Positions 1 to 64,000 of a DNA stretch of 64,000 nt are shown piece after piece. How positions within the stretch are numbered: the first letter of the stretch is position 1; each line of letters opens with the position of its first letter. This DNA is from an uncultured bacterium (GTDB lineage Bacteria; Krumholzibacteriota; Krumholzibacteriia; WVZY01; JAKEHA01). The translations under genes were made by a program, and so were the position numbers. The notes below the pieces were generated by a model. That model was not told where the DNA came from, did not search any database, and was given only the letters and a program-made list of their open reading frames with translations. The stretch lies in contig CBDUWU010000001.1 of the NCBI GenBank assembly GCA_965371015.1, positions 1,368 to 65,367 of the forward strand, in the 5' to 3' direction.

Positions 1-621
1 ATGCGAAGTCTCGTGATCAACGATGTGAAGCGGGCGTTGTCCGACCTTCCCACGGCCGGAGAGCCGGTCGTAGAAGCGGAATTCCTGGAAGCCGGTTTCA
101 TGGATCCGGAGGGACGGGCGCCGGACGACAAACACGCGCGCAAGTTCGAGGAGGGGTTCATCCGGACTGAAGCCACGGCGTTTATCGACATCGAGGGAGT
201 TACGCCGGAGCAGGCGCTGAAGATATACGCGTCTGCGGAATTCCGCATGGACGTGTCTTCCCGGATCAAACGCATATACGACGACGGAGGCTCGAGCTGT
301 ATAGAGGTCAAGGGCGTCAAGGCGCTGCTCTCACCAGTGTTTTACTGCAATGAGGTGGTGGAGCTGGTAGAGCCGGGGCTGGCCTCGGAACATTCGCAGG
401 TGGTCTCGAATCCGGGTGACGGGGATTACCAGACGGTGTACTTCAAGGAAAGCGTGAAGACATTTGTTGCTGTGCCCGGCGGGCTTGCGTATCACTACAT
501 CAATTATATCCGCGCCGTGAAACTGGGCAGTATCAAGAAGAGTTTCGGGCGCGGCAAGATAGAGGATTCCGAGAAAGACAAGTTAACGGAACTTTACCGC
601 CGACTCTCGGATGGAAGCTGA
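1..621 (+). CDS. hypothetical protein (ORF opens at window edge, may be 5' truncated)
   Basis: 206-aa ORF from position 1; no motif recognised; its stop overlaps the next gene start by 11 bp. Confidence 0.4.
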   Translation: MRSLVINDVKRALSDLPTAGEPVVEAEFLEAGFMDPEGRAPDDKHARKFEEGFIRTEATAFIDIEGVTPEQALKIYASAEFRMDVSSRIKRIYDDGGSSCIEVKGVKALLSPVFYCNEVVELVEPGLASEHSQVVSNPGDGDYQTVYFKESVKTFVAVPGGLAYHYINYIRAVKLGSIKKSFGRGKIEDSEKDKLTELYRRLSDGS

Positions 622-2602
622 CCGCGTCAACCGCTTGTCCCGGCTTTCACTCGGGCGCGCCGACCTCGTGGCCACCGCCACACTCGCCGCGGCCGGCGTC
701 GTCATTGCCTGGCCGGTGTTGACCGGCGGGTATCTCACCTACCTCGATAACCCCGCCCACCTGGCCGAAGTGGGCGCCGCCGCGTTCGAGGCGTTCAACG
801 GCTGGTCGGAAACCGCGTTCTGCGGCTTTCCCGTGTCGACGCTGCATTCGCCCCTGTGGTACGGCGTGCTGTCGGCACTCACCCGTGCGGGCGTTTCGCC
901 CTTCACACTATATGCGTTGTTCGTGTGGCTGGGTTTTGTCGCGCCACCGCTGGCGCTGTACTCGGTGGCGCGGAGGGCGTTGCCGCCGCTCACCGCCGCC
1001 GTGTTGGCGTTTGTGCTCCTCGTGCAACGCCCCGCGATTGTCGGGATCGGATCGGCGCCGGGCGGGATGTGGACCTTCTACATCGCCGCGGCGGCGCTGG
1101 TCGTGCTGATCGATCGTCTGGCGCGTCCCTGCAGGTCGATGCGCGACGCGGCCGCGATCGCCTCGCTGGTTGGTTTCATCGTCGTCACGCACCTCTACGC
1201 CGTCGTACCACTGGCGCTTATCGCCGTGATCCACGCGTGGACGGTGTTGGGAAAGCGCAAGGGCGGGGAGCACGGGTTGACGTGGCAGGCCCTCGCCGCC
1301 GCCGCGGGAATCCCGGCTGCGGCCGTTTACTGGGCGCCGCTGTTGATGGCGAGGGGAACCTCGTGGTTCGAGCCGCAAAACCTCGCCGGGTCCATGGTGA
1401 TGGCGCGGCTGGCCGTGCCGACGCATGCGCTCGACCTGGTCCAGGGGCACACCGCCGGAATATCCCCGGGGTTGATCGCGGGCGCGCTGCCCATGCTCGC
1501 GCTGCTCGCGGCCGGTGTCGCGGGTATCGCTTTTCTGGGGCGTCGGAGCGACGACACGCCGCTGTACGGGGCTTTGACCGCGGCGGTCCTGCTCACACTC
1601 CTGGTCTTTGTCACCGGGGAGTTCGACGTCAAACTGCTGGGGCCGGGCAGCTGGCGGATGCTCTACTTTGTCCGGCTGGGACTGGCATTGGCCGCGATCC
1701 CGTATCTAGCCCACGTGTCCAGGCGGCCGGTGTTTCGAGTTCGCTTTCCGGCCTGGATGTTGCCGCTTCCGGTGGCCGTCGCGTTAATGATTGCGTTTCA
1801 GGCGGGTGCTCCGTTGCGGGCTGCCGTCCCCGACCCGGCCGGAAACGAAATGGACGAGGTTCGCGCGCTGTGGAAGTGGCTGGAGGAGAACAGGCAGGAA
1901 GGCTGGGGCAGGGTGTACGTACAGGACACCTTTGAAAAGCCGCGAGCGGGAGTCGAACTGAGCCAGTCGCACGTGCTCGCGCTGACCGCGCGTGAAACGG
2001 GCGTTCGCCAGCTCGGCGCGACGTACGGGGTCGTGCCCTATCTGACGGCGCGCTGGACTCCGAGCGAGTTTGGAACTCTGTTCCGCGGGATCGTCAGGGA
2101 CACCGGCGACGTAGTCCGCGTCATCGACTGGATGCGGCTCGCGAACGCCACCCACGTGGTGACTTCGGATACGAGTACCGCCCGCACGCTCGCCGTCTCT
2201 GGACAATTCGAGGAACTGTTCGCCGTCGGACGATTCAACGTGCTGCGCGCGAGTGCGATCGGGAGCGAGTGGGTTACGGCTGAGGGCACCGGTGTCGAGA
2301 CGCTCTGGGCGCGATTCGAGACCGGGCGTTACCGGATGCGGCTCAGGGGTGACGGATCCGGCAGTGTGGTGGTCAGGAGTTCGTACCATCCGTTCTGGCG
2401 CGTCGCCGGGCCCGACAGAATCGGTGTGAACGTCGAAGATACCGGTCTCATGCGGCTCGTCGATCTTCCCCCCGGCGAAGCCGAAGTGTCGATGACGTTC
2501 CTGCCGCCGGTGTGGCCGCTCCTGCTGTCCGCCTGCAGCTGGTTTGTCATCGCGGCCGTGTGGGTGGTTGCCGGGCCGGGACGGAAGCGCAGAAAAGCTT
2601 GA
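611..2602 (+). CDS. integral membrane protein, ~10+ predicted TM helices in N-terminal 400 aa plus ~260-aa soluble C-terminal domain (unknown family, possibly a GT-C-like glycosyltransferase)
   Basis: 663-aa ORF; long hydrophobic stretches (LVATATLAAAGVVIAWPVL, LYALFVWLGFVAPPLALYSV, others); hydrophilic C-terminal third. Confidence 0.5.
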   Translation: MEADRVNRLSRLSLGRADLVATATLAAAGVVIAWPVLTGGYLTYLDNPAHLAEVGAAAFEAFNGWSETAFCGFPVSTLHSPLWYGVLSALTRAGVSPFTLYALFVWLGFVAPPLALYSVARRALPPLTAAVLAFVLLVQRPAIVGIGSAPGGMWTFYIAAAALVVLIDRLARPCRSMRDAAAIASLVGFIVVTHLYAVVPLALIAVIHAWTVLGKRKGGEHGLTWQALAAAAGIPAAAVYWAPLLMARGTSWFEPQNLAGSMVMARLAVPTHALDLVQGHTAGISPGLIAGALPMLALLAAGVAGIAFLGRRSDDTPLYGALTAAVLLTLLVFVTGEFDVKLLGPGSWRMLYFVRLGLALAAIPYLAHVSRRPVFRVRFPAWMLPLPVAVALMIAFQAGAPLRAAVPDPAGNEMDEVRALWKWLEENRQEGWGRVYVQDTFEKPRAGVELSQSHVLALTARETGVRQLGATYGVVPYLTARWTPSEFGTLFRGIVRDTGDVVRVIDWMRLANATHVVTSDTSTARTLAVSGQFEELFAVGRFNVLRASAIGSEWVTAEGTGVETLWARFETGRYRMRLRGDGSGSVVVRSSYHPFWRVAGPDRIGVNVEDTGLMRLVDLPPGEAEVSMTFLPPVWPLLLSACSWFVIAAVWVVAGPGRKRRKA

Positions 2603-2650
2603 GATTTGGCGGGCGGATTTTGCTATCATTCGAGCTTGTGCAAATTCTCA

Positions 2651-2680
2651 TTGAAAACAAGGGAACTCATATCCTACAAT
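2651..2680 (+). promoter_or_regulatory. candidate sigma70-type promoter TTGAAA-18-TACAAT upstream of the ABC/Gld operon
   Basis: TTGAAA at 2651-2656 and TACAAT at 2675-2680 in a relatively AT-rich 170-bp intergenic region ~100 nt before the ATPase start. Confidence 0.3.
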
Positions 2681-2779
2681 CGGTGTTTGTAATCGTGTGT
2701 CCATCCTGACTGAACGCAGACGCGGCCGATTGGGGTGGACTTTTGGTATCGCTACAGGTCAGACAAAATGAGGAGAAAC

Positions 2780-3529
2780 ATGACTGACTCGTCACCCAGA
2801 ATCATGATCGAAGCGAAGGGGCTGTCGAAGTATTACGGCCCGTTCGTCGCGATCAAGGATATTACTTTTTCCATACCGGAGGGGCAGATCGTCGCGTTTC
2901 TGGGGCCCAACGGGGCTGGCAAGTCCACCACCATGAAAATCCTCAGCGGTTATCTCGCCCAGAGCGAGGGCAGCGCGAAGATCGCCGGTTTCGACGTCAC
3001 CAACCGGCGCCTCGATGCGGCCAGACACCTCGGGTACCTGCCCGAGAACGGCCCTCTATACAATGACATGACGCCGTCGGAATTGCTGAAATTCTTCGGC
3101 GAGGCCCGCGGACTTGCCGACGACCGTCTCGCCGGGAGGCTCGCCATCGTTGCCGAGCAGTGCGCTATCCGGGACGTGTGGGAAAAGCCGATCGGCAAGC
3201 TCTCGCGGGGGTACCGGCAGCGCGTCGGCCTGGCGCAGGCGCTCCTGCACGACCCCGACGTGCTGATAATGGACGAGCCCACCGCCGGTCTCGACCCCAA
3301 CCAGATCCGCGATTTCCGTAAGAACATCAGGGCCCTCGCCGTCTCCAAGACCATTCTGATTTCGACGCATATCCTTCAGGAGGTCGATGCGGTGGCGGAC
3401 CGGCTGCTGCTCGTGCACGACGGCTCGCTGCTCTTTGACGGGACACCCGACGATTTGATGGAATCGGGGTCGCTGGAAGAACCTTTCTACCGCCTCACAC
3501 ATACTGTCGAGGGGGGTGATGGGCGATGA
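2780..3529 (+). CDS. ABC transporter ATP-binding protein, GldA-like (ABC-2 type)
   Basis: Walker A GPNGAGKSTTMKIL, signature LSRGYRQRVGLAQAL, Walker B LIMDEPTAGLD; AGGAGA RBS 5 nt before ATG at 2780; stop overlaps next gene start. Confidence 0.85.
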   Translation: MTDSSPRIMIEAKGLSKYYGPFVAIKDITFSIPEGQIVAFLGPNGAGKSTTMKILSGYLAQSEGSAKIAGFDVTNRRLDAARHLGYLPENGPLYNDMTPSELLKFFGEARGLADDRLAGRLAIVAEQCAIRDVWEKPIGKLSRGYRQRVGLAQALLHDPDVLIMDEPTAGLDPNQIRDFRKNIRALAVSKTILISTHILQEVDAVADRLLLVHDGSLLFDGTPDDLMESGSLEEPFYRLTHTVEGGDGR

Positions 3530-6174
3530 AGATCAACTGGACCATCATCAAGGCGATTTCACGACGCGACCTGAGACTGTATTTCAGTAATCCCACCGGA
3601 TACGTATTTATAACGCTGTTCATCTTCCTGAGCGCGGCGGCGGCGTTCTGGCGCGAACGCTTTTTTTTGAACAACCTCGCCAACCTGGACCAGTTAAACG
3701 ATGTATTTCCCTTTCTGCTCCTGTTTTTTATCCCCGCCATTACGATGGGGGTCTGGGCGGACGAACGGCGACAGGGAACCGACGAGTTGTTACTCACGTT
3801 GCCCGCGACGAATCTGGAAGTGGTCCTCGGCAAGTATTTCTCCACGCTGGGTATTTATACGGCGGCCGTGCTGCTGTCTCTGAGCCACCTCGTGGTCCTC
3901 TTCTGGCTGGGCAAGCCCGACCTGGGGTTGATGTTGTCCAACTACATGGGATACTGGCTCATCGGCGCGGCGTTCATTTCGATCGGGATGCTGGCGTCGC
4001 TGTTGAGTTTCAATGCGACCGTGGCGTTCATTCTTGGGGCGATATTCTGTGCCGGACTCGTTTACATAGAGCCGATACTCGGCGTGTTCGGCAGAGACGC
4101 CGAGTCGATGGTCTCCAGTATCGCCGTATTTCCGCACCTCGATGACCTGACCAGGGGCGTCGTCAGCCTGAGCGCGGTCGTTTATTTTCTTTCGATTACC
4201 GGTTTGCTGCTGTATCTCAACGTGGTTCTGCTGGGACGGCGGCACTGGCCACAGGAGACGGGCAGACTTCGGATGGGTGCCCACCAGTCGGTCCGGGTGC
4301 TGGCGCTGGTCGTTGCGCTCATCGCGTTCAATACCCTTCTCGGGCGGGGAAGCGTCCGCGTCGACATGACCGCGGAGCGCCTCCACACGCTGTCCAGCGA
4401 AACCCGCACGCTGATCTCGGAGATCTCCGTCGACAGGCCCGTGTTCGTGCAGGCTTATATCAGCCCGGAAGTCCCGCGCAACTATGTACAGGCGCGGCGT
4501 GACCTCGTCGACTACCTCAAGGACATCGCCGCCGTCGGTGGAGACCGGGTGAAGCTGGTGATACACGACGTGGAGCCGTACAGTGAAGAGGCGAGAGAAG
4601 CGAGGGACAAGTTTGGAATCATGGCGATGGAGGTTCCGGGAATCGAAGGCAGCCGGGCGAACGTCTCGACCGTCTTCATGGGCGTGGCCTTCACGTGTGG
4701 AGCAGAAGAGGATATCATTCCGTTCTTCGACCGCGGCCTGCCCGTCGAATACGAGTTGGCGCGAAGCATACGGGTCGTCGCCCGGACGCAACGCAAACGG
4801 ATCGGCGTTGTGACGACGCAAGCCAATATTTTCGGCGGATTCGATTTCAACACTTTTGCCAGCAAGCCGGTGTGGTCCGTGGTAGAAGAGCTGGAGAAGC
4901 AGTACGAAGTACTGCAGATAACGGCGGCCGATTCGATGACTGAGACCCTGGACGGTCTGCTCGTCGCGCTTCCGTCGTCGCTATCCCAGGAAGAACTGGA
5001 CAATCTCCAGTCCTTCATCGAACTCGGCATGCCGACGCTGTTGCTGGTCGACCCGTTGCCCATCGTCGAGATCGGCCTCTCGCCCTCGGAGGACGCGGGG
5101 GCAAACGTCAACCCGTTCATGCGTAACCGGGGGCCGCAGCCCAAGCCGAAAGGCGACATTCAGGTTTTTCTGCAGAACCTGGGTGTTGGCTGGAACAAGG
5201 CCCAGATCATCTGGGACGCTTACAACCCCCACCCCGACCTCGCGAACGTTCGGCCCGAGATTGCGTTTATCGGCAGGGGAAACAAGAATCCCGACTCGTT
5301 CAACGACGGCTTTCCCGCCGTGGCCGGGTTGCAGGAGCTGGTGCTTCTGTTCCCGGGCACGGTGAACAAGACGCAGTCGCCCGATTTCACGTTCGAGCCG
5401 TTGGTCAGGACGAGCAAGGTGTCGGGCACGCTGCACTATAACCAGGTCGTGCAACGGTCGTTCTTTGGTGTGGGGCTGGCGCCGGGCAATATCCCGCACT
5501 ACCCGACCGGCGGTGATTACGTGCTCGCCGCCCGCGTTCACAGCGCGTCGGCCGAAGAAGGGGGAATCCATGTAATCGTCCTTGCCGATCTGGATTTCAT
5601 CTCGGAGCAGTTCTTCGAGATTCGCAAACGGGGAATCGAAAATCTCAATTTCGACAACATATCGTTTTTCCTCAATTGTATCGACGTCCTCGTCGGCGAC
5701 GACTCGTTCATCGCGCTCCGCAACCGCCGTGTCAAGCACCGCACGCTGACCACGGTGGAGGAAAAAGTCAGGGCATTCGCGGAGATACGTGCCGTCGAGG
5801 AACAGCAGGCCGAGATGGAAGCGCAGCGTGCGCTGTCTCAGGCCCAGCAACGGCTCGACAAGAATGTCGCCGAGGTAAGGATGCGCGATGATCTCGACGA
5901 GCAGACGAAGAGCATCATGGCGAGGAACCTGCAGGAGGTCGAGAACCGGCGTCTGGAGGCGGCCAAGTCGTCGATCGAATCAGAGCGAAACGTAAAGATC
6001 GAACGCAGCGAGGAAGCCATGGAAACACAGGTACGCGCGATACAGAGCAATATCAAGACGCTCGCCGGATTGCTTCCGCCAATCCCCGTGTTTGCGCTGG
6101 GCGTGCTGATTTTTCTCAAACGGCGGCGCCGCGAAAAAGAGGGCGCGGCAGCGGCAAGAAGGTTGAGGAGTTAG
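3526..6174 (+). CDS. fused ABC-2 permease (GldF-like, N-terminal ~240 aa, 6 TM) and GldG-like auxiliary domain (C-terminal ~640 aa) with coiled-coil and C-terminal TM anchor
   Basis: N-terminal hydrophobic ABC-2 permease-like region, then a large extracytoplasmic domain of GldG/ABC-type-uncharacterised-transport-system type; C-terminal coiled coil and TM (PPIPVFALGVLIFLKRRRRE). Confidence 0.75.
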   Translation: MKINWTIIKAISRRDLRLYFSNPTGYVFITLFIFLSAAAAFWRERFFLNNLANLDQLNDVFPFLLLFFIPAITMGVWADERRQGTDELLLTLPATNLEVVLGKYFSTLGIYTAAVLLSLSHLVVLFWLGKPDLGLMLSNYMGYWLIGAAFISIGMLASLLSFNATVAFILGAIFCAGLVYIEPILGVFGRDAESMVSSIAVFPHLDDLTRGVVSLSAVVYFLSITGLLLYLNVVLLGRRHWPQETGRLRMGAHQSVRVLALVVALIAFNTLLGRGSVRVDMTAERLHTLSSETRTLISEISVDRPVFVQAYISPEVPRNYVQARRDLVDYLKDIAAVGGDRVKLVIHDVEPYSEEAREARDKFGIMAMEVPGIEGSRANVSTVFMGVAFTCGAEEDIIPFFDRGLPVEYELARSIRVVARTQRKRIGVVTTQANIFGGFDFNTFASKPVWSVVEELEKQYEVLQITAADSMTETLDGLLVALPSSLSQEELDNLQSFIELGMPTLLLVDPLPIVEIGLSPSEDAGANVNPFMRNRGPQPKPKGDIQVFLQNLGVGWNKAQIIWDAYNPHPDLANVRPEIAFIGRGNKNPDSFNDGFPAVAGLQELVLLFPGTVNKTQSPDFTFEPLVRTSKVSGTLHYNQVVQRSFFGVGLAPGNIPHYPTGGDYVLAARVHSASAEEGGIHVIVLADLDFISEQFFEIRKRGIENLNFDNISFFLNCIDVLVGDDSFIALRNRRVKHRTLTTVEEKVRAFAEIRAVEEQQAEMEAQRALSQAQQRLDKNVAEVRMRDDLDEQTKSIMARNLQEVENRRLEAAKSSIESERNVKIERSEEAMETQVRAIQSNIKTLAGLLPPIPVFALGVLIFLKRRRREKEGAAAARRLRS

Positions 6175-6176
6175 CC

Positions 6177-7550
6177 ATGAGCCAGACAAGAATTACAATC
6201 GTGTTTGTCGCCGTCGCAACCGTGCTGGTACTGCTGGCCATCGTGACGGTGCCGAAGCAGGAGATGCCGGACGCGTTCTCCGACCTGGGTGAAGAGTTCT
6301 TTCCGGAGTTTACCGATCCCAACGTGGCCAGGACACTGGAAGTGATCGACTACGACGAAGAGACCGGTTCGGCTATCCCGTTCAAGGTGACGTTCCGGGA
6401 CGGGCGGTGGACGATCCCTTCCCACTACGATTACCCCGCGGACGGGGAAGACCGTCTCGCCCGCACGGCGGCCGGGCTTATCGGCATCGCCAAGGATGAT
6501 TTCCGAACCGACAACCCGGCGGACTTCGCCGCGTGCGGCGTGATCGACCCGCTGGACGAGTCCGTCGTCGAGCTGATCGGCCGCGGCAAGCGGGTGACGA
6601 TCAAGGGTGAAAATGACGTCATTCTTGCCGACCTGATCATCGGTAAATCGTACGAGGATCGCGAGAATTTCCACCTCGTGAGGGTGCCGGGACAAAAACG
6701 GGTTTACGGCTCGCTGCTCGATGTGGATATCTCGACCACTTTCAGCGACTGGATCGAATCGGACCTGTTAAAAGTCGATAAAGATGAGATTCAATCGGTG
6801 AACCTGCAGGACTATTCGATCAACGAAATCACAAAAAAGATCGAAACGCGGGACGATATGCTTTTGATCAAGCAGGACGACGACACCTGGACGGCGACCG
6901 GTATGACGGATAACCAGGAAGTAGACCGATACAAAGCGGACAACTTCCTCAAATCCCTCGATGAGCTGGCGATCGTGGGAGTGCGACCCAAGCCCGAAGG
7001 GCTGAGCGCTACGCTGCAACGAACGAGCGGCCAGGTGCAGATTACCACGAACGACCTGATGTCGCTCCAGAGCAAGGGGTTCTACTTCACCGGTGACGGC
7101 AAGCTGCGCTCGAACGAAGGCGAACTCCAGGCCACGACGTCTCAGGGGGTGAGCTACACGCTGCGGTTCGGAGAGGTGGCGTTCGGAACGGGTATCGACG
7201 TGACCGCCGGTGCGGACACGGAACGAGAGGCCGGGGGGGCGGGCGAAAACCGCTACCTGATGATCACCACGAGTTTCGACGCGGCGATGTTTCCCGAACC
7301 GCCGTTGCCCGAAAACAAGAACTACCTGCAGAAGCCGGACAGCATGTGGACGGCGAACGACCACGGGATGAAAAACATCCAGTCGCGACACGACGAGTGG
7401 GCGCGAAGCCTGGCCGAGGGACGCCGGGTGTCCGACGAACTAAACTCGAGATTCGCGCGCTGGTACTATGTGATTTCCGCCGAAAGTTACGAGAAGATCC
7501 GGCTTACCCGCGCCGATCTCATCAAGGACAAGCCCGAACCCCGCGGCTGA
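6177..7550 (+). CDS. DUF4340-like protein (commonly partnered with GldG-family proteins), N-terminal signal anchor
   Basis: 457 aa; N-terminal TM IVFVAVATVLVLLAIV; starts 3 nt after the GldFG stop; family assignment from memory of typical GldG neighbours. Confidence 0.55.
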   Translation: MSQTRITIVFVAVATVLVLLAIVTVPKQEMPDAFSDLGEEFFPEFTDPNVARTLEVIDYDEETGSAIPFKVTFRDGRWTIPSHYDYPADGEDRLARTAAGLIGIAKDDFRTDNPADFAACGVIDPLDESVVELIGRGKRVTIKGENDVILADLIIGKSYEDRENFHLVRVPGQKRVYGSLLDVDISTTFSDWIESDLLKVDKDEIQSVNLQDYSINEITKKIETRDDMLLIKQDDDTWTATGMTDNQEVDRYKADNFLKSLDELAIVGVRPKPEGLSATLQRTSGQVQITTNDLMSLQSKGFYFTGDGKLRSNEGELQATTSQGVSYTLRFGEVAFGTGIDVTAGADTEREAGGAGENRYLMITTSFDAAMFPEPPLPENKNYLQKPDSMWTANDHGMKNIQSRHDEWARSLAEGRRVSDELNSRFARWYYVISAESYEKIRLTRADLIKDKPEPRG

Positions 7551-7582
7551 GTCCCGCCCGGGCGCTGACGAGAACAAAAAAA

Positions 7583-7610
7583 GGACCGGTTCACACCGGT
7601 CCTTTTTTTT
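7583..7610. terminator. bidirectional rho-independent terminator shared by the convergent ABC operon and the ferredoxin gene
   Basis: GGACCGGT-tcac-ACCGGTCC perfect 8-bp stem followed by T8, and preceded by A7 on the other side. Confidence 0.75.
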
Positions 7611-7631
7611 GTTAATTCTTCGAGCGGTCGG

Positions 7632-7937
7632 TCAGAAGCCGAGCTCGGCCTTCCGGGCATCGGCGCCTGGATAGGGATCCTCCTTGTCCGTTATCACGGG
7701 GAGCCCAGGGGCCTTTTCGGCATTGACGGCGATCCACTTCTGCTGCTCTTCCGGCACGTCCTCTTCCGGAAAAATCGCTTCCACCGGGCACTCGGGAGCG
7801 CAAGCGTCGCAATCGATGCACGCCTCCGGGTCAATGTACATCATCGTCTCGTCGGCGTGGAAGCAATCCACCGGACACACGACGACACAATCCGTAAATC
7901 GACACCTCTCACAATTTCCTGTCACGACGTAGGCCAT
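7632..7937 (-). CDS. ferredoxin (7Fe / 2-cluster bacterial type)
   Basis: 101 aa with CERCRFTDCVVVCP and CIDCDACAPECP cysteine motifs. Confidence 0.9.
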   Translation of the reverse strand: MAYVVTGNCERCRFTDCVVVCPVDCFHADETMMYIDPEACIDCDACAPECPVEAIFPEEDVPEEQQKWIAVNAEKAPGLPVITDKEDPYPGADARKAELGF

Positions 7938-8003
7938 TTCGTACTCCTTTACCCATGATGATGATTAGTAATTGAAAGATTCTATGGTCGCGGGACCCGC
8001 CCG

Positions 8004-8444
8004 TCAAGATCGAATCGCCCGTGCCCGCCATACGAAACCGGCGAGGAGCAGGATTGCGGCTCCGCCGAGGACCATCAACTTCCGGTTCAGATTTTTCCTG
8101 GCGGCCGCTTCGGCGCGCTTGCGCTTCCTGAATATGCGTTCTGTCTCGCGGCTCTCCGCTTCCAACTTGTAGAGTTGCTTCCGGAATACTTCCGCTCTTC
8201 GCTGGTATTCGCCGGCCAACTGCATTCTCAGGGTGTCGGGGACTTCCGACATTCCTTCCATGAGGGCCCTGTATTTCAGGTTCACCTCACCAATCCGCGT
8301 GCGGACATCCTCGGCCTCGGCTTTCTGCTCGTGAAACGCGGTGTTTACTTCGCGCAGTTCGTTCCATGCCCGGTAAGAGGTCACTGCCGCAACTATCGCG
8401 GCCCCCGCCAGAATGACCAGAAGTATGCCCGTGAATATTTTCAT
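8004..8444 (-). CDS. hypothetical membrane protein: TM - coiled-coil - TM
   Basis: start taken at MKIFTGILLVILAGAAIVAAV (index 18 of the ORF); central charged coiled-coil; C-terminal TM LMVLGGAAILLLAGFVW. Confidence 0.5.
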   Translation of the reverse strand: MKIFTGILLVILAGAAIVAAVTSYRAWNELREVNTAFHEQKAEAEDVRTRIGEVNLKYRALMEGMSEVPDTLRMQLAGEYQRRAEVFRKQLYKLEAESRETERIFRKRKRAEAAARKNLNRKLMVLGGAAILLLAGFVWRARAIRS

Positions 8445-8475
8445 CGTGGTAGTCCTTGGAACAACTATACAGAAA

Positions 8476-9579
8476 TCAGGTTCCAGGTTGAATGTCAAGT
8501 CCCGTCAATTCGTCGAACAGCTTTTTGACCGGCCGCATACACTCCTGCCATTCCGCCCGGGTTTTTACCAGTTCCAGGTTGGCCCGGATCGCGCGTTCCC
8601 GGAGCGGGGTGTCTTTCCACGCCTCGATGATCGACAAGGCGAGCTGCATCGGTTGCCGGACCGGCACCAGTCGCCCGTTGACGCCGTCCTCGATCCACTC
8701 GCGGTTGGCGGGGATGTCGCTCACGATCGGAAACAAACCGCATGCCATCGCCTCGAGCAGCGATACCGACGTGGTATCGGACAGCGCTGTCGAGACGTAT
8801 ATATGGTGATCCTTCAGAAGCGCGGGCACCCGGTCGTGGTCGACGTTGCCCACGAATACGATCGCACGCCGGGCGATCGACCGTTCAGCGCACGCGGTCA
8901 GGTCCGCCCGCAGCTCTCCGTCTCCCGCAACGGTAAGCATCGCGTCGTGGAACGATTCGCGCACAGCGGAAAATGCATCGATTACCGTGGTTACACTGTA
9001 CACCGGGGCCAATTTGCGGTTACTGAGAATCCGCGGCCCCCTTTCCAGAAGATCGGTCCTCGGACCGAACTTGTCCAGGTCGACCCCGAACGGAAAAGTG
9101 ATCACGTTATCGGCCGGGACCCCCATCGCCACGATTTTTTCCGTCATCACGCGAGCGTCCGACGTGATGCGCGTCGCCCGGCGCAGGACGTGCCTGGTCC
9201 GGAAGCGGTGAAACGGGCTTTTTCCCGGATCGGTCATAATATCGCTGCCCCACGTGCTCATAACCCACGGCTTGCGTCCCGCGATCGCCGCGATCATGCC
9301 GTAGTTCGGCACAAAATGCGCGTTGATTACGTGCGGATCGAACCGGCGTATCATGTCCTTCACCGCCGGGACGGCGAGGAGATAGCGCACGAAATGCGGT
9401 AGAAAAACAGGTATGCGCAGGTGACGGATATGGCCGGGGTAGCGGTCCGGCCGCTCCAGGGAAAAAGACGCCACCTCGTACCCCGCGTCGATGAAGTACT
9501 CCGCCCAGCGCTGGAGGTGCACCTGGCGCGCGTCCCCCATCAAAAGCAGGCGCGGCTTATTAATCGCGGTCGACGGCAT
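8476..9579 (-). CDS. glycosyltransferase, GT4 (GT-B fold) family
   Basis: 367 aa; C-terminal EAMACGLFPIVSDIPANREWIEDGVNGRLV matches the GT4 EX7E sugar-donor motif region. Confidence 0.8.
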   Translation of the reverse strand: MPSTAINKPRLLLMGDARQVHLQRWAEYFIDAGYEVASFSLERPDRYPGHIRHLRIPVFLPHFVRYLLAVPAVKDMIRRFDPHVINAHFVPNYGMIAAIAGRKPWVMSTWGSDIMTDPGKSPFHRFRTRHVLRRATRITSDARVMTEKIVAMGVPADNVITFPFGVDLDKFGPRTDLLERGPRILSNRKLAPVYSVTTVIDAFSAVRESFHDAMLTVAGDGELRADLTACAERSIARRAIVFVGNVDHDRVPALLKDHHIYVSTALSDTTSVSLLEAMACGLFPIVSDIPANREWIEDGVNGRLVPVRQPMQLALSIIEAWKDTPLRERAIRANLELVKTRAEWQECMRPVKKLFDELTGLDIQPGT

Positions 9580-9678
9580 TACCGGATAGTGTATTGCGAG
9601 ATCACGCGTGTGTCAAAGATTCGTTGGGGAAGGGAGTTGTGATCGGAGGCGAAGCGGTGAAAATGCCCTTTACCGCGG

Positions 9679-9707
9679 TTGACACACGGGTACGCGGGGC
9701 GTAATCT
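9679..9707 (+). promoter_or_regulatory. candidate promoter TTGACA-17-TAATCT in the divergent intergenic region, oriented toward the lipoprotein gene
   Basis: TTGACA 9679-9684, 17-nt spacer, TAATCT 9702-9707; ~50 nt upstream of ATG 9756. Confidence 0.35.
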
Positions 9708-9755
9708 GGCCCTACGCGATCCGACCAGTACAGTACCCGGAAGGGAAGGTTTTTA

Positions 9756-10445
9756 ATGAGAAGAATGATACCTGTAATCCTGGTGATCCTCCTTGCCTGC
9801 GCGGGCCAGAAAGATCATCCGATCAGCGTCGAGGTCGAACCCGCTATGGAAGAGGGAACAATTTCGAAGATCGCCGTGTTTCCTTTTCTCAGCGCGCTGC
9901 ACGACTCGGACGATCCCGACGACCTCGCGCCCAGGATGATGGATCAGTATTTTACTCCCGCCCTGGATGCGCGTAATGACTACACGTTCATTTCGTCCGG
10001 CACCGTCCGTTTCGCCGTCGAAGGAAACGAAGCTCTCGAACCACAGTACGAGAAGTTCATGGAGGAGTACCCGAGGACGGGCAAAATAGCCCCGGAATTC
10101 ATGTCCAGTCTCGCCGAAGCACTCAACGCGGATTCGTTTCTCATTCCTGTGGTGGACGTCTGGCAGAAGGACGAGATTGATTACCAGGAGAACGGCACAG
10201 CGACGACCTACGTGGGCGCGACCATCACCGTCGTCGATGAGACCGGCCAGAATGTGCTGTTCCGGGCCACCGACGAGGATTACATCGAGGGCGCACGCAG
10301 TGAGACCAGTGACCGGGGCATTGTTTCGTCGGGCGGCATTGTTCGTTCCGATTCGGGCTCCAGGGCTTACCGGGCGCCTCCGTACGACGAAGTTGCCATC
10401 AAGGTGATCACCTCGCTCGTCGGCAGTCTGCCGGAGCGATACTAG
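9756..10445 (+). CDS. lipoprotein, possibly LpoB/CsgG/TolB-N-like fold
   Basis: signal peptide with lipobox ILLACAG; KIAVFPF...DL pattern recalls LpoB/CsgG-type lipoproteins (weak recollection only). Confidence 0.55.
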   Translation: MRRMIPVILVILLACAGQKDHPISVEVEPAMEEGTISKIAVFPFLSALHDSDDPDDLAPRMMDQYFTPALDARNDYTFISSGTVRFAVEGNEALEPQYEKFMEEYPRTGKIAPEFMSSLAEALNADSFLIPVVDVWQKDEIDYQENGTATTYVGATITVVDETGQNVLFRATDEDYIEGARSETSDRGIVSSGGIVRSDSGSRAYRAPPYDEVAIKVITSLVGSLPERY

Positions 10446-10457
10446 ACGCGGTCCGCG

Positions 10458-10913
10458 ATGCGTGACGACGTCCACTGGATGGGCAAGGCGCTCGAAGAGG
10501 CACATCGTGCGTTCGAGCTCGGTGAGGTGCCGGTGGGGGCGGTCGTGGTCCACCGGGATCGCATCGCAGGCCGGGGCCATAACCGCACCGAGAGTTCGGG
10601 GCAGCCCTTCGAACACGCCGAGGTGGTGGCGATGTGGGATGCCGTGACCAACCTCCGGCGAAAAACTCTCGAAGACTGTATCCTCTATTCGACGGTCGAG
10701 CCGTGCGTGATGTGTATCGGCGCGGTCATTCTGGCGCGCGTACCCAGGGTGATTTTCGGCGTTCGCGAGCCGCGGACGGGCGCGTGCGAAAGCGTGTTTG
10801 CGATTCCCAACGATCCATCACTCGAAAATCCGGTAGTGGTTACTGGAGGAGTCGAAGAGGAGCGCGCCAGAGAACTCATGCAGGCGTTCTTCCGCCGCCG
10901 GAGAAACCCGTAG
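10458..10913 (+). CDS. tadA: tRNA-specific adenosine deaminase
   Basis: CMP/dCMP deaminase zinc motifs HAEVVAM and EPCVMCIGA; 151 aa. Confidence 0.85.
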   Translation: MRDDVHWMGKALEEAHRAFELGEVPVGAVVVHRDRIAGRGHNRTESSGQPFEHAEVVAMWDAVTNLRRKTLEDCILYSTVEPCVMCIGAVILARVPRVIFGVREPRTGACESVFAIPNDPSLENPVVVTGGVEEERARELMQAFFRRRRNP

Positions 10914-10974
10914 GGCAGGTAGCGACGAGGATTGTGGTTGATTCCGGGCCGGATGCGTGTATCGTTACTGCTAC

Positions 10975-11065
10975 GGAGAGATGCGAGAGCTGGCTTAATC
11001 GGCACGACTGGAAATCGTGTGTATGCGGAAGTGTACCGAGGGTTCGAATCCCTCTCTCTCCGCCA
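10975..11065 (+). tRNA. tRNA-Ser (anticodon GGA), class II with long variable arm
   Basis: GGAGAGA/TCTCTCC acceptor stem, anticodon loop CTGGAAA, T-loop GGTTCGAATCC, 3' GCCA. Confidence 0.85.
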
Positions 11066-11192
11066 TCCATTTATCCCGCGAAACGCCACGCGGGGACTCA
11101 CCCCGACGTGACTCCAAACCCCTTCCGCCCGATTCAGCCGTAACCGCATTTGCGGTCTTGCCCTCCCCCGCTCGATCCGCTATCATTCCCGC

Positions 11193-11282
11193 GGAGAGAT
11201 GCCAGAGCGGTTGAATGGGGCGGTCTCGAAAACCGTTGAGTGCGCAAGTGCTCCGGGGGTTCGAATCCCCCTCTCTCCGCCA
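11193..11282 (+). tRNA. tRNA-Ser (anticodon CGA)
   Basis: near-identical to E. coli tRNA-Ser(CGA): GGAGAGATGCC...GGTCTCGAAAACC...GGGGGTTCGAATCCCCCTCTCTCCGCCA. Confidence 0.85.
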
Positions 11283-11308
11283 TTTTTTTGATATTACCGG
11301 AATACGGT

Positions 11309-11384
11309 GGGGATGTAGCTCAGTTGGGAGAGCACCTCGTTCGCAACGAGGGGGCCGGCGGTTCGAGTCCGCTCATCTCCACCA
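11309..11384 (+). tRNA. tRNA-Ala (anticodon CGC)
   Basis: GGGGATGTAGCTCAGTTGGGAGAGC; G3-U70 Ala identity pair; anticodon loop TTCGCAA; encoded CCA. Confidence 0.85.
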
Positions 11385-11410
11385 TTTGAAATCTGACGCA
11401 GAACTGTTAA

Positions 11411-11692
11411 AGAGATCGTGCTAGACGGGGTGTTAGCGGTACCCTCTTCCCGCAATCCGCTATAGCGGGGTCGAATTCCCTCCCGCGGGCGACCGGGGTC
11501 GATGTTCACGATCGTGGAAGTGGCGTCGATGGTCAGGTCCCGCGCAATGGTCACCCACGAACCCCGTCAGGACCGGAAGGTAGCAGCGGTAACTGGATCT
11601 GATCATGTGATGCGGGGTCACCTGTCCGGAGTTAACCCGCGGTCGTGTCACGGGTCCGGCGTTCAACGGTGGGTGCACGATCTCTTTTTTTT
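11411..11692 (+). ncRNA. ffs: signal recognition particle RNA, large Bacillus-type (~275 nt), with U-tract terminator
   Basis: domain IV motif GTCAGGACCGGAAGGTAGCAGCGGTAA at 11566-11592 (about 20/22 match to bacterial GUCAGGUCCGGAAGGAAGCAGC); 5' AGAGATCGTGC (11411-11421) is exactly complementary to 3' GCACGATCTCT (11675-11685), giving a terminal helix followed by T8; sits immediately upstream of dnaX as in Bacillus. Confidence 0.6.
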
Positions 11693-11716
11693 CACCTGCC
11701 ATTTGTCGGGGGCGCG

Positions 11717-13507
11717 ATGAGCTACGAGGTTCTGGCGAGAAAATGGCGTCCGCTCAAGTTCGACGATGTCGTCGGGCAGGACCACATCACGCGGACGCTC
11801 AAGAAGGCGGTCGAGACGGACCGGGTGTCGCACGCCTACATGCTGGCCGGTCCCAGGGGCTGCGGCAAGACCAGCACGGCGCGCATCCTCGCCCGGGTGA
11901 TCAACTGCGAAACGCCGCCCGGAGATGGCAACCCCTGTAACGAATGTCCGTCCTGCATCGGCGTCATCCGGGGCAACAACCTCGACGTGATGGAAATCGA
12001 CGGTGCCTCCCACACTGGCGTCAGCGAAGTCCGCGACCTGCAGGAGAGCATCGGTTACGTCCCCAGCCAGTCCCGTAACAAGATCTACATCATCGACGAA
12101 GTCCACATGCTGTCGACGCACGCGTTCAACGCGCTCTTGAAGACGCTGGAAGAACCCCCGAATCACGTCTATTTTATTTTCGCCACCACTGCGCCCAACA
12201 AGATACCCGACACGATCAAGTCCCGTTGTCAGCGGCATCACTTCAAGCGAATGGAAATAAAAGAGATAGCCGGGCAACTAAAAAAGATCTGCGACGAGGA
12301 GGGGGTGGCAAGCGACGAAGAGGGGTTGAGACTCCTCGCCCGCAAGGCGGACGGCAGCATGAGGGACGGAACGAGTCTGCTCGATCAGTGCATCACGTCG
12401 TCGGACGGAAACATCACGACCGAATCGGTTCGAGACATCCTGGGACTGATCGACCAGGAGACGGTGTTCGCGTTCATGAGGAGTATCGCGGACGGCGATT
12501 CGACCGGGGCCCTTCGGCATTTGAGCGCGTGCATCGACGAGGGACTCGACGTCCAGGAGCTGTGCGCGGCGCTGTTGGAAGGGTACCGGGACCTGATGCT
12601 GCTGGCCACCCCGGGTGATCTCAGCGACCTGCTCTTTCGCTCCCGGGATGAAATCGAATTGATGCGCGAAATGCTTTCGGTCTACGAGTTGCCGGATCTG
12701 GTTACGATCGTGGAACGGTTGTGCGATGCTGTACCCCGGCTCAAATCGGCTGCCGATCCGAGGATTCAGCTGGAGAGCTTCCTCGTCGATCTTTCGCTGC
12801 TCGACCGACAGGTAGATATCCGCCGGCTCATCACGGACCTCGAGTCGCCCACAGGGGGCAAGGCCCCCGCAGGGGAAGGGGGTGCCGTCACGGGAACAGC
12901 TTCGCCGGCGGCGAGATCACCACGGCCGGGCTCGACAAAAAGAGATGCCTCCCCGGGGGGCGACGCGGGAAGACGGGGAAATGGTGGAGTGGAGCGAGCC
13001 GACGACGGAGAAACGGCGGGGACGGCCACTGTGATGACGCGGGACGAAGGCGCCGGAGCATTCCCGGCAAAAGATGAAAACGTCGCGTCGACGGGAGAAT
13101 TATCTCTGGATACGCACAAGATGCTGGAGCTGTGGGACGGATTCGTTTCGTTCGTCCGGCAGAAGAAGCTCCGCCTGGGCGTGAGCCTGATCTCGGGGAA
13201 GATACACTCGTTCGACGGAGCGACCTTGACGCTGCGCTTTGCCCGCAGTTTCGGTCCGCAAAAGGAACAGGTGATGAAACCGGAGAGCATGGAATATCTG
13301 CGGCGCATGCTGGCGAAGTATTTCGGGCGGGAGATCGACGTGGTGTGTTTCCAGGAAGGCGAGGAACGCGAAGCCCGGCTGGACCAGAAGGTAAGGACCG
13401 CGAAGGCGCCGACCGACCGCCTCCGTGGTATTGCGGAAGAGAAAAAACCGCTGGTGAAGAAGTTGCTCGACGAGTTCGACGGCGAAATCATCCGGTACAA
13501 CCCATGA
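11717..13507 (+). CDS. dnaX: DNA polymerase III subunits gamma/tau
   Basis: MSYEVLARKWRP..., Walker A GPRGCGKTSTARI, zinc module CNECPSCIG, IIDEVHMLS; C-terminal Pro/Gly-rich tau-like extension. Confidence 0.9.
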   Translation: MSYEVLARKWRPLKFDDVVGQDHITRTLKKAVETDRVSHAYMLAGPRGCGKTSTARILARVINCETPPGDGNPCNECPSCIGVIRGNNLDVMEIDGASHTGVSEVRDLQESIGYVPSQSRNKIYIIDEVHMLSTHAFNALLKTLEEPPNHVYFIFATTAPNKIPDTIKSRCQRHHFKRMEIKEIAGQLKKICDEEGVASDEEGLRLLARKADGSMRDGTSLLDQCITSSDGNITTESVRDILGLIDQETVFAFMRSIADGDSTGALRHLSACIDEGLDVQELCAALLEGYRDLMLLATPGDLSDLLFRSRDEIELMREMLSVYELPDLVTIVERLCDAVPRLKSAADPRIQLESFLVDLSLLDRQVDIRRLITDLESPTGGKAPAGEGGAVTGTASPAARSPRPGSTKRDASPGGDAGRRGNGGVERADDGETAGTATVMTRDEGAGAFPAKDENVASTGELSLDTHKMLELWDGFVSFVRQKKLRLGVSLISGKIHSFDGATLTLRFARSFGPQKEQVMKPESMEYLRRMLAKYFGREIDVVCFQEGEEREARLDQKVRTAKAPTDRLRGIAEEKKPLVKKLLDEFDGEIIRYNP

Positions 13508-13518
13508 CGAGGTGAACG

Positions 13519-13830
13519 ATGGCGAACATTGGAAAGATGATGAAGCAGGCCCAGGAGATGCAGGCCAAGATGGCCCAGCTGCAGGAAGAGCTGGCGAAGA
13601 CTGAGTTCGAGGTCTCGAGCGGCGGCGGAATGGTGACGGTCCGGATGAACGGTCAGCAGGAAATGCTGTCGCTCAAGATCGAGGATGAGGTATTCGCCGA
13701 CGGCGACAAGGAAATGCTGGAAGACCTGATCGTCGCCGCGGTCAGCGAGGCTCGCCAGAAAGCCGCCGAGTTGGCCCAGGAGCAGATGTCCTCACTCACC
13801 GGCGGCATGAATATCCCCGGTCTTTTTTAA
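13519..13830 (+). CDS. ybaB: nucleoid-associated protein YbaB/EbfC
   Basis: 103 aa, MKQAQEMQAKMAQLQEEL...GGMNIPGLF typical YbaB. Confidence 0.9.
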   Translation: MANIGKMMKQAQEMQAKMAQLQEELAKTEFEVSSGGGMVTVRMNGQQEMLSLKIEDEVFADGDKEMLEDLIVAAVSEARQKAAELAQEQMSSLTGGMNIPGLF

Positions 13831-13950
13831 TCACAGACCCGACGTTGAATTTGGATGGGCAGGCCGACGTAATAAGAGCCGGAGGCCCCCGGTGCCGACG
13901 CCAGCAGTCGAGGCGCGGCGGCGGTTATGTCTATAAGAGAAGGAGAGAGA

Positions 13951-14550
13951 ATGGATTACGGATCCGAGACGCTGGGGGCGCTGGTCAAGGCGCTATCGAG
14001 GTTGCCTGGGATCGGTTCCAAAACGGCCCAGCGGCTCGCCCTGTTTCTGCTCAGGGGCAAAAACGAAGAGGCCGAAACCCTCGGACACCTTCTGGCGATC
14101 CTCAAGGACAAGGTCCGGTTCTGTGACACCTGTGGCAGTATTACCGAGATCCAGGAATGTGCAATTTGCACGAATCCCGCCCGGAATCAGGAGCTGATCT
14201 GCGTCGTGGAGGAACCCCAGGACGTGCTAACTATCGAAAAAACAGGACAATACAGAGGGCTTTACCACGTTCTCCACGGTGTGTTGTCTCCGATCGACGG
14301 AGTCACCCCGGATAAGCTCGGCTTCAAGGCCCTGGAGGGGCGCGTACGGGCGGGTGAGGTCAAGGAAGTCATTGTCGCTACGAATCCTACTGTTGAAGGG
14401 GACACGACGGCGCTTTACATCGCAAAATCCCTCGTGTCCGCCCCCTGCACTGTCACGAGACTTGCTAGAGGTCTCCCAATGGGCGGAACCCTCGAATTCG
14501 CCGACGATTTAACCTTGGTGAAAGCGATCGAGCGCAGGGAAAAGCTGTAG
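13951..14550 (+). CDS. recR: recombination protein RecR
   Basis: HhH LPGIGSKTAQRLA, C4 zinc finger CDTCGSITE...CAIC, Toprim domain; GGAGAGAG RBS before ATG 13951. Confidence 0.9.
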   Translation: MDYGSETLGALVKALSRLPGIGSKTAQRLALFLLRGKNEEAETLGHLLAILKDKVRFCDTCGSITEIQECAICTNPARNQELICVVEEPQDVLTIEKTGQYRGLYHVLHGVLSPIDGVTPDKLGFKALEGRVRAGEVKEVIVATNPTVEGDTTALYIAKSLVSAPCTVTRLARGLPMGGTLEFADDLTLVKAIERREKL

Positions 14551-14625
14551 CCGCAGCGAACCGTGCTTCGGCGCGTGTCGTGCCCTGTGCGACAACCGGT
14601 ACCGGATTCGGACTGGAGCGAGTGT

Positions 14626-15123
14626 ATGATAAAGGCTGACTGGACAATTTACGAAGAAGACTACTGGGCCATAAACAGTGTCCTCAAAGAACTCATCGAC
14701 AATTCCAATTCCCAGAGCGTGCTGCTGATAGACAAAACCGGGCAGCTCATCGCCAGCGTAGGCATGGAGCCCGAGTTTGATCTCATGAGCTTCGCCTCGC
14801 TGTGTGCGGCGGATTTCGAAGCCAATGCGCAACTGGCTAATTTGATCGGTGAAAAAGATTTTTCTACGCTGTACCACCAGGGCTCCGACGAGAGCATGTA
14901 CCTGTCAAGAGTGGCGCAGGCGATTATTCTTGTCGTGCTGTTCAACAAGCGTACGACTCTCGGTCTGGTCCGGCTGCGCGTCAAAAAAGCGGTCGAAGGA
15001 CTCAACACGATACTCAACGGTCTTTTCGATAAACTCGAATACGAAAACGAAGACCTCAAGGAATTCGACGCCGAATTTGCCGACGAGCTGAACAAAGAAA
15101 TCGATTCACTTTTCCAGGACTGA
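14626..15123 (+). CDS. mglB: Roadblock/LC7 domain protein, MglB-like GTPase-activating protein
   Basis: ~165 aa Roadblock-type sequence ([16 protein letters not shown]...) directly upstream of and co-oriented with mglA. Confidence 0.7.
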
Positions 15124-15139
15124 CGCAGGGAGCCGGTGC

Positions 15140-15724
15140 ATGTCGCTCATCAATTACTCGTCGCGTGAAATCAACTGCAAGATCGTGTACTACGGCGCTG
15201 GTTTGTGCGGCAAGACCACGAACATCCAGCACGTTTACAACAAGGTCGATCCCGGAACCAAGGGCAAGCTGATCACGCTGGCCACAGAGATGGACCGCAC
15301 GCTGTTCTTTGACTTTCTCCCGCTCGAACTGGGTACCGTCAAGGGATTCAAGACCCGGTTCCACCTCTACACCGTGCCCGGCCAGGTGTACTACGACGCG
15401 TCGCGCAAGCTCATCCTGCGCGGGGTCGACGGTATCGTATTCGTCGCCGACTCGCAGACCGCGCGCTTCGACGCCAATATCGAGAGCCTGTACAACCTCC
15501 ACGACAACCTCGATGAGTACAAGCTCAAGATCGAGGACATACCGTTCGTCATCCAGTACAACAAACGGGACATGCCGGACATCATCACCATGGAAGACCT
15601 CGAGCAGGAGCTCAATCCCGAAGGGTACCCCAGTTACGAGGCCGTGGCCGTCCAGGGCGACGGTGTGTTCGACACGCTCAAGGCCGTGGCCAAAGGCGTT
15701 CTCAAAAAACTTTCCCAGAACTGA
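15140..15724 (+). CDS. mglA: Ras-like small GTPase MglA
   Basis: [16 protein letters not shown]-loop, DTAG-equivalent TVPGQ, NKRD G4 motif; 194 aa. Confidence 0.85.
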
Positions 15725-15760
15725 CCCCCCACCCGCCTCTCCGACAAAAACAGGTTGAGT

Positions 15761-15787
15761 ATCCGCCCCCGGGCGGATATTTTCTTT
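15761..15787 (+). terminator. rho-independent terminator after mglA
   Basis: ATCCGCCC-CC-GGGCGGAT hairpin followed by ATTTTCTTT. Confidence 0.5.
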
Positions 15788-15828
15788 GAGCCGGGTCGCC
15801 CGGGCCTTCCGGACCCGGCGGCCTGTTA

Positions 15829-16344
15829 TTGCCCCCTATCGCTCACCCTCCCCGGGAGGCATGCTTGGACTTCTTCGTCCGGTTGATCGGCACGTTCGGG
15901 TACACCGGCTTCTTTCCGGTCGGTCCCGCGACGTTTGCATCGCTCGTATTCGTCCTGATCTACGCGTTCGTGCCCGGCGGCGAGGTCGTGGCGCACCCGA
16001 TCGTCTGCGTGGTCACGCTGGTCGTTTCGATCCCGGTGTCGACGAGGATGGAGAAATTCTACGGAAAGGACCCCGGGTGTGTCGTGATCGACGAGATCGT
16101 GGGTATGCAGGCCGTGCTCGTGGGCGCTTCCGGCGTGGGGCTGTGGGGGTTGGTGGCCGCCTTCGCGTTGTTCCGCGTCTTCGACATCGCCAAGCCTTTT
16201 CCCGCGGGCCGCTCTCAGCACCTGCCGGGCGGGTGGGGAATCGTCATCGACGACGTCGTGGCCGGTATCTACGCGCGCATATCCGTGATCCTGTTGTCCC
16301 TTTTGATCCCGTCGCTGGGCGGGTTCGTGCCCTGGGGCGGTTGA
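15829..16344 (+). CDS. pgpA: phosphatidylglycerophosphatase A
   Basis: FVRLIGTFGYTGFFPVGPATFASL aligns with E. coli PgpA LLAVGFGSGLSPIVPGTMGSL; C-terminal GGWGIVIDDVVAGIYA matches GGMGIMIDDIVAGV; exact start uncertain. Confidence 0.7.
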   Translation: MPPIAHPPREACLDFFVRLIGTFGYTGFFPVGPATFASLVFVLIYAFVPGGEVVAHPIVCVVTLVVSIPVSTRMEKFYGKDPGCVVIDEIVGMQAVLVGASGVGLWGLVAAFALFRVFDIAKPFPAGRSQHLPGGWGIVIDDVVAGIYARISVILLSLLIPSLGGFVPWGG

Positions 16345-16364
16345 ACTTCCATCGGAAAGTGGTG

Positions 16365-17621
16365 ATGATTGTGTCCAGGAGTGACGTGGAAATCCTGCTC
16401 GTCGGCGATGAACTGCTCAAGGGCGAACGAACCGACGCGCACGCGGTGTGGCTGGGTAGCCGGCTCCTCGGCCTCGGAGCGCGGGTGGCGCGAGTCTGTA
16501 CCGTCGGCGATGACGTCGGGGAAATCTCGGCCATCATCCGCGATCGGCTCGCGGCGACACGTGTTCTGATTGTGACAGGGGGGCTCGGCCCGACGCCGGA
16601 CGACGTCACCGCCGAGGCAGTCTCCTCGGCCCTCGGACTCGGCCAGGAGTTCCACGAACCTTCCTGGGAAGCTATCCAGAGAATCTTCGCAGCCCACGGC
16701 CGCCAGGCGACGGACATCAACCGCAAACAGGCGATGTTTCCCGCCGGCGCGGCGGTGCTTCCAAACGAACTGGGAACGGCGCCCGGATTCACCGTCGATG
16801 CCCACGGAGCGACGATCTTCGTGCTGCCGGGACCGCCCGTGGAGGTGCACCGAATGTTCGAGAACGACGTGCTCCCGCGTTTGAGTGCGATCTTCGGGAA
16901 TGAACCGGTACGGGTCGAAACGTATCGCACCATCGGAGTCGGCGAGTCGTCGCTGCGCGAACTCATCGGGGACAAACTCGATGCCTTGTCCGCATACAAT
17001 GTGTCGTCGCTTCCTTCCCGGATCAGCGTCGACATCATCCTGACGGAAAAGCCGGACCTCACCGACAGAAATGTTCTCGAGGAAGAGGCCAACCGTTTCG
17101 AGCGCGACCTTCGTCAAAAGATCGGCAACTATTTCTTTGAGCGCGGCCCTCGTTCACTGTTCAACGTCGTCCACGACCGGCTCATACAGAGCGGCGAAAC
17201 GCTGGCCGTCGCCGAGTCCCTGACCGGCGGATGGATCGGCAAGCAGTTCACCGACCTCCCCGGAAGCAGCGCCTACCTCCTGTCCGATGTGGTGGCCTAC
17301 GCCGACCGGGCAAAAGCCGAATTCCTGGGCGTGCAGCCGGAAACGATCGAAAAGTACGGCGCTGTCAGCGAGGAAACGTGCACCGAAATGGCCCACGGCG
17401 CCCGGCACAAGAGCGGCGCCACCTGGGGGCTGGCGACAACCGGGATTGCCGGTCCGGACGGGGGTACGCCCAGAAAGCCCGTGGGGTTGACCTATCTCGG
17501 CATCTCCTGGGACGGAGGATGCCTGGTCAAACGCCAGGTGTACGCGGGCACCCGTGACGACGTGCGGCGGCGGGCAAGCGCCGGCGTTGTGTGGATGTTG
17601 TTCGACCGGCTGAATTCGTGA
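16365..17621 (+). CDS. cinA: competence/damage-inducible protein CinA (MoeA-like N-domain + NMN deamidase C-domain)
   Basis: VEILLVGDELLKG N-terminus, C-terminal CinA motif LAVAESLTGGWIGKQFTDLPGSS; the long 15786 ORF is read-through in the same frame, true start ATG 16365. Confidence 0.85.
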   Translation: MIVSRSDVEILLVGDELLKGERTDAHAVWLGSRLLGLGARVARVCTVGDDVGEISAIIRDRLAATRVLIVTGGLGPTPDDVTAEAVSSALGLGQEFHEPSWEAIQRIFAAHGRQATDINRKQAMFPAGAAVLPNELGTAPGFTVDAHGATIFVLPGPPVEVHRMFENDVLPRLSAIFGNEPVRVETYRTIGVGESSLRELIGDKLDALSAYNVSSLPSRISVDIILTEKPDLTDRNVLEEEANRFERDLRQKIGNYFFERGPRSLFNVVHDRLIQSGETLAVAESLTGGWIGKQFTDLPGSSAYLLSDVVAYADRAKAEFLGVQPETIEKYGAVSEETCTEMAHGARHKSGATWGLATTGIAGPDGGTPRKPVGLTYLGISWDGGCLVKRQVYAGTRDDVRRRASAGVVWMLFDRLNS

Positions 17622-18193
17622 TGGGACTTCGACTCTTCATCGCCGTTAATCTCGATTCCCGCGTCCGGGACAAAATTGCCTCGGCCATCGACGGGTTTCC
17701 CGTCGATCGCCCGCCCTGGAGGTGGACCCGGCCGGTGACCTGGCACGTGACCCTCAAGTTTCTCGGCGACACACCCGACACCGACGTCGCAACCATTTCA
17801 CGCTGTCTCGAGGGCGTGGCGGCTCGCCACCGCGCTTTCGACCTCGAGCTGCGTGATTTCGGCGGTTTCCCCTCGCTGAAAAGGCCGCGCGTCCTGTTTT
17901 TCAGCGCCGACCGGGGTGCCGGGGCGCTCCGTGGCCTCGCCGCCGACGTCGACGAAACGCTCGCCGACGTCATGGGGCTGGCGCCTGAGGCGCGGCGGTT
18001 CCACGCTCATGTCACCGTCGCCCGCGTGAAGTCCCGGATTCCGTCCGACCTGGCGGGCCGTCTGGAGGCGGTTCCGGGGTTGGCAGGGGCTGTGCAGACC
18101 GTCGCCTCCCTCGACCTGGTAAAGAGCGAATTACACCGCGAGGGGGCCAGATACGAGTGCCTTAAAGCATTTGCACTGCCCCCTGCGCCGTGA
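17621..18193 (+). CDS. thpR: RNA 2',3'-cyclic phosphodiesterase (2H phosphoesterase, ThpR/LigT)
   Basis: two H-x-T-x motifs HVTLKFLG and HAHVTVAR; ATGA start/stop overlap with cinA. Confidence 0.8.
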   Translation: MGLRLFIAVNLDSRVRDKIASAIDGFPVDRPPWRWTRPVTWHVTLKFLGDTPDTDVATISRCLEGVAARHRAFDLELRDFGGFPSLKRPRVLFFSADRGAGALRGLAADVDETLADVMGLAPEARRFHAHVTVARVKSRIPSDLAGRLEAVPGLAGAVQTVASLDLVKSELHREGARYECLKAFALPPAP

Positions 18194-18321
18194 TACTATT
18201 TCCGCGCTGACAAGGCGTTATGTGCTTTCGCCCGACCCCTTGGGACTGGCTGGTTGGGGAGGCGGCGGAAGGTGGGTAGGTGGGTGTAACCAGCCGGTAC
18301 TGTTTCAGAAAGGGGTTTTCA

Positions 18322-19515
18322 ATGTCCAGGAAGAACGCCGAAGACGAAAGGGCCAAATCACTCGAGCTGGCCATCGCAAAAATTGAAAAGCAATACGGCC
18401 AGGGGGCGATCATGCGGTTGGGTGACGGTGGCAGCATCGTTCCCGTCGAAGTTATTCCGACCGGCAGTCTCGCTCTCGACATCGCGCTCGGTGTCGGTGG
18501 TGTGCCGATGGGCCGGATCATCGAAGTGTTCGGGCCGGAAGGGTCCGGCAAGACGACGCTGACGAGTTCGATCGTCGCGCAGGCGCAGAAGAAAGGCGGC
18601 ACGGCCGCATTCGTCGACGCCGAGCACGCGTTCGACATGGCCTACGCCAAAAGAATCGGCGTAGACGTCGACAACCTGCTCATTTCCCAACCCGACACCG
18701 GCGAACAGGCCCTCGAGATCACCGAGATGCTGATTCGCAGTGGCGCGCTCGATGTCATCGTGATCGATTCGGTCGCCGCCCTGGTGCCCGCCGCCGAGAT
18801 CAACGGTGAAATGGGTGACGCACACGTGGGCTTGCAGGCGCGGTTGATGTCGCAGGCCCTCCGCAAACTGACGGGTACGGTGAGCAAGACCAAGACGTGC
18901 CTGATCTTTACCAACCAGATCCGGATGAAGATCGGCGTGATGTTCGGCAGCCCGGAAACCACGTCGGGCGGCAAAGCGCTCAAGTTCTATTCGACGGTGC
19001 GAATGGACATCCGGCGTATCGGCGCGATCAAGGACGGGGACGTCATTACGGGCAACCGGACCAAGGTCAAGGTCGTCAAGAACAAGGTCGCACCGCCGTT
19101 CAAGGTGAGCGAGTTCGACATTATTTACGGAGAGGGCATCAGCTATGAAGGTGACGTCCTGGATATCGGAGCGGACATGGAAGTGGTGAAGAAGAGCGGG
19201 ACCTGGTATTCGTACGGTGACGTCCGTCTCGGTCAGGGCAAGGAAGCCTCCCGGCGGTTCCTCAGGGAAAACACCGACATCACCGAAGAGATCGCGTCCA
19301 GGATCCGCGCGGAGCACGGATTGAACGAGCCCGGCGCAGAAGCCGAGTCCAGGGCTACGCAGGCCCCGGAGGCTACGCAGTCCCCGGATGCGGCGCAGGC
19401 CCCGGAGGCGGCGCAGTCTTCGGAGGCGGCGCAGGCCCCGGATGCGGCGCAGGCCCCGGAAGTTACGCCGCCGTCGAAGAAACGCCCCGGCGCCGCCCGG
19501 ATGAGCAAGCGTTAG
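18322..19515 (+). CDS. recA: recombinase RecA with extended repetitive C-terminal tail
   Basis: [10 protein letters not shown] Walker A, IDSVAAL, full RecA core; AAAGGGG RBS; tail of 6 x (A/T)QAPE(A/D)A. Confidence 0.95.
19357..19464 (+). repeat. 6 x 18-bp imperfect tandem repeat inside recA 3' end
   Basis: acgcaggccccggaggct / acgcagtccccggatgcg / gcgcaggccccggaggcg / gcgcagtcttcggaggcg / gcgcaggccccggatgcg / gcgcaggccccggaagtt. Confidence 0.9.
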
Positions 19516-20157
19516 ATGCCCGATAACGTCATCGAGTTGAAACCGCGCCCCCGGGGACGGGTCACCGTCAAACTCGCCGGGGGGCGGTTTTTTACCATAC
19601 CGCAGGACGCCGTGACGTTCACCGTCGCCGCGGTGGTGTCGGACGAAGACGTATCCAGGTTCGACCGGATGGACCAGTACTTTCGTGGAAAAGACAAGGC
19701 GCACCTTTTGATTTCGCGGCGGATGCGGACGCGGAAACAGGTCGCCGACGCGCTCGACAAGCTGGCCATAGAGGCATCGATACGAAACGGCATCCTGACC
19801 GAGCTCGAAGAAACGGGACTCATCGACGATCTCCGTTTTGCCGGCGAATACGTCCGGATCAAGAGGGACGTAAGGCGGCACGGGCCTTACCGGTTGCGTC
19901 ACGATCTCGGACGCATGGGGGTGACGGGGTCGATCGTCGAGCGCGTTCTGGAAGAGACGTTCGACGTCCCGACACAGGAATCGATGGCACGGGAGCTGGC
20001 CGAGACGCGCGCCGCCGGCTGCCCCGTCGACGAAAAGGCCGCGCGGCGTATCGGCGATTTTCTCAGGCGCAGGGGTTTCGATTACGAGGTCGTGAATAAC
20101 GTGGTCTACGACCTTCTCCACCATTCAAACGTTTCGGACAATGACTACGAATCCTGA
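19516..20157 (+). CDS. recX: regulatory protein RecX
   Basis: immediately follows recA (stop/start abut); 213 aa, helical repeat protein in the conserved recA-recX-alaS arrangement. Confidence 0.75.
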   Translation: MPDNVIELKPRPRGRVTVKLAGGRFFTIPQDAVTFTVAAVVSDEDVSRFDRMDQYFRGKDKAHLLISRRMRTRKQVADALDKLAIEASIRNGILTELEETGLIDDLRFAGEYVRIKRDVRRHGPYRLRHDLGRMGVTGSIVERVLEETFDVPTQESMARELAETRAAGCPVDEKAARRIGDFLRRRGFDYEVVNNVVYDLLHHSNVSDNDYES

Positions 20158-22846
20158 CAATAAGCAAACGGGTGCCGGGCGATTCGCCGTCGACCGGCTG
20201 GTGAAGGACTATCTCGAATTTTTCCGCGCGCGGAAACACGAAGTCGTTTCCAGTGCACCTCTTCTGCCCGAAGATCCCACGCTGCTTTTCACCGCGGCCG
20301 GGATGGTGCCCTTCAAGTCGTTCTACAGCGCCCCCGACAAAGCCCCGTATCGGCGCGCCGCTTCTGTGCAGAAGTGCCTTCGCGCTGGCGGGAAGCAGAG
20401 CGATCTCGAGAACGTCGGCCGGACACTGCGGCATCACACGTTTTTCGAGATGCTGGGCAACTTCAGCTTCGGCGACTATTTCAAGAAGGAAGCGATCGAG
20501 TGGGGGTGGGAACTCTCCGTAGACGTGTGGGGGCTCGACGTCGAGCGTATGTGGATCAGCGTGTTCCAGGACGACGACGAAGCGTTCGACCTGTGGGCGA
20601 AACATATCGGCTTTCCCGCCGATCGCATCGTGCGCATGGGCAGGGAAGACAATTTCTGGGGCCCGGTAGGTGACACCGGCGTCTGCGGCCCGTCGTCGGA
20701 GATGTACTACGACACCGGCCGCGGGGGCGAAGACGGCTCCCGGCTCGGTGACCCCGGGACCGAAGACCGTTTCATCGAGTACTGGAATCTGGTTTTTCCG
20801 CAGTTTTTCTACACGGAATCGGGTAGCTACGACGACCTGCCGCGGCCCGGTATCGACACGGGACTCGGCCTCGAACGCACGGCGTTCATTCTCCAGGAAG
20901 CGCCCGACAGCTATCACACCGATGAATTCCTCCCGATCCGCGACGCGGTCGCGCGAGCGCTGCCCGACGAGGTGACCCGGGAAAAGGCGGGACTCGCCCT
21001 CAACGTGGCTTCCGATCACGTTCGCGCGCTGACTTTCGCCCTGTCCGAAGGCATCATGCCGTCCAACGAGGGACGCGGGTACGTCCTGCGCCGTCTCCTT
21101 CGCCGCGCGCTCACCAAGATGCAGCCGTTCGGAGTCAAGGAACCGTTTCTCGCCCCCGCCGTGGACGTCGTGATCGGGAAGATGGGTGGACGGTATCCCG
21201 AGCTTCTGGGACGCGGTGACTTTATCAAGGAGATCATCACCGCCGAGGAAGAACGATTTCTGTCGACACTCGAGCAGGGTATGAGCAAGCTCGGATCGGT
21301 CCTCGACAAGGCGGCGGGCAAAGGGGGGGGGCGAGTCGACGGCGGCGACGCATTCGTGCTCTACGACACGTTCGGGTTTCCCCTCGAACTCACCGAAGAA
21401 CTGGCCGAAGACAGGGGGCTCGCCGTCGAGCGTGCCGGATTCGAGGCGGCCATGGCGAAGCAGAAAGAACGCGCGCGCCGCAGCAGTTTTCATTCCGCGT
21501 CACCGGAAATCGACACGGAGTTTGTCGAGTTCGACACCCCCGGGGGGGGGCCGACTGTGTTCGAAGGATACGAAAACGTGTCCTGCGAAGCGACGTTGTG
21601 TGCGTATCGCGTGCAAGACGACGCGGAAAACGGCGATGCGTGCAGGGTGGATCTCATCACCGACCGCACCGTGTTCTACGCCGAGAGCGGCGGTCAGGTC
21701 GGGGACACCGGCACGGCGGAAATCGGCGGCAAGCGACTCGACGTCGTCGATGCGCGCCACGATGGCGACCGGGTGGTGCACTCGGTGGTCTGGCCGCGAA
21801 GCGACAAAGCCGGGCCCGGCGACATTGCTGCGTTCCTCGGTGACAACCGCAACGTCTCGCTGTCCGTGGACGTCGAAATGCGCCTGGCGACGATGAGAAA
21901 CCATACGGCGACGCACCTGCTGCACGCGGCGCTGCGAACGGTTCTCGGAGATCACGTTGCCCAGGCAGGGTCGCTGGTCGCGCCCGACCGCCTGCGGTTC
22001 GATTTTCACCACTACCAGGCGATGACGGACGATCAGGTCTCAGAGGTGGAACGTATCGTGAACGACGCTGTCATGGCCGACATGGACGTCAGCCGCAGAA
22101 CCATGTCGTACAAGGACGCGGTCGCCGCCGGGGCGATGGCGCTCTTCGGCGAGAAGTATGGAGATGCCGTCCGCGTGGTGTCGGTTGATGATTTTTCCAT
22201 GGAGCTATGCGGCGGCACTCATCTCGACCGCACGGGCGAGATCGGGTCCTTTCTCATAAGGCAGGAATCCGCCGTCGGCGCCGGCATCCGCCGCGTCGAG
22301 GCGCTGAGCGGCCGGGGCGCCCTCGACTACACCAAGGGCGTATTGAACGATCGCCGCCGCGTCGCCGACCTGCTGCGAGTCGGTCCCGACGAGGTGGCGA
22401 ACAAGGTTCGTGCGCTGGTCGAGGAGTCCGAGTCACTACAGCGCCAGCTCAAAAAAGACGCAGCCCGCCGTGCCAGGGACGAGGCGGCCGAGGCCGTCGA
22501 AGGGGCCACACAAGCCGGGGGAGTGACATTCGTGGCCACCATCGTAGACGCGCCGGACGTGGACAGCCTGCGCAAATATGGAGACGAGTTGCGCAACAAG
22601 ATCGGCGACGGAATAGCGCTCGTGTGCCAGGATAAACGCGAAAAGCCGGTGGTACTGATCGTTGTCTCCGATGGCGTTATCAAGAACCGGTCGATCGACG
22701 CATCGGAAATCACGAAGTGGATCGCCGGCGAATTTTCGTATCGTGGTGGCGGCAAGCCCCACATGGCCCAGGTCGGAATTCCGGATAAGGAAGCTTTTGC
22801 CGGACTCCGCGACTTTGTGAAGAGCCGGCTCGAGAGCCAGACCTGA
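20141..22846 (+). CDS. alaS: alanine--tRNA ligase
   Basis: 901 aa; class II aaRS core (FTAAGMVPFK, FEMLGNFSFGDYFK), editing-domain motif HTATHLLHAAL and CGGTH, C-terminal DHHA1-like domain. Confidence 0.95.
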   Translation: MTTNPDNKQTGAGRFAVDRLVKDYLEFFRARKHEVVSSAPLLPEDPTLLFTAAGMVPFKSFYSAPDKAPYRRAASVQKCLRAGGKQSDLENVGRTLRHHTFFEMLGNFSFGDYFKKEAIEWGWELSVDVWGLDVERMWISVFQDDDEAFDLWAKHIGFPADRIVRMGREDNFWGPVGDTGVCGPSSEMYYDTGRGGEDGSRLGDPGTEDRFIEYWNLVFPQFFYTESGSYDDLPRPGIDTGLGLERTAFILQEAPDSYHTDEFLPIRDAVARALPDEVTREKAGLALNVASDHVRALTFALSEGIMPSNEGRGYVLRRLLRRALTKMQPFGVKEPFLAPAVDVVIGKMGGRYPELLGRGDFIKEIITAEEERFLSTLEQGMSKLGSVLDKAAGKGGGRVDGGDAFVLYDTFGFPLELTEELAEDRGLAVERAGFEAAMAKQKERARRSSFHSASPEIDTEFVEFDTPGGGPTVFEGYENVSCEATLCAYRVQDDAENGDACRVDLITDRTVFYAESGGQVGDTGTAEIGGKRLDVVDARHDGDRVVHSVVWPRSDKAGPGDIAAFLGDNRNVSLSVDVEMRLATMRNHTATHLLHAALRTVLGDHVAQAGSLVAPDRLRFDFHHYQAMTDDQVSEVERIVNDAVMADMDVSRRTMSYKDAVAAGAMALFGEKYGDAVRVVSVDDFSMELCGGTHLDRTGEIGSFLIRQESAVGAGIRRVEALSGRGALDYTKGVLNDRRRVADLLRVGPDEVANKVRALVEESESLQRQLKKDAARRARDEAAEAVEGATQAGGVTFVATIVDAPDVDSLRKYGDELRNKIGDGIALVCQDKREKPVVLIVVSDGVIKNRSIDASEITKWIAGEFSYRGGGKPHMAQVGIPDKEAFAGLRDFVKSRLESQT

Positions 22847-22892
22847 TTATTGTCCCCTGCGTTTTGCCGGGGAGTGAAGGACAGAATTTATC

Positions 22893-24395
22893 ATGTTTCG
22901 CTTTACGATTTTGATCATCACCGCCGCCGTGTTTGTTTCGGCAGCCGTGGCGCCACTCGCCGCGCAGCGGTCGCGGGACCGCTCGACGACGGCGAGCCGC
23001 AAAGCCGACACCGACGCCGAAGAGCTCATAGACCAGCAGCAGGATCTGCTCGAGCAGCAGGCCGCGCGGCTGCAGCCGGAGGGACTCGACGCACCGGTCG
23101 ACCCGGACACCTACGTGATTGGACCGGGCGACCAGTTCATTCTGGTACTGCGCGGTCAGGATCGGCGTGAGCTGAAGCTCCAGGTGCTGCCGGAGGGCAC
23201 GATCCTGCTTCCTAACTACGGCGCATTTATGGTGGCGGGAATGACGATCACCGAACTGCGAAACCGGCTCGGCGAATCATTGAAGAAATATTACAAAAAC
23301 ATCGAGTTCGACCTGCAGCTGGTTGTGCCCAGGGCGTTCGTCGTTTACGTTCTCGGCGAAGTGGAGATTCCGGGCGCGGTCCGTCTGCATGCGCCCTTTC
23401 GGGTGAGCTCGGCCATCGAAGCGGCCGGCGGCGTCAAGCGCAGGGGAAGCCGCCGGTTCATCGAAATCGTGGAAGACGGCGAGGCCGTTCGCCTGGTCGA
23501 CCTGGTCTCGTTTCTCAGCCTGGGGGACATCGAGGCCAATCCCGCGCTGAAAGAAAAGCAATCCGTTTATGTGCCGCCGATGCAGGCGTTCGCCCAGATC
23601 CACGGCGAAGTGTGGAACCGGGGTCCCTACGAGGTCAGGCCCGGAGAGACCATTGCCGACGTGATCCGCCTGGCTGGCGGGACGACGAGTTTTGCCGATC
23701 TCGACCGTGTCATCCTCGAGCGTCACAGCCCGACCGGATGGGCATCGATCGAACACTATACCTCGGCGGACCTCGACACCGTCGTCGTCGTCGACCGCGA
23801 CCAGATCGTGATACCCGACGCGCGTACGTTCGGCAGCGGCGACTACGTGCTCATCAGTGGCGGTGGGGGACGCGAGGGGAAGGTCTATATCGAAGAGGGG
23901 GAGACCATCGCCGATTTCACGCCGCGATTCTACCGGCTCATGGAAAATCACGACATCAGCCGCGCCGTCATTGAGCGGAGTTCGGATGACGGCACAGTCG
24001 AATACATAAAAGTCGATCTCGAGAAGGTCATCTCGGGCGAGGCGGACGGAAACATACTCCTCGAGGACCGGGACATCATCAGCATACCGAAGGCGGAATA
24101 TTTTGTGTACGTTGCCGGTGAGGTGACCGATCCGGGAGCGATCCCGTTTCAACGCGGCATGCCGGCGGAACGGTATATCGCCATGGCCGGCGGGCCGTCC
24201 CGCAACGGGAGTATGAACAAGCTGACAATTTTTGGCAAAGAAGGCACCAGCCGCAGCGGAGATCGCAACAGCACCGTTTACCGGGGTGACACGATTCTGC
24301 TCGAGCGAACCCTGACCAGCTACGTGGGACCAATATTCATCGGGCTGACCTCTCTCACAAGTCTGGTTCTTTCGGTTATCGCGGTGTCGAGGTAG
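22893..24395 (+). CDS. polysaccharide export protein, Wza/KpsD-like (Poly_export + SLBB domains) with C-terminal TM
   Basis: signal peptide; DTYVIGPGDQFILVL Poly_export motif; repeated beta-grasp SLBB-like segments; C-terminal hydrophobic helix. Confidence 0.75.
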   Translation: MFRFTILIITAAVFVSAAVAPLAAQRSRDRSTTASRKADTDAEELIDQQQDLLEQQAARLQPEGLDAPVDPDTYVIGPGDQFILVLRGQDRRELKLQVLPEGTILLPNYGAFMVAGMTITELRNRLGESLKKYYKNIEFDLQLVVPRAFVVYVLGEVEIPGAVRLHAPFRVSSAIEAAGGVKRRGSRRFIEIVEDGEAVRLVDLVSFLSLGDIEANPALKEKQSVYVPPMQAFAQIHGEVWNRGPYEVRPGETIADVIRLAGGTTSFADLDRVILERHSPTGWASIEHYTSADLDTVVVVDRDQIVIPDARTFGSGDYVLISGGGGREGKVYIEEGETIADFTPRFYRLMENHDISRAVIERSSDDGTVEYIKVDLEKVISGEADGNILLEDRDIISIPKAEYFVYVAGEVTDPGAIPFQRGMPAERYIAMAGGPSRNGSMNKLTIFGKEGTSRSGDRNSTVYRGDTILLERTLTSYVGPIFIGLTSLTSLVLSVIAVSR

Positions 24396-24423
24396 CATCA
24401 ACGAAGAAGGGATGTGATCGGTC

Positions 24424-25491
24424 ATCAAAGCGCTGATACTGGCAGGGGGTAAGGGCACCCGGCTGCGCCCGATCACGCACACGAGCGCCAAGCAGCTCGT
24501 ACCGGTGGCGAACAAACCGATACTGTTCTACGGCATCGAGGCGATACGCGACGCGGGAATCTCCGACATCGGTATCGTCGTCGGAGACACGGCACCGGAG
24601 GTAATGGACGCCGTCGGCGACGGATCCCGTTTCGGAGTCAGGGTGAAATACATACCACAGGAAGCACCGCTGGGATTGGCGCACGCAGTCAAGATATCGC
24701 GGGATTTCTTACTGGAAGATCCATTCGTCATGTATCTCGGCGACAACCTGCTCAGCGGCGGCATCAAGAGTTTTGTCGAGGACTTCGACCGGGGCGACTA
24801 CGACTCGCAGATCCTGCTGGCCCGGGTCAAGAACCCCAACGAATTCGGCGTCGCCGAGCTCGACGGAGGCCGTGTAGTCGGGTTGGAAGAAAAGCCCAAA
24901 AAGCCGAAGAGCGACTACGCGCTGGTCGGTGTGTACATGTTCACTTCCCGGATCTTCGAAGCGACCGCGAAAATCAAACCGAGCTGGCGCAACGAACTCG
25001 AAATCACCGACGCCATTCAATATTTGATCGACCAGAACTACGTCGTCAATTCACACGTCGTCGAGGGGTGGTGGAAGGATACCGGAAAGCTCGAAGACAT
25101 GCTCGACGCCAATCGTATGATTCTCACGGCGGCGCGGGCGACCAAGGTGGAGAGCGAGCAGTTCGAGGATTCGGAGTTTCACGGGCAGGTGCAGCTCGAC
25201 GAAGGGGTCACGGTGAAGAGGAGCGTGCTGCGCGGTCCCTGTATTGTCGGCGCCGGTTCGACAATCGTCGATTCGTACGTAGGGCCGTTCACCAGCGTCG
25301 GTCCCAGGACGCGAATCGAGAGCAGCGAGATCGAAAACAGTATCGTGATGGAAAACTGCACGATCACCGATATCAGCAGCCGCATCGGAGGAAGCCTGAT
25401 AGGAAAGAATGTAACGATCAATCGTTGCGTAAAGCCGCCGCGTAACTACGGTTTTATGGTCGGGGACAACAGCGAGATTACCGTCCTGTGA
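24424..25491 (+). CDS. sugar-1-phosphate nucleotidylyltransferase, long-form RmlA-like with C-terminal left-handed beta-helix; canonical start codon missing
   Basis: homology (KALILAGGKGTRLRPITHTSAKQLVPVANKP) begins at 24427, upstream of the first ATG (24505); in-frame TGA at 24415 leaves only ATC/CTG as possible starts; RBS GAAGGG at 24406. Confidence 0.65.
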   Translation: MKALILAGGKGTRLRPITHTSAKQLVPVANKPILFYGIEAIRDAGISDIGIVVGDTAPEVMDAVGDGSRFGVRVKYIPQEAPLGLAHAVKISRDFLLEDPFVMYLGDNLLSGGIKSFVEDFDRGDYDSQILLARVKNPNEFGVAELDGGRVVGLEEKPKKPKSDYALVGVYMFTSRIFEATAKIKPSWRNELEITDAIQYLIDQNYVVNSHVVEGWWKDTGKLEDMLDANRMILTAARATKVESEQFEDSEFHGQVQLDEGVTVKRSVLRGPCIVGAGSTIVDSYVGPFTSVGPRTRIESSEIENSIVMENCTITDISSRIGGSLIGKNVTINRCVKPPRNYGFMVGDNSEITVL

Positions 25492-25499
25492 GGTGAAGC

Positions 25500-26099
25500 T
25501 TGAACAGTATCGAAGACATTGACCTCAAAGCGCTCATCCTGTCGCGAAAGCGGCTGCTGGATTTCCTGAGCGAGGACGGCGCCGGGAATATCCGCGCCAT
25601 TGCGGCTGCGATGGCCCGGTGCCTCGACGATGGCGGCACCATATATGCCTGCGGCAACGGGGGGAGCGCGTCCCAGGCCGAGCATTTTTCCGCCGAACTG
25701 GTCGGGAGATTCTACCAGGACCGGCGCTCGCTGCCCGTTTACTCGCTGGCGGAAAACGGCGCCGTGTTGAGTTCGTTGGCCAACGACTATTCGTTCGAAC
25801 ACGTTTTTGCCCACCAGATTGCTGGTGTGGGCAGCGAGGGCGACTGCCTGCTCGCCCTGTCGACGAGCGGTAACTCCGAGAACGTCGTTCGGGCCTGCCG
25901 GGAGGCGAAGAAAAAAGGTATGCACGTTTTTTCGCTCACCGGTGAGGGGGGCGGTCGTGTCGCTCCCGAATCCGACATCGTCATCGCGGTTCCCGACACC
26001 GACACCGCAAGCGTCCAGGAGATTCACCTCCTCGTCGTCCACCTCATCTGCCAGCTGGTCGAGACGGCACTGTTTCGCGCGAAGGATGGAAAGCAGTAA
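25500..26099 (+). CDS. gmhA: D-sedoheptulose-7-phosphate isomerase (SIS domain)
   Basis: 199 aa; CGNGGSASQAEHF, ALSTSGNSENV SIS motifs typical of GmhA. Confidence 0.8.
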   Translation: MNSIEDIDLKALILSRKRLLDFLSEDGAGNIRAIAAAMARCLDDGGTIYACGNGGSASQAEHFSAELVGRFYQDRRSLPVYSLAENGAVLSSLANDYSFEHVFAHQIAGVGSEGDCLLALSTSGNSENVVRACREAKKKGMHVFSLTGEGGGRVAPESDIVIAVPDTDTASVQEIHLLVVHLICQLVETALFRAKDGKQ

Positions 26100-27234
26100 A
26101 CGCCCCAGATTGCTGTATCTCGTAACAGAGGACTGGTACTTCTGCTCGCACCGGCTCGCCCTCGGCCGTGCTGCCGTGCGGGCCGGTTACGACGTGACGG
26201 TCGCCACCCGTGTCCACAAGCACGCGCCGGCTATTACCGAAGCTGGAATGAACGTCGTGGCCCTGCCATGGAGCCGCCGGTCGACCCTCCCCTGGAACGA
26301 GCTCCGCACGCTGGCCTCGCTGTACAAACTTTACAGGAATTTCCGACCCGACCTGGTGCACCACGTTGCGCTCAAGCCGGTGTTCTACGGCTCGATGATT
26401 GCGCGAATCGCCCGCACCAGGCGGGTGATAAACGCCGTCGCCGGATTCGGATACAGCTTTGTCGCCTCCGGGGCGCGGGCGGCCTTGGCGCGCGGGATCC
26501 TCGACACGACTTTCCGGGTCCTCTGCAACCGTCCAGGCGCAAGAGTGCTGGTCCAGAACCCCGACGACGAGCGCGTTCTCGTGGAAGACGGCACGGTCGC
26601 CGCCGGCCGGGTGGTGGTCATCCCGGGGTCGGGGGTGGACACGGACCGGTTCGCGCCGGCCCCGGATGGTATGCCGGACGGCAGGGTGCGGGTTACGCTG
26701 GTGTCGCGCATGTTATGGTCGAAGGGAGTTGGCGAGTTCGTCGATGCGGCGCGGATCCTGCGCCGCCGGGGAATAGATTTCGAAGCGGTGCTCGTTGGAA
26801 GCCCGGATCCGGAAAACCCGCAGGCGATTCCGGAGGAAACGTTGCGGGGCTGGCGCGACGAAGGTGTCGTGGGCTGGCTTGGACACGTCGACGACGTTCC
26901 CTCGGTATGGGCCCGCTCGCACGTCGCCGTCCTTCCCAGTCACCGCGAGGGGTTGCCCAGAACACTCCTCGAAGCGGCCGCCTGCGGTGTGCCGATGGTC
27001 GCCACGGACGTCCCCGGTTGCCGTGAGGTCGTCGTCGACGACCGCAGCGGATTACTCGTGCCGGCGCGGGACGCTTCCGCCCTGGCCGACGCGATCGAAC
27101 GGCTCATATCAGAGCCCGCAACGCGGCGGGAGATGGGCCGGGCGGCTAGAGCCGATGCGGTAGAAAAATTCTCGGAGCCGGTCGTGATCGAAAAAATGCT
27201 GGCACTTTACCGCTCGATGCTGGAGGACGCGTGA
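26086..27234 (+). CDS. glycosyltransferase GT4 family
   Basis: PSHREGLPRTLLEAAACGVPMVATDVPGCREVVVDDRSGLLV (EX7E region); 383 aa; overlaps gmhA stop by 14 nt. Confidence 0.8.
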   Translation: MESSKRPRLLYLVTEDWYFCSHRLALGRAAVRAGYDVTVATRVHKHAPAITEAGMNVVALPWSRRSTLPWNELRTLASLYKLYRNFRPDLVHHVALKPVFYGSMIARIARTRRVINAVAGFGYSFVASGARAALARGILDTTFRVLCNRPGARVLVQNPDDERVLVEDGTVAAGRVVVIPGSGVDTDRFAPAPDGMPDGRVRVTLVSRMLWSKGVGEFVDAARILRRRGIDFEAVLVGSPDPENPQAIPEETLRGWRDEGVVGWLGHVDDVPSVWARSHVAVLPSHREGLPRTLLEAAACGVPMVATDVPGCREVVVDDRSGLLVPARDASALADAIERLISEPATRREMGRAARADAVEKFSEPVVIEKMLALYRSMLEDA

Positions 27235-28241
27235 ATGACGCCGCGGTCAAAACTAGTTTCTATGTCACCGGGGCATCCGGTTTTCTCGGCCGCCGTGTCT
27301 GCTCGAGGCTGGCGGCGCACGGGACGGTGCGGGCACTGATGAGGTCGGCGGTCGACGGGCCGTGGGACGCCGTCGACATGGTCGACCTGGCCAAAGACCC
27401 ACCACCGCCGGGCGCGCTCGCGGGCGTCGAAACCGTCATCCATCTGGCAGCACGCACGCACGCGGTCGATGAATCCGGCGATACCGAGGGACTGTACCGC
27501 GCTATCAACGTGGACGGCACCCGCCGCCTGCTCGAGGCCGCGAAGAGCGCCGGGGTCCGCCGATTCGTGTTTGTCAGCAGCGTCAAGGCGATGGGTGAGG
27601 GCGGGGACGGGGTGCAGGACGAGACGGCGACGCCGGTTCCCGCGACCTGGTACGGAAAGACCAAGCGCGCCGCCGAGACGATGGTGATGGACGGCTCCTG
27701 GCCCCACGAGGCCGTCGTGCTGAGGCCGGCATTGATGTACGGGAAAGGAGTGGCCGGGAACGTGGGACGGATGATCGAAGCGGTGCGGGCCGGGCGGTTT
27801 CCGCCGGTACCCGAGGTGGGCAATTCGCGCTCGATGGTTCATGGCGACGACGCGGCCCACGCCATCGTTCTCGCGGCGACCGGCGCGCGCGCCGCCGGCC
27901 GGTTGTTCATCGTAACCGATGGCCGGCCGTGTTCGACGCGGGAGATGTACGAATGGATATGCAAGGCGCTGGGGCAGACACCGCGGAGGCGGACACCGCC
28001 TCTGTCGATGTATCGCGGCCTGGCGAAAGTGGGCGACGTTCTGGGACGGCTCCGGGGCAGGCGCTGGATATTCGATTCGGAAGCGTTTGGCAAGCTCTTC
28101 GGGTCGGCCGCCTACGATTCGTCGGCGATCTGCCGCGAACTGGGTTTCGAGCCGAAGTGGACGTTCCGGACGGCTTTGCCGGAAATGGTTTCGGGCGCGA
28201 CGGAATCCGCTGCGACGGATTCTGCGGGACAAAGGGGGTAA
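27231..28241 (+). CDS. NAD-dependent epimerase/dehydratase (SDR family)
   Basis: VTGASGFLGRRV Rossmann motif, YGKTK catalytic Y-x3-K. Confidence 0.8.
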   Translation: MNDAAVKTSFYVTGASGFLGRRVCSRLAAHGTVRALMRSAVDGPWDAVDMVDLAKDPPPPGALAGVETVIHLAARTHAVDESGDTEGLYRAINVDGTRRLLEAAKSAGVRRFVFVSSVKAMGEGGDGVQDETATPVPATWYGKTKRAAETMVMDGSWPHEAVVLRPALMYGKGVAGNVGRMIEAVRAGRFPPVPEVGNSRSMVHGDDAAHAIVLAATGARAAGRLFIVTDGRPCSTREMYEWICKALGQTPRRRTPPLSMYRGLAKVGDVLGRLRGRRWIFDSEAFGKLFGSAAYDSSAICRELGFEPKWTFRTALPEMVSGATESAATDSAGQRG

Positions 28242-28247
28242 CCGGAA

Positions 28248-30149
28248 GTGTGCGGGATCGCCGGTATCGTCGTTCGTGAGGGATCGGTCGAGCCCTACCT
28301 CGAAAACCTCGACGATGCGGCGGCGAGGTTCGTCCATCGGGGACCCGACCACGGAGGGCGGTTCGTCGGGGGGCGCGCCGCGCTGGCGCACCGCAGGCTG
28401 GCCATCATCGACACGTCGCCGGCGGGTAACCAGCCGATGTCGGACGAGTCGGGGCGTTACACGATCGTTTACAACGGCGAGTTGTACAATTTTCGCGAAC
28501 TGCGGAATCAGTTGGCCGGTGAGGGCGTTGTGTTCGGGTCGGATTCGGATTCGGAAGTAATGCTCAAGCTGTTCATCGCCCGGGGGGCGGCGGCGCTCGA
28601 CGACGCAAACGGATTTTTCGCGTTTGCCGTATTCGATTCTGAGCGCCAGTCGCTGTTCGTTGCCCGCGACAGGTTCGGGATCAAACCGCTCTACTACTGT
28701 TCCACCGACTACGGTTTTATATTCGCCTCGGAACTCAGGTCTTTGCTCGCGTTCCCCGTCGAACGGCGGATCGACGACGTTTCGCTCTACCAGTACCTTC
28801 AGCTGAGCTATATTCCGGCCCCGCACACGATACTGAAAAACGTAAACAAGCTCGAACCAGGGTGCTGGCTCGAAACCGATGGCTCGGTACCGGAAATCCG
28901 GCGATACTATAGGCTCCCGCGCGACGGCGCGGCGGCGGCCGGTCCCGCCGTCACGTCTTACGACGACGCCGTCGCCCGAGTGCGATCGACGCTCGACGAT
29001 GCCGTAGGCATGCGGCTCGTCTCCGACGTCCCGCTGGGTGCCTTTCTCAGCGGCGGTATCGACTCGACGGTGATCGCCGCGCTGGCCGCGCGGCACACCG
29101 ACCGCCTCAAGACCTTTTCGATCGGATTCAGGGATAACGAGTTTTACGACGAAACGCCCGACGCCCTCGCGGCGGCGCGCGCGATCGACACCGACCATAC
29201 CGCGTTCCGGTTGACTTCGCAGAACCTGTTCGACCACCTGTACGACACTCTCGATCATCTCGACGAACCGTTCGCCGACTCGTCGGCGCTGGCGGTCAAC
29301 ATCCTCTCGATGCGCACGAGGGAGCACGTCAAGGTGGCTCTGTCCGGCGACGGCGCAGACGAACTGCTCGGTGGCTACAACAAACACTACGCTGATTACC
29401 GTGCGCGCCGGGGCGGGGCCGCGGTCGCGCTCGTGAAGGCGCTTTCGCCGTTGTGGAGCTTTTTGCCCGCGTCGCGCGACTCCGTCTTTTCGAACCGTGT
29501 CCGGCAACTCCGCCGTTTTTCGCAATCGGCCGGGTTGCCCGCCGGACGCCGGTACTGGGAGTGGTGCAAATTCACGTCGGGGGAACAGGCGCTCCGGGTT
29601 ATGACGGGCGAATCCGCTGCGACCGGCATGGACTACCGTCGCCGCGTCGAAGCTGCCGTTGAGGGGATTCGCGACGACGGCACTCTCAACGACGTGTTCC
29701 GTGCCGACGTCAGTCTGGTGCTGGCGAACGACATGTTGCGAAAGGTCGACTCTATGTCGATGGCGAATAGTCTGGAAGTCCGGGTTCCTTACCTCGACCA
29801 CCGTTTCGTAGAGCTGTGTTTCTCGCTGCCCGCCGGGTACAAGATCGGCGCGGGAGTGCGCAAGAAGATATTACGCGACGCCTTCGCCTCGATCATTCCC
29901 GCCCGGGCACTCGAAAAACCGAAACACGGGTTCGAGGTACCTCTTCTGCACTGGTTCAGGACGGGTCTGCGGCCGTTGATCGAGGACGACCTGCTTTCCG
30001 ACGATTTCGTCGCCGGCCAGGGCGTATTTGACCCCGCCGGCGTGGCGGCCCTCAGAAAGAGGCTGTTTTCGGCCCGGCCTGGCGACGTCGCACCGTTGGT
30101 GTGGGCACTGGTCGTATTCCAGCACTGGTGGCGAAAGTACATGGATTGA
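28248..30149 (+). CDS. asnB: asparagine synthase (glutamine-hydrolysing)-type amidotransferase, as found in O-antigen/EPS loci
   Basis: MCGIAG N-terminal nucleophile, SGGIDS PP-loop; 633 aa. Confidence 0.8.
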   Translation: MCGIAGIVVREGSVEPYLENLDDAAARFVHRGPDHGGRFVGGRAALAHRRLAIIDTSPAGNQPMSDESGRYTIVYNGELYNFRELRNQLAGEGVVFGSDSDSEVMLKLFIARGAAALDDANGFFAFAVFDSERQSLFVARDRFGIKPLYYCSTDYGFIFASELRSLLAFPVERRIDDVSLYQYLQLSYIPAPHTILKNVNKLEPGCWLETDGSVPEIRRYYRLPRDGAAAAGPAVTSYDDAVARVRSTLDDAVGMRLVSDVPLGAFLSGGIDSTVIAALAARHTDRLKTFSIGFRDNEFYDETPDALAAARAIDTDHTAFRLTSQNLFDHLYDTLDHLDEPFADSSALAVNILSMRTREHVKVALSGDGADELLGGYNKHYADYRARRGGAAVALVKALSPLWSFLPASRDSVFSNRVRQLRRFSQSAGLPAGRRYWEWCKFTSGEQALRVMTGESAATGMDYRRRVEAAVEGIRDDGTLNDVFRADVSLVLANDMLRKVDSMSMANSLEVRVPYLDHRFVELCFSLPAGYKIGAGVRKKILRDAFASIIPARALEKPKHGFEVPLLHWFRTGLRPLIEDDLLSDDFVAGQGVFDPAGVAALRKRLFSARPGDVAPLVWALVVFQHWWRKYMD

Positions 30150-30239
30150 GGCCGGTTGTGGTCCGTGCCGCCTCCGGAGAGTGATTTATTTTCTTGTCTT
30201 ACCGGCTGTGTCTACATATCCTGAAACATCCTCTGACGA

Positions 30240-30260
30240 CGCGGGAATACCGCGGGAATA
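30240..30260 (+). repeat. tandem direct repeat CGCGGGAATA(c)CGCGGGAATA upstream of the phosphotransferase fusion gene
   Basis: two 10-bp units spaced by 1 nt, 26 nt upstream of the GTG start at 30286. Confidence 0.5.
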
Positions 30261-30285
30261 TTAATGAAACCGAGGGACTGACGAC

Positions 30286-33123
30286 GTGACCGCACTGGTT
30301 TGCTTTCTGATCGCTTTCGGAGTGTCGTATCTGGGCACCCTCGGGCTGCTGCGCATCCCCATGGTGAGGGGCTTTATCGACGTTCCCAACGAGCGAAGTT
30401 CGCACGAGGCGCCCAAATCCAGGATCGGCGGCGTTGCCATCGTGGTCTCGTTCTACGCGGCGCTCGTGTGGTTGTGGGTGTCACAACCGGAGACTCGGGT
30501 ATTTATGCCGCTGGCCGTCGGGTCCGCGATGCTGTTTCTCACCGGCCTGATCGATGACTGGCGCGGGCTCGGCGTAAAAATCAAGTTTGCCATGCAGATC
30601 GTCGCGGCGATTACGGTAGTGTCGTTCGGGGTCTCGATCGACCACATATACATACCGGCCGCCGGGAGCGTGGAACTGGGCTGGACCGGTATTCCGATCA
30701 CCGTTCTGTTCATCGTCGGAAGCATTAACTTCTACAACTTCATAGACGGTATCGACGGGCTGGCCGCGGGCAGCGCGTTTATCGCGGCGGGGTTTCTGGC
30801 GCTGATCTCCATGACGCTGGGGCACTCGGCACTCGCGCTGGTACTTGTCGCGGCAGCCGGCAGTTCCATCGGCTTTTTACAGTTCAATTTTCCCCCGTCA
30901 AAATTGTTCATGGGTGACAGCGGAAGCACATTTCTCGGCTTCTTTTTTGCGTATACCGCCGTCGCGGCCAACGGGCTGACGCCCGAGCTTCCGGTGTTCA
31001 TTCCGGTTCTGATCCTGTCGTCGCTCTACCTCGACGCGGGGTTGACCCTGTTCAACCGCCTGATCAAGCGTGAAAACATATTCAAAGCGCACCATACTCA
31101 CTATTACCAGAGGCTCCTCTCGCTCGGGTTGAATCACAAACAGGTCACGCTGCTCGAGTACCTGGTGCTCATCCTTCTTGGTGTAAGCGCTGTCGTTTAC
31201 TTCAAGGCGGGCGAGTATTTTCCCGTGTTTATAAGCGCGTGCTGGATCACGCTTTTTACGCTGGCCATTTTGAAGATCCGTGGCCTGGAACGCGGCGACA
31301 AGCTGTTCTGGGAAAAGCGCACTTTGTTCGTCATCGGCCTCGATCTGGTACTGATCACGGTGGCGTACCTGGGTGCGTATTTCATGAGGATGAATTTCCG
31401 CTTCACCGATCCGGAAGGCACGGCGGTTCTGCGCGCGCTTCCGATCGTGCTGATCGTTCGAAGCGCCGTGTTCCACAAACTGGGCTTGTACCGGAGCGTG
31501 TACAAGTACACGAGCACGGCGGACATCGTGCGAATACTCAAGGCGGTCACGATGGGGTCGGCCATCATTCTGACCACCGTTGTCCTGCTCTACCGTTTTG
31601 TCTCGTTTCCGAGAACGCTGTTCATAATCGAATTTTTTCTGCTGACGCTGCTCATCCTCGGGTCGAGATTCTCTTTCCGCCTGTTCCACGAGATCGGCAA
31701 GGAAGCGCACGGCGCCAACGTGAAGCGATACGGGATTGTCGGCGCTGGAGACTTCGGAGAACGGGTCGCGCGCGAGCTGCGTAACGACAGCACCCGGACG
31801 ACAGTGGTGTCCTGTTTTATCGACGACGCCCCGGGCAAGATCGGGATGACGCTGCACGGAGCGCCGATCGTGGGGCCGGTCGACACCCTGGAGGCGATCG
31901 TGGCGAAGTACAAACTGGACGCGATCGTCGTGGGAATCGCCCGTCTCGACCAATACAGGATGGAACAGATTGCCGGGGCTGCCCGGGCCGCGGGGGTGGC
32001 GCTGGAGGGCCGTCAGAGCTCGTTGAAAAAGGATCCCGTTCGACCGGACGAGTTGTTCGAGAAGCTCGCACACGGGATCGGAAGGACCCGCGCCTGCGAC
32101 GTGGGGACGCCGTCCCGCGTATTTTATCGCGGCAAACGTGTGCTGCTCACCGGCGGCGGCGGACCATCCGGCCCGGCGTTAGCCCGCAAGCTGTCTGAAC
32201 TCGGCGCGGTGGTAACCGTGCAGACCGATTCGCCTCACGACGCCAGCAGATTCAACGCGGACCTGCGGAAGGACGTGTTCGTCCACATGGGACCGCCGGT
32301 GGGACCCGAAGGCTGGAAGAGCCTCTTCGACTCCGCCCGGCCCGACGTGGTGTTCTACTGCCTTGCCCTCGAAGTGCCGGCCGACTCGTACTCGGAGTCC
32401 TTCCTGTGGCACGCTTCGGTTTCGACGACGGTGGACCTGATGTCCGCCGTTGCCGGCTCGAGCGTATCTTCACTCGTGATGGTTTCGAATCGTGGAGCTG
32501 GGGCGCAACGAACCGCCGCGGATGCGGCTGCGGTCGCCGAAGCCATATTGCTCAACGGTGTGCTCCCGGACACTGTCGTACCACAGGTGATCCGATTGCC
32601 CCGGGTACTGGATTCGGGCGATCTCCTCGACGTGTTCAACGCGTGGTCGGGCGCAGCGCCGGGCCCAGACACCGGATACGACGTGCTCGAGCCCGAAGCA
32701 GTGGCGGTCGTGCTTGACACCGCGGCTTCCGGCCCGGGTCGCGTCATTGTCGTGCCCCAGTGGAGCGGTTCGTTTTCGGCGGTGGACGCGGAATCGATCC
32801 TCAACGGCAGGCCGGGCCCCGGAAGGACGGATCAATGGGATCGCATCGATCGCAACGCAGGCCCGTTGTATCCGGCTGAAGCCATCGCGGGGCCCCCGAC
32901 ACCGGGTGCGATACGATCGGTCGCCGGGGTCGCCGTCGTGACCCCCCTCTGTCCCGCCGATGAAACCGTCGCGGCCGCCCTGGCCAGCGACCCGCCCGAC
33001 GCCACCGGGGACGAGCGGATCAGGTGGATGGAAGCGGCGACTGCGTCGCTGTATCGTGACTCGGCCTCCGGCGCTGATACCGCCCCTGAGGCGGACTCCA
33101 CCCGCGAGAAGGAGCGGTTGTGA
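30286..33123 (+). CDS. fusion protein: polyprenyl-phosphate sugar-1-phosphate transferase (WecA/MraY GT4 family) + CapD/WbpM-like membrane/Rossmann region with degenerate SDR domain + Ala/Pro-rich C-terminal tail
   Basis: aa 1-330 carry the MraY/WecA motifs DDWRGL, NFIDGIDGLA, MGDSGSTFLGF; aa 340-470 have four more TM helices followed by YGIVGAGDFGERVAREL, as in CapD/PglF; aa 560-760 contain VLLTGGGGPSGPALARKL but no clear Y-x3-K catalytic motif. Confidence 0.75.
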   Translation: MTALVCFLIAFGVSYLGTLGLLRIPMVRGFIDVPNERSSHEAPKSRIGGVAIVVSFYAALVWLWVSQPETRVFMPLAVGSAMLFLTGLIDDWRGLGVKIKFAMQIVAAITVVSFGVSIDHIYIPAAGSVELGWTGIPITVLFIVGSINFYNFIDGIDGLAAGSAFIAAGFLALISMTLGHSALALVLVAAAGSSIGFLQFNFPPSKLFMGDSGSTFLGFFFAYTAVAANGLTPELPVFIPVLILSSLYLDAGLTLFNRLIKRENIFKAHHTHYYQRLLSLGLNHKQVTLLEYLVLILLGVSAVVYFKAGEYFPVFISACWITLFTLAILKIRGLERGDKLFWEKRTLFVIGLDLVLITVAYLGAYFMRMNFRFTDPEGTAVLRALPIVLIVRSAVFHKLGLYRSVYKYTSTADIVRILKAVTMGSAIILTTVVLLYRFVSFPRTLFIIEFFLLTLLILGSRFSFRLFHEIGKEAHGANVKRYGIVGAGDFGERVARELRNDSTRTTVVSCFIDDAPGKIGMTLHGAPIVGPVDTLEAIVAKYKLDAIVVGIARLDQYRMEQIAGAARAAGVALEGRQSSLKKDPVRPDELFEKLAHGIGRTRACDVGTPSRVFYRGKRVLLTGGGGPSGPALARKLSELGAVVTVQTDSPHDASRFNADLRKDVFVHMGPPVGPEGWKSLFDSARPDVVFYCLALEVPADSYSESFLWHASVSTTVDLMSAVAGSSVSSLVMVSNRGAGAQRTAADAAAVAEAILLNGVLPDTVVPQVIRLPRVLDSGDLLDVFNAWSGAAPGPDTGYDVLEPEAVAVVLDTAASGPGRVIVVPQWSGSFSAVDAESILNGRPGPGRTDQWDRIDRNAGPLYPAEAIAGPPTPGAIRSVAGVAVVTPLCPADETVAAALASDPPDATGDERIRWMEAATASLYRDSASGADTAPEADSTREKERL

Positions 33124-34013
33124 AACAGTTCTTCTTTGTACTTCAGTCGATGCGGCCCGGCCAGTGGACCAAAAACCTCGTGGTGTTTGCCGGACTCGTC
33201 TTCTCGCAAAACCTTTTTGATCGCCAGCTCGCCGCCAAGAGCGTCGAAGCTTTTGTCGTGTTCTGCCTGTTGTCGGGGATGATCTATCTCGTCAACGACA
33301 TAGCCGATATCGAGCGTGACAAGCTCCACGCCCGCAAGAAGCACCGTGCGCTGCCCTCCGGGCGCCTCAAACTATCGACGGCGGTGGTTGCGTCGATCGT
33401 CGGAACACTGGCCGGCCTCTATCTCGCCTGGCTGGTTGGGCGCGAGTTTTTTGTCGTCGCCGTCGTGTTCTTTGCGTTGAACATGCTATACTCGTTCGTC
33501 ATCAAGCGTATTGTGCTTCTCGACGTGATGAGCATTTCGATCAGTTTCATACTGCGCGCGATCGGGGGAGTGGAAGCCCTGCGCAGTCTGGAGCCGTCGA
33601 TCGAGATATCGCCTTGGCTCTTGATCTGCACCCTGTTCCTTTCCCTGTTTCTCGGGTTCTGCAAACGACGGCACGAGCTGGTCACCCTGTCCAACGCCCA
33701 CCAGCACCGGCGGTCTCTGCGGGAATATTCGCCGGCGCTGCTCGACCAACTCGTTGGAATCACCGCAGGCGGGTCAGTGCTCGCGTACGCGATATACACA
33801 ATCTGGCCCGACACCGTGGACAATTTCGGCTCGACGGACCTGGTTTATACAGTGCCGCTGGTTCTGCTCGGCGTCATGCGCTACCTTTACCTGGTCTACA
33901 CCCAGCAGAAGGGCGGAAGCCCCTCCGAGCTCCTCCTCCACGAGAAATTCCTGCTGGTCACGGTTGTCACGTGGGGCGCTCTGGTGATTGTGTTGTTGGG
34001 TGGATTCAGGTAA
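33120..34013 (+). CDS. UbiA-family prenyltransferase, decaprenyl-phosphate phosphoribosyltransferase (DPPR synthase)-like
   Basis: RPGQWTKNLVVFAGLVFS and YLVNDIADIERDKLHARKKHRALPSG resemble Rv3806c-type DPPR synthases (from memory); 8-9 TM helices. Confidence 0.7.
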   Translation: MKQFFFVLQSMRPGQWTKNLVVFAGLVFSQNLFDRQLAAKSVEAFVVFCLLSGMIYLVNDIADIERDKLHARKKHRALPSGRLKLSTAVVASIVGTLAGLYLAWLVGREFFVVAVVFFALNMLYSFVIKRIVLLDVMSISISFILRAIGGVEALRSLEPSIEISPWLLICTLFLSLFLGFCKRRHELVTLSNAHQHRRSLREYSPALLDQLVGITAGGSVLAYAIYTIWPDTVDNFGSTDLVYTVPLVLLGVMRYLYLVYTQQKGGSPSELLLHEKFLLVTVVTWGALVIVLLGGFR

Positions 34014-34021
34014 AATCATCA

Positions 34022-34038
34022 CCCCCCCCCCGGGGGGG
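34022..34038. repeat. C10-G7 homopolymer pair (self-complementary) in the UbiA-DUF362 intergenic region
   Basis: atcaCCCCCCCCCCGGGGGGGattcac located 9 nt after the UbiA stop and ~25 nt before the DUF362 RBS. Confidence 0.9.
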
Positions 34039-34072
34039 ATTCACACCATCTTGTAAACGAGCGAGGAGATCA

Positions 34073-35179
34073 ATGGCATCCAGAGTAGCCGTTTTGTTCA
34101 CGACTCCCGAGACCGTCCTTGCGGACTACCAGAAAGTAATGGAGCTGGCGTGCTGGACAGAGACGCTCACGGGGGAGAGGGAACTACTCCTTAAGTTGAA
34201 CCTCTCCTGGACAAAGTATTTCCCCTCGTGTTCCAGTCAGCCGTGGCAGGTGGAAGGCGTCGTAAAGACGCTTCTGGAGGGGCACTACACGCCGGAGACG
34301 GTGATTCCCGTCGAGAACAAAACCGTAGTGACCAATCCCCGAAAGGGGGCCAGGAACAACCTGTGGATGCCCGTGCTGGACGAGTACGGGTGCCGTTTCC
34401 AACCGCTGACAGAGATCGAGTGGAAGGTTCACCGCTTCGAGGCGGATCTACTGAAACTCAATGACATCTTTCCCGAGGGCATCGAGATCCCGTCGATCTA
34501 CGAGGGCAGAGACATTCTGCACCTGCCGACGGTGAAGACCCACGGACATTCCATCACCACAGGCGCGATCAAGAACGCGTTCGGGGGATTACTCAAGGAA
34601 GTGCGGCACTACGCCCACAAATATATTCACGAATTAATGGTCGAGCTGCTGCTGCTGCCGCGCGAGCTTCAGCCCACCGTGGTCGCCTTTAGGGCCGGCA
34701 CGGGGGCCGGCGCCGGCGCCGGGCCCCGGACGATGATCCCGAGGATTCAGAATGTCATCCTGGCCAGTTCCGACTCGGTTGCGATCGACGCGGTGGCGGC
34801 GAAAATGATGGGGTACGACCCGTTGGAAATTCCGTATCTGCGCATGGCAACGGAGATGGGTCTGGGTGAAGGCCGAATCGGGCACATCGAGATCGCGGGG
34901 GAACCGATCGACAATATCAACTTTCACTTCCAGACCCGGAAAAGTCTGGTGATCTGGGGCGACCAGATGTTGCGTCTGGGCCCGCTGCGGTTCCTGGAGA
35001 AGTTGTTACTCCACTCACCGCTCATGGTGTGGGCGCCTTTCGCGTCGAACGTGTATCACGACTACATGTGGTACCCGACGGTCGGCGCCAGACGCATCCG
35101 GGAGTTCTCACGCACCCCCTGGGGCGAGTTGTTCGAACGGTATAAGAAATTACCACGAAACGAACCGGACGGCGGTTGA
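34073..35179 (+). CDS. DUF362-like protein (uncharacterised, Fe-S-cluster-associated family)
   Basis: 368 aa; GGAG RBS 5 nt upstream; family call from memory of DUF362; internal low-complexity AGTGAGAGAGP. Confidence 0.5.
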   Translation: MASRVAVLFTTPETVLADYQKVMELACWTETLTGERELLLKLNLSWTKYFPSCSSQPWQVEGVVKTLLEGHYTPETVIPVENKTVVTNPRKGARNNLWMPVLDEYGCRFQPLTEIEWKVHRFEADLLKLNDIFPEGIEIPSIYEGRDILHLPTVKTHGHSITTGAIKNAFGGLLKEVRHYAHKYIHELMVELLLLPRELQPTVVAFRAGTGAGAGAGPRTMIPRIQNVILASSDSVAIDAVAAKMMGYDPLEIPYLRMATEMGLGEGRIGHIEIAGEPIDNINFHFQTRKSLVIWGDQMLRLGPLRFLEKLLLHSPLMVWAPFASNVYHDYMWYPTVGARRIREFSRTPWGELFERYKKLPRNEPDGG

Positions 35180-35182
35180 GTC

Positions 35183-36091
35183 ATGCCCCTGAACGCCTCA
35201 CGAGCTCGAAACGTACGCGCCATAACGCGGGCGAAGGTCAACCTTTCTCTCGAGGTCATCCGGCGCCGGGGCGACGGCTTCCACGAGATCGAAACGATCT
35301 TCCAGTCGATCAGTATGGCGGACGAACTTGATATCAAGTGGAACGGCGATGGAGTGATCGAGATTTCGTGCTCCGATCCGGGCATTCCGGTCGATGCGAC
35401 TAACCTCTGCCACCGGGCCATAGCGGCGATGCGCCGTCACGCCGGGGAGGATCTCGGAGCGCGGATCCACATAGAAAAGCGGATTCCGTCTTCGGCCGGC
35501 CTCGGGGGCGGCAGCGCCAACGCCGCCGGAGTGATTCTCGCCGTGGACCAGGCGCTGAAACTGCGGCTCCCCGTGGGGAAACTCGAGGCCGTGGCAGCAG
35601 GGCTCGGTAGTGATATTCCATTTATGCTCCACGGAGGGACAATGCTCGGGCGTGGCAGGGGCGAAATACTGACCCGGCTCGACGAAATGAAAGAGTGTTA
35701 TTTCACTATAGTGAAACCCCCGGTAAGTATTTCGACAGCTTGGGTTTATGAGAATATCAATTTGGCGTTGACAAAGCACAAGCCGCGGATTAACCTGAGA
35801 ACGGTAAATGCCGTTCTGGCAAGGTTTCCCGGGGTTACTGCGTCGTTCCGGAACGCGTTGGAAGATGTTGTTTGCCCGACCCATCCGGTCGTCTCCGGGA
35901 TCCTGGACGAATTGCTGGCGACGCGGCCGAGTTTTGCCTCGATGTCGGGAAGCGGCTCTGCTCTGTACGCCATTTATGACAACGAAGCGCAAGCAGTCGA
36001 GACAGCTGAGCGGTTTTCGGTGAAAGAGTTCTTTTGCTCTGTAGCCACTCCAGCGAAGCGAGCGGTAGAAATCTCTGAATTAGAGGGATGA
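35183..36091 (+). CDS. ispE: 4-diphosphocytidyl-2-C-methyl-D-erythritol kinase
   Basis: KVNLSLEV N-terminal motif, GHMP kinase motif IPSSAGLGGGSANAA. Confidence 0.85.
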   Translation: MPLNASRARNVRAITRAKVNLSLEVIRRRGDGFHEIETIFQSISMADELDIKWNGDGVIEISCSDPGIPVDATNLCHRAIAAMRRHAGEDLGARIHIEKRIPSSAGLGGGSANAAGVILAVDQALKLRLPVGKLEAVAAGLGSDIPFMLHGGTMLGRGRGEILTRLDEMKECYFTIVKPPVSISTAWVYENINLALTKHKPRINLRTVNAVLARFPGVTASFRNALEDVVCPTHPVVSGILDELLATRPSFASMSGSGSALYAIYDNEAQAVETAERFSVKEFFCSVATPAKRAVEISELEG

Positions 36092-36126
36092 GTTCGCGGA
36101 CGAGGACGCTCAAAAGGGGGAGCTCG

Positions 36127-36414
36127 ATGAATATCACCGAAGTAAGGATTTCTCTCAGAGACGACGCCAAGCTCAAGGCGTTCGCGAGTATCACGCTGGA
36201 CAACTGCTTTGTTGTCCGCGGGCTCAAGATTATCGAAGGAAAAACCGGCACTTTCATTGCCATGCCGAGTCGCAAGCGCAAGGATGGCGAGTACCAGGAT
36301 ATCGCCCATCCGATCAATAACGACGCCCGGGCGGTCATGGAGAGGGTCATCCTCAAGGCCTACAGGGAGGAAGTCGAGAGTAGCGCGGTAACACAACCTC
36401 CCGACGCCGAATGA
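36127..36414 (+). CDS. spoVG: septation protein SpoVG
   Basis: MNITEVRISLRDDAKLKAFASITLDNCFVVRGLKIIEGKTGTFIAMPSRK highly SpoVG-like; 95 aa. Confidence 0.85.
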   Translation: MNITEVRISLRDDAKLKAFASITLDNCFVVRGLKIIEGKTGTFIAMPSRKRKDGEYQDIAHPINNDARAVMERVILKAYREEVESSAVTQPPDAE

Positions 36415-36470
36415 CGTCGAACTGACGATGGATAGCTCGTCCCTTTTCGGGGCGTTGCAACAGTTCTTAG

Positions 36471-36544
36471 TGGGGCGTCGACAAGTGGTAAGTCACAGGG
36501 TTTTGGTCCCTGCATCGGGGGTTCGAATCCTCCCGCCCCAACCA
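36471..36544 (+). tRNA. tRNA-Gln (anticodon TTG)
   Basis: U1-A72 acceptor pair (TGGGGCG/CGCCCCA), anticodon loop TTTTGGT, T-loop GGTTCGAATCC, encoded CCA. Confidence 0.8.
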
Positions 36545-36564
36545 ACAAGAGGGAACAATATAGG

Positions 36565-36606
36565 TAGGCACCGATCTCGGACGGGTGGTTGCCTATCTTT
36601 TTTTTT
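36565..36606 (+). terminator. rho-independent terminator after tRNA-Gln, before prs
   Basis: TAGGCA...TGCCTA stem enclosing GC-rich loop followed by T9. Confidence 0.55.
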
Positions 36607-36620
36607 CAGGAGTCGCACCG

Positions 36621-37553
36621 ATGGACGGATTGAAAATTATCTCCGGTAATGCGAACAGGCCGCTGGCGGAAAAGGTGGGCGAACACCTCGGTCTCGAAAT
36701 GTGTGACGTGACGCTGGATCGATTTGCCGACGGCGAGATCAGGTGCAAGATCAACGAGAACATCCGAGGTGTCGACGTGTTTATCGTCCAGTCGACACAA
36801 CCGCCGGCGGAGAACCTGATGGAGCTCCTCATCCTGATCGATGCGTGCTTTCTAGCGTCGGCGGAACGGATTACCGTGGTGATTCCTTACTACGGTTACG
36901 CCCGACAGGACCGCAAAGACCAGGCGCGGGTCCCCCTGACGGCCAAGCTGGTGGCCAAGCTGGTGGAGGTGGCGGGAACCAACCGCGTGTTGACGCTCGA
37001 CCTCCACAGCGCTCAGATCCAGGGATTTTTCAATATTCAGGCGGATAATCTTTTTGCGGCGCCCGTGATGCTTGAATATATTAGGTCTTTGCAGTCCGAC
37101 AACCTGATGATCGTTGCGCCCGATGTGGGAAGCACCAAGATGGTGCGGGCTTTCGCCAAGCGGCTCAACGTCGAGATGGCCGTGGTCGACAAGCGCCGCC
37201 ATGCGGTAGACCAGACCCAGGTCATGAACATCATCGGTGACGTCAGCGGCAAGGACGTTGTGATCCTCGACGATATGGTTTCCACGGCGGGGACGCTCGT
37301 GAACGGCGCCATAGCGATTGCCGAGGCCGGGGCCCGGTCTATCACGGCGTGCGCGACTCACCCCGTGTTTGCGGGAGAAGCGTGCAAGCGTATCATGGAG
37401 TCGCCTATCAAGGACGTCGTTGTCACCAACTCGGTGCCGTTCGACCGGATGATGCAGTGCCCCAAAGTCAAGGTTCTCGACGTTTCGGAGCTGATCGCGG
37501 AAGCAATCAAGAGAATTCATTACAACGAATCAGTCAGTACGTTATTTGTTTGA
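36621..37553 (+). CDS. prs: ribose-phosphate pyrophosphokinase
   Basis: MDGLKIISGNANRPLAEKV..., PRPP-binding motif VVILDDMVSTAGT. Confidence 0.9.
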   Translation: MDGLKIISGNANRPLAEKVGEHLGLEMCDVTLDRFADGEIRCKINENIRGVDVFIVQSTQPPAENLMELLILIDACFLASAERITVVIPYYGYARQDRKDQARVPLTAKLVAKLVEVAGTNRVLTLDLHSAQIQGFFNIQADNLFAAPVMLEYIRSLQSDNLMIVAPDVGSTKMVRAFAKRLNVEMAVVDKRRHAVDQTQVMNIIGDVSGKDVVILDDMVSTAGTLVNGAIAIAEAGARSITACATHPVFAGEACKRIMESPIKDVVVTNSVPFDRMMQCPKVKVLDVSELIAEAIKRIHYNESVSTLFV

Positions 37554-37621
37554 ATCGACGCAATATTGCCGGCGGCCCCGCGGAGACGGGGGAGTCGGCG
37601 CGGAACAAAAGGTGATGCAAC

Positions 37622-38302
37622 ATGGAGATATTTAAACTGGAAACGACGATCCGGACGGACTCGGGTAAGGGGTTCACACGCAAGTTGCGCTCGACCGGGC
37701 GGATTCCAGCGATACTATACGGCCAGAAACAAGACGCCATCAGCCTGGAGATAGATGAGGCTGAGATCCGGACTGTTCTCCATCAGACATCCGAAAGCGC
37801 GATCATCGATCTGGTCGTCGAGGGCGACGAGTCCGGCGAGCCGGTCAACGTGATCATACGCGACGTCCAGCGCCACCCGGCGACGGGCAGATTGTTGCAC
37901 ATCGATTTCCAGAGGATCAAATACGGAGAGAAGATCCGCGTCGAAATCAAGGTCATACTGAACGGGGTGCCCGCCGGCGTCAAGGAACAGGGCGGCATTC
38001 TCGAACACGGTATGCGCTTGTTGCAGATGAACTGCCTCCCGAGCAAGATCCCCGAGTCCATAGAAATCGATGTATCCGGGCTGATGATCGGCGACGCGAT
38101 CAAGCTGAAGCAAATCGACGAAAGCTATCCGGATTTCGATTTCCTCGATGACGCTGAATCGACTATGGTCGGCGTTATTCCGCCGATCGTCGAGGCGAAA
38201 CCCGCCGAAGAAGAAGTTGAAGAGATCGAGGGAGAACCGGAACTGGTCGACAAGGAAGGCGAGAAAGGTCCGGAGGAAGAGGCGGAGAGCAAGGAGTCCT
38301 AG
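37622..38302 (+). CDS. rplY: 50S ribosomal protein L25 / general stress protein Ctc
   Basis: L25/Ctc N-terminal RTDSGKGFTRKLRSTGRIPAILYGQ and beta-barrel C-domain; acidic C-terminal tail. Confidence 0.85.
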   Translation: MEIFKLETTIRTDSGKGFTRKLRSTGRIPAILYGQKQDAISLEIDEAEIRTVLHQTSESAIIDLVVEGDESGEPVNVIIRDVQRHPATGRLLHIDFQRIKYGEKIRVEIKVILNGVPAGVKEQGGILEHGMRLLQMNCLPSKIPESIEIDVSGLMIGDAIKLKQIDESYPDFDFLDDAESTMVGVIPPIVEAKPAEEEVEEIEGEPELVDKEGEKGPEEEAESKES

Positions 38303-38350
38303 CGGTGGGGGACGGACTCGAGAGCCCGCAGGAACGATCACGCATACCCG

Positions 38351-38971
38351 ATGGGCACCAACCGCATCATCTGCGGCCTGGGAAATCCGGGCCCGGAATA
38401 CGCTGATACCCCCCACAATCTGGGGTTCTGGGTTGTCGATCTGCTCTGCGAGCGGTTCGGCGGCCGGTGGAAACGTCCGTCTGGTGACACCCTGGCCAGC
38501 CGGTTTTCGGTCGGCCGGGTGCCGGTCATACTCCTGCAACCGCTCACTTATATGAATCTCTCGGGTCGGGCCGTGGAGTGGTTCATCCCGGACCCTGACG
38601 GGGACTTCGATACCACGACAATTCTGGTGATTTGTGACGATACGGCGCTGCCGCTGGGGCGTCTCCGATTGCGCCAGAAGGGTAGCGACGGCGGGCACAA
38701 CGGTCTCGCGTCGATCATAGAAGCCCTTGGCACCACACGATTTCCGAGGCTCAGGCTGGGAGTGGGGCCGGTCCCGGAAGGGGAGGACCAGGCGGAATTC
38801 GTGCTGGATCCTTTTTCAAGCGCCGACACGAAAACGGCACGGCGCATGGCCCGGCGCGCGGCCGACTGCGCGGAGATGTGGGTGCGCGAAGGCCTGGATC
38901 CGGCGATGACCCGGTTCAATACCCGCGACAGTGACTCCCCGGGCGGGGGAGGCGACCGAGAAGGGGATTGA
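38351..38971 (+). CDS. pth: peptidyl-tRNA hydrolase
   Basis: IICGLGNPGPEYADTPHNLGF, YMNLSGRAV, GSDGGHNGLASI motifs. Confidence 0.9.
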   Translation: MGTNRIICGLGNPGPEYADTPHNLGFWVVDLLCERFGGRWKRPSGDTLASRFSVGRVPVILLQPLTYMNLSGRAVEWFIPDPDGDFDTTTILVICDDTALPLGRLRLRQKGSDGGHNGLASIIEALGTTRFPRLRLGVGPVPEGEDQAEFVLDPFSSADTKTARRMARRAADCAEMWVREGLDPAMTRFNTRDSDSPGGGGDREGD

Positions 38972-39115
38972 CGGGATTTCACAACTGCGTTATATTACGA
39001 CATCTATGCCGCTGGCCCGCGCGGGTCGGCGGCAACATTTTCAATCCAAGGCTCTCTACCTTCCGGCTGCTCCCGGCGGTGCGGAAGGTCATAGTCCGAA
39101 GGGAGGCAGATATTC

Positions 39116-39475
39116 GTGACAAGTTACGAATGTGCTATCGTGTTCTACCCGAATCTCGGTGACGACGGTGTCAAGGCGGGCACTCAGAAGTACGCCCGCG
39201 TTATCCACGAAGGCGGCGGCGAGTTGACCGCCCTGGAAACGTGGGGGCAGCGAAAGCTCGCCTACGAGATCAATCACCAGTCCGAGGGTGTCTATTTCTT
39301 TTACCGTTTCAGGGGTAACAACGAAATCCTTCTGGAACTCGGCCGCCAACTCCGGATCGATGAATCCGTACTGCGGCACCTGGTCGTCAAGGACGATCTG
39401 GCCAAGGGCAACGAGCCCAAGGTCGAACTGGAGGCCCTGGAAACCGTCGCTGGCGGACCGAAGGAGGGATTCTAG
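39116..39475 (+). CDS. rpsF: 30S ribosomal protein S6 (GTG start)
   Basis: [13 protein letters not shown]...[10 protein letters not shown]; GGGAGG RBS 9 nt before GTG 39116. Confidence 0.9.
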
Positions 39476-39477
39476 TC

Positions 39478-39738
39478 GTGGGAAAGCCGAGGAAGAAAAA
39501 GGAAAAGAAAGACAAGCGCAATTTCAGAGCCCGCAAGCGGAAGCCGTTTCTCGATGAGGTAACTTTCATCGATTACAAGGACATTCGCCTGTTGAGAAGG
39601 TTTATGACGGACCGGGGGAAGATCACTCCCAGGCGCATCACCGGTGCGACGGCGAAACAGCAGCGAATGGTTGCAAGCGCGGTCAAACGGGCGCGGATCC
39701 TCGCGCTGGTGCCGTTCGTCAAGGAATACTACCGATAG
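39478..39738 (+). CDS. rpsR: 30S ribosomal protein S18
   Basis: [34 protein letters not shown]. Confidence 0.9.
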
Positions 39739-39759
39739 TTCAAACCCAGGGAGGAAATC

Positions 39760-40203
39760 GTGGAAGTAATTCTGTTGGATACGGTGCCTTCGCTGGGTGA
39801 CCGCGGTGAGACCGTCAAGGTCAAGCCGGGGTATGCTCGGAATTTTCTCTTTCCGAGAAAACTTGCCCTCCCCGCCACTACGTCGAGCCGGCGGGTGTTC
39901 AGCGAAGAAGAAAAAGTTCTCACCAAGCGCGACGAACTGGCCAAGCACACGGCCCAGGCCGCTGCCGGGAAACTCAACGGCGTATCGTGTACCATTCCCG
40001 TGCAGGTGGGCGATGAAGACAAATTGTACGGTTCGGTGACGGCCGGCGATATTTCCAAGGTTCTCAAGGACCAGGGCTACGACATCGACAAAAAGCAGAT
40101 AATGCTCGAGGAGCCGATCAAGCAGCTCGGTGTGTACACCATCGACGTCAAGCTGCACCGCGACGTCAACGCTCCTGTCAAGGTGTGGGTGGTCAAGGAA
40201 TAG
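39760..40203 (+). CDS. rplI: 50S ribosomal protein L9
   Basis: MEVILLDTVPSLGDRGETVKVKPGYARNFLFPRKLA. Confidence 0.9.
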   Translation: MEVILLDTVPSLGDRGETVKVKPGYARNFLFPRKLALPATTSSRRVFSEEEKVLTKRDELAKHTAQAAAGKLNGVSCTIPVQVGDEDKLYGSVTAGDISKVLKDQGYDIDKKQIMLEEPIKQLGVYTIDVKLHRDVNAPVKVWVVKE

Positions 40204-40261
40204 CCGGAGGCGCCGGCCTCTGTATCCGGCCGGTGCGCAAATTCAGCCTGGGGGTAAAACC

Positions 40262-41335
40262 GTGCTGACAGTAATCATGGCCGGTGGCGTCGGTGAGAGG
40301 TTCTGGCCCTGGAGCCGGCGGAAACGCCCGAAACAGCTCCTCGACCTGACCGGGCGGGGTAGCATGATCGACCTGACCGTTGATCGTCTCGAAGGGCTGT
40401 CCTCACCCGATGAAATCCTGATTGTCACCAACGTCGAGCAGCGGGACTCGATCCTGGCCGAGGTCTCCGGAAGGGTGCCGCCGGAAAACGTCATCGGCGA
40501 ACCGGTCGGGAAGAATACGGCGCCCTGTATCGGGCTGGCGGCTCTGCTTCTCCGCCGCAAGCACGGGAATCAACCGATGCTCGTGCTCCCTGCCGACCAT
40601 CTGGTCGAACCGATCGAAAATTTCAGGGAACTCGTGCAGTCGGCCGCGGCCTACGTCGCCGATCACGGAGCCCTGCTCACCTTCGGTATCAAGCCGACCA
40701 GACCGGAAACTGGTTACGGATATATCCACGCGGGCGAAGCCCTGACCGATAGCGGTGGTGCTCCGGTTTTCCGGACGCTGGAATTTCTCGAAAAACCGGA
40801 CGTCCCCACGGCACGGAAATTCGTCGAGTCGGGAGACTATTTCTGGAACAGCGGCATGTTCATGTGGACGGCGGACGTGATCCTCGACGAGATCTCCGCC
40901 CACCTTCCGGACCTCGCCGCAGTGCTCGACCGGATCGAAGCCGAATCGGGAACGCGCCAGCTGCCCGAGGTGTTAAAAGAACAATACCCCCAGGCCCCAT
41001 CCATTTCGATAGATTACGGCATCATGGAAAAAGCGGCCGACGTCGTGGTAATGAAAGCGGAATTCGACTGGAATGACGTCGGAAGCTGGGAATTCATTCG
41101 CGATGTTCACGACGCCGACTCCGACGGAAACGTGACCGTGGGAGACACCGTAATGATCGATGCCGGGGGCAACACTGTGGTGTCGCCGGACCGGATGGTG
41201 GCGATACTGGGTGTCGACGATATCGTTGTCGTCGACGGGGGAGATTCGATACTGGTCTGCAAACGCGATCGCGTTCAGGAAGTCAAAAAGATCGTTCAGG
41301 CCCTTCACGAAAAAAAGTACAAAAACCTGGTCTGA
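40262..41335 (+). CDS. mannose-1-phosphate guanylyltransferase-like nucleotidyltransferase (GTG start)
   Basis: VIMAGGVGERFWPWSRRKRPKQLL N-terminal NTP-transferase motif, ~357 aa, YFWNSGMFMW. Confidence 0.75.
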   Translation: MLTVIMAGGVGERFWPWSRRKRPKQLLDLTGRGSMIDLTVDRLEGLSSPDEILIVTNVEQRDSILAEVSGRVPPENVIGEPVGKNTAPCIGLAALLLRRKHGNQPMLVLPADHLVEPIENFRELVQSAAAYVADHGALLTFGIKPTRPETGYGYIHAGEALTDSGGAPVFRTLEFLEKPDVPTARKFVESGDYFWNSGMFMWTADVILDEISAHLPDLAAVLDRIEAESGTRQLPEVLKEQYPQAPSISIDYGIMEKAADVVVMKAEFDWNDVGSWEFIRDVHDADSDGNVTVGDTVMIDAGGNTVVSPDRMVAILGVDDIVVVDGGDSILVCKRDRVQEVKKIVQALHEKKYKNLV

Positions 41336-41357
41336 ACCGGTATGGAGGTTACAAGAT

Positions 41358-42557
41358 ATGAAACGACCTGTGCTATGGATTTGCGTTGTTCTTCTGGCGG
41401 GAGCTCTCGTCGAGGGGTGCGGCGGCTCGGACGAATCATACGTTGACAACGAAGACGCGCTTGCCGCGAAGGTGGAGGATTGGACGCTGACCAAAGAGTT
41501 TCTGTACGATTTCATCGAGCAATTGCCCGATGCGCAGAAAGTCAAGTATGATACGCCGCAGGGCCGGGCGTCGCTCACCGACCAGCTCATGGGGGAAGAA
41601 TTGTTCTACCGCGAAGCTCTGAACGGCGACTACGAGAATAAGGAAGAAGTCAATAAGCAGATCGAGGAAGTGACACGCCGGATACTCATCCAGGCCTATT
41701 ATCGCGAAGTGGTCGAGAACCGGGCGCGGCCGACCGAAGAAGAAATGGTCGAATGGTACGATTCCCACAGGGACGTTTATACGGCGCTGCCGGTGATCAA
41801 AGCGCAGCACATATTCTCGAAGAACAAGGAAAAACTCGAAGAACTCAAAATCCGGATACTGGAGGGTGGCGAGAAAATGACAACGCTGGCCCACAAGTAC
41901 TCGGAAGACAAGCTGACCCAGCCCGATGGCGGAGACCTGGGTTATTTCAACCCGGGTGGCTACATCCGCGGGGTGGGATTCTCGGACGAGTTCAGCGACG
42001 CGGTGGCCGAGATGGAGCCCCGCACCTTGTACGGACCCATCAAGTGGGGAAAAGGGTATTCGCTCGTTCGCGTCAACGAGAAGCGCGTCGCCGAAGCCAA
42101 ACCGTTTCCCGAGGTCCGGCAGGAAATATCGGACCAGTTGATGCGCCAGAAGATCGAACGGGTGAAAACAGAAGTAGTGCGTGAAATTCGCGAAAACTAC
42201 GACTGGCGCAACTACATGGACGAGTACTTCCGCTCGATCCAGAGGTCACCCGCGGAGCTGTTCCAATACGCCCAGACCACCGAAGACTCGTGGGAACGAC
42301 TGAGGGCTTTCGAGGAAATTCTTGAGAAGTTTCCCGAGTCCGAGCACGCGCCCCAGGCGATGTTCATGATCGGTTTCGTCTATCTGGAGGAACTGCAGGA
42401 CAAAGTCTCGGCGGAACGTTCATTCGCAAGGCTGCTCGCCCGCTATCCCGACAGCGACGTCGCCGATTCCGCCCGGTGGATGGTCGATAACATGGACAAG
42501 CCGATGCCCGATTTCGAGAGCATCGAGGAACTCAACGAGAAGCTGTCGGACGGCTAG
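41358..42557 (+). CDS. parvulin-type peptidyl-prolyl isomerase lipoprotein (SurA/PrsA-like) with C-terminal TPR-like segment
   Basis: signal peptide with Cys (LVEGCGG); rotamase motif GGDLGYFNPGG; GGAGG RBS. Confidence 0.7.
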   Translation: MKRPVLWICVVLLAGALVEGCGGSDESYVDNEDALAAKVEDWTLTKEFLYDFIEQLPDAQKVKYDTPQGRASLTDQLMGEELFYREALNGDYENKEEVNKQIEEVTRRILIQAYYREVVENRARPTEEEMVEWYDSHRDVYTALPVIKAQHIFSKNKEKLEELKIRILEGGEKMTTLAHKYSEDKLTQPDGGDLGYFNPGGYIRGVGFSDEFSDAVAEMEPRTLYGPIKWGKGYSLVRVNEKRVAEAKPFPEVRQEISDQLMRQKIERVKTEVVREIRENYDWRNYMDEYFRSIQRSPAELFQYAQTTEDSWERLRAFEEILEKFPESEHAPQAMFMIGFVYLEELQDKVSAERSFARLLARYPDSDVADSARWMVDNMDKPMPDFESIEELNEKLSDG

Positions 42558-42592
42558 GACCCGGGCCGGGGGCGGCCCCGGGAGGCGTTGCC

Positions 42593-43087
42593 ATGGCGAA
42601 TGCCGGATCGGATTTCGTAAGAGTTTCCATCGGCGGGCTGGTCAAAGACCAGCGCGACAATCCGGTGGTTCTTCTGCGGCGGGAAGACGGAGACGAAGTG
42701 CTTCCGATCTGGATCGGTCAGTCGGAAGCGCTTGCCATCGAACTCCAGTTGCGGGGAGAAGTTTTTGAAAGACCTTTGACCCACGATCTGCTGAAGACGT
42801 CGGTCGAGAGTCTGGGGGCGTCGGTGGTCAAGGTCGCCATCACGGAGTTGAAGGACAATACTTTTTTTGCCAAACTCTATCTCCAGCGGGACAACGAGAT
42901 ATACGCCATCGACGCGCGCCCCAGTGACTCGATCGCCCTCGCCCTGAAGGCGAGCGCCGACATATACGTTGCCCGTGACGTGTTCAAAAACCACAATCGT
43001 CTCATGCAGAGAGATCAGCTGCCCAGCGACAGTCCGGATGAAGCACTGAGAAAGTACTTACGCGACCTGGATCCGGGCGATTTTTAA
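42593..43087 (+). CDS. bifunctional nuclease (BFN/DUF151) domain protein
   Basis: VLPIWIGQSEALAIELQLRGEVFERPLTHDLL typical BFN core; 164 aa. Confidence 0.6.
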   Translation: MANAGSDFVRVSIGGLVKDQRDNPVVLLRREDGDEVLPIWIGQSEALAIELQLRGEVFERPLTHDLLKTSVESLGASVVKVAITELKDNTFFAKLYLQRDNEIYAIDARPSDSIALALKASADIYVARDVFKNHNRLMQRDQLPSDSPDEALRKYLRDLDPGDF

Positions 43088-43102
43088 CCCCTGGTTCTCA
43101 AG

Positions 43103-44902
43103 ATGAAATCAACGATCCGCCTTCTTGTTCCGGTCATCGCGGCGGTCCTCGTCGCTCTTCTCTTCGGCGCATGTTCGACGGCGAACAAGAGCGCCGCTAC
43201 CCTCGATGAAGAATCCCGTACCCATGCGGCCAACCTGTTCGCCCGGGTGAAGACCGAGAAGGCGGCGGGGAACCTCGACGCGGCGGCGGCTTCCGCGCAG
43301 GAGCTGATAAACAACTACCCGGGGTTCGCCCGTGCGGACGAAGCGATCTATCTGGCCGGGGAGGTCGCATTTGAGGGTGGACAGTACGACCAGGCGGCCT
43401 CTTACTTCGACGCGGTCGCCGAAAAATACCCGCTGAGTGCATACCGGGCGCCATCGGACCTGTCGGCCGCCCGCGCGTACGCGCGTCTGGAGATGTACGC
43501 CAGGAGCGCGGAGATTCTGGTTCGTCTTCTCGATTCTCCAATCGATGAGGAAATGCGCGCGGCCGCTGAAACGGAATTAGCGGAACTGGTCGCGCGACGG
43601 TTGAGCCCGACGGAAATGGAAGCGCTCGCGAAAAACTACCCCTCTTCGCCGGTCAACCGCGATATTGCCGTGTCGCTCGCCAGATTCGAATACGCCAACG
43701 CCAATTACGATGCCGCGTACGATCTGCTCGCGGAGTTCCTCTACCGGTTTCCCGAGCAGACTGATGTGGCCGAGGCGAGGCGCCTGCTCAAACTCGCCGC
43801 GGAGAAGAGGCAACCGCCCGCCGGCGTGGAAGACGGTGCCGGCCCCCCCCCCGGAATCGTCGAGCCGAACACGATCGGCGCGATTCTGCCGGTGACGGGA
43901 CCGGGACAGATGTCTCTGTTTGCCCGGTATTTCGGTGACGGGTGCCGAAAGGCCGTCGATGAATTCAACGAAACGAGCAGCCGCAAGGTCTCGCTGGTAA
44001 CGGCGGACACGAAGGGATCCGCCGTTGGGGCGGTCAAGTCGGTCAGAAAGCTCGTCCTCGAGGACGGGGCTATCGCCCTCATCGGCGCGGTATTCACCAT
44101 GCCTACCATCACGGCGGCTATCGAGGCCAACGCATGGCAGGTGCCGATGCTCTCGCCGCTCGTCTCGACGGACGACCTGCTCGAGATTGGACCGTGGATC
44201 TTCGAGACAAAAGTGCCCCGTGCGGTCGAGGTGTCGGCCGTTGCCGATCTGGCAGTTTCGCGGTTGCTGTTCGAGAGGATCGCCGTTGTATCGCCCGACG
44301 CCGGACGCTACCGCGACGCCGCCGACCTGTTCGCCGACGAGGTGGTTCGTCTCGGTGCCGAGGTGATTGAGCGCACGCATTACGAGAGCGGAGCAACCGA
44401 CTTCCGCGAACAGCTCGAGGCGGTACGCGACGCTGCCCCCGACGCGATTTTCATCAGCGGAGATTATAAGGAGCTGCTCAATTTGTTGCCGCAGGTCAAG
44501 TTCTACGATCTGCAGGTACAGCTGCTCGGGCTGAGCAACTGGAACAACGATAACTTGCTGAGGCTGTTCAGGGGAGAGCTGGAAGGGGCGTTGTTCCCTC
44601 TGGAAACTTACCGTGGCAAAGACCCGGAGGTGTACGACCGCCTGAAGATGTCGCTCGGGAAAGAAGAAAAAAGCGAGGTCAACTCCGTGATAGTCGCTGG
44701 TTATTTCGGTATGCGTCTGCTGCTCGAATCACTCGGAGCCGGTGCGTCCGATCGCGGAGAGGTCCGCGAGTATCTCGACGGCGTGCTCAGCCAGAAGGCC
44801 GAAAATCGCATGGCCGAGGCTGCAGCGCTCACGATACTCACCGTCCGGTCGGGGAAGGCGGTGGAGTTCACGCCTCCCCCGCGTCCCGGGACCGATTTTT
44901 GA
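43103..44902 (+). CDS. lipoprotein with N-terminal TPR region and C-terminal periplasmic-binding-protein type I (LivJ-like) domain; LpoA-like architecture
   Basis: lipobox LLFGACS; TPR-like helical N-half; C-half IGAILPVTGPG...LIGAVFTMP resembles type I PBP fold; matches domain order of PBP1A activator LpoA. Confidence 0.55.
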   Translation: MKSTIRLLVPVIAAVLVALLFGACSTANKSAATLDEESRTHAANLFARVKTEKAAGNLDAAAASAQELINNYPGFARADEAIYLAGEVAFEGGQYDQAASYFDAVAEKYPLSAYRAPSDLSAARAYARLEMYARSAEILVRLLDSPIDEEMRAAAETELAELVARRLSPTEMEALAKNYPSSPVNRDIAVSLARFEYANANYDAAYDLLAEFLYRFPEQTDVAEARRLLKLAAEKRQPPAGVEDGAGPPPGIVEPNTIGAILPVTGPGQMSLFARYFGDGCRKAVDEFNETSSRKVSLVTADTKGSAVGAVKSVRKLVLEDGAIALIGAVFTMPTITAAIEANAWQVPMLSPLVSTDDLLEIGPWIFETKVPRAVEVSAVADLAVSRLLFERIAVVSPDAGRYRDAADLFADEVVRLGAEVIERTHYESGATDFREQLEAVRDAAPDAIFISGDYKELLNLLPQVKFYDLQVQLLGLSNWNNDNLLRLFRGELEGALFPLETYRGKDPEVYDRLKMSLGKEEKSEVNSVIVAGYFGMRLLLESLGAGASDRGEVREYLDGVLSQKAENRMAEAAALTILTVRSGKAVEFTPPPRPGTDF

Positions 44903-44904
44903 TC

Positions 44905-45630
44905 TCACTGGTATATCCGGAACTTGATCAGAAATTTGATCCACATCGATATCGGCTCGTCTCCCCTTCTGGGAGGCTGAAAGACGAACTGCTTCACGGC
45001 TTCGATAGACGATTTCTCAAAACTCTTCGGACCGATAGACGACAGCACCGCCGCCATTTCCACGCGTCCGCGTTCATTCACGAACAATTCTACCGTGACG
45101 CTTCCCTCGGTTCCATTGGTCAATTCGTAGATCGGATACTCGGGCTGGACCATTTTCAGAAGTATGTAAGACTCTGAGTAGGGGACATCGCGATTGCTGG
45201 GGCGCGTTGTGACGTTCAGCAGGTCGTCGAACGAAATTTCCGGCATTTCGGTTTCGTCCGGAGATGGGTCGTTGAGCAGGTTGGGCTTGTCGAAATCAGG
45301 CCCCTCGACGATGTCGAGGTCCAGGCTGGTCAGCAATTTCAGTTTATGCTGGTTTTCGATCGCCGTGAACGGGTCGTCGTCGGGCATGATGGAGATCTCG
45401 GAGAGGAGTTGCATTTCGCCCTTGAACCCGACGTGCTTCTCCAGTTCATCGACGGAAACCTGGTCGGATGTGACGAACAGGAATGCGACGACCATGAACG
45501 CGAGGGGAACGATTCGCAGCAGACGCTTGTGGTAGGCACGGTCGCGTGCCCACACGCGCCGGTTTTCCGGTACGCCGCTCATAACCATAAAATAGTCAAG
45601 AAGTTGGGTGAGGTCAACCCGGCTGAACAA
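44905..45630 (-). CDS. TonB C-terminal domain protein
   Basis: single N-terminal TM, Pro/Asp/Glu-rich linker, C-terminal VQPEYPIYELTNGTEGSVTVELFVNERGRVEMAAVLSSIGPKSFEKSSIEAVKQFVFQP matches TonB_C. Confidence 0.6.
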   Translation of the reverse strand: MFSRVDLTQLLDYFMVMSGVPENRRVWARDRAYHKRLLRIVPLAFMVVAFLFVTSDQVSVDELEKHVGFKGEMQLLSEISIMPDDDPFTAIENQHKLKLLTSLDLDIVEGPDFDKPNLLNDPSPDETEMPEISFDDLLNVTTRPSNRDVPYSESYILLKMVQPEYPIYELTNGTEGSVTVELFVNERGRVEMAAVLSSIGPKSFEKSSIEAVKQFVFQPPRRGDEPISMWIKFLIKFRIYQ

Positions 45631-45697
45631 TGACTTCGGTCTCGGTGCTCATCGCCGTGGCGCGCCGGTTTCCGGATACGTCTCCCGCCGTCTCGCG

Positions 45698-48046
45698 TCA
45701 CCGGTGCGTTTCGTCCCCGGTGCCGGCGTCGAAGCGGACGGCGGCCCGCTCGCCCGGCGACAGCTGTATAACGTCCCCGAACGAACGCCCCGATTTGACG
45801 GCGTGGAGACGGTACTCGCCGGGGGCGAGTTTGCCGAAGCGGACCATACCCCGGGGGCCGGTCACGAGCGTCCAGGTCCCGTCGATTGTCACCCGCCAGC
45901 CCGCCGCGTCGTCGGCGTGGATTTCGACGGCGACCTCGCCCGAATCGGACACCTCGTAGTGGTCGAGGACGCCGGTAAAGACCGCGTACGCCTGATCGCG
46001 CTGATACCACGATTCGGCCAGCCTCAACTCCTCTTCCACCGTGCCGATCGAGGGCGGCGCGACAACGATCGCCGGGCACGCCGTCTGCTGGAGCGGATAG
46101 GTCACGGTATCGAACGGGCCCCGCGGCGGGACGTCGAGGCGGGAGGACATCGCGGCGAGCACGCTGGCCGCCATTCGTGACCCCGTGGAACTCCCGGGAA
46201 AGTAATACGTCGTGGCCACCAGCGGACTGTCCACCGGCGCCGTCCGGTGGCGGATTTCGATGTAGCGATTGGCGCCGAACCCGTTGGTCATGCGGGCGAT
46301 GTCTTCCGGCGTTCGCACCTCGTCGTTCGTCCGTGTGAGCTTGACCGCGGCCCCGGCGGACCTCAGGTATCCGGCCAGGTAGCGCGCCACCTGGAGGTTG
46401 GCGTGGGCGCCGGACAGGCCCAGCTTCCCGATTCCCGTCGTGGAGGCCTTTCCGCCCTCGGGATCGAGTACGAATCTCAGCCCGGTGAGGGCGCCCCCGA
46501 ACCACGGGATCAGGTCGACCGTGTCGGGTGGAGAGTCGCCCGCGACGAAGAGAGGGATGTATCCCGGCGCTTCGATCGAAAGGAACGATTCGGCCGAATC
46601 GGCGGTCCCGGCGTTCGACGGGTCTTTGCGCCGGTAGATGAACTCGCCCGCTTGTGAGACGTTCGTTCCGGTCCCGCCGTCGCGCCGGATGACGGCAACG
46701 GTCACCGGTTGTCCCGTCACCGCGTTCCGCACAATCCCCGCCCGGGTTTCCGGGCCGGATTCGGATTCGCGGGTGAGAGAGTGCGCGAACGATTTTCCGC
46801 GGCACTCGACACGGATGGTGGCCGCGTCGCCGCCGGGTTCGGTATGGACGATCACGTCGATCGATCCGGCCGCCACCACCGTCTCGACGGTATCCGCCGC
46901 CGCGACGATACGTACCCCGGTACCGTCCGCTACGGGCAGTCCCCGGCGGTCGAGCAGCCGGACCCTCGCCCGCACGGCGCCGGCGCCGGCGGGAGCCATG
47001 GGCGGCTGGACGTCGAAAGCGGCAAATTCGGGTTCGAAATCGATCGCAAATCGCGTGGAGAGCAGGGGGCTCGTGTTGCCGCCGGTGTTCCTCGCCGAAA
47101 CGGTCGCCTCATACGCACCGTTGGGGAGGTCCCACGGCGGGTTCCAGGCCGCCCGCTGTGCCAGCAGGTCGACGCGGGGCAGAACGGGGCGTCCATTGAG
47201 CGTCATGGTGATGCCGTCGGGATCGATACCGGCGCCCCCGTCGTCTTCGAGCGAATACACGAGTTCGGGCACTGTCTCGTGGAGCGAGTCGACCGGCGAC
47301 AGGCAAGTTACACGGGGAATCCCGCGGCCGAAATACTCGAGGAGGCCGAGGAAGTAGGCTTCGGCCTCCAGTTTCTGTGCCTCCGAGAGCTTGATTTTTT
47401 CTTCCACCCCCGGGTTGGTCAGGTAGCTGGATTCGCCCAGCACGGCGGGCGCGCCGGATTCGCGCAGGATCAGGTAATTGCCCTGCCGGACGATGCCGTT
47501 CTCGATGCCGAGATTCCGCATGAGGTGGCGGTGGACGGCGAACGCCAGATCCAGCGATGCCGGGTCGCCGGCCCGGTAGTAAGTTTCAACCGAGTTCTTC
47601 GCCGGATCTCTCTTTGGCTGGGCGTTGTGGTGGATCGAAATGAGTACGTCGGGGCGGATCGAATCCGCCATCGCCACGCGGGTCCGGAGGTCCGAAGCGA
47701 GCGACGAATCCTCTTCGGTGAGAAAGTCGCGGTCGACCGAACGGGTCATGAAGGCGTCGGCGCCGGCCTCCCGGAGCAGGCCCCACAGGTAGAGCGATAC
47801 ACCGAGGTTGACGCTCGCTTCTTCGAGGCCGTCGCGCCCGACGGTGCCCCGGAAATGCCCCCCGTGACCGGCGTCGATGAGAATCCGGCGGCCCTTCAGC
47901 GCTGAGGGATCGATTCGTGGGAGCGGTTCCGACAGACCGCGGTATAATCGGTCGATGGAATACTGCTTCGGGGGCGCCCCGCACGAGGCGGCGATGCCGG
48001 CCAGAACGGCCAGGAGCGCTAGCGGGATTTGAAGGCGTTGTTTCAT
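45698..48046 (-). CDS. lipoprotein N-acetylmuramoyl-L-alanine amidase with two Amidase_3-like domains, the second apparently degenerate
   Basis: lipobox LAGIAASCG; first domain RILIDAGHGGHFRG...LISIHHNA...YYRAG; second domain (aa ~515-700) LRFVLDPEGGKAST...YIEIRHR with Zn-ligand His positions replaced. Confidence 0.75.
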   Translation of the reverse strand: MKQRLQIPLALLAVLAGIAASCGAPPKQYSIDRLYRGLSEPLPRIDPSALKGRRILIDAGHGGHFRGTVGRDGLEEASVNLGVSLYLWGLLREAGADAFMTRSVDRDFLTEEDSSLASDLRTRVAMADSIRPDVLISIHHNAQPKRDPAKNSVETYYRAGDPASLDLAFAVHRHLMRNLGIENGIVRQGNYLILRESGAPAVLGESSYLTNPGVEEKIKLSEAQKLEAEAYFLGLLEYFGRGIPRVTCLSPVDSLHETVPELVYSLEDDGGAGIDPDGITMTLNGRPVLPRVDLLAQRAAWNPPWDLPNGAYEATVSARNTGGNTSPLLSTRFAIDFEPEFAAFDVQPPMAPAGAGAVRARVRLLDRRGLPVADGTGVRIVAAADTVETVVAAGSIDVIVHTEPGGDAATIRVECRGKSFAHSLTRESESGPETRAGIVRNAVTGQPVTVAVIRRDGGTGTNVSQAGEFIYRRKDPSNAGTADSAESFLSIEAPGYIPLFVAGDSPPDTVDLIPWFGGALTGLRFVLDPEGGKASTTGIGKLGLSGAHANLQVARYLAGYLRSAGAAVKLTRTNDEVRTPEDIARMTNGFGANRYIEIRHRTAPVDSPLVATTYYFPGSSTGSRMAASVLAAMSSRLDVPPRGPFDTVTYPLQQTACPAIVVAPPSIGTVEEELRLAESWYQRDQAYAVFTGVLDHYEVSDSGEVAVEIHADDAAGWRVTIDGTWTLVTGPRGMVRFGKLAPGEYRLHAVKSGRSFGDVIQLSPGERAAVRFDAGTGDETHR

Positions 48047-48130
48047 TACCCCTGCGATAGCAGAAATCGTCGGGTCCATCAAGGACTTTGGCCGGGAAGC
48101 GGGGCACCAAAAGGTTGGAATTAATAACGA

Positions 48131-48167
48131 TTGACGGTCAAAACAGGGCTGTGCTAGTTACTAGCAC
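48131..48167. promoter_or_regulatory. two perfect palindromes (TTGACgGTCAA and GTGCTAGTtACTAGCAC) in the amidase/selA divergent region; putative operator overlapping a promoter
   Basis: 11-bp palindrome at 48131-48141 (contains TTGACG -35-like hexamer) and 17-bp palindrome at 48151-48167 (contains extended -10-like TGcTAGTTA), 19 nt upstream of selA ATG. Confidence 0.4.
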
Positions 48168-48185
48168 GTCATCCGGACAGCAAAC

Positions 48186-49610
48186 ATGAGCGATAAAAAC
48201 AGCAAAGAGGCGCTGCGGGCGATTCCGCCCGTGGACGATATCCTGGCCGACGAGCGGCTCTCCGGTCCCAGGAAACAGCATCCGCGGTTTCCCTGGACCC
48301 GGCTGGTGAGGTCCGTCGTCACGGAGTATCGCGATCTGGGCAAGACGCCGACCGGTGTCGACCCCGCGTCCCGGGATTCTGTGCGGGACTGGGTCGTCAC
48401 TCGGGTGGGGCAGGCTTGCGGTGAACTGGAGCACGGGGGGCAGCGTCGCGTGATCAACGGGACCGGCGTGATCCTCCACACGAATCTGGGCCGCGCCGTT
48501 ATCGGCGCTGGTGCGCGCCGGGCCGTCGATGAAGCGCTTGCGCACTATATGAGCCTCGAGGTGGACCTCGAGAGCGGGCGGCGCAGCGAGCGGGCAACTA
48601 CGTTGAACCGCCTCGCGGCGCTGGCGACGGGGGCCGAAGACGCAATGGTTGTGAACAACAACGCGGCCGCCGTCTATCTCGTGCTCGGAGCGTTTTCTCC
48701 CCCGGGGCGGGTCATCGTGTCGCGCGGAGAACTGGTGGAAATCGGCGGCAGCTTCCGTCTGCCGGAAATCCTCCGGCACGCTTCTTCGGAGGTCATCGAG
48801 GTCGGGACGACCAACCGCACCTACGCCGAGGACTACGAAAAAGTCGCGGTGGAGGGGGACGTCCTGCTCAAGGTCCACAAGAGCAACTATGCCATCGAAG
48901 GGTTCGTCAGCGAGGCGTCTCACGTGGACCTGGTACGCGTCGCGGCCGCCAGGAACTGCCGGCTTGTTTACGACCTGGGAAGCGGCGCGGTGTTCGATTA
49001 TCGCGGGGCCGGAATCGGTGGCGATGAACCTGTCGCCGGCATAGTAGATGCCGGCGTGGATTGTGTGACCATGAGCGGCGACAAGCTGCTCGGGGGAGTG
49101 CAGGCCGGCATTATCGCCGGCAAGAAGGAAGTCCTCGCGTCGGTTCGGAACAACCCGCTGCGCCGGGCGGTGCGGATCGACAAGGTCACCGTCGCGGCTC
49201 TCCAGGATGTCCTGAGACAGTATCTGTTCGGACCGGGACCGGAATCCGGAGTACCCGTACTCGGGCAGGTCCTTGCCGGCCTGGATGTGGTCCGGGAACG
49301 GGCACGCAAGGTGGCTGAGGCCGTGGTCCGGAATCTGGGCGCGGGCGGCGGTCCGGACGTTTCCGCCGTCGACGATGACGCGGCCGTGGGTGGGGGGAGC
49401 TGGAGCTCGGAGTCGGTCGCTTCGGCCGCCGTCTGCATACGCTGCGACGGCGAAAAGGAAGCGGTCCGGCTGGCGCGCCGCCTGAGGTTGAATGACCCGC
49501 CCGTCGTTCCGCGGGTCAGGGGCGCCGAAGTTCGCATTAATATGAGATCGGTGATGCCGTACGAGGATGGGGAGCTCGGTGACGTTCTCGCCTCTGTGCT
49601 GGCGTTGTAA
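48186..49610 (+). CDS. selA: L-seryl-tRNA(Sec) selenium transferase
   Basis: VINGTGVILHTNLGRA, VNNNAAAVYLVL, SRGELVEIGGSFRLPE, PLP-lysine motif SGDKLLGGVQAGII - close to E. coli SelA throughout. Confidence 0.85.
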   Translation: MSDKNSKEALRAIPPVDDILADERLSGPRKQHPRFPWTRLVRSVVTEYRDLGKTPTGVDPASRDSVRDWVVTRVGQACGELEHGGQRRVINGTGVILHTNLGRAVIGAGARRAVDEALAHYMSLEVDLESGRRSERATTLNRLAALATGAEDAMVVNNNAAAVYLVLGAFSPPGRVIVSRGELVEIGGSFRLPEILRHASSEVIEVGTTNRTYAEDYEKVAVEGDVLLKVHKSNYAIEGFVSEASHVDLVRVAAARNCRLVYDLGSGAVFDYRGAGIGGDEPVAGIVDAGVDCVTMSGDKLLGGVQAGIIAGKKEVLASVRNNPLRRAVRIDKVTVAALQDVLRQYLFGPGPESGVPVLGQVLAGLDVVRERARKVAEAVVRNLGAGGGPDVSAVDDDAAVGGGSWSSESVASAAVCIRCDGEKEAVRLARRLRLNDPPVVPRVRGAEVRINMRSVMPYEDGELGDVLASVLAL

Positions 49611-49616
49611 CCATGA

Positions 49617-51161
49617 TTGACCGTTAGATTCGAAAGACGAGTCATGGAAAAGATATCTTCTTATAATATAGCAGTTTCTGTTGATACCTTAAGGGAAGGC
49701 TTTAATTCCGGCCAACTGGTGCCCGCGCTGCACGGGCCGCTGCAGTCTCTGCTGCCGCGGGTAACGCGCGCCGCTGCCGAAGCGCCGGCGTCCGTCTACC
49801 TGTTCTCCGCGGGAGATGGCGCCGAGGTCCGGGATCTGTTCGGATTTGCGCTTGTCGCCGCGCTGTCGCAGCAGATCCCGACGGCGTTGCTCGTCGATTG
49901 CGGATTTCTGGCGGTCGGCCTCAGCGGAGTCGTGCCGCAGAAAGACGCGCTCGGATTCCTCGACCTCCTGCTCTACGGGAGTTCGCTCGGCGTTATCACC
50001 CAGAAAACGAACGGCGGTGTCCACGTGGTGGGGGCGGGGTCCTTTCCGGTAACCAAGAATATGCCGTTCGTACTCAACGCTTTTGAGGAGGCGTCGCGCC
50101 GTCTCGTGTCGCAGTGTCGCTGCGCGGTCTTCTGCGGCCCCCTGTATAACGACGAAGGAGCACTCCACCCGCTGATCGGAGCCGTCGACGTACCGATTAT
50201 GGTGAGACTCGCCGGAACCGGGGGCTCCATCGTCGATCCTATCGAAGAGCAGATCTCCTCGAAGTGGGACTCGGAGTTGCTCAGCGTAAGAGTCACGCCC
50301 CGCGATGCCGCCGCCGCGCCGCCGCCAGCAACCGTGGCTACCGGAGTGGTCGACGAGAAACCCGTCGTCCCTGCGACTCCGGCGGCCGCGCCTCCATCGC
50401 AACATGAATTCGAGGAGATAGTCCCGCCCGCGCCACCGAGACCCGCCCGGGTCGAGACACCGAAACCCGCCCCGGCCCGGACACCGAAACCCGCCCCGGC
50501 CGAGGTTGCCCCGGTCGCTGATGTCGAATTCGAAGAGGAATCAACCGCGTCGCAGTACAAAGAGAAGAAATACTCATCGTTGGTTCCAAAAATCGCAACT
50601 GCTGTTGTCGCAACGGTTGTAGTCGTTTTCCTCGTGTGGTGGTTCAATGAGGAACGGACCGGCGGAGGCGGATCGGAACCTCCGCAGACGACAGGCTCGT
50701 CCGCTGTTTCGGATGTGGATGACGCCGGAGCCGAAACACCGACGGTGGTGGTGGTGGACAGCACGGTGGTGGACAGCACGGTGGTGGACGGCACGGCGGC
50801 GGTTGCCGTTGCCGCGGACACGACGGCCGCGCAGCCGGAACCGGAGCCGACCGGCGCGGCCGGCGCGGTCTCTTCCGACGACATACTCGTGATGGATGAC
50901 CTCGAAAACAACTGGGGTGGACAATACCTCATCCACATCAGTTCGTTCCGCGATTCGGGGAAAGCCCGAACCGAGGTCGGACAATTGACGTCCCGCGGAT
51001 TTTCGGTGTTCATCGTGTACCTGAATCTTGGTGCCAAAGGTTCGTGGTACCGCGTTTACGCCGGTCCCGTAGCGACACGCGAGGACGCGCGAAACATGAA
51101 AAAACTTCTGGACGATACGCCGGGGGTGCGTTTTACTCGCATATCGCAAATCGCGAATTAG
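49617..51161 (+). CDS. SPOR-domain protein with N-terminal degenerate ParA/MinD-like domain, proline-rich repeat linker and TM segment
   Basis: C-terminal YLIHISSFRDSGKARTEVGQLTSRGFSVFIVYLNLGAKGSWYRVYAGPVATREDARNMKKLLDD is SPOR-like; N-domain resembles ParA/MinD fold but with SAGDGAEV in place of Walker A; TM ATAVVATVVVVFLVWWF; start codon uncertain (49617 or 49644). Confidence 0.6.
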   Translation: MTVRFERRVMEKISSYNIAVSVDTLREGFNSGQLVPALHGPLQSLLPRVTRAAAEAPASVYLFSAGDGAEVRDLFGFALVAALSQQIPTALLVDCGFLAVGLSGVVPQKDALGFLDLLLYGSSLGVITQKTNGGVHVVGAGSFPVTKNMPFVLNAFEEASRRLVSQCRCAVFCGPLYNDEGALHPLIGAVDVPIMVRLAGTGGSIVDPIEEQISSKWDSELLSVRVTPRDAAAAPPPATVATGVVDEKPVVPATPAAAPPSQHEFEEIVPPAPPRPARVETPKPAPARTPKPAPAEVAPVADVEFEEESTASQYKEKKYSSLVPKIATAVVATVVVVFLVWWFNEERTGGGGSEPPQTTGSSAVSDVDDAGAETPTVVVVDSTVVDSTVVDGTAAVAVAADTTAAQPEPEPTGAAGAVSSDDILVMDDLENNWGGQYLIHISSFRDSGKARTEVGQLTSRGFSVFIVYLNLGAKGSWYRVYAGPVATREDARNMKKLLDDTPGVRFTRISQIAN

Positions 51162-51260
51162 CCGTACGCCGTTCTTCGCATGCCCGCGCGGGTTTCCGGC
51201 GCGGGCGGCGTGGAAATACGCATAGCGGCGCCTTTCAGTGTTAGCCTGGAGGACCAGCAT

Positions 51261-54200
51261 TTGAATCTCCGCAAGCTACAGATATTCGGGTTCAAGTCTT
51301 TTATGTCCCGCCTGGAACTCGATTTTTCACCCGGGATCACAGCTATCCTCGGACCCAACGGGTGCGGCAAGTCGAACGTTGTCGACGCCATCCGCTGGGT
51401 GCTCGGCGAACAGCGCACCCGTCTGCTGCGTAATACCAAGATGGAAAACGTCCTGTTCAACGGCACGCGTCTCCGCAAGCCGCTGGGTATGGCCGAGGTC
51501 TACATGACGCTTTCCAACGAGGACCACGGTCTTTCGGTCGATTACGAGGAAGTGACGATCGGCCGCAAGTTGTACCGGAGCGGAGTCAGCGAATACACGC
51601 TGAACAACGAGCCCACCCGGCTCAAGACGATTAAAAACCTGCTTGTCGACACAGGGTTGGGCAACAACGCCTACGCGATCATCGAGCGCGATATGGTGGA
51701 CAAGGTTCTCAGCGAGAAGGAACAGGAAAAACGCAATCTGCTGGAAGAAGCCGCGGGTGTGATGCGGTACCGGATCCAGCGGGAAGAAGCTGAGCGCAAG
51801 ATCAAGTTGACCGAGCAGGACCTCCTCCGTCTCGGTGATATCATACAGGAACTCGACAAGGAGATCCGGTCGCTGAAATACCAGATGGCCAAGGCCCGCC
51901 GTTACGTACGGCTGAGGGACAAGTCCAACGAAATGGAAGCGGTACTCCTCAAGGCGACGCTTTACGACCTGCTCATACGCGAGGACGAACTGAACAAGGA
52001 ACGCGAGCGGCACGAGGGAATCCGCCTCGCCGACGACAACGAAATCTCCACGCGCGAAAACAGGCTGCAGGAAAGGCGGATTGAGTCATCGGAGCAGGAA
52101 CACTCGCTTCAGGGGCTGCGTGAGACCCGGTACAACGTCAGCAGTAACCTCCAGCAGCACGAGGAAAAGATCGCCGTTCACACGGAGAGGGTCAACAGCA
52201 GCCGCGGCCGGATTGTCGAGGATCGCGCCGAAATCGACCGGGCGCGCGAGAAGCTCCACAATCTGGCCAGCGACCTCGAACGCTACAACAACGAAGTGGG
52301 CGGGCGCGGAAACCGGCTCGAGACCCTTCGCGAGGAACTCTCAACGCAAGAGGAATCATTGCGCTCGGTGTCCAGGCGTCTCGACGAAGCCCGAAAGGAC
52401 TTGCGGGAGAAGAAACAACTGGCTCTGAATCTGGTCGAGGCGAAGGCCAGGGAGGAAGGGCTCGTCGAGCATCTCGAGTCGACGCTGACCGAGCTGGAGG
52501 GCAAACGCGAGTCGATCGAGAATCAAGTCTCGGACCTGTCGGAGGAAGAATCCCGAAGGGTATCGGAACTCGGCGAGGTGGAACACAGGTTCAACGAAGC
52601 CGGCCGGCAGCTCGACAGCAGGCGTGATGATTCGAGAAAATTCACCTCGGAGCTGGACCGCCTGGCGGAAGAAACTGCGTCCTGCGAGAAAGCGCTTTCC
52701 GAAGCAGTTCGCAACCAGACCAAACTACGCGAAAAAAAGGAATTCCTGGACAAAATCAAGCGGGAACACACCCGCTGGTCTGACGATACTCTGGGAGCGC
52801 ACGAAGGGTTGAGCGGAGTCCTCTCGGACTTCGTGCACGTGGACAAGGAATACCGCAAGTGTTTCGAAGCCTGTCTCGCGCCCGTGCTCAACGGCGTCGT
52901 GGCCCGCTCCCGCGAAGACGCCGTCGTGTGCATTCGTGAATTCGTCGCCGCCGACAGCGGTCGTGTCCAGATACTGATTTCCCTGTCGGATCCGGACGCC
53001 GCCCCCCCGGGGGGCGAGACGGTCAGCGGCGAGGGGATCGTCGGGCCCGCTTCGTCGCTCGCCAGGTTCGACAAAAGCATCGAAGCCTATATGCGTTCGT
53101 ATCTGTCCGGCGTGGTGGTGGTGGAGGACACCGACGCGGCGCTCGATGTGATCGAGAGCGGCCGGGTGGCGCGAGTCGTAACGCTCGACGGTGTGTTTTT
53201 CGACGGACCGGCGCGTATTATCGTCGCCGGCTCGGATGACGTGGAAACCACGCTTCTCGATTACGACGCCAAACTGACCGAACTCTCGGCGGGCCTCGAG
53301 CACCTCGAAGGCGCGGGGCGTGAGTTGGAGCAGCTGCGCGACTCCCTCGCCCGTGACCGCGAGAGAGTTCAACGGGATGTCGCCGAGGCGCGCACGACGA
53401 TCGCCGCGCAGGAGCAGGCGGTCGAGTCGTTGCGCGGTACGCGGCGCGACCGGGAGTTGGCCGTCGTTCGGGTCAAGGAAAAGATCACGTCGGCCGAATC
53501 CGCTCTGGCGGAAAACGGGGAATCGGTATCAGCCGTAAAAATCCGGCTGGAGGCCACGACGAATCGTCCGAACAGCGGTGCTGCCGCGAATGCGGGCGCC
53601 GGCGACGTGGATGACGTAGATGTGGCGCGGACCGAAGAACTGACCCTCGACCTCGAACGCGAAAAGGAATTGCTGGCCGAGTCGGTCGGAAGGCTGAAGC
53701 TCGAGAACGTCTCGGTGTCGGGAGAAGTGGACACGCTTCAGACCAAGATTCGCAACGCGGAAAAACTCGACGAGGAGCTCAAGCAGTTGATGCAGGCGCG
53801 GAAAGAAGACGAAACGCGGTGCCAGGAACAGATCACGGTGAGCGAAGAGGACGTTGCGAGTCTCCGGTCGGGCATTTCGGGCCTCCACGCGGAAAAAGAA
53901 ACGGTCGAGCGGGAGATCGAACAGATCAGCGAAGCCCACGAGGAAACCAAACGAGAGTGCGACGAACTGGAAAAAGAGCTTAAGCAGATGAAAGACCAGC
54001 GCGACGCCAAACGCGAGAACCTCGAACGAGTCAGCGTCGAGACGGCGTCGCTGGAAACCCGAGTCTCCGGTCTGCTGGAAAAAGCCGAGGAGAATTTCGA
54101 TCAGGACCTTCGGCCATACCTGAAGAACCGGGAGTTGTTCGACCCCTCAGAATGGGAAAACTTCAACCGCGAGGCGCTGTCGCAGCTCAAGGCCAAGGTC

Positions 54201-54878
54201 GAGAACTTTGGACCTGTCAACATGCTCGCTCTCGATGAATACAACGAGAAGAATGAACGGTTCGAGTTTCTCAGCAAGCAGAAGGCCGATCTGGAGGAAG
54301 CGAAGAACTCGCTCACCCTGGCGATCAGGAGAATCAACAAGGAAGCGCGCCGGTTGCTGCGGGAGACTTTCGAACAAGTCCGCCAGAATTTCAAGCAGAC
54401 GTTTCTCACTCTGTTCGACGGTGGTGAGGTCGACCTGTTGTTCGTAGATTCGGACGATCCGCTGGAAGCCAATATCAAAATCGTCGCCAACCCCAAGGGT
54501 AAAAAGCTCCACGATATCGCGAGCCTCTCGAGTGGCGAGCGCGCGCTGGTCGCGTTGTCGCTCCTCTTCGGGATCTATCTGGTCAAGCCGAGCCCCTTCT
54601 GCGTGTTCGACGAAGTCGACGCTCCGCTCGATGACGCGAACATCGCCCGTTTCGTCAGGCTGCTCAAGTCGTTTACGGATCGCACCCAGTTCATCGTAAT
54701 CACGCACAACAAGAAGACGATGGAAGCGGCGGACAACCTTTACGGCGTCACCATGGAAGAGCCGGGGATTTCCAAGCTGGTATCCATCCGCCTCGACGAG
54801 GCGGAACGGTTCCGGCACCACCGCACAGGGACGAATCAGTCGGACGACGCACCTTCGGCGGCGGCGCCGGCGGCCTGA
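51261..54878 (+). CDS. smc: chromosome segregation protein SMC (TTG start)
   Basis: N-terminal Walker A [21 protein letters not shown], long coiled-coils with central hinge, C-terminal [42 protein letters not shown] RBS 7 nt before TTG 51261. Confidence 0.9.
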   Translation: [1205 protein letters not shown]

Positions 54879-54918
54879 CCGCAAGCCCCCCGACACGCCG
54901 GCACTGGCACCCGCAAGT

Positions 54919-55803
54919 ATGTTCAACCTCAAGGAAAAGCTGCAAAAGACGAGAGAGAATTTCGTCAATCCTCTGAAAAGGATATTTCAACGCGGTGGGG
55001 AGCTGAGCGATGACGACGAGTACGAGCTCGAGGAGTTGCTGCTCAGCGCGGACATCGGGGTGGACGCGTGTGACCGTATCGTGGAAGTACTGCGCGAGAG
55101 CGGCCACGAAAGCGACTACCGCGAGTGTTTGCGTCGCGAATTTCTGGACCTGCTCGGTGACGGGGAAGACGCGCGCCGAGACAATGTGACGGGCACCCGC
55201 GCCATCGTGGTCATCGGCGTGAACGGTGTCGGCAAAACGACGAGTATCGCCAAGTTGGCCAACTTCTTCAAGGAACGTGGGGAGTCGGTGGTACTGGCGG
55301 CGTGCGACACCTTCCGGGCGGCGGCGGTGGACCAGCTGCGTGTCTGGGCCGACCGGGTGGGCGTCGACTTGATCCAGCACCAGGAAGGTGGTGACCCGGG
55401 CGCCGTCGCATTCGACGCGTGCAAAGCGGCGAAAGCCCGAGGGACGGATGTGGTCGTCATCGATACAGCGGGCCGCCTGCACACTCGCGTCAATCTGATG
55501 GAAGAACTGAAAAAGATCAAACGCGTCTGCGAAAAGGTGCTGGGCCCGGATTCGGTGGAAACCCTCCTCGTTCTCGACGCCAACCTGGGGCAGAACAGCC
55601 TCATCCAGGCGTCCGAGTTCACGAAAGCTCTGGGCACCGACGGCATCATACTCACAAAGCTGGACAGCACAGCCAAGGGCGGCATTGTCATTGCGATCAA
55701 GCAGTCCCTGGGAATTCCCGTGCGCTACATCGGGGTCGGTGAACAGATCGGCGACTTCGACTCCTTCTCCGCCGACACATTTGTCGAAGCCCTCCTCGGA
55801 TGA
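54919..55803 (+). CDS. ftsY: signal recognition particle receptor FtsY (NG-domain-only form)
   Basis: VIGVNGVGKTTSIAKLA, DTAGRL, TKLDSTAKGG SRP GTPase motifs; 294 aa. Confidence 0.9.
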   Translation: MFNLKEKLQKTRENFVNPLKRIFQRGGELSDDDEYELEELLLSADIGVDACDRIVEVLRESGHESDYRECLRREFLDLLGDGEDARRDNVTGTRAIVVIGVNGVGKTTSIAKLANFFKERGESVVLAACDTFRAAAVDQLRVWADRVGVDLIQHQEGGDPGAVAFDACKAAKARGTDVVVIDTAGRLHTRVNLMEELKKIKRVCEKVLGPDSVETLLVLDANLGQNSLIQASEFTKALGTDGIILTKLDSTAKGGIVIAIKQSLGIPVRYIGVGEQIGDFDSFSADTFVEALLG

Positions 55804-55902
55804 ATGCCCCGGGTCCGGTACTGTCGTCCCCCTCGGCACCGGTGGCTGGGCCGGGTGGCGTAGGGAGTTAGTATAAAAGTAGTTATGGGTTGTGTAGGTC
55901 CT

Positions 55903-55931
55903 TGACATTCCCTTCACAAAGGCGTATCGTC
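55903..55931 (+). promoter_or_regulatory. candidate promoter TTGACA-17-TATCGT for the riboflavin operon
   Basis: TTGACA 55903-55908, TATCGT 55926-55931, ~8 nt before riboswitch P1. Confidence 0.3.
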
Positions 55932-55939
55932 ATCATATG

Positions 55940-56059
<120 letters not shown>

Positions 56060-56234
56060 TCATGGCAGGCGTACACGGCGCGCCCCTTTCCGGGGGCGGT
56101 GCAGGTTGACGTCCCCTCGGGGATGTCCGCCGGCTTATATATCCCTGTATTCTCCCTCGATTTCCCCCGATCGTTACCGGTAAAAGCCGCACAACTTGTA
56201 ATACGACCACGCGCCGGCCCCGACGCCGGCCGAT

Positions 56235-57404
56235 TTGAACATGGAGTATCAACCCGAAATCACCACGGGCAACGCCGGCACCACGTCGGGACGCGTCGAC
56301 GACGTGTTCATGACGAGGGCGCTCGAGCTCGCCTGGCAGGCCGCCGGGAAAACCAATCCCAACCCCCTCGTCGGTGCGGTCGTCGTCAAGGAAGGCACGG
56401 TCGTCGGCGAAGGATTTCATCACCGCTGCGGTGAGGCGCACGCCGAGATAGAGGCGTTGTTGCAGGCGGGTGAGGGAGCGAGGGACGCGACCATGTACGT
56501 CACCCTCGAGCCATGCGCCCACCATGGCCGGACCCCGCCGTGCGCCGGGCAACTGGTGGCGGCGGGAATACGCCGTGTCGTAATGCCGACAAGCGACCCC
56601 GATCCGAAGGTTCGCGGACGGGGCGTCGAAGTGCTTCGGTCAGCGGGGATTCGAGTCGACACCGGGTGCGCCGAGGCGGCCGCCATTGCCACCAATATCG
56701 CTTATTACAAGCAGCGCCTGGGGCTCGGTGCCACCGTTGTACTCAAGATGGCGGTCACGATCGACGGGAAGATCGCTTCCGCGCCCGGTCGGCGGGACCG
56801 GGTCAGTTCGGATGCGTCTCATCAATACGTCCACCGGTTGCGCGCGAACAGCGATGGTATCGCCGTCGGGATCAATACCGTGAAGACAGATGACCCCCGG
56901 CTCGACTGCCGTCTGATCGATTGCGGCGCCGCTCCGGTGCCCGTCGTCCTGGACGGGAATCTCGATCTGCCCGCCGACAACCGGTGGGCGAGGGAAGGAC
57001 GCCCCTTTGTGGTCGTCGGTGACGCTGCCGCCGGCGCCGCCGGCGCCAGAGCCGATGCCTTGCGCAAGGGCGGGGGGCGTGTGCTCTCGTGCGCGTCGGA
57101 CGGAGAAGGCCGGGTGGATGTCGCCCTGGCGACGCAGTTGTTGTCCGGCGCCGGCTTCGAGAGGATTCTGGTCGAGGGTGGAGGGCAGTTGTTTACGAGT
57201 TTTCTTCGCGCCGGATTATGGGATGCCATGTTTCTTTTCCATGCGCCGAGGGCATTCGGGAGCGGTGGGGTCCCGGTCTTCACGGACTCCGACCCGGTCG
57301 ATCCGGACACGGTCACCGTCGACGCGGTCCGGCTCGAAGGCGACTTTCTGCACAGGCATGTCAACCGCCGTACGTACGGTGAAATCGTTGCGAAATTGAA
57401 ATAA
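56235..57404 (+). CDS. ribD: bifunctional riboflavin biosynthesis protein RibD (deaminase/reductase); start uncertain (56235, 56241 or 56310)
   Basis: deaminase HAEIEAL and LEPCAHHGRTPPC; C-terminal RibD reductase domain ...VEGGGQL. Confidence 0.85.
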   Translation: MNMEYQPEITTGNAGTTSGRVDDVFMTRALELAWQAAGKTNPNPLVGAVVVKEGTVVGEGFHHRCGEAHAEIEALLQAGEGARDATMYVTLEPCAHHGRTPPCAGQLVAAGIRRVVMPTSDPDPKVRGRGVEVLRSAGIRVDTGCAEAAAIATNIAYYKQRLGLGATVVLKMAVTIDGKIASAPGRRDRVSSDASHQYVHRLRANSDGIAVGINTVKTDDPRLDCRLIDCGAAPVPVVLDGNLDLPADNRWAREGRPFVVVGDAAAGAAGARADALRKGGGRVLSCASDGEGRVDVALATQLLSGAGFERILVEGGGQLFTSFLRAGLWDAMFLFHAPRAFGSGGVPVFTDSDPVDPDTVTVDAVRLEGDFLHRHVNRRTYGEIVAKLK

Positions 57405-57419
57405 GAAAAAGGCTATGAA

Positions 57420-58028
57420 GTGTTCACCGGCATTATAGAAACCATCGGATCAATCGAATCCACGAAGCGCACGGCGGACGGCACCGCTGTTACCGTCGCG
57501 GCCGCCGGGTTCACCGATACCATACGGCTCGGTGACAGCGTTGCCGTTAACGGCGTCTGCCTGACAGCGGAACGGTGCGGCGGTGGTACGTTCACAGCGA
57601 CGGCCGTGGGCGAAACCCTGGCGCGCACGACCCTCGGCAACGCCCGCTCCGGTGACAGGGTCAACCTCGAGCAGGCCGCCACGCTCGATACGGCGCTCGG
57701 CGGGCACCTGGTGCAGGGACACGTCGACGGTGTCGGCAGGGTCAAATCGTTCGTCCGTACGGGAGGAAAGGCGGGGGGCGATCGCCTGCTGTCCATCGAG
57801 TTACCCGAAGACGTCTACAGTTACGTCGTGTCCAAGGGATCGATTGCGATCGACGGAATCAGCCTGACGGTCGTGGACAGGAAGCCGGGACGAATCATCA
57901 CAATTACGGTGATTCCGTTCACCATCGAGCGCACCATCGCGGACTCGTATACCCCGGGAGTCCAGGTCAATATCGAAGCAGACATTATCGGCAAATACGT
58001 AAAAGAATATCTAGACAGACTGAAATAA
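57420..58028 (+). CDS. ribE: riboflavin synthase alpha subunit (GTG start)
   Basis: (M)[11 protein letters not shown] and the repeated lumazine-binding half GHVDGVG...[14 protein letters not shown]. Confidence 0.85.
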
Positions 58029-58078
58029 GTTCGAATCATCACGTCACGGTGTCTGACGCCGAACACGGGAGACGACAA

Positions 58079-59359
58079 ATGGGTGTTTTTGCCACAATAG
58101 AAGAAGCGATCGATGAAATAAGAAGCGGCAGTATCGTGATTGTGGTCGACGACGAAGACCGCGAAAACGAAGGCGACATGGTGCTGGCCGCCGACAAAGT
58201 GACCGTCGAAAAGGTCAATTTTCTCACCAAGCACGCGCGGGGCCTGATCTGTGTGCCGGTCACACCCGAGCGATCCCACGAGCTGGACCTCCAGCCGATG
58301 GTGCAGCACAATACCTGCCAGTACGGGACGGCTTTCACGGTATCCGTCGATGTCACGAAAGGCACCACCACCGGGATCAGCGCGTTCGACCGCGCAGCCA
58401 CGATCGGGGCGCTCGTCGACCCCGCGGTGAGGGCGGCGGATTTCACGCGGCCGGGGCATATCTTTCCGCTGACGGCGTCAGCCGGAGGTGTTTTACGCCG
58501 CGCCGGTCACACCGAGGCGTCCGTGGACCTCGCCCGCCTGGCCGGATTGACGCCGGCGGGCGTTTTGTGCGAGATTCTCGATGACGATGGTTCGATGGCG
58601 AGACTGCCCCGTTTGAAACGGGTCGCGGAGGAGCACAATCTGAAGATCATCACGATCAGCGACTTGATCAAGTACCGGCGCAAGACGGAAAAGTTCGTCG
58701 AGATGGTGGAAGATGTGAAGTTCCCGACCGAATTCGGGAAGTTCAGCCTGCGGCTGTACAAGAGTTCGATCAGCGGCAATCTGCATTTTGCTCTCGTCAA
58801 GGGAACGGTTGGCGGCAGTGAACCAACGCTGGTGCGCGTCCATTCGCAGTGCTTTACCGGTGACGTGCTCGGTTCGCTTCGATGCGACTGCGGTCCCCAG
58901 TTGCACCGCTCGTTGATGCAGATCGAAAAGGTGGGGAGTGGTGTGTTGCTCTACATGAGGCAGGAGGGCCGTGGAATCGGGCTCGAGAACAAGATCAAGG
59001 CGTATGCGCTCCAGGAGCAGGGACTGGATACCGTCGAAGCCAACGCCTCACTCGGTTTTCCGCCGGATCTCCGCGACTACGGCGTTGGAGCGCAGATACT
59101 GTCCGATCTGGGCGTGAGCAAGATCAGGCTGTTGACCAACAATCCCAGAAAGGTTGTGGGGCTTTCGGCGTACGGACTGGAGATAGTGGAACGGGTCTCG
59201 ATCGAGATACCGGCGAACGAGAACAACCGCCGCTATCTGTCGACCAAGCACCACAAGCTGGGACACATGCTGACCCAGTTCGCGGATGCGGAACAGGAAT
59301 CAAATACGGATCAGAATCTGGATGAAACGGAAGGAAGAGGGGCAACCCATGCCAAGTGA
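58079..59359 (+). CDS. ribBA: bifunctional 3,4-dihydroxy-2-butanone-4-phosphate synthase / GTP cyclohydrolase II
   Basis: [12 protein letters not shown] (RibB) and CDCGPQL...RQEGRGIGL (RibA zinc site); GGGAG RBS before ATG 58079. Confidence 0.9.
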
Positions 59360-59831
59360 ACACCAGGCGATTCTCGACGCGAGGGACAAGCGCGTCGCCA
59401 TCGTGGTCAGTCGTTTCAATGAGCACATAACCCGGAAACTCGTCGACGGAGCCGTCGACTGCCTCGTCCGCCACGGCGCCGACGAGTCTAATATCGACGT
59501 GTACTGGGTGTCGGGGGCGTTCGAACTGCCGCAGGCGACGGCCAGGATTTTGAAGAAAAACGGCAATGTGGATGGAGCGCTTTGCCTCGGCGCGCTGATA
59601 CGCGGCGAAACCAGCCATTTCGACATCCTCGCGTCTACGGTGGCGCGCTCGATCGACTCGCTGGCCACGGGCGGCGATACTCCGATTGCGTTCGGTGTGA
59701 TTACAGCCGATACTGTGGAACAGGCCGTCGACCGTGCGGGCGGGAAGCACGGCAATCAGGGCTGGCACAGCGCGTTGGCGCTCATCGATCTGATGAATCT
59801 CTGGTGCGGCACCAGCGGTTCAAAAGGCTGA
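59349..59831 (+). CDS. ribH: 6,7-dimethyl-8-ribityllumazine synthase
   Basis: [28 protein letters not shown] motifs. Confidence 0.9.
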
Positions 59832-59842
59832 GAGCCGTAAGA

Positions 59843-60259
59843 ATGGGAAAACGACGCAAAGCGAGGGAAATTGTGCTCCAGGCGCTCTACGAGGCCGAGT
59901 TCTCGGAGAAGACGCGCGAGCAGATCTTTGCAGAGCAGATCGAGCGTCGCGGACCCGCGGCCGATACGGCCGAGCACGCGCGCAATCTGTTCTATGCGAC
60001 TATGGAGCACGTGTCTGACCTCGACGACCGGATAGAAGCGTCGCTGGAAAACTGGGACATGAAGAGGATCTCGCTGGTGGACAAAAACATATTGCGATTT
60101 GCGTTGACCGAGATATTGTACTTCGAAGAGATTCCGTCAAAGGTCATTATCAACGAGGCGATCGAGATTGCGCACCGCTATAGCTCGGCGGACGCGGGCC
60201 GGTTCATCAATGGCCTCCTCGACCGTTTCGTGAGGGAGTTCCGGAGAGGCGTCGTTTGA
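59843..60259 (+). CDS. nusB: transcription antitermination factor NusB
   Basis: REIVLQALYEAEF...ILRFALTEIL...ADAGRFINGLLD typical NusB; follows ribH as in many bacteria. Confidence 0.85.
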   Translation: MGKRRKAREIVLQALYEAEFSEKTREQIFAEQIERRGPAADTAEHARNLFYATMEHVSDLDDRIEASLENWDMKRISLVDKNILRFALTEILYFEEIPSKVIINEAIEIAHRYSSADAGRFINGLLDRFVREFRRGVV

Positions 60260-60987
60260 AACACCTCGTCTTTTCAGATGTTCACGGCAACCTCGAAGCC
60301 CTCGATGCGGTCCTTGCCCGCGGCGAAGAGGCGGGCGTGGAGTTTCACGTGTGTCTCGGCGATATTGTCGGCTATGGAGCCGATCCCAACGCGTGCATCG
60401 AAACGATTCGGTCGCTGCCCGCTTTCGCGTGCGTCAAAGGTAACCACGACGCCGCCGTGATCGACCCCGGCGAACGGTCGTTTTTCCACTCGGTGGCCCT
60501 GGAGGGTGTGCACTTCACCGAGGCGACGTTGACCGACGAGAACAAGCAGTTCTTAGCGACACTACCGTATACTTATACCTCGGACGGCCTTTTCGTCGCG
60601 GTCCACGCGTCTCCGTTCCGGCCGGAATCCTGGGAATACGTACTCGACCAGGGGGGAGCAAAGCGGGCGTTTGGCGCGATGCGGCACCAGCTTGCGTTCA
60701 TTGGCCACTCCCACACACCGGTGGTGTTCAGGGACGACGGCCGCGCGGAACGATGTCTCCCCGGGGACCGTCTCGAGATAGAGGACGGAATCAGGTACGT
60801 GGTCAACGTCGGGAGTGTCGGGCAGCCGCGCGACGGCAACCCGGATGCGTCGTTCGTTGTCTTCGACGACGAGACGCGCACGGCGGAGATCCTTCGCGTG
60901 GAATACGACAGAAAAACGGCGGCGGAAAAGATACTGAAAGCAGGCCTCCCGCCGGTGCTCGCGGAACGACTCCTTGTAGGTTATTAA
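60256..60987 (+). CDS. metallophosphoesterase (calcineurin-like, YfcE/MJ0936 family)
   Basis: FSDVHGN, GDIVGYG, GNHD, GHSH metal-ligand motifs. Confidence 0.7.
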   Translation: MKHLVFSDVHGNLEALDAVLARGEEAGVEFHVCLGDIVGYGADPNACIETIRSLPAFACVKGNHDAAVIDPGERSFFHSVALEGVHFTEATLTDENKQFLATLPYTYTSDGLFVAVHASPFRPESWEYVLDQGGAKRAFGAMRHQLAFIGHSHTPVVFRDDGRAERCLPGDRLEIEDGIRYVVNVGSVGQPRDGNPDASFVVFDDETRTAEILRVEYDRKTAAEKILKAGLPPVLAERLLVGY

Positions 60988-60995
60988 CGCAATCG

Positions 60996-61760
60996 ATGGC
61001 CAAGACATCCGAAAAGAAGCATTGGGACGAGTTCTGGGCGTCGTCCCGGGACCTCGAAGAGGTCTACGCGAACGACGACCGGATCATCGAGAACCTGGTG
61101 TCCGTGATCGACCTCGAGGGTAAGCGAATCCTCGAAGTGGGGGCGGGGACCGGGCGAGACAGCGAGACGCTCTCGTCGAAGGGCGCCGAGGTCTGGACGC
61201 TGGACTACAGCGAAGAATCGCTGCGGTTGATGGCGAACAACATCGAGCAGCCGGTCCGAATCGTGTGCGGTGACGCTTTCGCTCTTCCGTTCGCGTCGGA
61301 TTCTTTCGACGTCGTTTTTCACCAGGGACTGCTGGAACACTTCACGAATCCCGGTCCCGGAGACATCCTCGCCGAAAACCATCGTGTCCTCAAACCGGGC
61401 GGTCACGTGCTGGCCGACGTCCCCCAGCGTTTCCACTATTACACGCTTGCCAAACACGTGCTGATGTTTTTTGACAAGTGGTTCGCCGGCTGGGAAACGG
61501 AGTTCTCTCCGAAGGAAATCGAATCGATGGTCGAGGACGCCGGGTTCGAGATCGTCTCCACCTACGGTCACAATTTGTATCCGCCCATCTGGTACCGGGG
61601 TGTCCGCAAAGTGCTGGCACGCAAGAGTATTAAAATGCCGATGTACCCGTTCGATTCGCCGGGGTTTAGCTACGCGCGCCGCGGTTTCAAGCGGGCGTTG
61701 CCTCACCGCGCCGTTCTCAATACGTCGATGGTCGTCGGCTGTATCGGCCGGAAGCGTTAG
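60996..61760 (+). CDS. class I SAM-dependent methyltransferase
   Basis: motif I LEVGAGTGRDS, motif post-II LKPGGHVL. Confidence 0.7.
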   Translation: MAKTSEKKHWDEFWASSRDLEEVYANDDRIIENLVSVIDLEGKRILEVGAGTGRDSETLSSKGAEVWTLDYSEESLRLMANNIEQPVRIVCGDAFALPFASDSFDVVFHQGLLEHFTNPGPGDILAENHRVLKPGGHVLADVPQRFHYYTLAKHVLMFFDKWFAGWETEFSPKEIESMVEDAGFEIVSTYGHNLYPPIWYRGVRKVLARKSIKMPMYPFDSPGFSYARRGFKRALPHRAVLNTSMVVGCIGRKR

Positions 61761-61779
61761 AGGAAGGAAGCCGGTAACA

Positions 61780-62901
61780 GTGAATCTCGTGGCGGTCAAC
61801 TGGCGCGATCTCCGCGACCCCGACGGGGGTGGTGCGGAAATTCATCTCTACGAAATTCTGCGGCGCATGGCGCACCGTGGACACCGGGTGACATGGTTTT
61901 CGTGCAGGTTTCCCGGCGCGGCTGAACGCGATTCGTACGACGGTATCGACGTCGTTCGCAAGGGCACCTGGTACAACGCCAACTTCGTCATTCCCCGGGC
62001 GGTCAAGGCGTTCCTGCGCAGGGAAAAGGTCGATCTCGTGGTCGAGGATATCAACAAGATCCCGTTCTATATGCCCTGGTATGTCGACGTTCCGGTGATG
62101 CCGGTAATTCCGCACCTGTTCGGCAAGACCGTTTTTCGCGAGACGAATCCCCTTTTCGCGTCGTACGTCTACGCGTGGGAGCAGTTGATACCCCGCGTCT
62201 TTCGCGACTGCCGTTTTGGCGTGATCAGCCCGAGTACCAGGGACGATCTGGTGTCACGGGGGGTGCCGGAAAAGAACGTGAATGTTGTCCTGTGCGGCCT
62301 CGACCACGACCGTTTCCGGGTCGTCGACGGACTCTCGCGGTTCGACAATCCGACGATCGTTCACTTCGGCCGCGTTCGCAAGTACAAGGCGATCGACGTT
62401 GTTATCGAGGCGTTCGCGCTGATCCGCCGGAAGCTGCCCGAAGCCCGGCTGGTAATTATCGGAGACGGTCCGGCGTTGCCGGCGCTGGAGTCGCTCGCCG
62501 GTAAGCTGGGGCTGAGAGATGCCGTTGAGTTTACCGGCCGTCTCGAGACCGCAAAGATGGTCGAAGTGCTGAACAGGAGCCATCTGTTCATGAACGCCAG
62601 CCCCAAGGAGGGTTGGGGGCTGACGGTACTCGAGGCCAACGCGTGCGGTGTCCCCGTGGTGGGGAGCGACCGTCCCGGCCTCAAGGATTCGATTCTCCAC
62701 GAGAAAACAGGGTTCCTCGTCGAGTATGGCGACGCGCGGGCTTTTGCCGCCAGGGGGCTGGAGCTGCTTACCGATACAGCATTATGGGATCGTATGAGCC
62801 GGGCCGGCCTGGAGTGGGCGCGGTCTTTGACGTGGGACCGGACCGCCAACGAGATGGAGCAGTTGTTTCTGCGCGAAGCCGGGGAGCGGCCGCCGGCATG
62901 A
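61780..62901 (+). CDS. glycosyltransferase GT4 family (GTG start)
   Basis: NASPKEGWGLTVLEANACGVPVVGSDRPGLKDSILHEKTGFLV (EX7E region). Confidence 0.8.
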   Translation: MNLVAVNWRDLRDPDGGGAEIHLYEILRRMAHRGHRVTWFSCRFPGAAERDSYDGIDVVRKGTWYNANFVIPRAVKAFLRREKVDLVVEDINKIPFYMPWYVDVPVMPVIPHLFGKTVFRETNPLFASYVYAWEQLIPRVFRDCRFGVISPSTRDDLVSRGVPEKNVNVVLCGLDHDRFRVVDGLSRFDNPTIVHFGRVRKYKAIDVVIEAFALIRRKLPEARLVIIGDGPALPALESLAGKLGLRDAVEFTGRLETAKMVEVLNRSHLFMNASPKEGWGLTVLEANACGVPVVGSDRPGLKDSILHEKTGFLVEYGDARAFAARGLELLTDTALWDRMSRAGLEWARSLTWDRTANEMEQLFLREAGERPPA

Positions 62902-63875
62902 GAAACATCCTGTCACGGCACAAAACCACGCTGAAAATCGTCGTCAGCACGGCGCTGATGGCGTTTCTGATCAACAAGATATCAGTCGGGGAGTTCGTTC
63001 GCCTCGTGGCGGCCATCGATCCCGGCGTGTTCGCTGCCGGAGTGGGGTGCTTATTTCTCAGCAACCTGATGGGGGCATACCAGTGGCACCAGCTGCTCGG
63101 CGCGAGTGGCGTTTCGCTGACTTTCAAACAGACCTTTCGCTTCTACTTCGTGGGGTTGTTTTTCAACAATTTCATGCCGGCGAACATAGGCGGGGACGCT
63201 GTCAAGGTGTATGACCTCACCCGGGTCGGCAGCAGCGTCTACCAGGTCATCGCCGTCACCCTCCTCGACCGCGTGCTGGGTATCTTCAGCCTCTGTGTGC
63301 TCGCCGTCGCCGCGACCGTTTACCTGGCGCGAGCGGATGTCGGCGGACCGTACGCGATATACCTGGTCGTATTTGTGGCCTGCATGATTCCGGCGCTGGG
63401 ATTCTACTTCTTCAAGCCGCTGGGTAACTTGCTGCGACGGCTGGTCGGGCTGATCCGCCCGCTGTCGCTCGATACAAGGATTGCATCTATACTGGACTAC
63501 CTGGGCGAGTTCAAGGGGCGCAAGCCGCTGGTATCGCGCCTCGTGGGGCTCTCGCTCGTCATCCAGACACTCCGCGTATTAACCCACGTACTCATCGGCC
63601 TGTCCCTCGGTATCACGCTGGATTTCACCGTCTTATGCCAGTTTTTTGTCTTTGTGCCGCTGTTGAGCCTTGCTATGATTCCGCCGGTCACCATCAACGG
63701 TCTCGGCATCAGGGAGGGGCTCGGCATCCTGCTGTTCGCCAACGCTGGTCTGGGAGAGACGGACGCCTTTACCATGGAATTTCTGACCTACATGGTGTCA
63801 GTTGTGGTCAGCCTGGTCGGGTTTTTGTTTTTCGTCTCGCGGCGGAATGGAACAAACGACGATGCCGGACGTTAA
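62898..63875 (+). CDS. lysylphosphatidylglycerol-synthase-TM-like / flippase-like (UPF0104) membrane protein
   Basis: 8 predicted TM helices; GGDAVKVY and PxTINGLGIREG-like motifs recalled from LPG_synthase_TM family; ATGA overlap with preceding GT. Confidence 0.6.
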   Translation: MRNILSRHKTTLKIVVSTALMAFLINKISVGEFVRLVAAIDPGVFAAGVGCLFLSNLMGAYQWHQLLGASGVSLTFKQTFRFYFVGLFFNNFMPANIGGDAVKVYDLTRVGSSVYQVIAVTLLDRVLGIFSLCVLAVAATVYLARADVGGPYAIYLVVFVACMIPALGFYFFKPLGNLLRRLVGLIRPLSLDTRIASILDYLGEFKGRKPLVSRLVGLSLVIQTLRVLTHVLIGLSLGITLDFTVLCQFFVFVPLLSLAMIPPVTINGLGIREGLGILLFANAGLGETDAFTMEFLTYMVSVVVSLVGFLFFVSRRNGTNDDAGR

Positions 63876-63905
63876 AGTAGCAATGCTAAGGGTTTAAACG
63901 AACAA

Positions 63906-64000
63906 TGGCAAAAGTACCTACCCATAATCAGCCCCCTGAATCGTCGAGTCCGGCGCCGGCAAGTGCCTTTGGCGCGACGCCCGAAAACGGCACCCGTTGG
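63906..64000 (+). CDS. hypothetical protein, 5' fragment running off the window
   Basis: ATG at 63906 (MAKVPTHNQPPESSSPAPASAFGATPENGTRW...) open to the window end. Confidence 0.25.

Follow-up and report, generated by a model that had tools for sequence, protein, structure and literature searches.

A full-length large SRP RNA gene upstream of dnaX in an uncultured, apparently double-membraned bacterium

The analysed stretch of DNA, 64 kb in length and called here the window, carries on its forward strand a gene, ffs, for the large, Alu-domain-containing form of the SRP RNA (positions 11409-11687, Rfam core 11416-11680). The core matches the family RF01854 (Bacteria_large_SRP) with 195.4 bits against a gathering score of 60 (E 8.8e-33, + strand). 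All model positions, 1-256 of 256, are covered with high posterior probability and no truncation, and in the competition within the SRP clan, RF00169 included, the large bacterial model is the match that is kept. We put the probability at about 0.93 that the SRP RNA of this organism is encoded here in the long form, at 11409/11416-11680/11687, with the function, expression and ancestry proposed below.

The original prediction had read from the letters a large RNA of the Bacillus type, ~275 nt long, and not a 4.5S RNA. The end-to-end match to RF01854 agrees with this, and the size is a fair estimate, since the RNA has 265 nt by the Rfam limits and 275-279 nt with an extended helix 1. An Rfam scan had been named as the check, and the large model won it over its full length with 195.4 bits. 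Two outcomes had been named as counting against the prediction, an assignment to the small model only and a terminal helix lacking covariation; what was found is a full-length large model and a strongly covarying helix. The gene is an ordinary, full-length addition to a known RNA family and no new kind of molecule. It gives useful context for SRP evolution and annotation, and standard Rfam-based pipelines would label it correctly. The notable point is only the host, which looks to be a double-membraned uncultured bacterium whose nearest named relatives have the short form.

Structure of the RNA and its terminal helix

The predicted RNA combines helix 1 with an Alu 5' domain made of helices 2-4 and a loop-loop pseudoknot, and has in addition a long helix 5 and an S domain formed by helix 8; this architecture, with a model of elongation arrest by RNA only, has been described by Kempf et al. 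2014 (PMC4231752). The minimum free energy fold of 11409-11687 gives the SRP architecture, with a z-score of only -1.99, so that the fold energy alone is weak evidence. Homologues were compared by nhmmer and Rfam. Large SRP RNAs of 189-201 bits occupy the same syntenic site in six relatives (L081, L083, L086, L087, L089 and L090), and those of L150, L214 and L215 score 194-195 bits. RNAalifold on nine homologues gives 87 consensus pairs, of which 39 have a compensatory change on both sides. The small form, RF00169, is a hairpin of ~100 nt with the S domain only, whereas this RNA has a full, conserved Alu domain and a conserved helix 1.

Helix 1, which closes the 5' and 3' ends of the RNA and is a feature specific to prokaryotes, is formed by positions 11411-11421 (AGAGATCGTGC) and 11675-11685 (GCACGATCTCT), whose complementarity over 11 bp is perfect. 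It can be extended to 13 bp (11409-11421 with 11675-11687), and 10 bp of it are conserved in the clade (11412-11421 with 11675-11684). In 45 non-redundant large SRP RNAs, 99.8% of the helix 1 cells are paired, compared with 37-49% in the slid controls, and 8 of the 13 pairs have changes on both sides. Covariation in helices 1, 2 and 4 is far above that of both the shuffled and the slid controls. On this comparative evidence the terminal helix is real, as had been predicted from its perfect 11 bp and the U-tract behind it. The latter is a terminator-like run of eight T (T8, 11686-11693, + strand), seen in the sequence directly 3' of helix 1 and overlapping the final two pairs of the 13-bp extension.

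These features could also be read mainly as a signal that terminates or attenuates transcription of the tRNA operon and dnaX, and not as a structural helix 1. The perfect GC-rich helix is followed immediately by T8 with dnaX 24 nt downstream, and all five of the closest genomes (the window, L081, L083, L086 and L087) have a T run of 5-8 behind helix 1. We regard this reading as extremely improbable. Helix 1 with compensatory changes is found in essentially all of the 45 large SRP RNAs, while a T run is present in 14 of 76; L150, L089 and L090 have none, and termination after helix 1 is thus not conserved. Helix 1 is moreover a defined structural element, of 9 bp, in the B. subtilis crystal structure (PMC4231752). 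The terminator role and the structural role are compatible and do not exclude each other. A simple terminator scan reported no hairpin terminator near ffs; T8 was not flagged because the "hairpin" in front of it is the entire RNA, which lies outside the pattern of the scan.

The S-domain core (helix 8 with a GGAA tetraloop, 11556-11598, + strand) has the sequence GAACCCCGUCAGGACCGGAAGGUAGCAGCGGUAA, which is identical in the eight closest relatives and agrees with the Rfam consensus. Its central part, GUCAGGACC-GGAA-GGUAGCAGC at 11563-11586, likewise agrees with the consensus and is invariant in the relatives. Helix 8, a tetraloop of the GNAR type and the conserved internal loops are all present, and the internal-loop residues appear to be those that form the known binding site of the Ffh M domain. 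By analogy with this well-studied family, the S domain would bind Ffh, and the GGAA tetraloop would organise the GTPase cycle of Ffh and FtsY in co-translational membrane targeting. As proposed for B. subtilis, the protein-free Alu domain could reach the elongation-factor site of the ribosome and slow elongation during targeting. The genes ffh and ftsY are not in the 64-kb window.

HU-family proteins are, to our knowledge, near-universal in bacteria. The suggestion that a long SRP RNA implies an HBsu-like partner is unsupported; the long RNA says nothing about HBsu. The Alu RNA of B. subtilis needs no protein to adopt its closed form, and HBsu was never shown to have a specific role in SRP (Kempf 2014, PMC4231752). 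No HU gene was found in the window by tblastn with approximate HBsu and HupA query sequences.

The Alu domain and its unusual linker

In the Rfam alignment the Alu 5' domain spans 11427-11478 (+ strand), with helix 3 at 11427-11445 and helix 4 at 11454-11474. Helices 2, 3 and 4 and the complementary loops that define this domain in RF01854 (pseudoknot t1) are all found. The loop-loop pseudoknot pairs UAGCGG (11434-11439) with CCGCUA (11457-11462). Its five core pairs (AGCGG/CCGCU) form in 100% of the 45 sequences; four of them never vary and the fifth is changed in one sequence only, so these almost invariant pairs are supported by conservation and not by covariation. A sixth pair on the outside, U-A, can form in 30 of the 45 sequences. 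Compensatory changes are seen in four of the five pairs of helix 4 and in two of the four pairs of helix 2 in the same 45 sequences.

The linker between helices 3 and 4 is UCUU in the window instead of the usual UGUA, and the conserved "UGU" does not occur in it. U-G is present at this place in 39 of the 45 non-redundant large SRP RNAs. As far as the alignment can tell, the UGU motif, near-universal in other Alu cores, is missing from the lineage of the window. Rfam membership does not depend on the UGU of the linker, which is a conserved motif. In bacteria it forms no U-turn (PMC4231752). For these two reasons UCUU is read as a lineage variant and does not exclude the RNA from the family. In B. 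subtilis, G35 and A37, which are equivalent to linker residues, make a sheared pair; with UCUU in their place, the geometry of the Alu junction, and possibly the arrest activity, may differ or be weakened.

The loss of this motif could be taken to mean that only a 4.5S-like S domain (~11530-11640) is functional and that the "Alu" sequence on its flanks is a relic in decay, heading for the loss already present in Krumholzibacteria. A small RNA at the same site suffices in the close relatives L088, L211-L213 and L115, and L121 provides an example of a partial relic. This view is nevertheless very improbable. No other part of the RNA is as well conserved as the Alu 5' domain among relatives that share only 55% identity in DnaX. 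The loops of this domain do not vary, and the alignment to RF01854 spans the entire model with high posterior probability. In addition, helices 1, 2, 4 and 5 stay paired through compensatory changes, which makes a neutral relic unlikely, since a relic would not preserve pairing.

The full-length, Alu-bearing RNA of the window can be compared with the known SRP RNAs. It shares helices 1-5 and 8 with the B. subtilis scRNA (6S SRP RNA, RF01854, ~271 nt), and like it has no helix 6. The pseudoknot of 5-6 bp (AGCGG/CCGCU), the S-domain core and the GGAA tetraloop are the same as in large SRP RNAs of the B. subtilis type. SRP RNAs of Bacillaceae are 61-63% identical to it in the alignment, and their loci share neighbours with the window, tadA upstream and dnaX-ybaB downstream. 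However, the host belongs to a diderm candidate lineage and not to Bacillota or Thermotogota, the linker is UCUU and not UGUA, the usual A.G mismatch of helix 3 is replaced by a U-A pair, helix 1 has 10-13 bp compared with 9 bp in B. subtilis, and the gene appears to be placed in a tRNA operon. The S domain is common to this RNA and the small SRP RNA (4.5S, RF00169), and the small RNA occupies this very locus in L088 and L211-L213, where its S domain hardly differs in sequence from that of the window. Compared with 4.5S RNA, ~165 extra nucleotides make up the Alu domain, the extended helix 5 and helix 1. A helix 1 and an Alu domain whose pseudoknot is extended are likewise part of the archaeal 7S SRP RNA (PMC4231752), but unlike the RNA of the window, archaeal SRP RNAs keep helix 6, the SRP19 site and an extra U-turn nucleotide.

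The host and the origin of the long form

Relatives were reached through RecA and DnaX homologues and the contigs carrying them. By the similarity of these two proteins the uncultured host, which does look diderm, is placed near Candidatus Krumholzibacteria and Latescibacterota. These are the labels borne by its RecA and DnaX relatives, and Latescibacterota belong to the FCB group. The window also encodes a Wza-like exporter, and this together with the RecA and DnaX relatives bears out the earlier view of a diderm host. A scan of GTDB genomes for dnaX with generic motifs gave no relative above 46% identity among the matches listed.

The gene order had been called the classic Firmicutes arrangement. 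It is indeed found in Bacillaceae loci as tadA-ffs-dnaX-ybaB, but it is not specific to Firmicutes: ffs, in either form, adjoins dnaX upstream in genomes of the Desulfobacterota type, Nitrospirota, Spirochaetota and Planctomycetota, and it lies directly upstream of dnaX, again in either form, in 78 of 98 metagenome loci selected solely by the SRP S-domain motif. The idea of a Firmicutes signature misplaced in a diderm is unsupported.

In the nearest named relatives, labelled Krumholzibacteria at NCBI, the small form occupies the same locus, and this points to a probable loss of the Alu domain in place in this group. Small SRP RNAs follow the same tRNAs at the same spot in L088, L211, L212 and L213, and in L121 the Alu 5' half is deleted and an orphan 3' strand is left. 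Since relatives deleted the Alu domain at the same locus, the long form of the window is most simply understood as a retained ancestral state.

A wider proposal, which we consider as apt to fail as to hold, is that the long, Alu-bearing form was ancestral in the diderm lineage related to Krumholzibacteria and Latescibacterota, and probably well beyond it, and that the locus keeps a decay series. If true, the series would run from a full Alu domain with UGU (L090 and Scalindua L025), through a domain still full but with its core degenerated to UCU/UUU (the clade of the window) and an orphan 3' strand (L121), to a clean 4.5S RNA (L088, L211-L213). Why most bacteria were able to give up SRP elongation arrest, an old question, could then be tested by comparisons within one clade, and the rule that Gram-positive means long and Gram-negative short would be a sampling artefact. 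In reviews the long SRP RNA is a Gram-positive trait with Thermotogae as the sole exception (PMC4231752, PMC8230904). The window, its relatives and many metagenome loci show that uncultured diderm lineages commonly carry the long form, and suggest that the Alu domain has been removed in place more than once. Literature searches returned nothing usable on a phylum-level survey of large SRP RNAs or on Latescibacteria.

Neighbouring genes and expression

All genes of the cluster lie on the + strand. The upstream neighbour is tadA, of the tRNA adenosine deaminase family (10458-10913; Pfam MafB19-deam 8.3e-32, dCMP_cyt_deam_1 1.2e-27), in a position common to L081, L087, L089 and L215. The predicted Ser/Ser/Ala tRNA cluster was recovered by ARAGORN at 10975-11384 as tRNA-Ser(GGA) (10975-11065; Rfam tRNA 51.4 bits), tRNA-Ser(CGA) (11193-11282) and tRNA-Ala(CGC) with an encoded CCA end (11309-11384; Rfam tRNA 66.6 bits). 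Every close relative has a tRNA-Ser(CGA) before ffs, as do the two distant loci L003 and L025. Pfam places dnaX-ybaB-recR directly downstream of the SRP RNA, as had been described: dnaX, for DNA polymerase III gamma/tau, starts with ATG at 11717 (11717-13507; DNA_pol3_delta2 8.8e-43, DNAX_ATPase_lid, DNA_pol3_gamma3) and is followed by ybaB/ebfC (13519-13830; YbaB_DNA_bd 8.8e-35) and recR (13927-14550; Toprim_4, RecR_HhH, RecR_C, RecR_ZnF). The RNA and dnaX are 22-34 nt apart in all close relatives with the large form.

A candidate promoter of the sigma-70 type, CTTGCC-17 nt-TATCAT (11157-11186, + strand), was located by a promoter scan and by conservation, and ends 6 nt before tRNA-Ser(CGA). 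The scan hit covers 11158-11186, and such a match is expected 0.2 times in shuffles, with a sigma-70 pattern that may not be that of the host phylum. In 11 relatives (alignment A2) CTTGC and TA..AT are invariant while the flanks have diverged. The spacer between tRNA-Ala and ffs is unconserved and has only ~16 nt in L089, which leaves no room for a separate promoter. The conserved promoter suggests a single transcript of two tRNAs and the SRP RNA. It would probably start a precursor of tRNA-Ser(CGA), tRNA-Ala(CGC) and SRP RNA, to be cut apart by tRNA-processing enzymes and end-trimming nucleases. In the sublineage of the window most transcripts probably stop at helix 1 and the T8 behind it, and read-through past T8 would feed dnaX-ybaB-recR.

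Farther along the window, an ORF of 611 aa (15786-17621) was considered as a fusion of pgpA and cinA and rejected, its 200 N-terminal residues having no PgpA match. A separate ORF of 171 aa in another frame (15829-16344) fits the pgpA of relatives, and for both reasons the 611-aa ORF is most likely an over-extended call.

The SRP RNA gene and its neighbors

The SRP RNA gene (ffs) is located at 11416-11680 on the forward strand, where the Rfam scan of the whole window found the Alu-domain-bearing large form, Bacteria_large_SRP (RF01854), with a score of 195.4 bits and an E-value of 8.8e-33 (the Rfam gathering score is 60). The model is aligned end to end, positions 1-256 of 256, without truncation. 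A permissive Rfam rescan of 10900-11800 gave no match competing with RF01854, and the region is not explained by the small, 4.5S form (RF00169) alone. The 11-bp terminal helix of the original prediction, 11411-11421 with 11675-11685, is perfectly complementary and can be extended to 13 bp (11409-11421 with 11675-11687), the outermost two pairs being overlapped by a run of eight T at 11686-11693. Helix 1 is 9 bp long in the crystal structure of B. subtilis SRP RNA (PMC4231752), while it reaches up to 13 bp here; its typical length in 76 large SRP RNAs is 8-11 bp.

Folding of 11409-11687 in isolation recovered helices 1, 3, 4 and 8 together with the long helix 5, with an energy z-score of -1.99; thermodynamics alone is weak evidence. 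The RNAalifold consensus of nine aligned large SRP RNAs, including those of Scalindua (L025) and locus L003, contains 87 pairs, 39 of which are retained despite two-sided changes. Covariation was tested on 45 non-redundant large SRP RNAs with a structure specified by us (helices 1-4 plus the pseudoknot). In this structure 92.8% of cells are paired, compared with 37-49% with slid partners; 16 pairs show compensatory change, and none of 500 shuffles attained any observed measure. Helix 1 is paired in 99.8% of cells and compensatory at 8 of 13 positions. The five pairs of the core pseudoknot AGCGG/CCGCU are formed in all 45 sequences, and their support is conservation rather than covariation, since four never vary and the fifth is altered in one sequence only. 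An outer sixth pair, U-A, is formed in 30 of the 45. The full-length RF01854 match and the covarying helix therefore establish 11416-11680 as a genuine large SRP RNA. It belongs to a well-known family of housekeeping RNA, for which any Rfam-based annotation pipeline would be expected to give the correct label; the present analysis adds the phylogenetic context, the likely cotranscription of tRNA and SRP RNA, and a degenerate UGU motif.

The predicted Ser/Ser/Ala tRNA cluster (10975-11384) was recovered by ARAGORN as tRNA-Ser(GGA) at 10975-11065, tRNA-Ser(CGA) at 11193-11282 and tRNA-Ala(CGC) at 11309-11384. Pfam places TadA at 10458-10913 and supports all three gene identities proposed downstream: DnaX (ATG at 11717, end at 13507), YbaB (13519-13830) and RecR (13927-14550). 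Directly 3' of recR, Pfam identified MglB-like (Roadblock/LC7) and MglA-like (small Ras/Arf-like GTPase) genes at 14563-15724 (+), a pair kept in every relative fetched, and then CinA. RecA, AlaS, SMC and the Wza-like exporter, the last also expected from the original prediction, were recovered farther downstream with NCBIfam. The 611-aa ORF at 15786-17621 (+) is probably an over-extended cinA call; its CinA domains begin only at residue 202, and a 171-aa ORF in a different frame (15829-16344) occupies the position of pgpA in relatives. An FMN riboswitch (RF00050, full model, 117 bits) was found at 55937-56062 (+), upstream of a 389-aa ORF (56235-57404) and ribBA (58049-59359).

The locus in related bacteria

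Most of the contigs fetched round RecA and DnaX homologues (L081, L083, L086-L090, L211-L215) share the order tadA-tRNAs-ffs-dnaX-ybaB-recR-mglB-mglA-pgpA-cinA-ligT-recA-recX-alaS-wza. Rfam finds a syntenic large SRP RNA of 189-201 bits in L081, L083, L086, L087, L089 and L090, of which L089 and L090 are Latescibacteria/Latescibacterota MAGs by NCBI label, and a large form of 194-195 bits in L150, L214 and L215. At the identical syntenic site (tRNA-Ser, tRNA-Ala, ffs, dnaX), RF00169 identifies a small form in L088:277-376, L211:1345-1444, L212:1348-1447 and L213:1349-1448. L211 and L212, both Candidatus Krumholzibacteria by NCBI label, score 71-77 bits. The DnaX proteins of these four relatives are 59-63% identical to that of the window, and their S-domain sequence is almost identical to its S domain. 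Two further loci look intermediate: in L115:600-760 the stem measures about 140 nt and the Alu 5' domain is missing, and L121:494-660 is a small SRP RNA with its 5' half and Alu 5' domain gone, in which the 3' strand of helices 5 and 1 survives as an orphan (GGTGCACGGTC), followed by a T run. From these comparisons, the small and intermediate forms look like deletions of the Alu domain in place.

The linker between helices 3 and 4, equivalent to UGU(A), lies at 11445-11449. It is UCUU in the window, L081 and L087, UUUU in L083, L086, L150 and L089, and UGUU in L090. UG is kept in 39 of the 45 non-redundant large SRP RNAs, and UCUU or UUUU is limited to the window's clade (the window, L081, L083, L086, L087, L089 and L150). 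The A·G mismatch usual in helix 3 (33 of 45) is replaced in this clade by a U-A pair. In B. subtilis, G35 of the linker makes a sheared pair with A37 (PMC4231752). Because the remaining Alu domain is strongly conserved, we favor a lineage-specific junction variant over decay; the change may or may not affect function.

Transcription of the cluster

The sole promoter-like site detected by the promoter scan within 10700-12000 is TTGCCC-17-TATCAT at 11158-11186; read as CTTGCC-17-TATCAT (11157-11186, +), it ends 6 nt 5' of tRNA-Ser(CGA). CTTGC and TA..AT are invariant in 11 relatives, the small-ffs loci included, while the flanks diverge, which suggests that sigma-70-type promoters are in use in the candidate lineage of the host. 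The stretch from tRNA-Ala to ffs shows no conservation and in L089 measures just about 16 nt. The simplest reading is that tRNA-Ser, tRNA-Ala and SRP RNA are likely cotranscribed, with expression inferred, as a single precursor that would be processed afterwards. The scRNA of B. subtilis is likewise matured out of a longer precursor.

In the window and the four relatives closest to it, helix 1 is followed by a run of 5-8 T, which L150, L089 and L090 lack. Of all 76 large SRP RNAs, 14 carry such a run. Helix 1 with its T run is a recurrent terminator-like arrangement, not a defining one. The dnaX start lies 22-34 nt past the RNA in every close relative with the large form, and dnaX probably depends on read-through past ffs, which would feed its expression.

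Gene order and host affinity

The order ffs-dnaX-ybaB-recR had been described as a Firmicutes arrangement. The nhmmer model built from the large SRP RNA alignment (A1) found SRP RNA in 39 of the 80 GTDB dnaX loci listed, 17 large and 22 small, and 37 of the 39 lie no more than 320 nt upstream of dnaX. The large forms belong to Bacilli, Clostridia, Scalindua and three other bacteria; the small forms belong to Desulfobacterota-type bacteria, Nitrospirota, Spirochaetota, Planctomycetota, Selenomonas and some Clostridia. An exact scan of metagenomes with a 34-nt S-domain motif gave at least 120 loci, and the 120 listed comprise 66 large, 51 small and 3 cut-off forms. Downstream sequence of 400 nt or more is available for 98 of the listed loci; in 78 of these a same-strand dnaX begins no more than 320 nt away. 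The occurrence of ffs by dnaX in these loci and in the Desulfobacterota-type, Nitrospirota, Spirochaetota and Planctomycetota genomes contradicts a Firmicutes-specific order. TadA homologues are found in many of the ffs/dnaX loci compared. Both tRNA-Ser(CGA) and tRNA-Ser(GGA) stand directly 5' of a large ffs, followed by dnaX, in L003:2343-2852 and in Scalindua of the Planctomycetota (L025:2442-2977); the linkage therefore spans very distant phyla. The tadA/tRNA-Ser/ffs/dnaX/ybaB/recR cluster is therefore old and widespread, and its presence in a diderm is no paradox.

Gram-negative SRP RNA has been said to be without the Alu domain, with Thermotogae as the exception (PMC4231752), and the 6S form of SRP RNA has been treated as a Gram-positive trait (PMC8230904). 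The lineage of the window contradicts a Gram-positive-only rule, and so do Latescibacterota, Scalindua and dozens of loci from metagenomes.

The long RNA had also been taken to imply a possible partner like HBsu, the HU-family protein of Bacillus. A tblastn search of the 64-kb window with approximate HBsu and HupA queries gave no HU-family gene. To our knowledge, HU proteins are near-universal among bacteria. The Alu RNA of Bacillus reaches its closed fold protein-free, and a specific SRP role of HBsu was never established (PMC4231752). The long RNA therefore implies nothing as to a dedicated partner.

An exact-match look-up of the RecR protein gave no record. Searches with RecA and DnaX found metagenome proteins of up to 92-93% identity. 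The named matches, with identities of 59-63% for DnaX and 71-81% for RecA, are exclusively Candidatus Krumholzibacteria or Latescibacteria/Latescibacterota. Of the dnaX matches listed from GTDB representative genomes, where generic motifs took up the listing, none exceeded 46% identity. We take the host to be an uncultured diderm-type bacterium without a closely related named genome, because all named matches fall in these groups and NCBI classes Latescibacterota within the FCB group. An 882-aa protein at 3526-6174 (+) gave weak, below-cutoff matches to two ABC components of gliding motility, the permease GldF and GldG, which would fit an FCB-group affinity.

Follow-up and report, generated by a model that had tools for sequence, protein, structure and literature searches.

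We consider it likely that mglB and mglA in the stretch of DNA analysed here (64 kb, below called the window) form a canonical MglA/MglB switch of Candidatus Krumholzibacteriota, in which MglB acts on MglA by the known GAP mechanism, the pair is expressed by read-through from recR, and the output selects a cell pole, with type IV pili as the likeliest target. The locus is a well-conserved, ordinary member of the known MglA/MglB family and offers no new mechanism. It contains the following features:

11416-11680, + strand: large SRP RNA (Rfam RF01854, 195 bits), directly upstream of dnaX
about 11717-13507, + strand: dnaX (Pfam DNA_pol3_delta2/gamma3)
13519-13830, + strand: ybaB, named after its syntenic 103-aa orthologue in lineage L081, which is annotated as YbaB_DNA_bd
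13927-14550, + strand: recR (TIGR00615, 238 bits, over the cut-off)
14551-14625, + strand: recR-mglB spacer of 75 nt, which carries the mglB ribosome-binding site
14626-15123, + strand: mglB (ATG start), a 165-aa Roadblock/LC7 protein and predicted MglA regulator (GAP)
15140-15724, + strand: mglA, a 194-aa predicted group-1 MglA Ras-like GTPase
15758-15781, tract to 15787, + strand: terminator-like hairpin (10-bp stem, CCCG loop, then a UUUUCUUU tract)
15829-16344: pgpA (NCBIfam match below the cut-off; orthologues at related loci have Pfam PgpA)
ending at 17621: cinA (over the cinA_nterm subfamily cut-off, just below the equivalog cut-off)

The two reading frames lie on the + strand at the positions given in an earlier note on this DNA, and the identification as an MglB-MglA pair made there was borne out. 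In a search of the PDB, the structures closest to MglA were those of M. xanthus MglA (2e-86) and T. thermophilus MglA (2e-76), followed by Arf-like proteins at about 1e-4; the alignment with M. xanthus MglA comprises 191 residues at 70% identity and contains no gap. The GTPase consequently groups with MglA and not with the Arf or generic Ras families, a grouping that the earlier note had named as a test of its claim. Residue conservation was deduced from 77 aligned orthologues. The P-loop reads GAGLCGKTT, as had been claimed, and its residues G19, G21, G24, K25 and T26 are kept in 76 of these sequences, the remaining one having a gap there. All 77 share the arginine finger beside the G2 threonine (D52-R53-T54), the G3 motif T78-V-P-G-Q82, and N, K and D of the G4 motif N141-K-R-D144. 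The catalytic residues Arg53 and Gln82 are thus both present; the MglA-specific exchange in G3, which had been expected to be glycine for the aspartate of Ras, is in fact a threonine (Thr78). An arginine next to the G2 threonine plus a TVPGQ-type G3 define group 1 of the MglA proteins (PMC4316618), and with every group-1 signature in place, MglA is by these motifs a group-1 GTPase. The beta2 "screw" reads T54-L-F-F-D-F59, with F56, F57 and F59 found in 77/77 orthologues; L55, F56, F57 and F59, all of them conserved, correspond to residues of the interface with MglB (PMC3199381). In the pocket that accommodates the C-terminal helix of MglB, K181 and K185 are kept in at least 95% of the orthologues, and L64 and V67 are also conserved. 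A GGAG ribosome-binding site precedes the start codon of mglA by 7 nt. Public exact-sequence look-up gave no identical entry for the MglA protein; a protein identical to MglB is on public record (P0001).

For MglB, whose gene is likewise preceded by GGAG (14615-14618, 7 nt 5' of the start), the Roadblock fold that the same note had made a precondition of its claim was recovered by two routes. Pfam Robl_LC7 (PF03259) matches with 6e-10 and 39 bits at a cut-off of 23 bits, and an AF2 model (pLDDT 88.8) has the topology alpha-beta-beta-alpha-beta-beta-beta-alpha. Foldseek placed M. xanthus MglB on top of the matches to this model (TMt 0.93-0.94, rmsd 1.1-1.7), and the best 30 matches are MglB structures throughout (TMt 0.82-0.94). 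PDB matches by sequence were M. xanthus MglB (3e-31, 41% identity) and T. thermophilus MglB (4e-11). The NCBIfam equivalog NF052242, "GTPase-activating protein MglB", scored 80.9 bits, its cut-off being 200; the name GTPaseActivMglBThm suggests that this model is probably Thermus-specific, and the low score argues against Thermus-type equivalence rather than against membership of the MglB family.

Downstream of the Roadblock domain, MglB has an extension of about 30 residues that is rich in acidic side chains (D/E 13/31), ends in EIDSLFQD, and aligns to the segment ...DDDIDNLFS of M. xanthus MglB. F163 and an EIDxLF consensus recur across the MglB family alignment, and a helix is predicted here at lower confidence (pLDDT 60-83). 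Judged by its sequence, the tail is the Myxococcus-type acidic C-terminal helix, whose functional basis, together with that of the MglA pocket, has been described (PMC6785124, Baranwal 2019; PMC13408092). Helix alpha2 carries Glu65 and Gln69; their counterparts are A64/G68 in M. xanthus and A68/A72 in T. thermophilus. Arginine at these counterparts lowered affinity 10-fold in Thermus and caused reversals like those of a delta-mglB strain in Myxococcus (PMC3199381). Gln69 was considered as a peculiarity and discarded, since glutamine is the commonest residue at this position family-wide (55/150 representatives of a 50%-identity set), from which it also follows that small alpha2 residues are not a rule of the family. 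Only Glu65 is specific to the clade: it is found in 80/80 clade members and in 10 of the 150 family representatives. Being invariant here and rare elsewhere, it may signal a different strength of the MglA-MglB interface.

The solved complexes of Myxococcus and Thermus, together with the residues conserved here, allow the following course of events to be proposed. MglA would alternate between a GDP and a GTP form. In MglA-GTP, beta2 (L55, F56, F57, F59) would flip outward and bind the two-helix face of the MglB dimer, which would supply no catalytic residue and act as a GAP by orienting MglA's own Arg53 and Gln82. One MglB protomer would dock its acidic C-terminal helix into the MglA pocket made up of K181/K185 and L64/V67; this docking would keep MglB on MglA-GDP and favour nucleotide exchange, as for M. 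xanthus MglB. The switch would act spatially, selecting a pole for an envelope machine located there.

The pair is situated between recR and pgpA-cinA, as had been noted. The spacer between mglB and mglA measures 16 nt in the window and 4-52 nt in all relatives but one; that between recR and mglB is 22-75 nt long in most relatives. In the window, the latter contains no terminator, its fold stability being close to that of shuffled sequences (z -0.53) and a U-tract being absent; among 81 such spacers, 6 have a terminator-like hairpin. This spacing and the lack of a terminator speak for a transcript shared with the housekeeping genes upstream, so that mglBA is probably transcribed with recR and may be expressed by read-through from a constitutive dnaX-ybaB-recR unit. 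In the source genome, transcription would stop at the hairpin 3' of mglA, which was found by RNA folding and missed by an automated terminator scan. Within 120 nt past the mglA stop codon, a hairpin with a T-tract occurs at 15/78 loci and in 10/390 shuffles, i.e. it is enriched, not universal. Of the earlier proposal of a pair with a terminator of its own, the terminator-like hairpin (15758-15787) can be retained; a self-contained mglBA unit is not supported, given the terminator-free recR-mglB spacer. In some relatives, the recR-mglB spacer is long; these long spacers contain no conserved small ORF, and they share a conserved DNA motif that is missing from the window.

The gene order dnaX-ybaB-recR-mglB-mglA-(variable insert)-pgpA-cinA-thpR-recA-recX-alaS is kept in all 80 related loci compared, recR adjoining mglB in each of them. 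The synteny had been called Firmicutes-like; the Bacillus-like order is correct and even extends to the large SRP RNA before dnaX, and the lineage is Candidatus Krumholzibacteriota. Linkage to recR is also found in the distant lineages L081-L083, L086 and L091. It persists at MglB identities as low as 52-55% and, with one additional small gene in between, even at 44%. Lineages L091 (recR-x-mglBA) and L092 (mglBA-pgpA-cinA) keep one side each. The idea that linkage to recR is universal had to be abandoned, as in another lineage, at 47% MglB identity, mglBA lies between redoxin and fumarase genes. Within the block, MglA is the most conserved protein: median identities among relatives are 82% for MglA, 70% for MglB, 69% for RecA and 49% for RecR, and MglA exceeds RecA in 49/50 loci. 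The dN/dS values are about 0.05 for mglB, about 0.1 for mglA, and 0.16-0.23 for recA and recR. Between mglA and pgpA, 17 relatives have inserts of unrelated accessory genes, which characterizes this site as an insertion hotspot rather than an extension of the operon; a conserved partner gene was sought among these inserts and rejected for the same reason. On inspection of their sequences, the inserted genes resemble glycosyltransferases, PLP enzymes and EamA-type transporters.

Such a fixed position could be functional in itself. The switch would then act in DNA transactions or in the cell cycle and not in locomotion, for example by means of a polar competence or DNA-uptake pilus tied to RecR/CinA/RecA/RecX, or as a polarity system linked to the replisome or nucleoid. 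The wedging of mglBA between dnaX-ybaB-recR and pgpA-cinA-thpR-recA-recX in 80/80 loci, the survival of one-sided linkage in L091 and L092, and a short spacer without terminator, which suggests one transcript with recR, are in accordance with this interpretation. Moreover, the title of Salzer 2015, cited in PMC12024867, names natural competence along with pilus-mediated functions in connection with Thermus mglA/mglB. However, a block of 11 genes is collinear throughout the phylum, so that adjacency may merely be inherited order devoid of functional meaning; the variable inserts and the terminator between mglA and pgpA contradict an obligatory unit with cinA-recA; the pair occurs among redoxin and fumarase genes in one lineage, and neighbourhoods of group-1 MglA genes vary widely in general (PMC4316618); and DNA repair is not among the known functions of MglA. 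We therefore regard a functional position as unlikely. Equally doubtful appears to us the more comprehensive view that mglBA is core housekeeping, transcribed with dnaX-ybaB-recR and evolving more slowly than RecA, that its polarity is tied to DNA transactions (e.g. polar DNA-uptake pili that supply RecR/CinA/RecA) or to the organisation of the cell cycle and not to locomotion, and that Glu65 marks a retuned MglA-MglB affinity.

Returning to the canonical switch, its output most plausibly is a polar pilus or another motility machine. Type IV pili are the likeliest target because this role is common to the MglA proteins of Myxococcus, Bdellovibrio and Thermus. According to PMC12024867, which cites Salzer 2015, T. 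thermophilus still forms pili upon deletion of the mglA/mglB homologues, and their polar localisation is altered. An effector gene for MglA/MglB is not encoded in the window. The statement that no frz, pil or glt gene is nearby is true for the entire 64 kb, in which no core gene of pil, frz, glt, rom or gld was found. RomR/RomX/RomY, MglC, SgmX, Pil, Frz and Glt are missing from the window and, by inspection, from the mglA-adjacent inserts of 17 relatives, and the mglBA flanks of 80 relatives contain no RomR/RomX/RomY/MglC/Frz partner.

A different polar organelle might be controlled in place of type IV pili, such as a flagellum (by its placement), a polar adhesin or a secretion site. Searching the literature on Krumholzibacteriota for pili or motility, we found only one MAG; most flagellar and chemotaxis genes are reported for it, and pili are not mentioned in the paper (PMC10936416). 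Single-cell genomes of Latescibacteria contain genes for both flagella and pili (PMC4454575). In addition, MglA and MglB were found in 70 and 60 genomes, compared with RomR in 31, Frz in 10 and gliding genes in 12 (PMC3441718); owing to this wider distribution, the output need not be Myxococcus-like. On the other hand, the literature search revealed no precedent for control of flagella by MglA, and each MglA studied experimentally has type IV pili, Agl-Glt gliding or both as its target. We assign only a small chance to another organelle.

Still less probable, and by a clear degree, is the steering of a Bacteroidetes-type Gld/T9SS gliding apparatus that includes the ABC transporter at 2735-7550. 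In its favour, the Krumholzibacteriota were split off from the Latescibacteria. The Latescibacteria are assigned to the FCB superphylum in PMC4454575. At 2735-3529 and 3526-6174, the top-ranking NCBIfam names are GldA, GldF and GldG, and Pfam ABC_transp_aux is the GldG family. The scores, however, are far under all three equivalog cut-offs: 256.5 bits of 402.6 for GldA (TIGR03522), 128.3 of 288.5 for GldF (TIGR03518) and 59.4 of 389.85 for GldG (TIGR03521). A transporter that is only GldA/F/G-like is uninformative on gliding, and the evidence for surface motility that the earlier note had seen in it falls away. It is located 7-12 kb off, with unrelated genes and tRNAs in between, and gldB/D/H/J/K/L/M/N and spr are absent from the window. 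A link of MglA/MglB to Gld gliding was not found in the literature search, and we know of none.

The alternative of a SofG-like, Arf-like or generic Ras paralogue beside an unrelated Roadblock gene has a negligible probability and is refuted as far as sequence evidence goes: Pfam alone does match only Arf, Ras and Gtr1_RagA, and no NCBIfam MglA model fires on the GTPase, but its full-length, gap-free identity to M. xanthus MglA leaves Arf-like structures 80 orders of magnitude behind, the 16-nt gap to the mglB stop codon precludes an N-terminal extension of the single 194-aa domain, mglB and mglA are coupled in all relatives, and the C-terminal helix and its pocket in MglA are conserved together.

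MglA/MglB, which determines front-rear polarity in Myxococcus, is the best-studied Ras-like polarity switch of bacteria, and to our knowledge experiments have been confined to Myxococcus, Bdellovibrio and Thermus. Here, an uncultured phylum keeps a pair of the C-terminal-helix type with full catalytic residues at one fixed position; this position and a constraint stronger than that on RecA argue for a central rather than accessory role in cell biology. Glu65 of MglB is a natural interface variant for biochemical comparison. As the organisms are uncultured, the immediate pay-off is comparative.

Among the known systems, M. xanthus MglA/MglB (MXAN_1925/MXAN_1926; PDB 6IZW, 6H5B, 5YMX, 6HJM) is the closest relative. 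It has the same order of mglB followed by mglA; all catalytic and beta2-screw residues of MglA and the Roadblock fold of MglB are shared, as are the D/E-rich C-terminal helix of MglB ending in I-D-x-L-F and the MglA pocket K181/K185/L64/(I/V)67, in which position 67 is valine in the window and isoleucine in M. xanthus. Differences are the replacement of A64/G68 of MglB by Glu65/Gln69, of the DDD triplet (150-152) of MglB by N-K-E, and of Lys14 of the basic tract by Ala15. The RomR/RomX/RomY/MglC/Frz/Agl-Glt genes of M. xanthus were not seen in the window; furthermore, its mgl pair stands alone, whereas that of the window is embedded after recR in an uncultured, non-myxobacterial phylum. SofG, the second group-1 GTPase of M. 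xanthus, shares the arginine finger and the TVPGQ-type G3 (PMC4316618), but its gene is not beside mglB, whereas the GTPase of the window is collinear with MglA over its whole length and has its gene coupled to mglB. The Roadblock/Longin platforms of eukaryotes (Ragulator-Rag, MP1-p14) and the Roadblock proteins of Asgard archaea resemble the MglB model (Foldseek 1e-8 to 1e-7, TM 0.8-0.9) and are likewise dimeric platforms regulating a small GTPase, with only 18-20% identity, other partners and another cellular context.

As far as we know, Bdellovibrio bacteriovorus lacks an MglB and has an MglA with a changed catalytic residue, whereas the window retains MglB and an MglA with the full set of catalytic residues. 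Common to both is a group-1 MglA; that of Bdellovibrio acts on type IV pili at one pole, and the organism has no Frz-driven reversals (PMC3983030; PMC4316618). In T. thermophilus MglA/MglB (PDB 3T12, 3T1Q, 1J3W), MglB shows only about 30% identity to that of the window; it is devoid of the C-terminal helix and binds MglA-GTP only (PMC13408092), in contrast to the helix type of the window. Nevertheless, T. thermophilus combines a group-1 MglA with intrinsic arginine finger, a dimeric Roadblock MglB acting as GAP, and a non-myxobacterial host without Frz, and its polar pilus localisation provides the best functional analogy.

The two genes under study lie between recR and pgpA-cinA and are separated by a gap of 16 bases; the pair and the element behind it are as follows.

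14626-15123, + strand: mglB, 165 aa, ATG start, GGAG 7 nt upstream
15140-15724, + strand: mglA, 194 aa, GGAG 7 nt upstream
15758-15787, + strand: terminator-like element 3' of mglA, a GC-rich 10-bp hairpin followed by UUUUCUUU

A longer GTG start for mglB (14563) is unsupported: the orthologues are all 165-168 aa long and aligned from Met1, and the public protein record of MglB (P0001) is the identical 165-aa product. An antisense ORF (14661-15095) was dismissed as a by-product of the mglB coding frame. The G+C content of mglB is 0.50 (GC3 0.64), lower than that of mglA (0.57; GC3 0.84), and most neighbours have GC3 values of 0.81-0.86; recR is low like mglB (GC3 0.67), and mglB is all the same a long-standing resident of the clade.

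A search of solved structures with MglA gave a full-length match to M. xanthus MglA (E 2e-86), then T. thermophilus MglA at 2e-76; next came Arf-like proteins, at about 1e-4. In the BLASTP alignment with M. xanthus MglA, 133 of 191 residues (70%) are identical, with 0 gaps. Group-1 MglA proteins are defined by an Arg adjoining the G2 Thr and by a TVPGQ G3 motif (Wuichet and Sogaard-Andersen, PMC4316618). The window MglA possesses R53-T54 and T78-V-P-G-Q82, as well as the P-loop G19-AGLCGK-T26, the NKxD motif N141-K-R-D144 and L55, F56, F57 and F59 at the beta2-screw positions, which form the MglB interface (PMC3199381); none of these positions is changed in any aligned orthologue from the related genomes. 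The expectation of a Gly-for-Asp substitution in G3 was wrong: the MglA hallmark is Thr78 replacing the Asp.

MglB matches Pfam Roadblock/LC7 above the cut-off and resembles the solved MglB structures of M. xanthus (3e-31, 41% identity) and Thermus (4e-11). Its AlphaFold2 model (61 homologues in the alignment, pLDDT 88.8) has the Roadblock topology alpha-beta-beta-alpha-beta-beta-beta-alpha plus a long C-terminal helix. When this model was compared with the PDB by Foldseek, MglB chains filled the first 30 places (TMt 0.82-0.94, rmsd 1.1-2.0), followed by Asgard Roadblock proteins and Ragulator subunits. Two objections to the earlier note's MglB-MglA identification were thus checked, namely a GTPase of the SofG/Arf-like or generic Ras type and an upstream protein lacking a Roadblock fold; neither applies, and the identification is correct.

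The acidic C-terminal extension of MglB comprises about 30 residues (D or E at 13 of the final 31 positions) and ends in EIDSLFQD, which aligns with the tail of the M. xanthus MglB Ct-helix (...DDDIDNLFS). The MglA pocket shown to bind this helix (K181, K185, L64 and I/V67; PMC6785124) is kept, with V67 in place of the M. xanthus I67. Thermus MglB is without a C-terminal helix (PMC13408092). Sequence and model show the window MglB to be of the Myxococcus (Ct-helix) type; it is coupled to a group-1 MglA with the full set of catalytic residues.

Helix alpha2 of MglB carries Glu65 and Gln69 (residues 65-69 encoded by 14818-14832), equivalent to A68/A72 in T. thermophilus and A64/G68 in M. xanthus. 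Arg at those positions lowers the affinity 10-fold in Thermus and causes a delta-mglB-like reversal phenotype in Myxococcus (PMC3199381). Gln69 is unremarkable, since Gln is the commonest residue at the second position (55 of 150 family representatives at 50% identity). At the first position Glu is rare (10/150, mostly from this clade). The whole helix is without variation across the clade, Glu65 being found in 80/80 members; this clade-wide residue is a candidate for a change in MglA-MglB affinity, which it may alter.

A scan with MglB, limited to one genome per species, gave 146 relatives, of which the best 80 were used. Nearly all of these 80 are MAGs labelled Candidatus Krumholzibacteriota/Krumholzibacteriia, the others bearing older or looser labels, e.g. 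Latescibacteria; their MglB identity ranges from 99% down to about 61%. As far as the contigs reach, the order dnaX-ybaB-recR-mglB-mglA-pgpA-cinA-thpR-recA-recX-alaS is found in 80/80 loci, so that the housekeeping block recognized in the earlier note is real and even more regular than could be seen there. Median identities to the window (80 loci) are 82% for MglA, 70% for MglB, 69% for RecA, 49% for RecR and 41% for DnaX; no other protein of the block is as conserved as MglA, whose identity lies above that of RecA in 49/50 loci. Approximate dN/dS values (NG86; dS close to saturation) come to about 0.05 for mglB, about 0.1 for mglA, 0.16 for recA and 0.23 for recR. The two mgl genes are functional and heavily constrained.

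The block is preceded by three tRNAs and, directly 5' of dnaX, by an RNA gene.

11416-11680, + strand: large (Bacillus-type) bacterial SRP RNA, 195 bits (gathering score 60)

The latter completes a Bacillus-like scr-dnaX-ybaB-recR arrangement. The mechanically determined dnaX start, GTG 11645, overlaps the SRP RNA; translation probably begins at the ATG near 11717 (MSYEVLARKW...).

Beyond the clade, full synteny is still present at MglB identities of 55% and 52%. Another lineage (55%) shows lplA-mglBA-pgpA-cinA, at 44% the order is recR-(small membrane protein)-mglBA, and at 47% the pair stands alone between redoxin and fumarase genes. Linkage thus decays piecemeal, in agreement with the wide variation of group-1 neighbourhoods (PMC4316618). 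In lineages whose MglB is 44-48% identical, a small protein of 89-104 aa is encoded directly 5' of mglB (L091 930-1199, where it separates recR from mglB; L084 167-481; L085 131-445). Its sequence, on reading, suggests a membrane helix at the N-terminus and a HEAT-like repeat (PLRRxAALxYL...LLRxxxAWE); the protein is a candidate lineage-specific partner, and the window contains no counterpart.

The recR-mglB spacer measures 75 nt in the window, where folding revealed neither a stable structure nor a U-tract, and 22-75 nt in most relatives; only 6/81 such spacers hold a terminator-like hairpin. After mglA, similar hairpin elements occur in 15/78 loci versus 10/390 shuffles. Here also lies the only breakpoint of the block: 17 relatives hold 0.3-8.7 kb of unrelated accessory genes, judged from sequence only, between mglA and pgpA (L004, L006, L007, L010, L013, L021, L028, L040, L052 and others), which marks this junction as an insertion hotspot, and the remaining 11-gene block is collinear despite these inserts. 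We infer that mglBA form the tail of the dnaX/ybaB/recR transcript and have no obligatory link to pgpA-cinA-recA. In one subclade the recR-mglB spacers are long (208-329 nt), and a conserved motif, TCTGTGCATGCTTCTTGCG, occurs once per locus 5' of mglB.

L040, 9833-9848
L042, 9799-9814
L045, 7464-7479
L052, 9833-9848
L060, 9884-9899
L065, 9834-9849

The motif could serve as a promoter or operator; the window has no copy of it, even when 3 mismatches are allowed.

A Pfam scan of essentially every plausible window gene found translation, riboflavin, SMC/FtsY, SelA and peptidoglycan genes. Features noted across the window, an RNA element among them, are as follows.

2735-7550, + strand: ABC transporter (ATPase; ABC-2 permease fused with a GldG-like ABC_transp_aux domain, 882 aa; DUF4340 protein)
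22893-35179, + strand: polysaccharide export/biosynthesis and glycosyltransferase cluster
48186-49610, + strand: SelA (L-seryl-tRNA(Sec) selenium transferase)
55937-56062, + strand: FMN riboswitch (117 bits), 5' of the riboflavin genes

The scan detected no pil, frz, glt, rom, mglC or gld core genes in the 64-kb window, which extends the earlier statement that no frz, pil or glt genes are nearby, nor did it find a small GTPase or Roadblock protein besides MglA and MglB. Motility had also been suggested from the Gld-type transporter. Its best NCBIfam names are GldA, GldF and GldG, all three scoring below the cut-offs (256/403, 128/288 and 59/390 bits), so that the suggestion is unsupported; the transporter is a relative of the GldA/F/G family and cannot be taken as evidence of gliding. 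Neither of the two proteins encoded 5' of it (1-621, 611-2602) matched a Pfam or NCBIfam family. The polysaccharide cluster encodes Wza-like Poly_export/SLBB, sugar nucleotidyltransferase, SIS, GT4 glycosyltransferase, epimerase, asparagine synthase-like, UbiA and DUF362 proteins and, as a fusion protein, a WecA-type GT4 with an epimerase domain. Further along, at 61.5-63.9 kb, are a second GT4 and an LPG_synthase_TM protein. The riboswitch is followed by ribD (56235-57404), ribE, ribBA, ribH and nusB. SelA makes it probable that selenocysteine is used by the organism; within the window, ARAGORN detected no tRNA-Sec.

By analogy with the solved complexes and kinetics of Myxococcus and Thermus (PMC3199381, PMC6876712, PMC6785124, PMC13408092), an MglB dimer would dock on MglA-GTP at the flipped beta2 face, aligning Arg53 and Gln82 for hydrolysis. 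Via its Ct-helix, MglB would remain on MglA-GDP and promote nucleotide exchange; MglA-GTP would be kept out wherever MglB concentrates, creating a spatial switch. Expression would, from the context, be constitutive with the housekeeping genes. Since the studied MglA proteins all act on polar type IV pili and/or Agl-Glt gliding (PMC4316618, PMC12024867), and Agl-Glt occurs in only 12/1611 genomes, its marker GltF being confined to Myxococcales and Bdellovibrionales (PMC3441718), polar pili would be the most economical guess for the output. The one published account of gene content located for Krumholzibacteriota mentions flagella (PMC10936416); Latescibacteria carry both flagella and pili (PMC4454575).

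Group-1 MglA has already been reported from Fibrobacteres, Gemmatimonadetes and many further phyla (PMC4316618), and the public annotation of these proteins already includes "roadblock/LC7 domain-containing protein"; the system itself is therefore known, and the addition is the phylum, Krumholzibacteriota, placed directly below Bacteria in the NCBI taxonomy. Three further additions are modest: the pair keeps a fixed place behind recR phylum-wide, MglA is more conserved than RecA, and the interface helix of MglB bears a Glu that does not vary within the clade.

Follow-up and report, generated by a model that had tools for sequence, protein, structure and literature searches.

The recA gene considered here lies on the forward strand of a 64-kb stretch of DNA from an uncultured bacterium (the whole of this stretch is called the window in what follows), and is followed, with nothing between them, by recX. 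The features to which we refer are these:

18322..19515, forward strand: recA coding sequence, 397 amino acids plus the TAG stop codon (open reading frame list, Pfam and homologue alignment)
19150..19317, forward strand: RecA_C domain (PF21096), the last folded part of RecA; residues 277-332, E=1e-22, model positions 1-56 of 57
19318..19353, forward strand: proximal tail, 12 amino acids, including AEAESR, a degenerate form of the repeat unit, at 19336-19353
19354..19461, forward strand: tandem array of six 18-bp units, in frame, coding for A(T/A)Q(A/S)(P/S)(E/D) (Tandem Repeats Finder, in-frame listing and codon shuffles)
19462..19476, forward strand: VTPPS junction to the tip, kept in the species cluster; part of a degenerate last unit (VTPPSK at 19462-19479)
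19477..19512, forward strand: polybasic C-terminal tip, 12 amino acids, net charge +6 (residue frequencies over 125 homologues)
19516..20157, forward strand: recX, 213 amino acids; Pfam RecX_HTH1/2/3; its ATG directly follows the recA TAG

The window's protein is unambiguously a bacterial RecA. The Pfam RecA domain (PF00154) is found on residues 12-274 (E=1.6e-133, model positions 1-262 of 262); the ATPase core, with its Walker A/B motifs and L1/L2 loops, is present, GPEGSGKT and a second, 20-residue stretch aligning with E. coli RecA; and the E. coli and mycobacterial RecA structures align over residues ~7-337. Translation starts at the ATG at 18322 (MSRKN...), matching all relatives, and not at an upstream GTG at 18280, MSRKNAEDE being the N-terminal start of RecA homologues. 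The C-terminal domain is modelled by AlphaFold2 with a pLDDT of ~95, through residue ~330.

Beyond RecA_C the protein continues for 65 amino acids (residues 333-397, 19318-19512), 36 of which are repeat. The original prediction had put this extension at ~70 amino acids; the tail is indeed long, but at 65 residues its net excess over the 25 residues of E. coli is only ~40. Six 18-bp tandem units at the 3′ end of recA, also predicted, were confirmed by Tandem Repeats Finder (period 18 bp, 5.7 copies, 84% matches, score 150, at 19358-19460), by in-frame reading and by codon shuffles of the tail, none of which in 20000 attained the observed lag-18 nucleotide identity of 0.844 (the highest reached 0.61). 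Across the window, 108-nt stretches average 0.293 (sd 0.056) and none exceeds this value, and the array is the strongest of only four tandem arrays that Tandem Repeats Finder detects in the 64 kb. The description of the hexapeptide as "near-perfect" does not hold, as four of its six positions vary. The array can be read equally well as three 36-bp units, 36 bp being the period in relatives.

Alanine (18), proline (9), glutamate (7), serine (6) and glutamine (6) dominate the 65 residues of the tail, which, to judge from this sequence and its homologues, is bipartite: a low-complexity, net-acidic spacer is followed by a conserved polybasic C-terminal peptide. The spacer (residues 333-385 in the window) has a charge of -8, the most acidic of the clade, and the last 12 residues one of +6, giving a net charge of about -2 for the whole tail, which contains seven basic residues. 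The earlier view of the tail as an extended acidic autoinhibitory segment thus fails at its end, which is a clade-conserved +5/+6 basic peptide. These basic last 12 residues had been absent from the original prediction.

The tail is predicted to be disordered. In an AlphaFold2 model built on an 86-sequence alignment, residues 347-397 have pLDDT below 50 and no secondary structure, with values of 34-41 over the repeat units; in a charge-hydropathy plot the tail lies with disordered sequences; and its sequence entropy is 2.5-3.3 bits, versus 4.0 in the RecA core. None of the solved RecA structures aligns past about residue 337-354 of the window's RecA. The expectation that the tail would be low-complexity sequence, and not a structured domain of constant length, is therefore upheld. 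An RNA structure or attenuator within the repeat was also considered and was rejected, the mRNA fold being no better than shuffled (z=-1.0).

Close relatives allowed the length of the array to be compared between strains. Clustered at 90% identity, the window's RecA falls in a group of eight, of which one (P0126, 50 amino acids and not RecA-like) was left out; a look-up of its exact sequence on contigs had no match; at the DNA level the window was compared with five other contigs from independent samples, all of them metagenome assemblies, so that the comparison covers a handful of same-species alleles. Across the cluster contigs the first 1011 nt of recA are 97.2-100% identical without indels, and the segment from codon 333 to the stop is 198, 201, 201, 213 or 237 nt long. 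The repeat architectures are as follows:

Window: 18 bp, 5.7 copies (Tandem Repeats Finder)
L082, L084 and L085: 36 bp, 2.0 copies (L082 by Tandem Repeats Finder; L084 and L085 inferred from alignment and tail sequences)
L081: 36 bp, 3.0 copies
L083: 42 bp, 2.2 copies

Repeat-number polymorphism is thus present among very close strains, with four architectures on recA cores that are about 97-99.7% identical. The clearest pair is L081 and L082, in which the core is 99.7% identical and the L081 tail is that of L082 plus one exact 36-bp unit. The slippage-type variation in copy number that had been predicted is therefore borne out, near-identical relatives having tails of 65, 66, 70 and 78 amino acids, and the repeat is, on this comparison of alleles, demonstrably unstable in length. 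The 12-residue super-unit of the window corresponds to AMAPEVAQSSPV in the relatives, the 36-bp units having ~28 of 36 bases in common by our reading of the sequences, and the window lacks 21 nt that the relatives have close to where the tail begins. All length differences are multiples of three, the tip stays in frame, and strains with a remodelled spacer still agree at 94-100% of their last 48 nt. As all length changes are in frame, the array is no frameshift switch; a phase-variable on/off switch was considered and rejected, since the units are of 18, 36 and 42 bp and every allele is in frame.

To place the tail in a wider setting, we took the best 120 database homologues (68-92% identical, 372-443 amino acids; those that bear a name are MAGs of Candidatus Krumholzibacteria or Latescibacteria) together with the cluster members, and extracted the tails by anchoring on the GQGKE motif, giving 125 sequences. 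Their tails are 39-78 amino acids long, with a median of 51 and none shorter than 39. The original prediction that the extension is lineage-specific therefore stands for the composition of the repeat but not for the long tail, which all 125 close homologues possess; clear tandem peptide repeats occur, among these 125, only in the window's species cluster. The linkers of the clade, whose composition is A 27, G 11, P 10, E 8, S 8, D 7, T 6 and K 6%, are mutually unalignable; they are net-negative in 93 of the 125, with charges spanning -8 to +4.

The tip behaves quite differently from the linker. A charge of at least +3 in the last 12 residues is found in 118 of the 125 sequences (median +5), and the tip alignment gives the consensus [KR][KRG][KR]-x-[GAS]-x-A-R-[VAM]-[GSA]-[KR]-x-COOH, with a near-invariant arginine. 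Lysine and arginine interchange at positions -2 (57 K and 52 R) and -10 to -12, and the last residue varies (Q in 34, P in 32, K in 28 and R in 21 sequences). At the nucleotide level, the tip codons are unrelated between the five clade lineages compared, so that selection acts on the peptide and not on the DNA. For the same reason, a ribosome-binding site for recX was rejected as a cause of tip conservation. Taken together, the sequences indicate that the long tail with a basic tip is ancestral to the clade, and that the repeat is a recent, local way to make the spacer.

As a contrast set we used 80 genomes of other phyla from a RecA scan of a genome collection, a scan which returned generic RecA motifs and distant phyla only. 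In these the median tail is 21 amino acids (maximum 53), and the end is acidic in 45. In fourteen of the 80 the last 12 residues do have a charge of at least +3, the tails being 26-53 amino acids long, and these belong to Myxococcota, Bdellovibrionota, Eisenbacteria, Zixibacteria, Binatia and UBP2. Searches with the tip itself gave little: a profile of 50 tips had no match in the PDB at E up to 10; among all open reading frames of the window the motif occurs in RecA only, other arginine-rich ends being those of spurious high-GC reading frames; and a back-translated tip pattern, run in two scans of a metagenome-contig collection without this lineage, gave 0 matches in one and three chance matches in non-RecA reading frames in the other. 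A protein search with the tail alone returned no scoring match, probably because of its low complexity. The Pfam family PF27531, which is reported on most of the homologues, was considered as a tail family and rejected, as it is MT3502_N, a weak match that starts before RecA_C and hence lies upstream of the tail.

The position of recX immediately downstream had been thought unusual, but it is ordinary for recA, and the order pgpA-cinA-thpR(LigT)-recA-recX-alaS is kept in every clade locus examined. In the window, as in L089 and L092, the ATG of recX comes straight after the recA stop codon, and in L091 the two codons share one base (TAATG); in L090 there is an in-frame ATG directly after the recA stop, the gene caller having put the recX start 48 nt downstream. 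This stop/start junction in five clade lineages makes it likely that recA and recX are translationally coupled across the clade. As coupling and tip always occur together in the clade, a role of the tip as nascent peptide and a role in the mature protein are inseparable there.

What is understood of RecA tails comes chiefly from E. coli. There the last 17 residues include seven acidic ones, the tail has no basic ones, and it is regarded as an autoregulatory flap; binding to double-stranded DNA rises when the tail is removed (PMC6547424). Deletion of the E. coli tail also lowers the need for Mg2+. The tail in the window resembles it in following directly upon the C-terminal domain, in its predicted disorder, and in having a net-negative spacer in which Ser, Thr, Glu and Asp are abundant; the loci are also alike in that recX, which encodes a protein acting on RecA filaments, comes after recA. 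However, the E. coli tail is of ~25 amino acids, with a charge of about -7 and no basic residue, whereas that in the window has 65 amino acids, a tandem repeat, a +6 tip and a charge of about -2.

We propose that the array is a slippage-generated spacer, constrained in its composition and minimum length but not in its sequence, which tethers a functional basic tip; we would give this reading a probability of roughly 0.65. On this proposal, in-frame slippage or unequal exchange involving the 18/36-bp unit has assembled and remodelled the spacer in the window's species while the tip remains unchanged; the repeat block would be only a flexible, negatively charged tether, and the functional payload would be the tip. 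A tether of ~53 residues should, from general polymer considerations, be long enough for a peptide that emerges from the outward-facing C-terminal domain to reach the filament groove, an incoming duplex or a neighbouring filament. Most probably the tip would make an electrostatic contact, for which our preferred candidate is DNA, the tip then acting as an extra tethered DNA-binding site in nucleation or duplex capture; ranking the possible targets by analogy, we would place a tethered contact with DNA before an acidic partner or surface, and this before bridging of filaments. In the AlphaFold2 model the tip is not docked. The small residues (Gly, Ala) at specific positions of the tip suggest a specific mode of docking over purely non-specific electrostatics, and so its partner could be a protein rather than DNA. 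The acidic spacer, for its part, may retain some of the autoinhibition of the E. coli type, in which case copy number would shift reach and charge gradually, and not as a switch.

Two other proteins offer models for such a design. SSB carries a disordered linker of 56 residues and a conserved, partner-recruiting tip of nine (PMC7145534), and RecA of the clade is like it in having a folded DNA-binding core, a variable low-complexity linker of ~50 amino acids and a short conserved terminal peptide; the RecA tip is basic, though, and that of SSB acidic, and as the families differ this is an analogy of design and not homology. FtsZ has a variable linker and a short C-terminus, net positive charge of which promotes lateral bundling (PMC4835091). 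Here the likeness is that an NTPase which forms filaments ends in a disordered linker, variable in length, and a short charged C-terminus, the net charge of which, in FtsZ, governs how filaments associate with one another; again the families are unrelated, and bundling of RecA by its tip is purely hypothetical, but by analogy the FtsZ C-terminus is a plausible model for the role of the basic RecA tip. A bolder form of the proposal can be drawn from these analogies, and we offer it tentatively, as something that could be so but would probably prove to go too far: that this clade of uncultured, Krumholzibacteria/Latescibacterota-like bacteria, and possibly other phyla with versions of their own, replaced the acidic autoinhibitory C-terminus with an SSB/FtsZ-style module, in which a disordered spacer of ~40-65 residues and a polybasic tip serve to bind DNA at a second, tethered site or to bridge filaments, altering nucleation, bundling or control by RecX, with spacer polymorphism varying its reach.

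The strongest competitor to a tethered tip keeps closer to E. coli. Here the tail would be an enlarged acidic autoinhibitory segment, and copy number, changed by slippage, would tune DNA binding and sensitivity to RecX/DinI as an adaptive rheostat. We consider this unlikely, and a tunable regulatory effect of the repeat, as the original prediction had it, is an inference. The acidic tail of E. coli RecA is autoinhibitory (PMC6547424), the window's spacer is at the acidic extreme of its clade, and both copy number and unit structure differ between strains; but most members of the clade reach similar tail lengths without any repeat, the range of linker charge from -8 to +4 means that strong acidity is not conserved, and the element which is conserved, the basic tip, is one of which this model takes no account.

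Might the tip instead work in cis, whether as nascent peptide or through an RNA or DNA signal, modulating the passage from recA termination to recX reinitiation, with no role for the mature tail? The junction in all five clade lineages examined, where the recX ATG abuts or overlaps the recA stop, speaks for it, and the tips often end in ...RARP or ...ARAGR, with a C-terminal proline in 32 of the 125. A C-terminal proline slows termination in E. coli, and these tips bear a loose resemblance to the SecM arrest motif, ...IRAGP, which may serve as a lead. Against this, the nucleotides of the tip are not conserved between lineages and hold no common Shine-Dalgarno-like element, the RNA fold is unremarkable, and the last residue and the stop codons vary. 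Basic-ended RecA is also found in Myxococcota and other phyla without an adjacent recX, and a signal in cis would leave the retention of a spacer of at least 39 amino acids unexplained. We therefore hold this reading to be very improbable.

Still less credit can be given to the view that the tail has no function and that all of it, the tip as well, is low-complexity sequence drifting neutrally. The spacer invites it, being unalignable across the clade, remodelled within a species and predicted to be disordered along with the rest of the tail; but the tip is kept in 118 of 125 sequences, with K/R swaps that preserve its charge and a near-invariant arginine, while the spacer adjacent to it decays, and tails in the clade never fall below 39 amino acids. 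That assembly produced the repeat, or the number of its copies, as an artefact is scarcely credible: all the sequences come from MAGs or metagenome contigs (short-read strain alleles), and assemblers are known to err at repeats, but a 108-bp array is expected to be shorter than typical reads, its units differ among themselves, which aids unique placement, and homologous arrays lie at the same site in five independent assemblies/samples, always in frame and with intact flanks.

Returning to our preferred reading of a variable spacer with a functional basic tip, its interest lies in what the RecA tail is held to be, namely a built-in regulator, known almost wholly from E. coli as something short, acidic and without basic residues. 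Here, in a whole clade, the tether is much longer and the charge at its end is reversed; within one species, the tether is fluid while the tip is fixed. A variable spacer with a constant tip would be a natural experiment on what the tail contributes to the recombinase filament, and on how general the acidic-flap model is. If the tip is an element that binds DNA or the filament, it would be a new regulatory design for a textbook protein; if it is not, the locus would still be an example of variation driven by a tandem repeat, in a disordered stretch encoded by a housekeeping gene that is essential.

The tandem repeat in itself is ordinary for a disordered region, and the clade-wide spacer with its basic tip is the more interesting feature. 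In yeast, length variation of coding repeats correlated with disordered regions (bioRxiv 10.1101/339663); the present case is like it in that in-frame polymorphism of copy number is confined to a disordered region, as slippage would give, and unlike it in that the protein is the recombinase itself and the organism an uncultured bacterium. We found no paper, in a literature search, on tandem repeats in the RecA tail or on a conserved basic C-terminal peptide of RecA, and none analysing the basic-ended RecA tails of other phyla.

[quoted passage not shown] The basic-ended tails of the other phyla in our contrast set, unlike those of the clade, are without the motif ...G-x-A-R-[VA]-x-[KR]-x, and mostly have no recX next to them. 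Streptomyces RecA is also said to have a Lys/Ala-rich C-terminus; the one "Streptomyces" RecA locus which we retrieved has an acidic end. Among the basic tails of other phyla, the only tandem-like element, as judged by eye, is a short ADK-type repeat in L032.

In each of the five clade lineages that we examined (the window and L089-L092, the recA/recX loci of four other lineages of the same Krumholzibacteria/Latescibacterota-like clade), the recX ATG either follows the stop codon of recA without a gap, abutting it (TAG|ATG or TAA|ATG), or shares one base with it (TAATG); for L090, gene calling had put the start of recX too far downstream, by 48 nt. Judged from sequence, this recurrent arrangement points to an obligatory coupling of recX translation to that of recA, by termination and reinitiation. 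At the abutting junctions recA and recX also share one reading frame, so that read-through of the stop codon would yield RecX fused to the RecA tail. The features of the window concerned are:

18194-18321, region upstream of recA
19513-19518, recA/recX junction, comprising the recA stop codon and the recX ATG
19574-19597, + strand, terminator-like hairpin followed by T6 (TCGCCGGGGGGCGG TTTTTT), about 60 nt into recX

The hairpin inside recX is probably a by-product of coding, because its T-run is supplied by the codons for GGRFF, which is conserved in RecX. Upstream of recA, a purine-rich ribosome-binding site (AAAGGGG) lies 7-13 nt 5′ of the ATG; within the upstream region no palindromic LexA/SOS box was obvious by eye, and a scan of its + strand found no sigma-70-like promoter.

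Among 80 reference genomes from other phyla (L001-L080), RecA proteins with Lys/Arg-rich ends, following tails of 26-53 aa, were found in Myxococcota, Bdellovibrionota, Eisenbacteria, Zixibacteria, Binatia and UBP2 (examples being L023, L036, L055, L065, L072, L079, L080, L034 and L029), and the alpha- and gamma-proteobacterial RecAs of this set have acidic ends. Basic-ended RecA tails may represent a widespread, unstudied class. An ADK-type tandem repeat was spotted, by eye only, in the RecA tail of L032, another of these reference genomes.

Coding tandem repeats occur elsewhere in the window, in the low-complexity middle of one protein:

49617-51161, + strand, SPOR-domain protein (Pfam SPOR, E=5.8e-11, residues 435-498)

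Its two arrays, at 50423-50504 and 50750-50796, comprise one of 24 bp x3.4, which is Pro/Ala/Lys-rich (TPKPAPA...), and another of 15 bp x3.1 (VVDST); recA is therefore not the sole gene of this genome with in-frame repeats in disordered segments.

Other genes and RNAs in the window are:

within 10975-11680, + strand, cluster of tRNA-Ser(GGA), tRNA-Ser(CGA) and tRNA-Ala(CGC), directly 5′ of the SRP RNA
within 10975-11680, + strand, large bacterial SRP RNA (Rfam RF01854, 195 bits)
11645-13507, 620-aa ORF, following the SRP RNA
within 13927-15724, + strand, recR (Toprim_4, RecR_HhH, RecR_C)
36471-36544, tRNA-Gln(TTG), separate from the FMN riboswitch locus
55937-56062, + strand, FMN riboswitch (Rfam RF00050, 117 bits)

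The 620-aa ORF could be dnaX-like, and an ORF at 56235-57404 lies downstream of the FMN riboswitch. On the 3′ side of recR, on the same strand and within the same interval, are encoded a Roadblock/LC7 protein and then an Arf-like small GTPase, which form an MglB/MglA-like pair between recR and the cinA-recA cluster.

Follow-up and report, generated by a model that had tools for sequence, protein, structure and literature searches.

We identified an operon-like gene cluster for cell-surface glycan biosynthesis that appears to be vertically inherited in a diderm lineage comprising Krumholzibacteria and Latescibacteria (probability about 0.6). Within the window, a 64,000-nucleotide stretch of one contig, the cluster occupies positions 22893-35179 of the + strand and consists of nine tightly packed genes. 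All nine products named in a preliminary description of this DNA are present, with Pfam and NCBIfam profile searches yielding E-values from 1e-12 to 1e-135. The RmlA-long, AsnB and DPPR synthase matches passed the curated cut-offs, and those of GmhA, Wza, WecA and SDR all fall under the NCBIfam equivalog cut-offs. Judged from sequence, the main new features would be a fusion enzyme that is restricted to this lineage among the homologues found and a conserved ATC start codon.

Genomic context and synteny

The locus is flanked upstream by alaS (20141-22846, + strand; TIGR00344, 799 bits) and downstream by ispE (35183-36091, + strand; TIGR00154, 208 bits against a cut-off of 139), with spoVG, a tRNA-Gln gene and prs located 3' of ispE. 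The run of genes continues unbroken from the locus into ispE-spoVG-prs-L25-pth. The tight spacing (intergenic gaps of -14 to 136 nt across the nine genes), overlapping stop and start codons, and host-like GC3 (0.76-0.80, compared with 0.77 for the adjoining alaS) speak for an operon-like, vertically inherited glycan cluster.

The order alaS-[locus]-ispE-spoVG-prs is common to eight related contigs (the alaS flank being seen where the sequence reaches), so that the genes are clustered far beyond chance. Specifically, the order alaS-Wza-NTP transferase-SIS-GT4-SDR-fusion-UbiA-ispE recurs in loci L003-L007, L010 and L011, with UbiA identities of 68-94%, and a complete Latescibacterota genome displays the same order, the sole interruption being a break inside the fusion gene. 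The alaS flank was observed in L003, L006, L007 and L008, all the loci that reach that far upstream, and in each the Wza-like gene lies directly 3' of alaS; in L005, L010 and L011, the Wza-like gene is the first one before the nucleotidyltransferase gene. Differences between the related loci are limited to AsnB, a second glycosyltransferase and DUF362. The AsnB gene, present in L010 and L011 and absent from L003-L008, forms a variable cassette, and the DUF362 gene is missing at the corresponding position in L006. Variation confined to these three genes is the pattern expected for strain-level glycan decoration. The preliminary description had mentioned neither the lineage-wide operon nor the AsnB cassette, the degenerate PglF-like partner or the ATC start.

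Gene products

The first gene (22893-24395) encodes a Wza-like outer-membrane exporter of the OPX (polysaccharide export) type, 500 aa in length (Poly_export, 47.7 bits; SLBB, 98.8; SLBB_2, 71.1); no EpsE, pepcterm or Wza equivalog model reaches its cut-off. The signal peptide has no lipobox cysteine, and the C-terminal helix is hydrophobic (hydrophobic segments, residues 1-25 and 477-500). Wza/OPX loci, such as those for Escherichia coli group 1 capsule and PEP-CTERM/EpsE-type EPS, likewise encode a Poly_export and SLBB exporter with a C-terminal helix, and the XrtA/PEP-CTERM EPS loci share with the present one GT4 enzymes and an AsnB-like amidotransferase. By contrast, no Wzc/PCP, Wzx or Wzy adjoins the exporter here, the exporter is not a lipoprotein, and the locus belongs to the fixed core genome.

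The second gene (24424-25491; 355 aa) is predicted to be read from a conserved non-canonical ATC start. The mechanically called open reading frame at 24505 omits the LAGGKGTRL loop, encoded in the same frame 5' of it; the G-loop, LAGGKGTRLRP, is in frame and downstream of a TGA. The ATC start and a Shine-Dalgarno-like sequence upstream of it occur in 8/8 sequences containing the site. Read from the ATC, the protein scores 461.8 bits against TIGR01208 (rmlA_long; cut-off 320; profile positions 1-352), compared with 409.6 bits for the shorter frame, which bears out the earlier assignment as a long-form NDP-sugar pyrophosphorylase. The next gene (25500-26099) encodes a GmhA-like sedoheptulose-7-phosphate isomerase of 199 aa (SIS_2, 95 bits; NF010546, 195 against 276; TIGR00441, 179 against 209; DiaA, 131). 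Its 13 best PDB matches are GmhA (E 1e-43 to 5e-37), with DiaA next at 5e-35, and neither a model nor a chain of a KpsF-type arabinose-5-phosphate isomerase is among the matches; the protein thus groups with GmhA and not with DiaA, as previously proposed. In the printed alignments, the residues at the H..E and Q..H..H positions of GmhA are conserved.

A GT4-family glycosyltransferase of 382 aa follows (26086-27234; Glyco_trans_1_4, 113.5 bits; Glycos_transf_1, 108.2; Glyco_trans_4_2, 60.5); its ATG at 26086 overlaps the end of gmhA by 14 nt, and its length then equals that of the L010 orthologue. The extended SDR protein, of the NAD-dependent epimerase/reductase type (27231-28241; 336 aa; Epimerase, 111.7 bits; 3Beta_HSD, 90.3), carries TGxxGxxG and YxxxK motifs in its translation. 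No NCBIfam model is above its cut-off for this protein, OleD and HpnA being the best, and its best PDB match is 3WJ7 (1e-15); MoeE5 and GalE-like proteins are further matches. The AsnB-type glutamine-dependent amidotransferase (28248-30149; 633 aa; Asn_synthase, 302 bits; GATase_7, 142) scores 451 against TIGR01536 (cut-off 267) and 435 against the XrtA amidotransferase model (cut-off 817).

The largest protein (30286-33123; 945 aa; PF00953, 137 bits; CoA_binding_3, 38.6; Epimerase, 21) joins a WecA/MraY-type polyprenyl-phosphate HexNAc-1-P transferase (residues ~1-340), four transmembrane helices with a CoA_binding_3 Rossmann domain (~341-575), and a PglF-like SDR domain that does not have the catalytic residues of PglF (~600-850). 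The PNPT motifs DD, NxxNxxDGIDGL, FMGDxGS and HxH are nearly invariant in 33 fusion homologues, and every named homologue is from Krumholzibacteria or Latescibacteria. The AlphaFold model of residues 341-945 (pLDDT 83) has PglF 5BJU as its best Foldseek match (E 1.2e-9), and the profile of the C-terminal domain matches five PglF sequences at ~1e-14 (9.5e-15 to 2e-14). Because the Thr-Asp-Lys and MxxxK catalytic residues are missing in the whole family, the STDK and MGxTK stretches of PglF aligning with non-conserved residues, the PglF-like domain is probably not a dehydratase. In the WbpL/WbpM (Pseudomonas aeruginosa), WreU/WreV (Rhizobium etli) and PglF (Campylobacter jejuni) systems, a PNPT initiator works with a membrane-bound UDP-GlcNAc 4,6-dehydratase. 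These systems have both components in common with our locus, namely a phosphotransferase of the WecA family and a protein combining four transmembrane helices, CoA_binding_3 and SDR, but here the two are fused in a single chain.

The UbiA-superfamily protein (33120-34013; 297 aa) is of the DPPR synthase/PPPRS type: it scores 258.6 against NF008977 (cut-off 234), compared with at most 39 bits for the UbiA, MenA and heme-o models. Among solved structures, its best match is Mycobacterium tuberculosis Rv3806c (8J8J; E 2.5e-27 across the full length, residues 7-289), to which its NDxxDxxxD and KRxxEL motifs align. Thus, the protein is DPPR-synthase-like, as first suggested, and not a MenA/UbiA quinone prenyltransferase; its orthologues are named decaprenyl-phosphate phosphoribosyltransferase by NCBI. 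The UbiA start overlaps the stop of the fusion gene by 4 nt, as in most of the related loci with intact calls for both genes (in L011, they are 19 nt apart). Work from 2024 described polyprenyl-phosphoribose synthases encoded in glycan loci of Gram-negative bacteria (PMC11127046), and the Asp-rich motif that Kelly et al. found essential in ORF15 (PMC11127046) is kept here. The three-component pentofuranose systems (Citrobacter youngae O1/O2 ORF15-ORF14-ORF12; PMC11127046) and mycobacterial Rv3806c share with our locus a UbiA-fold phosphoribosyltransferase with NDxxDxxxD, and in C. youngae the UbiA gene also lies in a diderm glycan locus with an SDR gene (ORF13). In contrast to these systems, the present locus has no fused HAD phosphatase, PAP2 neighbour, MATE/SMR flippase, GT136 or other GT-C, or DprE1/E2, and its UbiA gene is translationally coupled to the PNPT fusion and usually followed by DUF362.

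The last gene (34073-35179) encodes a DUF362 protein of 368 aa (PF04015, 68.7 bits); no relative of known structure was identified for it. With 73-86% identity across the lineage, it is better conserved than any other product of the locus. DUF362 and the LarA N-terminal domain belong to one Pfam clan, CL0471 (PMC11770544).

Proposed pathway

From the observed family assignments, conserved motifs, conserved gene order and small variable cassette, we infer the following steps. The WecA-type domain of the fusion would initiate the glycan by moving HexNAc-1-phosphate onto polyprenyl phosphate on the cytoplasmic side of the inner membrane, and one or two GT4-type transferases would elongate the glycan using nucleotide sugars. 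The long-form RmlA enzyme could supply dTDP- or UDP-hexose, and GmhA heptose-7-phosphate, for which further enzymes, encoded elsewhere, would be needed. A sugar might be modified by the SDR protein and, in some strains, by AsnB, a likely case being amidation of a uronic acid. From PRPP, the UbiA enzyme would make polyprenyl-phospho-ribofuranose-5-phosphate, a putative entry to lipid-linked pentofuranose donors for an extracytoplasmic GT-C enzyme, and the product would pass the outer membrane via the Wza-like protein.

Positions 22893-35179 encode neither a flippase (Wzx or other), Wzy or PCP nor an ABC exporter, GT-C or phosphoribose phosphatase, and the interval therefore does not amount to one complete pathway; genes for the 5-phosphatase, the GT-C, the flippase and the polymerase or chain-length regulator must lie at other sites. 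The preliminary description had likewise seen no Wzx/Wzy or ABC exporter. Its conclusion that known paradigms do not allow the polymer to be predicted was too strong, given that each part of the locus maps to an established scheme (PNPT initiation, OPX export and the PPPRS pentofuranose system; PMC11127046).

Alternative readings

The preliminary description also took GmhA beside a nucleotidyltransferase to suggest an activated heptose. Clusters for GDP-D-glycero-alpha-D-manno-heptose in Aneurinibacillus, Campylobacter and Yersinia carry GmhA-HddA-GmhB-HddC, so that GmhA adjoins a PF00483-superfamily nucleotidyltransferase there as here, and the two genes adjoin in all related loci (8 nt apart in the window). 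Yet the enzyme here is RmlA-long and not HddC (46.7 bits against a cut-off of 300; best PDB match RmlA at 2e-49, HddC structures at 3e-13), and neither a heptose kinase nor a GmhB phosphatase was found among the window open reading frames scanned, which leaves adjacency as the argument for the idea. A new NDP-heptose route, with RmlA-long replacing HddC or HldE, is accordingly improbable. The adjoining GHMP kinase, considered as a heptose kinase, was rejected as it is IspE. GmhA might do no more than provide heptose for the LPS core; a related complete genome encodes a GT9 heptosyltransferase as well as an MsbA-like ABC protein. More broadly, the genes might represent co-inherited but separate envelope-precursor functions, with RmlA-long as a general NDP-hexose supplier and UbiA with DUF362 as an independent lipid-linked pentose module adjoining ispE/prs. 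The position within housekeeping genes, where conserved order could mean inheritance and not one shared product, is compatible with this, as are the lack of partner genes linking the modules and the far higher conservation of DUF362 than of the fusion protein (44-69%), which suggests different constraint. We nevertheless consider separate functions rather unlikely, given the overlap of the fusion and UbiA genes outside L011, the lone apparent module separation being a break inside the fusion gene and not between modules, and the co-occurrence of a Wza exporter, PNPT initiator and GT4, a combination that normally marks one glycan pathway.

It is far less probable still that the cluster is a horizontally acquired, variable O-antigen or capsule island, as its mosaic gene content, typical of such islands, and the tRNA-Gln gene 1.3 kb downstream of its end might suggest. 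Synteny already contradicts this: its position and order are shared by contigs, Latescibacterota included, whose UbiA and fusion proteins diverge by as much as 32% and 56%, respectively. Moreover, its GC3 equals that of alaS, and no integrase or repeats were noticed. The glycan locus is a lineage-wide, housekeeping-embedded, operon-like cluster, not a variable island.

Elsewhere in the window, TonB and YfiO-like genes are consistent with a diderm envelope, as are the LPS genes published for Latescibacteria (PMC4454575).

Gene content and conservation of the locus

The interval 22893-35179 is best interpreted as a conserved, operon-like set of genes for making a surface glycan. It holds nine genes, all on the + strand and with an intergenic spacing of -14 to 136 nt, and profile searches recovered every gene family named in the preliminary description: a Wza-like exporter (Poly_export plus SLBB), a nucleotidyltransferase (NTP_transferase with a left-handed beta-helix tail), a GmhA-like protein (SIS_2), a GT4 glycosyltransferase, an extended SDR, an AsnB-type protein (Asn_synthase plus a GATase domain), a 945-aa fusion protein (30286-33123; Glycos_transf_4 of the WecA/MraY family, CoA_binding_3 and a weak Epimerase match), a UbiA protein (33120-34013) and a DUF362 protein. 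The starts of two genes, those of the nucleotidyltransferase (ATC at 24424) and of GT4 (ATG at 26086), were corrected. Promoter and terminator scans yielded results at chance level.

We compared this region with the surroundings of UbiA homologues of 68-94% identity, which included three near-identical contigs, L003-L005 (UbiA 68% identity), and four further contigs, L006, L007, L010 and L011. The gene order alaS, Wza, nucleotidyltransferase, SIS, GT4, SDR, fusion, UbiA, ispE, spoVG, prs is common to L003-L007, L010 and L011, with only three variable elements among the compared contigs: a second glycosyltransferase (carried by L003-L007 and L011), the AsnB gene (found in the window, L010 and L011) and DUF362 (missing from L006). 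In the window, the locus is flanked upstream by recA-recX-alaS and downstream by ispE-spoVG-tRNA-Gln-prs-L25-pth, and its GC3 of 0.76-0.80 equals that of the adjoining alaS. The gene order kept across relatives shows that the locus is inherited vertically as part of the core genome of this lineage and is no mobile O-antigen or capsule island, and a horizontally acquired island was rejected on both GC3 and synteny.

In CP070677.1, a complete Latescibacterota genome, the locus appears in two parts (L008 and L009) that lie ~45 kb apart, the second on the opposite strand. The first part encodes residues 7-696 of the fusion protein (L008, 10001-12094), and NCBI labels this N-terminal piece as partial; a tblastn search with the C-terminal ends from two fusion homologues located the last ~190 residues immediately upstream of UbiA (L009, 8443-8997; E about 1e-14). 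This adjacency led us to reject the split as a sign of two independent modules. The break, either an inversion or a misassembly, therefore falls inside the fusion gene, and the locus was ancestrally contiguous.

Among the close homologues of UbiA, the fusion protein and DUF362, those with informative NCBI names come from Candidatus Krumholzibacteria or Latescibacterota MAGs, two others being labelled just as unclassified bacterium MAGs. We know of no cultured members of the Krumholzibacteria and Latescibacteria, and no study of their cell surface glycans was found in the literature searched. A genome analysis of Latescibacteria described LPS genes and a Gram-negative envelope (PMC4454575). The locus offers a fixed, readily recognised marker of a conserved envelope glycan in both groups.

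A predicted polyprenyl-phosphoribose synthase

On NF008977, the model for decaprenyl-phosphate phosphoribosyltransferases, the UbiA protein scored 258.6 and thereby passed the curated cut-off of 234, and the UbiA, MenA-type, CyoE and ChlG models, which represent quinone, heme and chlorophyll prenyltransferases, gave at most 39 bits. Its best match in the PDB is Mycobacterium tuberculosis Rv3806c (8J8J; E 2.5e-27, residues 7-289), with the next family at 4.6e-5. Both signature loops are kept: the Asp-rich motif NDxxDxxxD of loop II (YLVNDIADIERD opposite YLVNDVRDVEAD of Rv3806c) and the R..E motif of loop IV (KRRHEL opposite KRYAEL). Kelly et al. showed that ORF15 of Citrobacter cannot do without the matching Asn and Asp residues (PMC11127046). 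The likeness to the mycobacterial DPPR synthase proposed in the preliminary description is therefore borne out, the protein siding with Rv3806c and not with the MenA/UbiA quinone prenyltransferases. We predict that it is an enzyme of the polyprenyl-phosphoribose synthase (PPPRS) type, which would transfer ribose-5-phosphate from PRPP to polyprenyl phosphate.

PPPRS-type enzymes are common in Gram-negative glycan loci, where they act together with a 5-phosphatase, a flippase and a GT-C transferase, and in some cases with an SDR epimerase (Kelly et al. 2024, PMC11127046). In the three-component pentofuranose system of Kelly et al., the phosphoribose 5-phosphatase is a HAD PRP domain fused to the synthase or an enzyme of PAP2 type on its own, and the flippase and GT-C are encoded together with the synthase, whereas the window locus has none of these. 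The 297-aa UbiA protein carries no fused HAD (174 vs 351 on the HAD-UbiA model NF006088), no phosphatase gene was detected within 22893-36091, and no phosphatase, flippase or GT-C was found in the locus or within 10 kb on either side of it in L003-L007, L010 and L011. In CP070677.1, a PMT_2 gene lies 7 kb from UbiA. A polyprenyl-phosphoribose synthase that lacks its usual partners is one of the three leads provided by this locus.

A WecA-type initiator fused to a PglF-like domain

Another lead is the fusion protein. Its N-terminal residues 1-340 constitute a domain of the polyprenyl-phosphate HexNAc-1-P transferase (PNPT) family (PF00953, 137 bits), in which the motifs DD, NxxNxxDGIDGL and FMGDxGS and the His-rich motif are nearly invariant among 33 homologues. 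The score on the WecA equivalog model TIGR02380 is far under the cut-off (102 vs 326), so that specificity for UDP-GlcNAc is not implied.

Residues 341-945 were modelled from a 33-sequence alignment (pLDDT 83), and the model has four transmembrane helices and two further domains, one Rossmann and one SDR-like, which is the layout of PglF, WbpM and CapD. The best Foldseek match of the model is the UDP-GlcNAc 4,6-dehydratase PglF of Campylobacter jejuni (E 1.2e-9), and PglF also ranked first in a profile search with the C-terminal part, at about 1e-14 (9.5e-15 to 2e-14 for five PglF sequences); PF02719 was not detected by profile search. The catalytic Thr-Asp-Lys and M/YxxxK of PglF, WbpM and CapD are absent from the alignment of the fusion family: opposite iSTDKAV and MGcTKR of PglF stand the non-conserved consensus segments vsfWega and aaklaa, which read SNRG and AADAAA in the window. 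The glycine-rich nucleotide-binding loop TxGGGxIG is the only PglF feature conserved in that alignment. The protein is thus predicted to combine a WecA-type initiator with a PglF-like domain that lost the catalytic residues of PglF, and this domain may still bind a nucleotide.

We found 314 homologues of the fusion protein; among the best 120 of these, nearly all carry the NCBI name hypothetical protein and all those named are from Krumholzibacteria or Latescibacteria. In other phyla, the two halves are separate proteins. A search of genome contigs with the fusion protein returned distant matches only, at 36% and 24% identity.

A conserved ATC start in the nucleotidyltransferase gene

Read from GTG 24505, the nucleotidyltransferase ORF is without the essential GGxGTRL loop. 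The missing segment, LAGGKGTRLRP, is encoded in frame directly upstream of this GTG and downstream of a TGA stop, and it takes a start at ATC 24424 for the protein to match TIGR01208 at full length, including the N-terminal loop (461.8 vs 320.25, profile positions 1-352). ATC occupies the Met position in all 8 sequences that span the site (window, 24415-24426; L003, 2419; L005, 1099; L006, 2382; L007, 2013; L008, 5753; L010, 1309; L011, 130), and in each of the 8 it is preceded, 6-10 nt upstream, by a Shine-Dalgarno-like GGAAGG or GGAGGG. An in-frame stop lies 3-10 codons upstream of the ATC in 6/8 (window, L006, L007, L008, L010 and L011). Between this stop and the ATC, L006 has a TTG, and the window, L007, L008, L010 and L011 have no ATG, GTG or TTG, so that in these five sequences a canonical start ahead of the G-loop can be excluded. 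A truncated or frameshifted pseudogene was rejected because the N-terminus is in frame and ATC stands at the Met position in 8/8 sequences.

Recorded gene calls mostly give proteins of 328-341 aa without the catalytic G-loop, and one is over-extended at 361 aa; the CP070677.1 record places the gene start at the ATC. The conserved ATC start is the third lead; most automatic gene calls miss it and leave a truncated, seemingly dead enzyme in the databases. By its matches to both models and structures, the protein is clearly RmlA-like: it falls below the cut-off of the HddC model NF049965 (46.7 vs 300), and its structure matches are RmlA at 2e-49 vs HddC at 3e-13.

The GmhA-like protein and the heptose question

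The SIS protein scored best on GmhA models (195 vs 276, 179.4 vs 209.45, 153.6 vs 265 and 142 vs 320), with DiaA lower (131), and missed every curated cut-off. GmhA accounts for each of its best 13 solved relatives (1e-43 to 5e-37), DiaA comes next at 5e-35, and no model or chain of a KpsF-type arabinose-5-phosphate isomerase is among its matches. Its H..E (aeHfsaEl) and Q..H..H (vQEiHllvvH) motifs align with those of GmhA, which we take, from the E. coli and B. pseudomallei structures, to be metal-binding and catalytic positions. The protein groups with GmhA rather than with DiaA or KpsF, as had been suggested, and GmhA-like is the best name for it.

The preliminary description further proposed an activated heptose made by GmhA and the nucleotidyltransferase. 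The two genes are neighbours in every related locus, but the nucleotidyltransferase is RmlA-like and not HddC, and no HldE or HddA kinase, GmhB phosphatase, HddC or HldC was detected among the window ORFs scanned. The GHMP kinase gene that follows DUF362 (35183-36091) was considered as a heptose kinase (HddA) and rejected, since the product passes the cut-off for IspE (208 vs 139). From the conserved pairing, an NDP-heptose route that uses the GmhA-like protein and the adjacent nucleotidyltransferase is conceivable but unlikely. With a GT9 heptosyltransferase encoded in CP070677.1, a simpler role for GmhA would be in the synthesis of the LPS core.

Exporter, GT4, SDR, AsnB and DUF362 proteins

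The Wza-like exporter has Poly_export plus SLBB and a C-terminal membrane helix, as in the Wza/OPX family; its signal peptide is without the Cys of a lipoprotein signal, and neither the interval nor the other window ORFs scanned yielded a cognate PCP (Wzc or KpsE). For the GT4 gene, the most likely start is ATG 26086, from which it would overlap the end of gmhA by 14 nt and encode 382 aa, equal in length to its closest orthologue. In the SDR, the TGxxGxxG and YxxxK motifs are intact; the protein is without a specific family, its best matches being the 3-beta-HSD, OleD and HpnA models and the MoeE5 and GalE-like structures. The AsnB-type protein scores above the cut-off of the general asparagine-synthase model and near that of the XrtA/PEP-CTERM amidotransferase model, and its presence or absence among relatives would fit a glycan-modifying role.

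DUF362 is the best conserved protein of the locus (73-86% identity), and a profile search of structures returned no solved relative. DUF362 and the N-terminal domain of the LarA racemase belong to the same Pfam clan (PMC11770544). Foldseek with a poor model (pLDDT 54) gave nothing significant, LarA-type racemases appearing at E 0.05-0.13. Half of the differences between the window protein and its closest orthologue fall in one 27-residue stretch (34631-34711, residues about 187-213), in which the near-invariant EVMVDLLLMQRELHPNVFAVMDGTVAGDG is replaced by ELMVELLLLPRELQPTVVAFRAGTGAGAG with no frameshift. The probable explanation of this stretch is an artefact of assembly or else a rare variant, because in assembly P0374 an otherwise identical DUF362 has the canonical EVMVDLLLMQRELHPNVFAVMDGTVAGDG.

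Proposed role of the locus and alternatives

From the observed family assignments and synteny, we infer substrates, an order of steps and a link between the modules as follows. The PNPT domain would initiate a glycan on polyprenyl phosphate, which one or two GT4 enzymes would lengthen with precursors from the RmlA-like enzyme and perhaps also GmhA; the SDR, plus AsnB in some strains, would modify the glycan, and the Wza-like protein would export it. UbiA would supply a lipid-linked pentofuranose precursor for an extracytoplasmic step, and the flippase, polymerase, phosphatase and GT-C must then lie elsewhere.

The main rival to this single-glycan reading holds that the locus genes serve separate envelope pathways and are together only by descent. 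A more far-reaching alternative, which we regard as a long shot, is that the PNPT-pseudoPglF fusion and the UbiA-type synthase, which are translationally coupled, and the highly conserved DUF362 form a lineage-specific membrane machine that makes a lipid-linked pentofuranose without a HAD or PAP2 phosphatase or DprE1/E2; DUF362, as a relative of the LarA racemase fold, would be the missing phosphatase or epimerase, and the machine would yield no decorative side chain but an envelope polymer that Krumholzibacteria and Latescibacteria cannot do without. Each part of the locus fits a known scheme, the PPPRS element having been known for Gram-negative bacteria since 2024, and current models of glycan assembly are left standing.

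Other features of the window

Outside the locus, a GT-C-like ORF (611-2602, +; 663 aa) lies ~30 kb upstream of UbiA. Its product has about 10 transmembrane helices, a ~230-aa soluble domain and a final helix, with an invariant Asp (YxDNPxH) right after helix 1. The protein is without a Pfam match of its own, and we call it GT-C-like because members of its family match PTPS_related (11/28, best E 1e-13) or YfhO (3/28). It could be a polyprenyl-phospho-sugar-dependent transferase, the one that UbiA lacks. The adjoining segment 2735-7550 (+) codes for an ABC ATPase, for an ABC-2 permease with a fused GldG-like auxiliary domain and for a DUF4340 protein, and a further GT4 gene lies nearby (8476-9579, -). 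These genes, which are 13-20 kb upstream of the locus, may constitute a second envelope-glycan or gliding-type transport cluster.

A mannose-1-phosphate guanylyltransferase-like gene (40130-41335, +; TIGR01479 341 vs 373), 5 kb downstream of the locus, is another nucleotide-sugar supplier in fixed synteny with it, following the S6-S18-L9 genes in L003, L006, L007, L010 and L011; the sequences of L004 and L005 end before that point. The segment 60753-63875 (+), possibly another lipid-linked sugar module, encodes a methyltransferase, a further GT4 and a protein with 10 TM helices, the last of which scores above the cut-off of the flippase-like domain model TIGR00374 (64 vs 43) and matches Pfam LPG_synthase_TM. 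Additionally, the window contains genes for TonB and a YfiO-like lipoprotein, a large-type bacterial SRP RNA (11416-11680) and an FMN riboswitch (55937-56062) upstream of an unannotated ORF (56235-57404). It also carries a gene for the selenocysteine synthase SelA (48186-49610, +), and the organism therefore probably uses selenocysteine.
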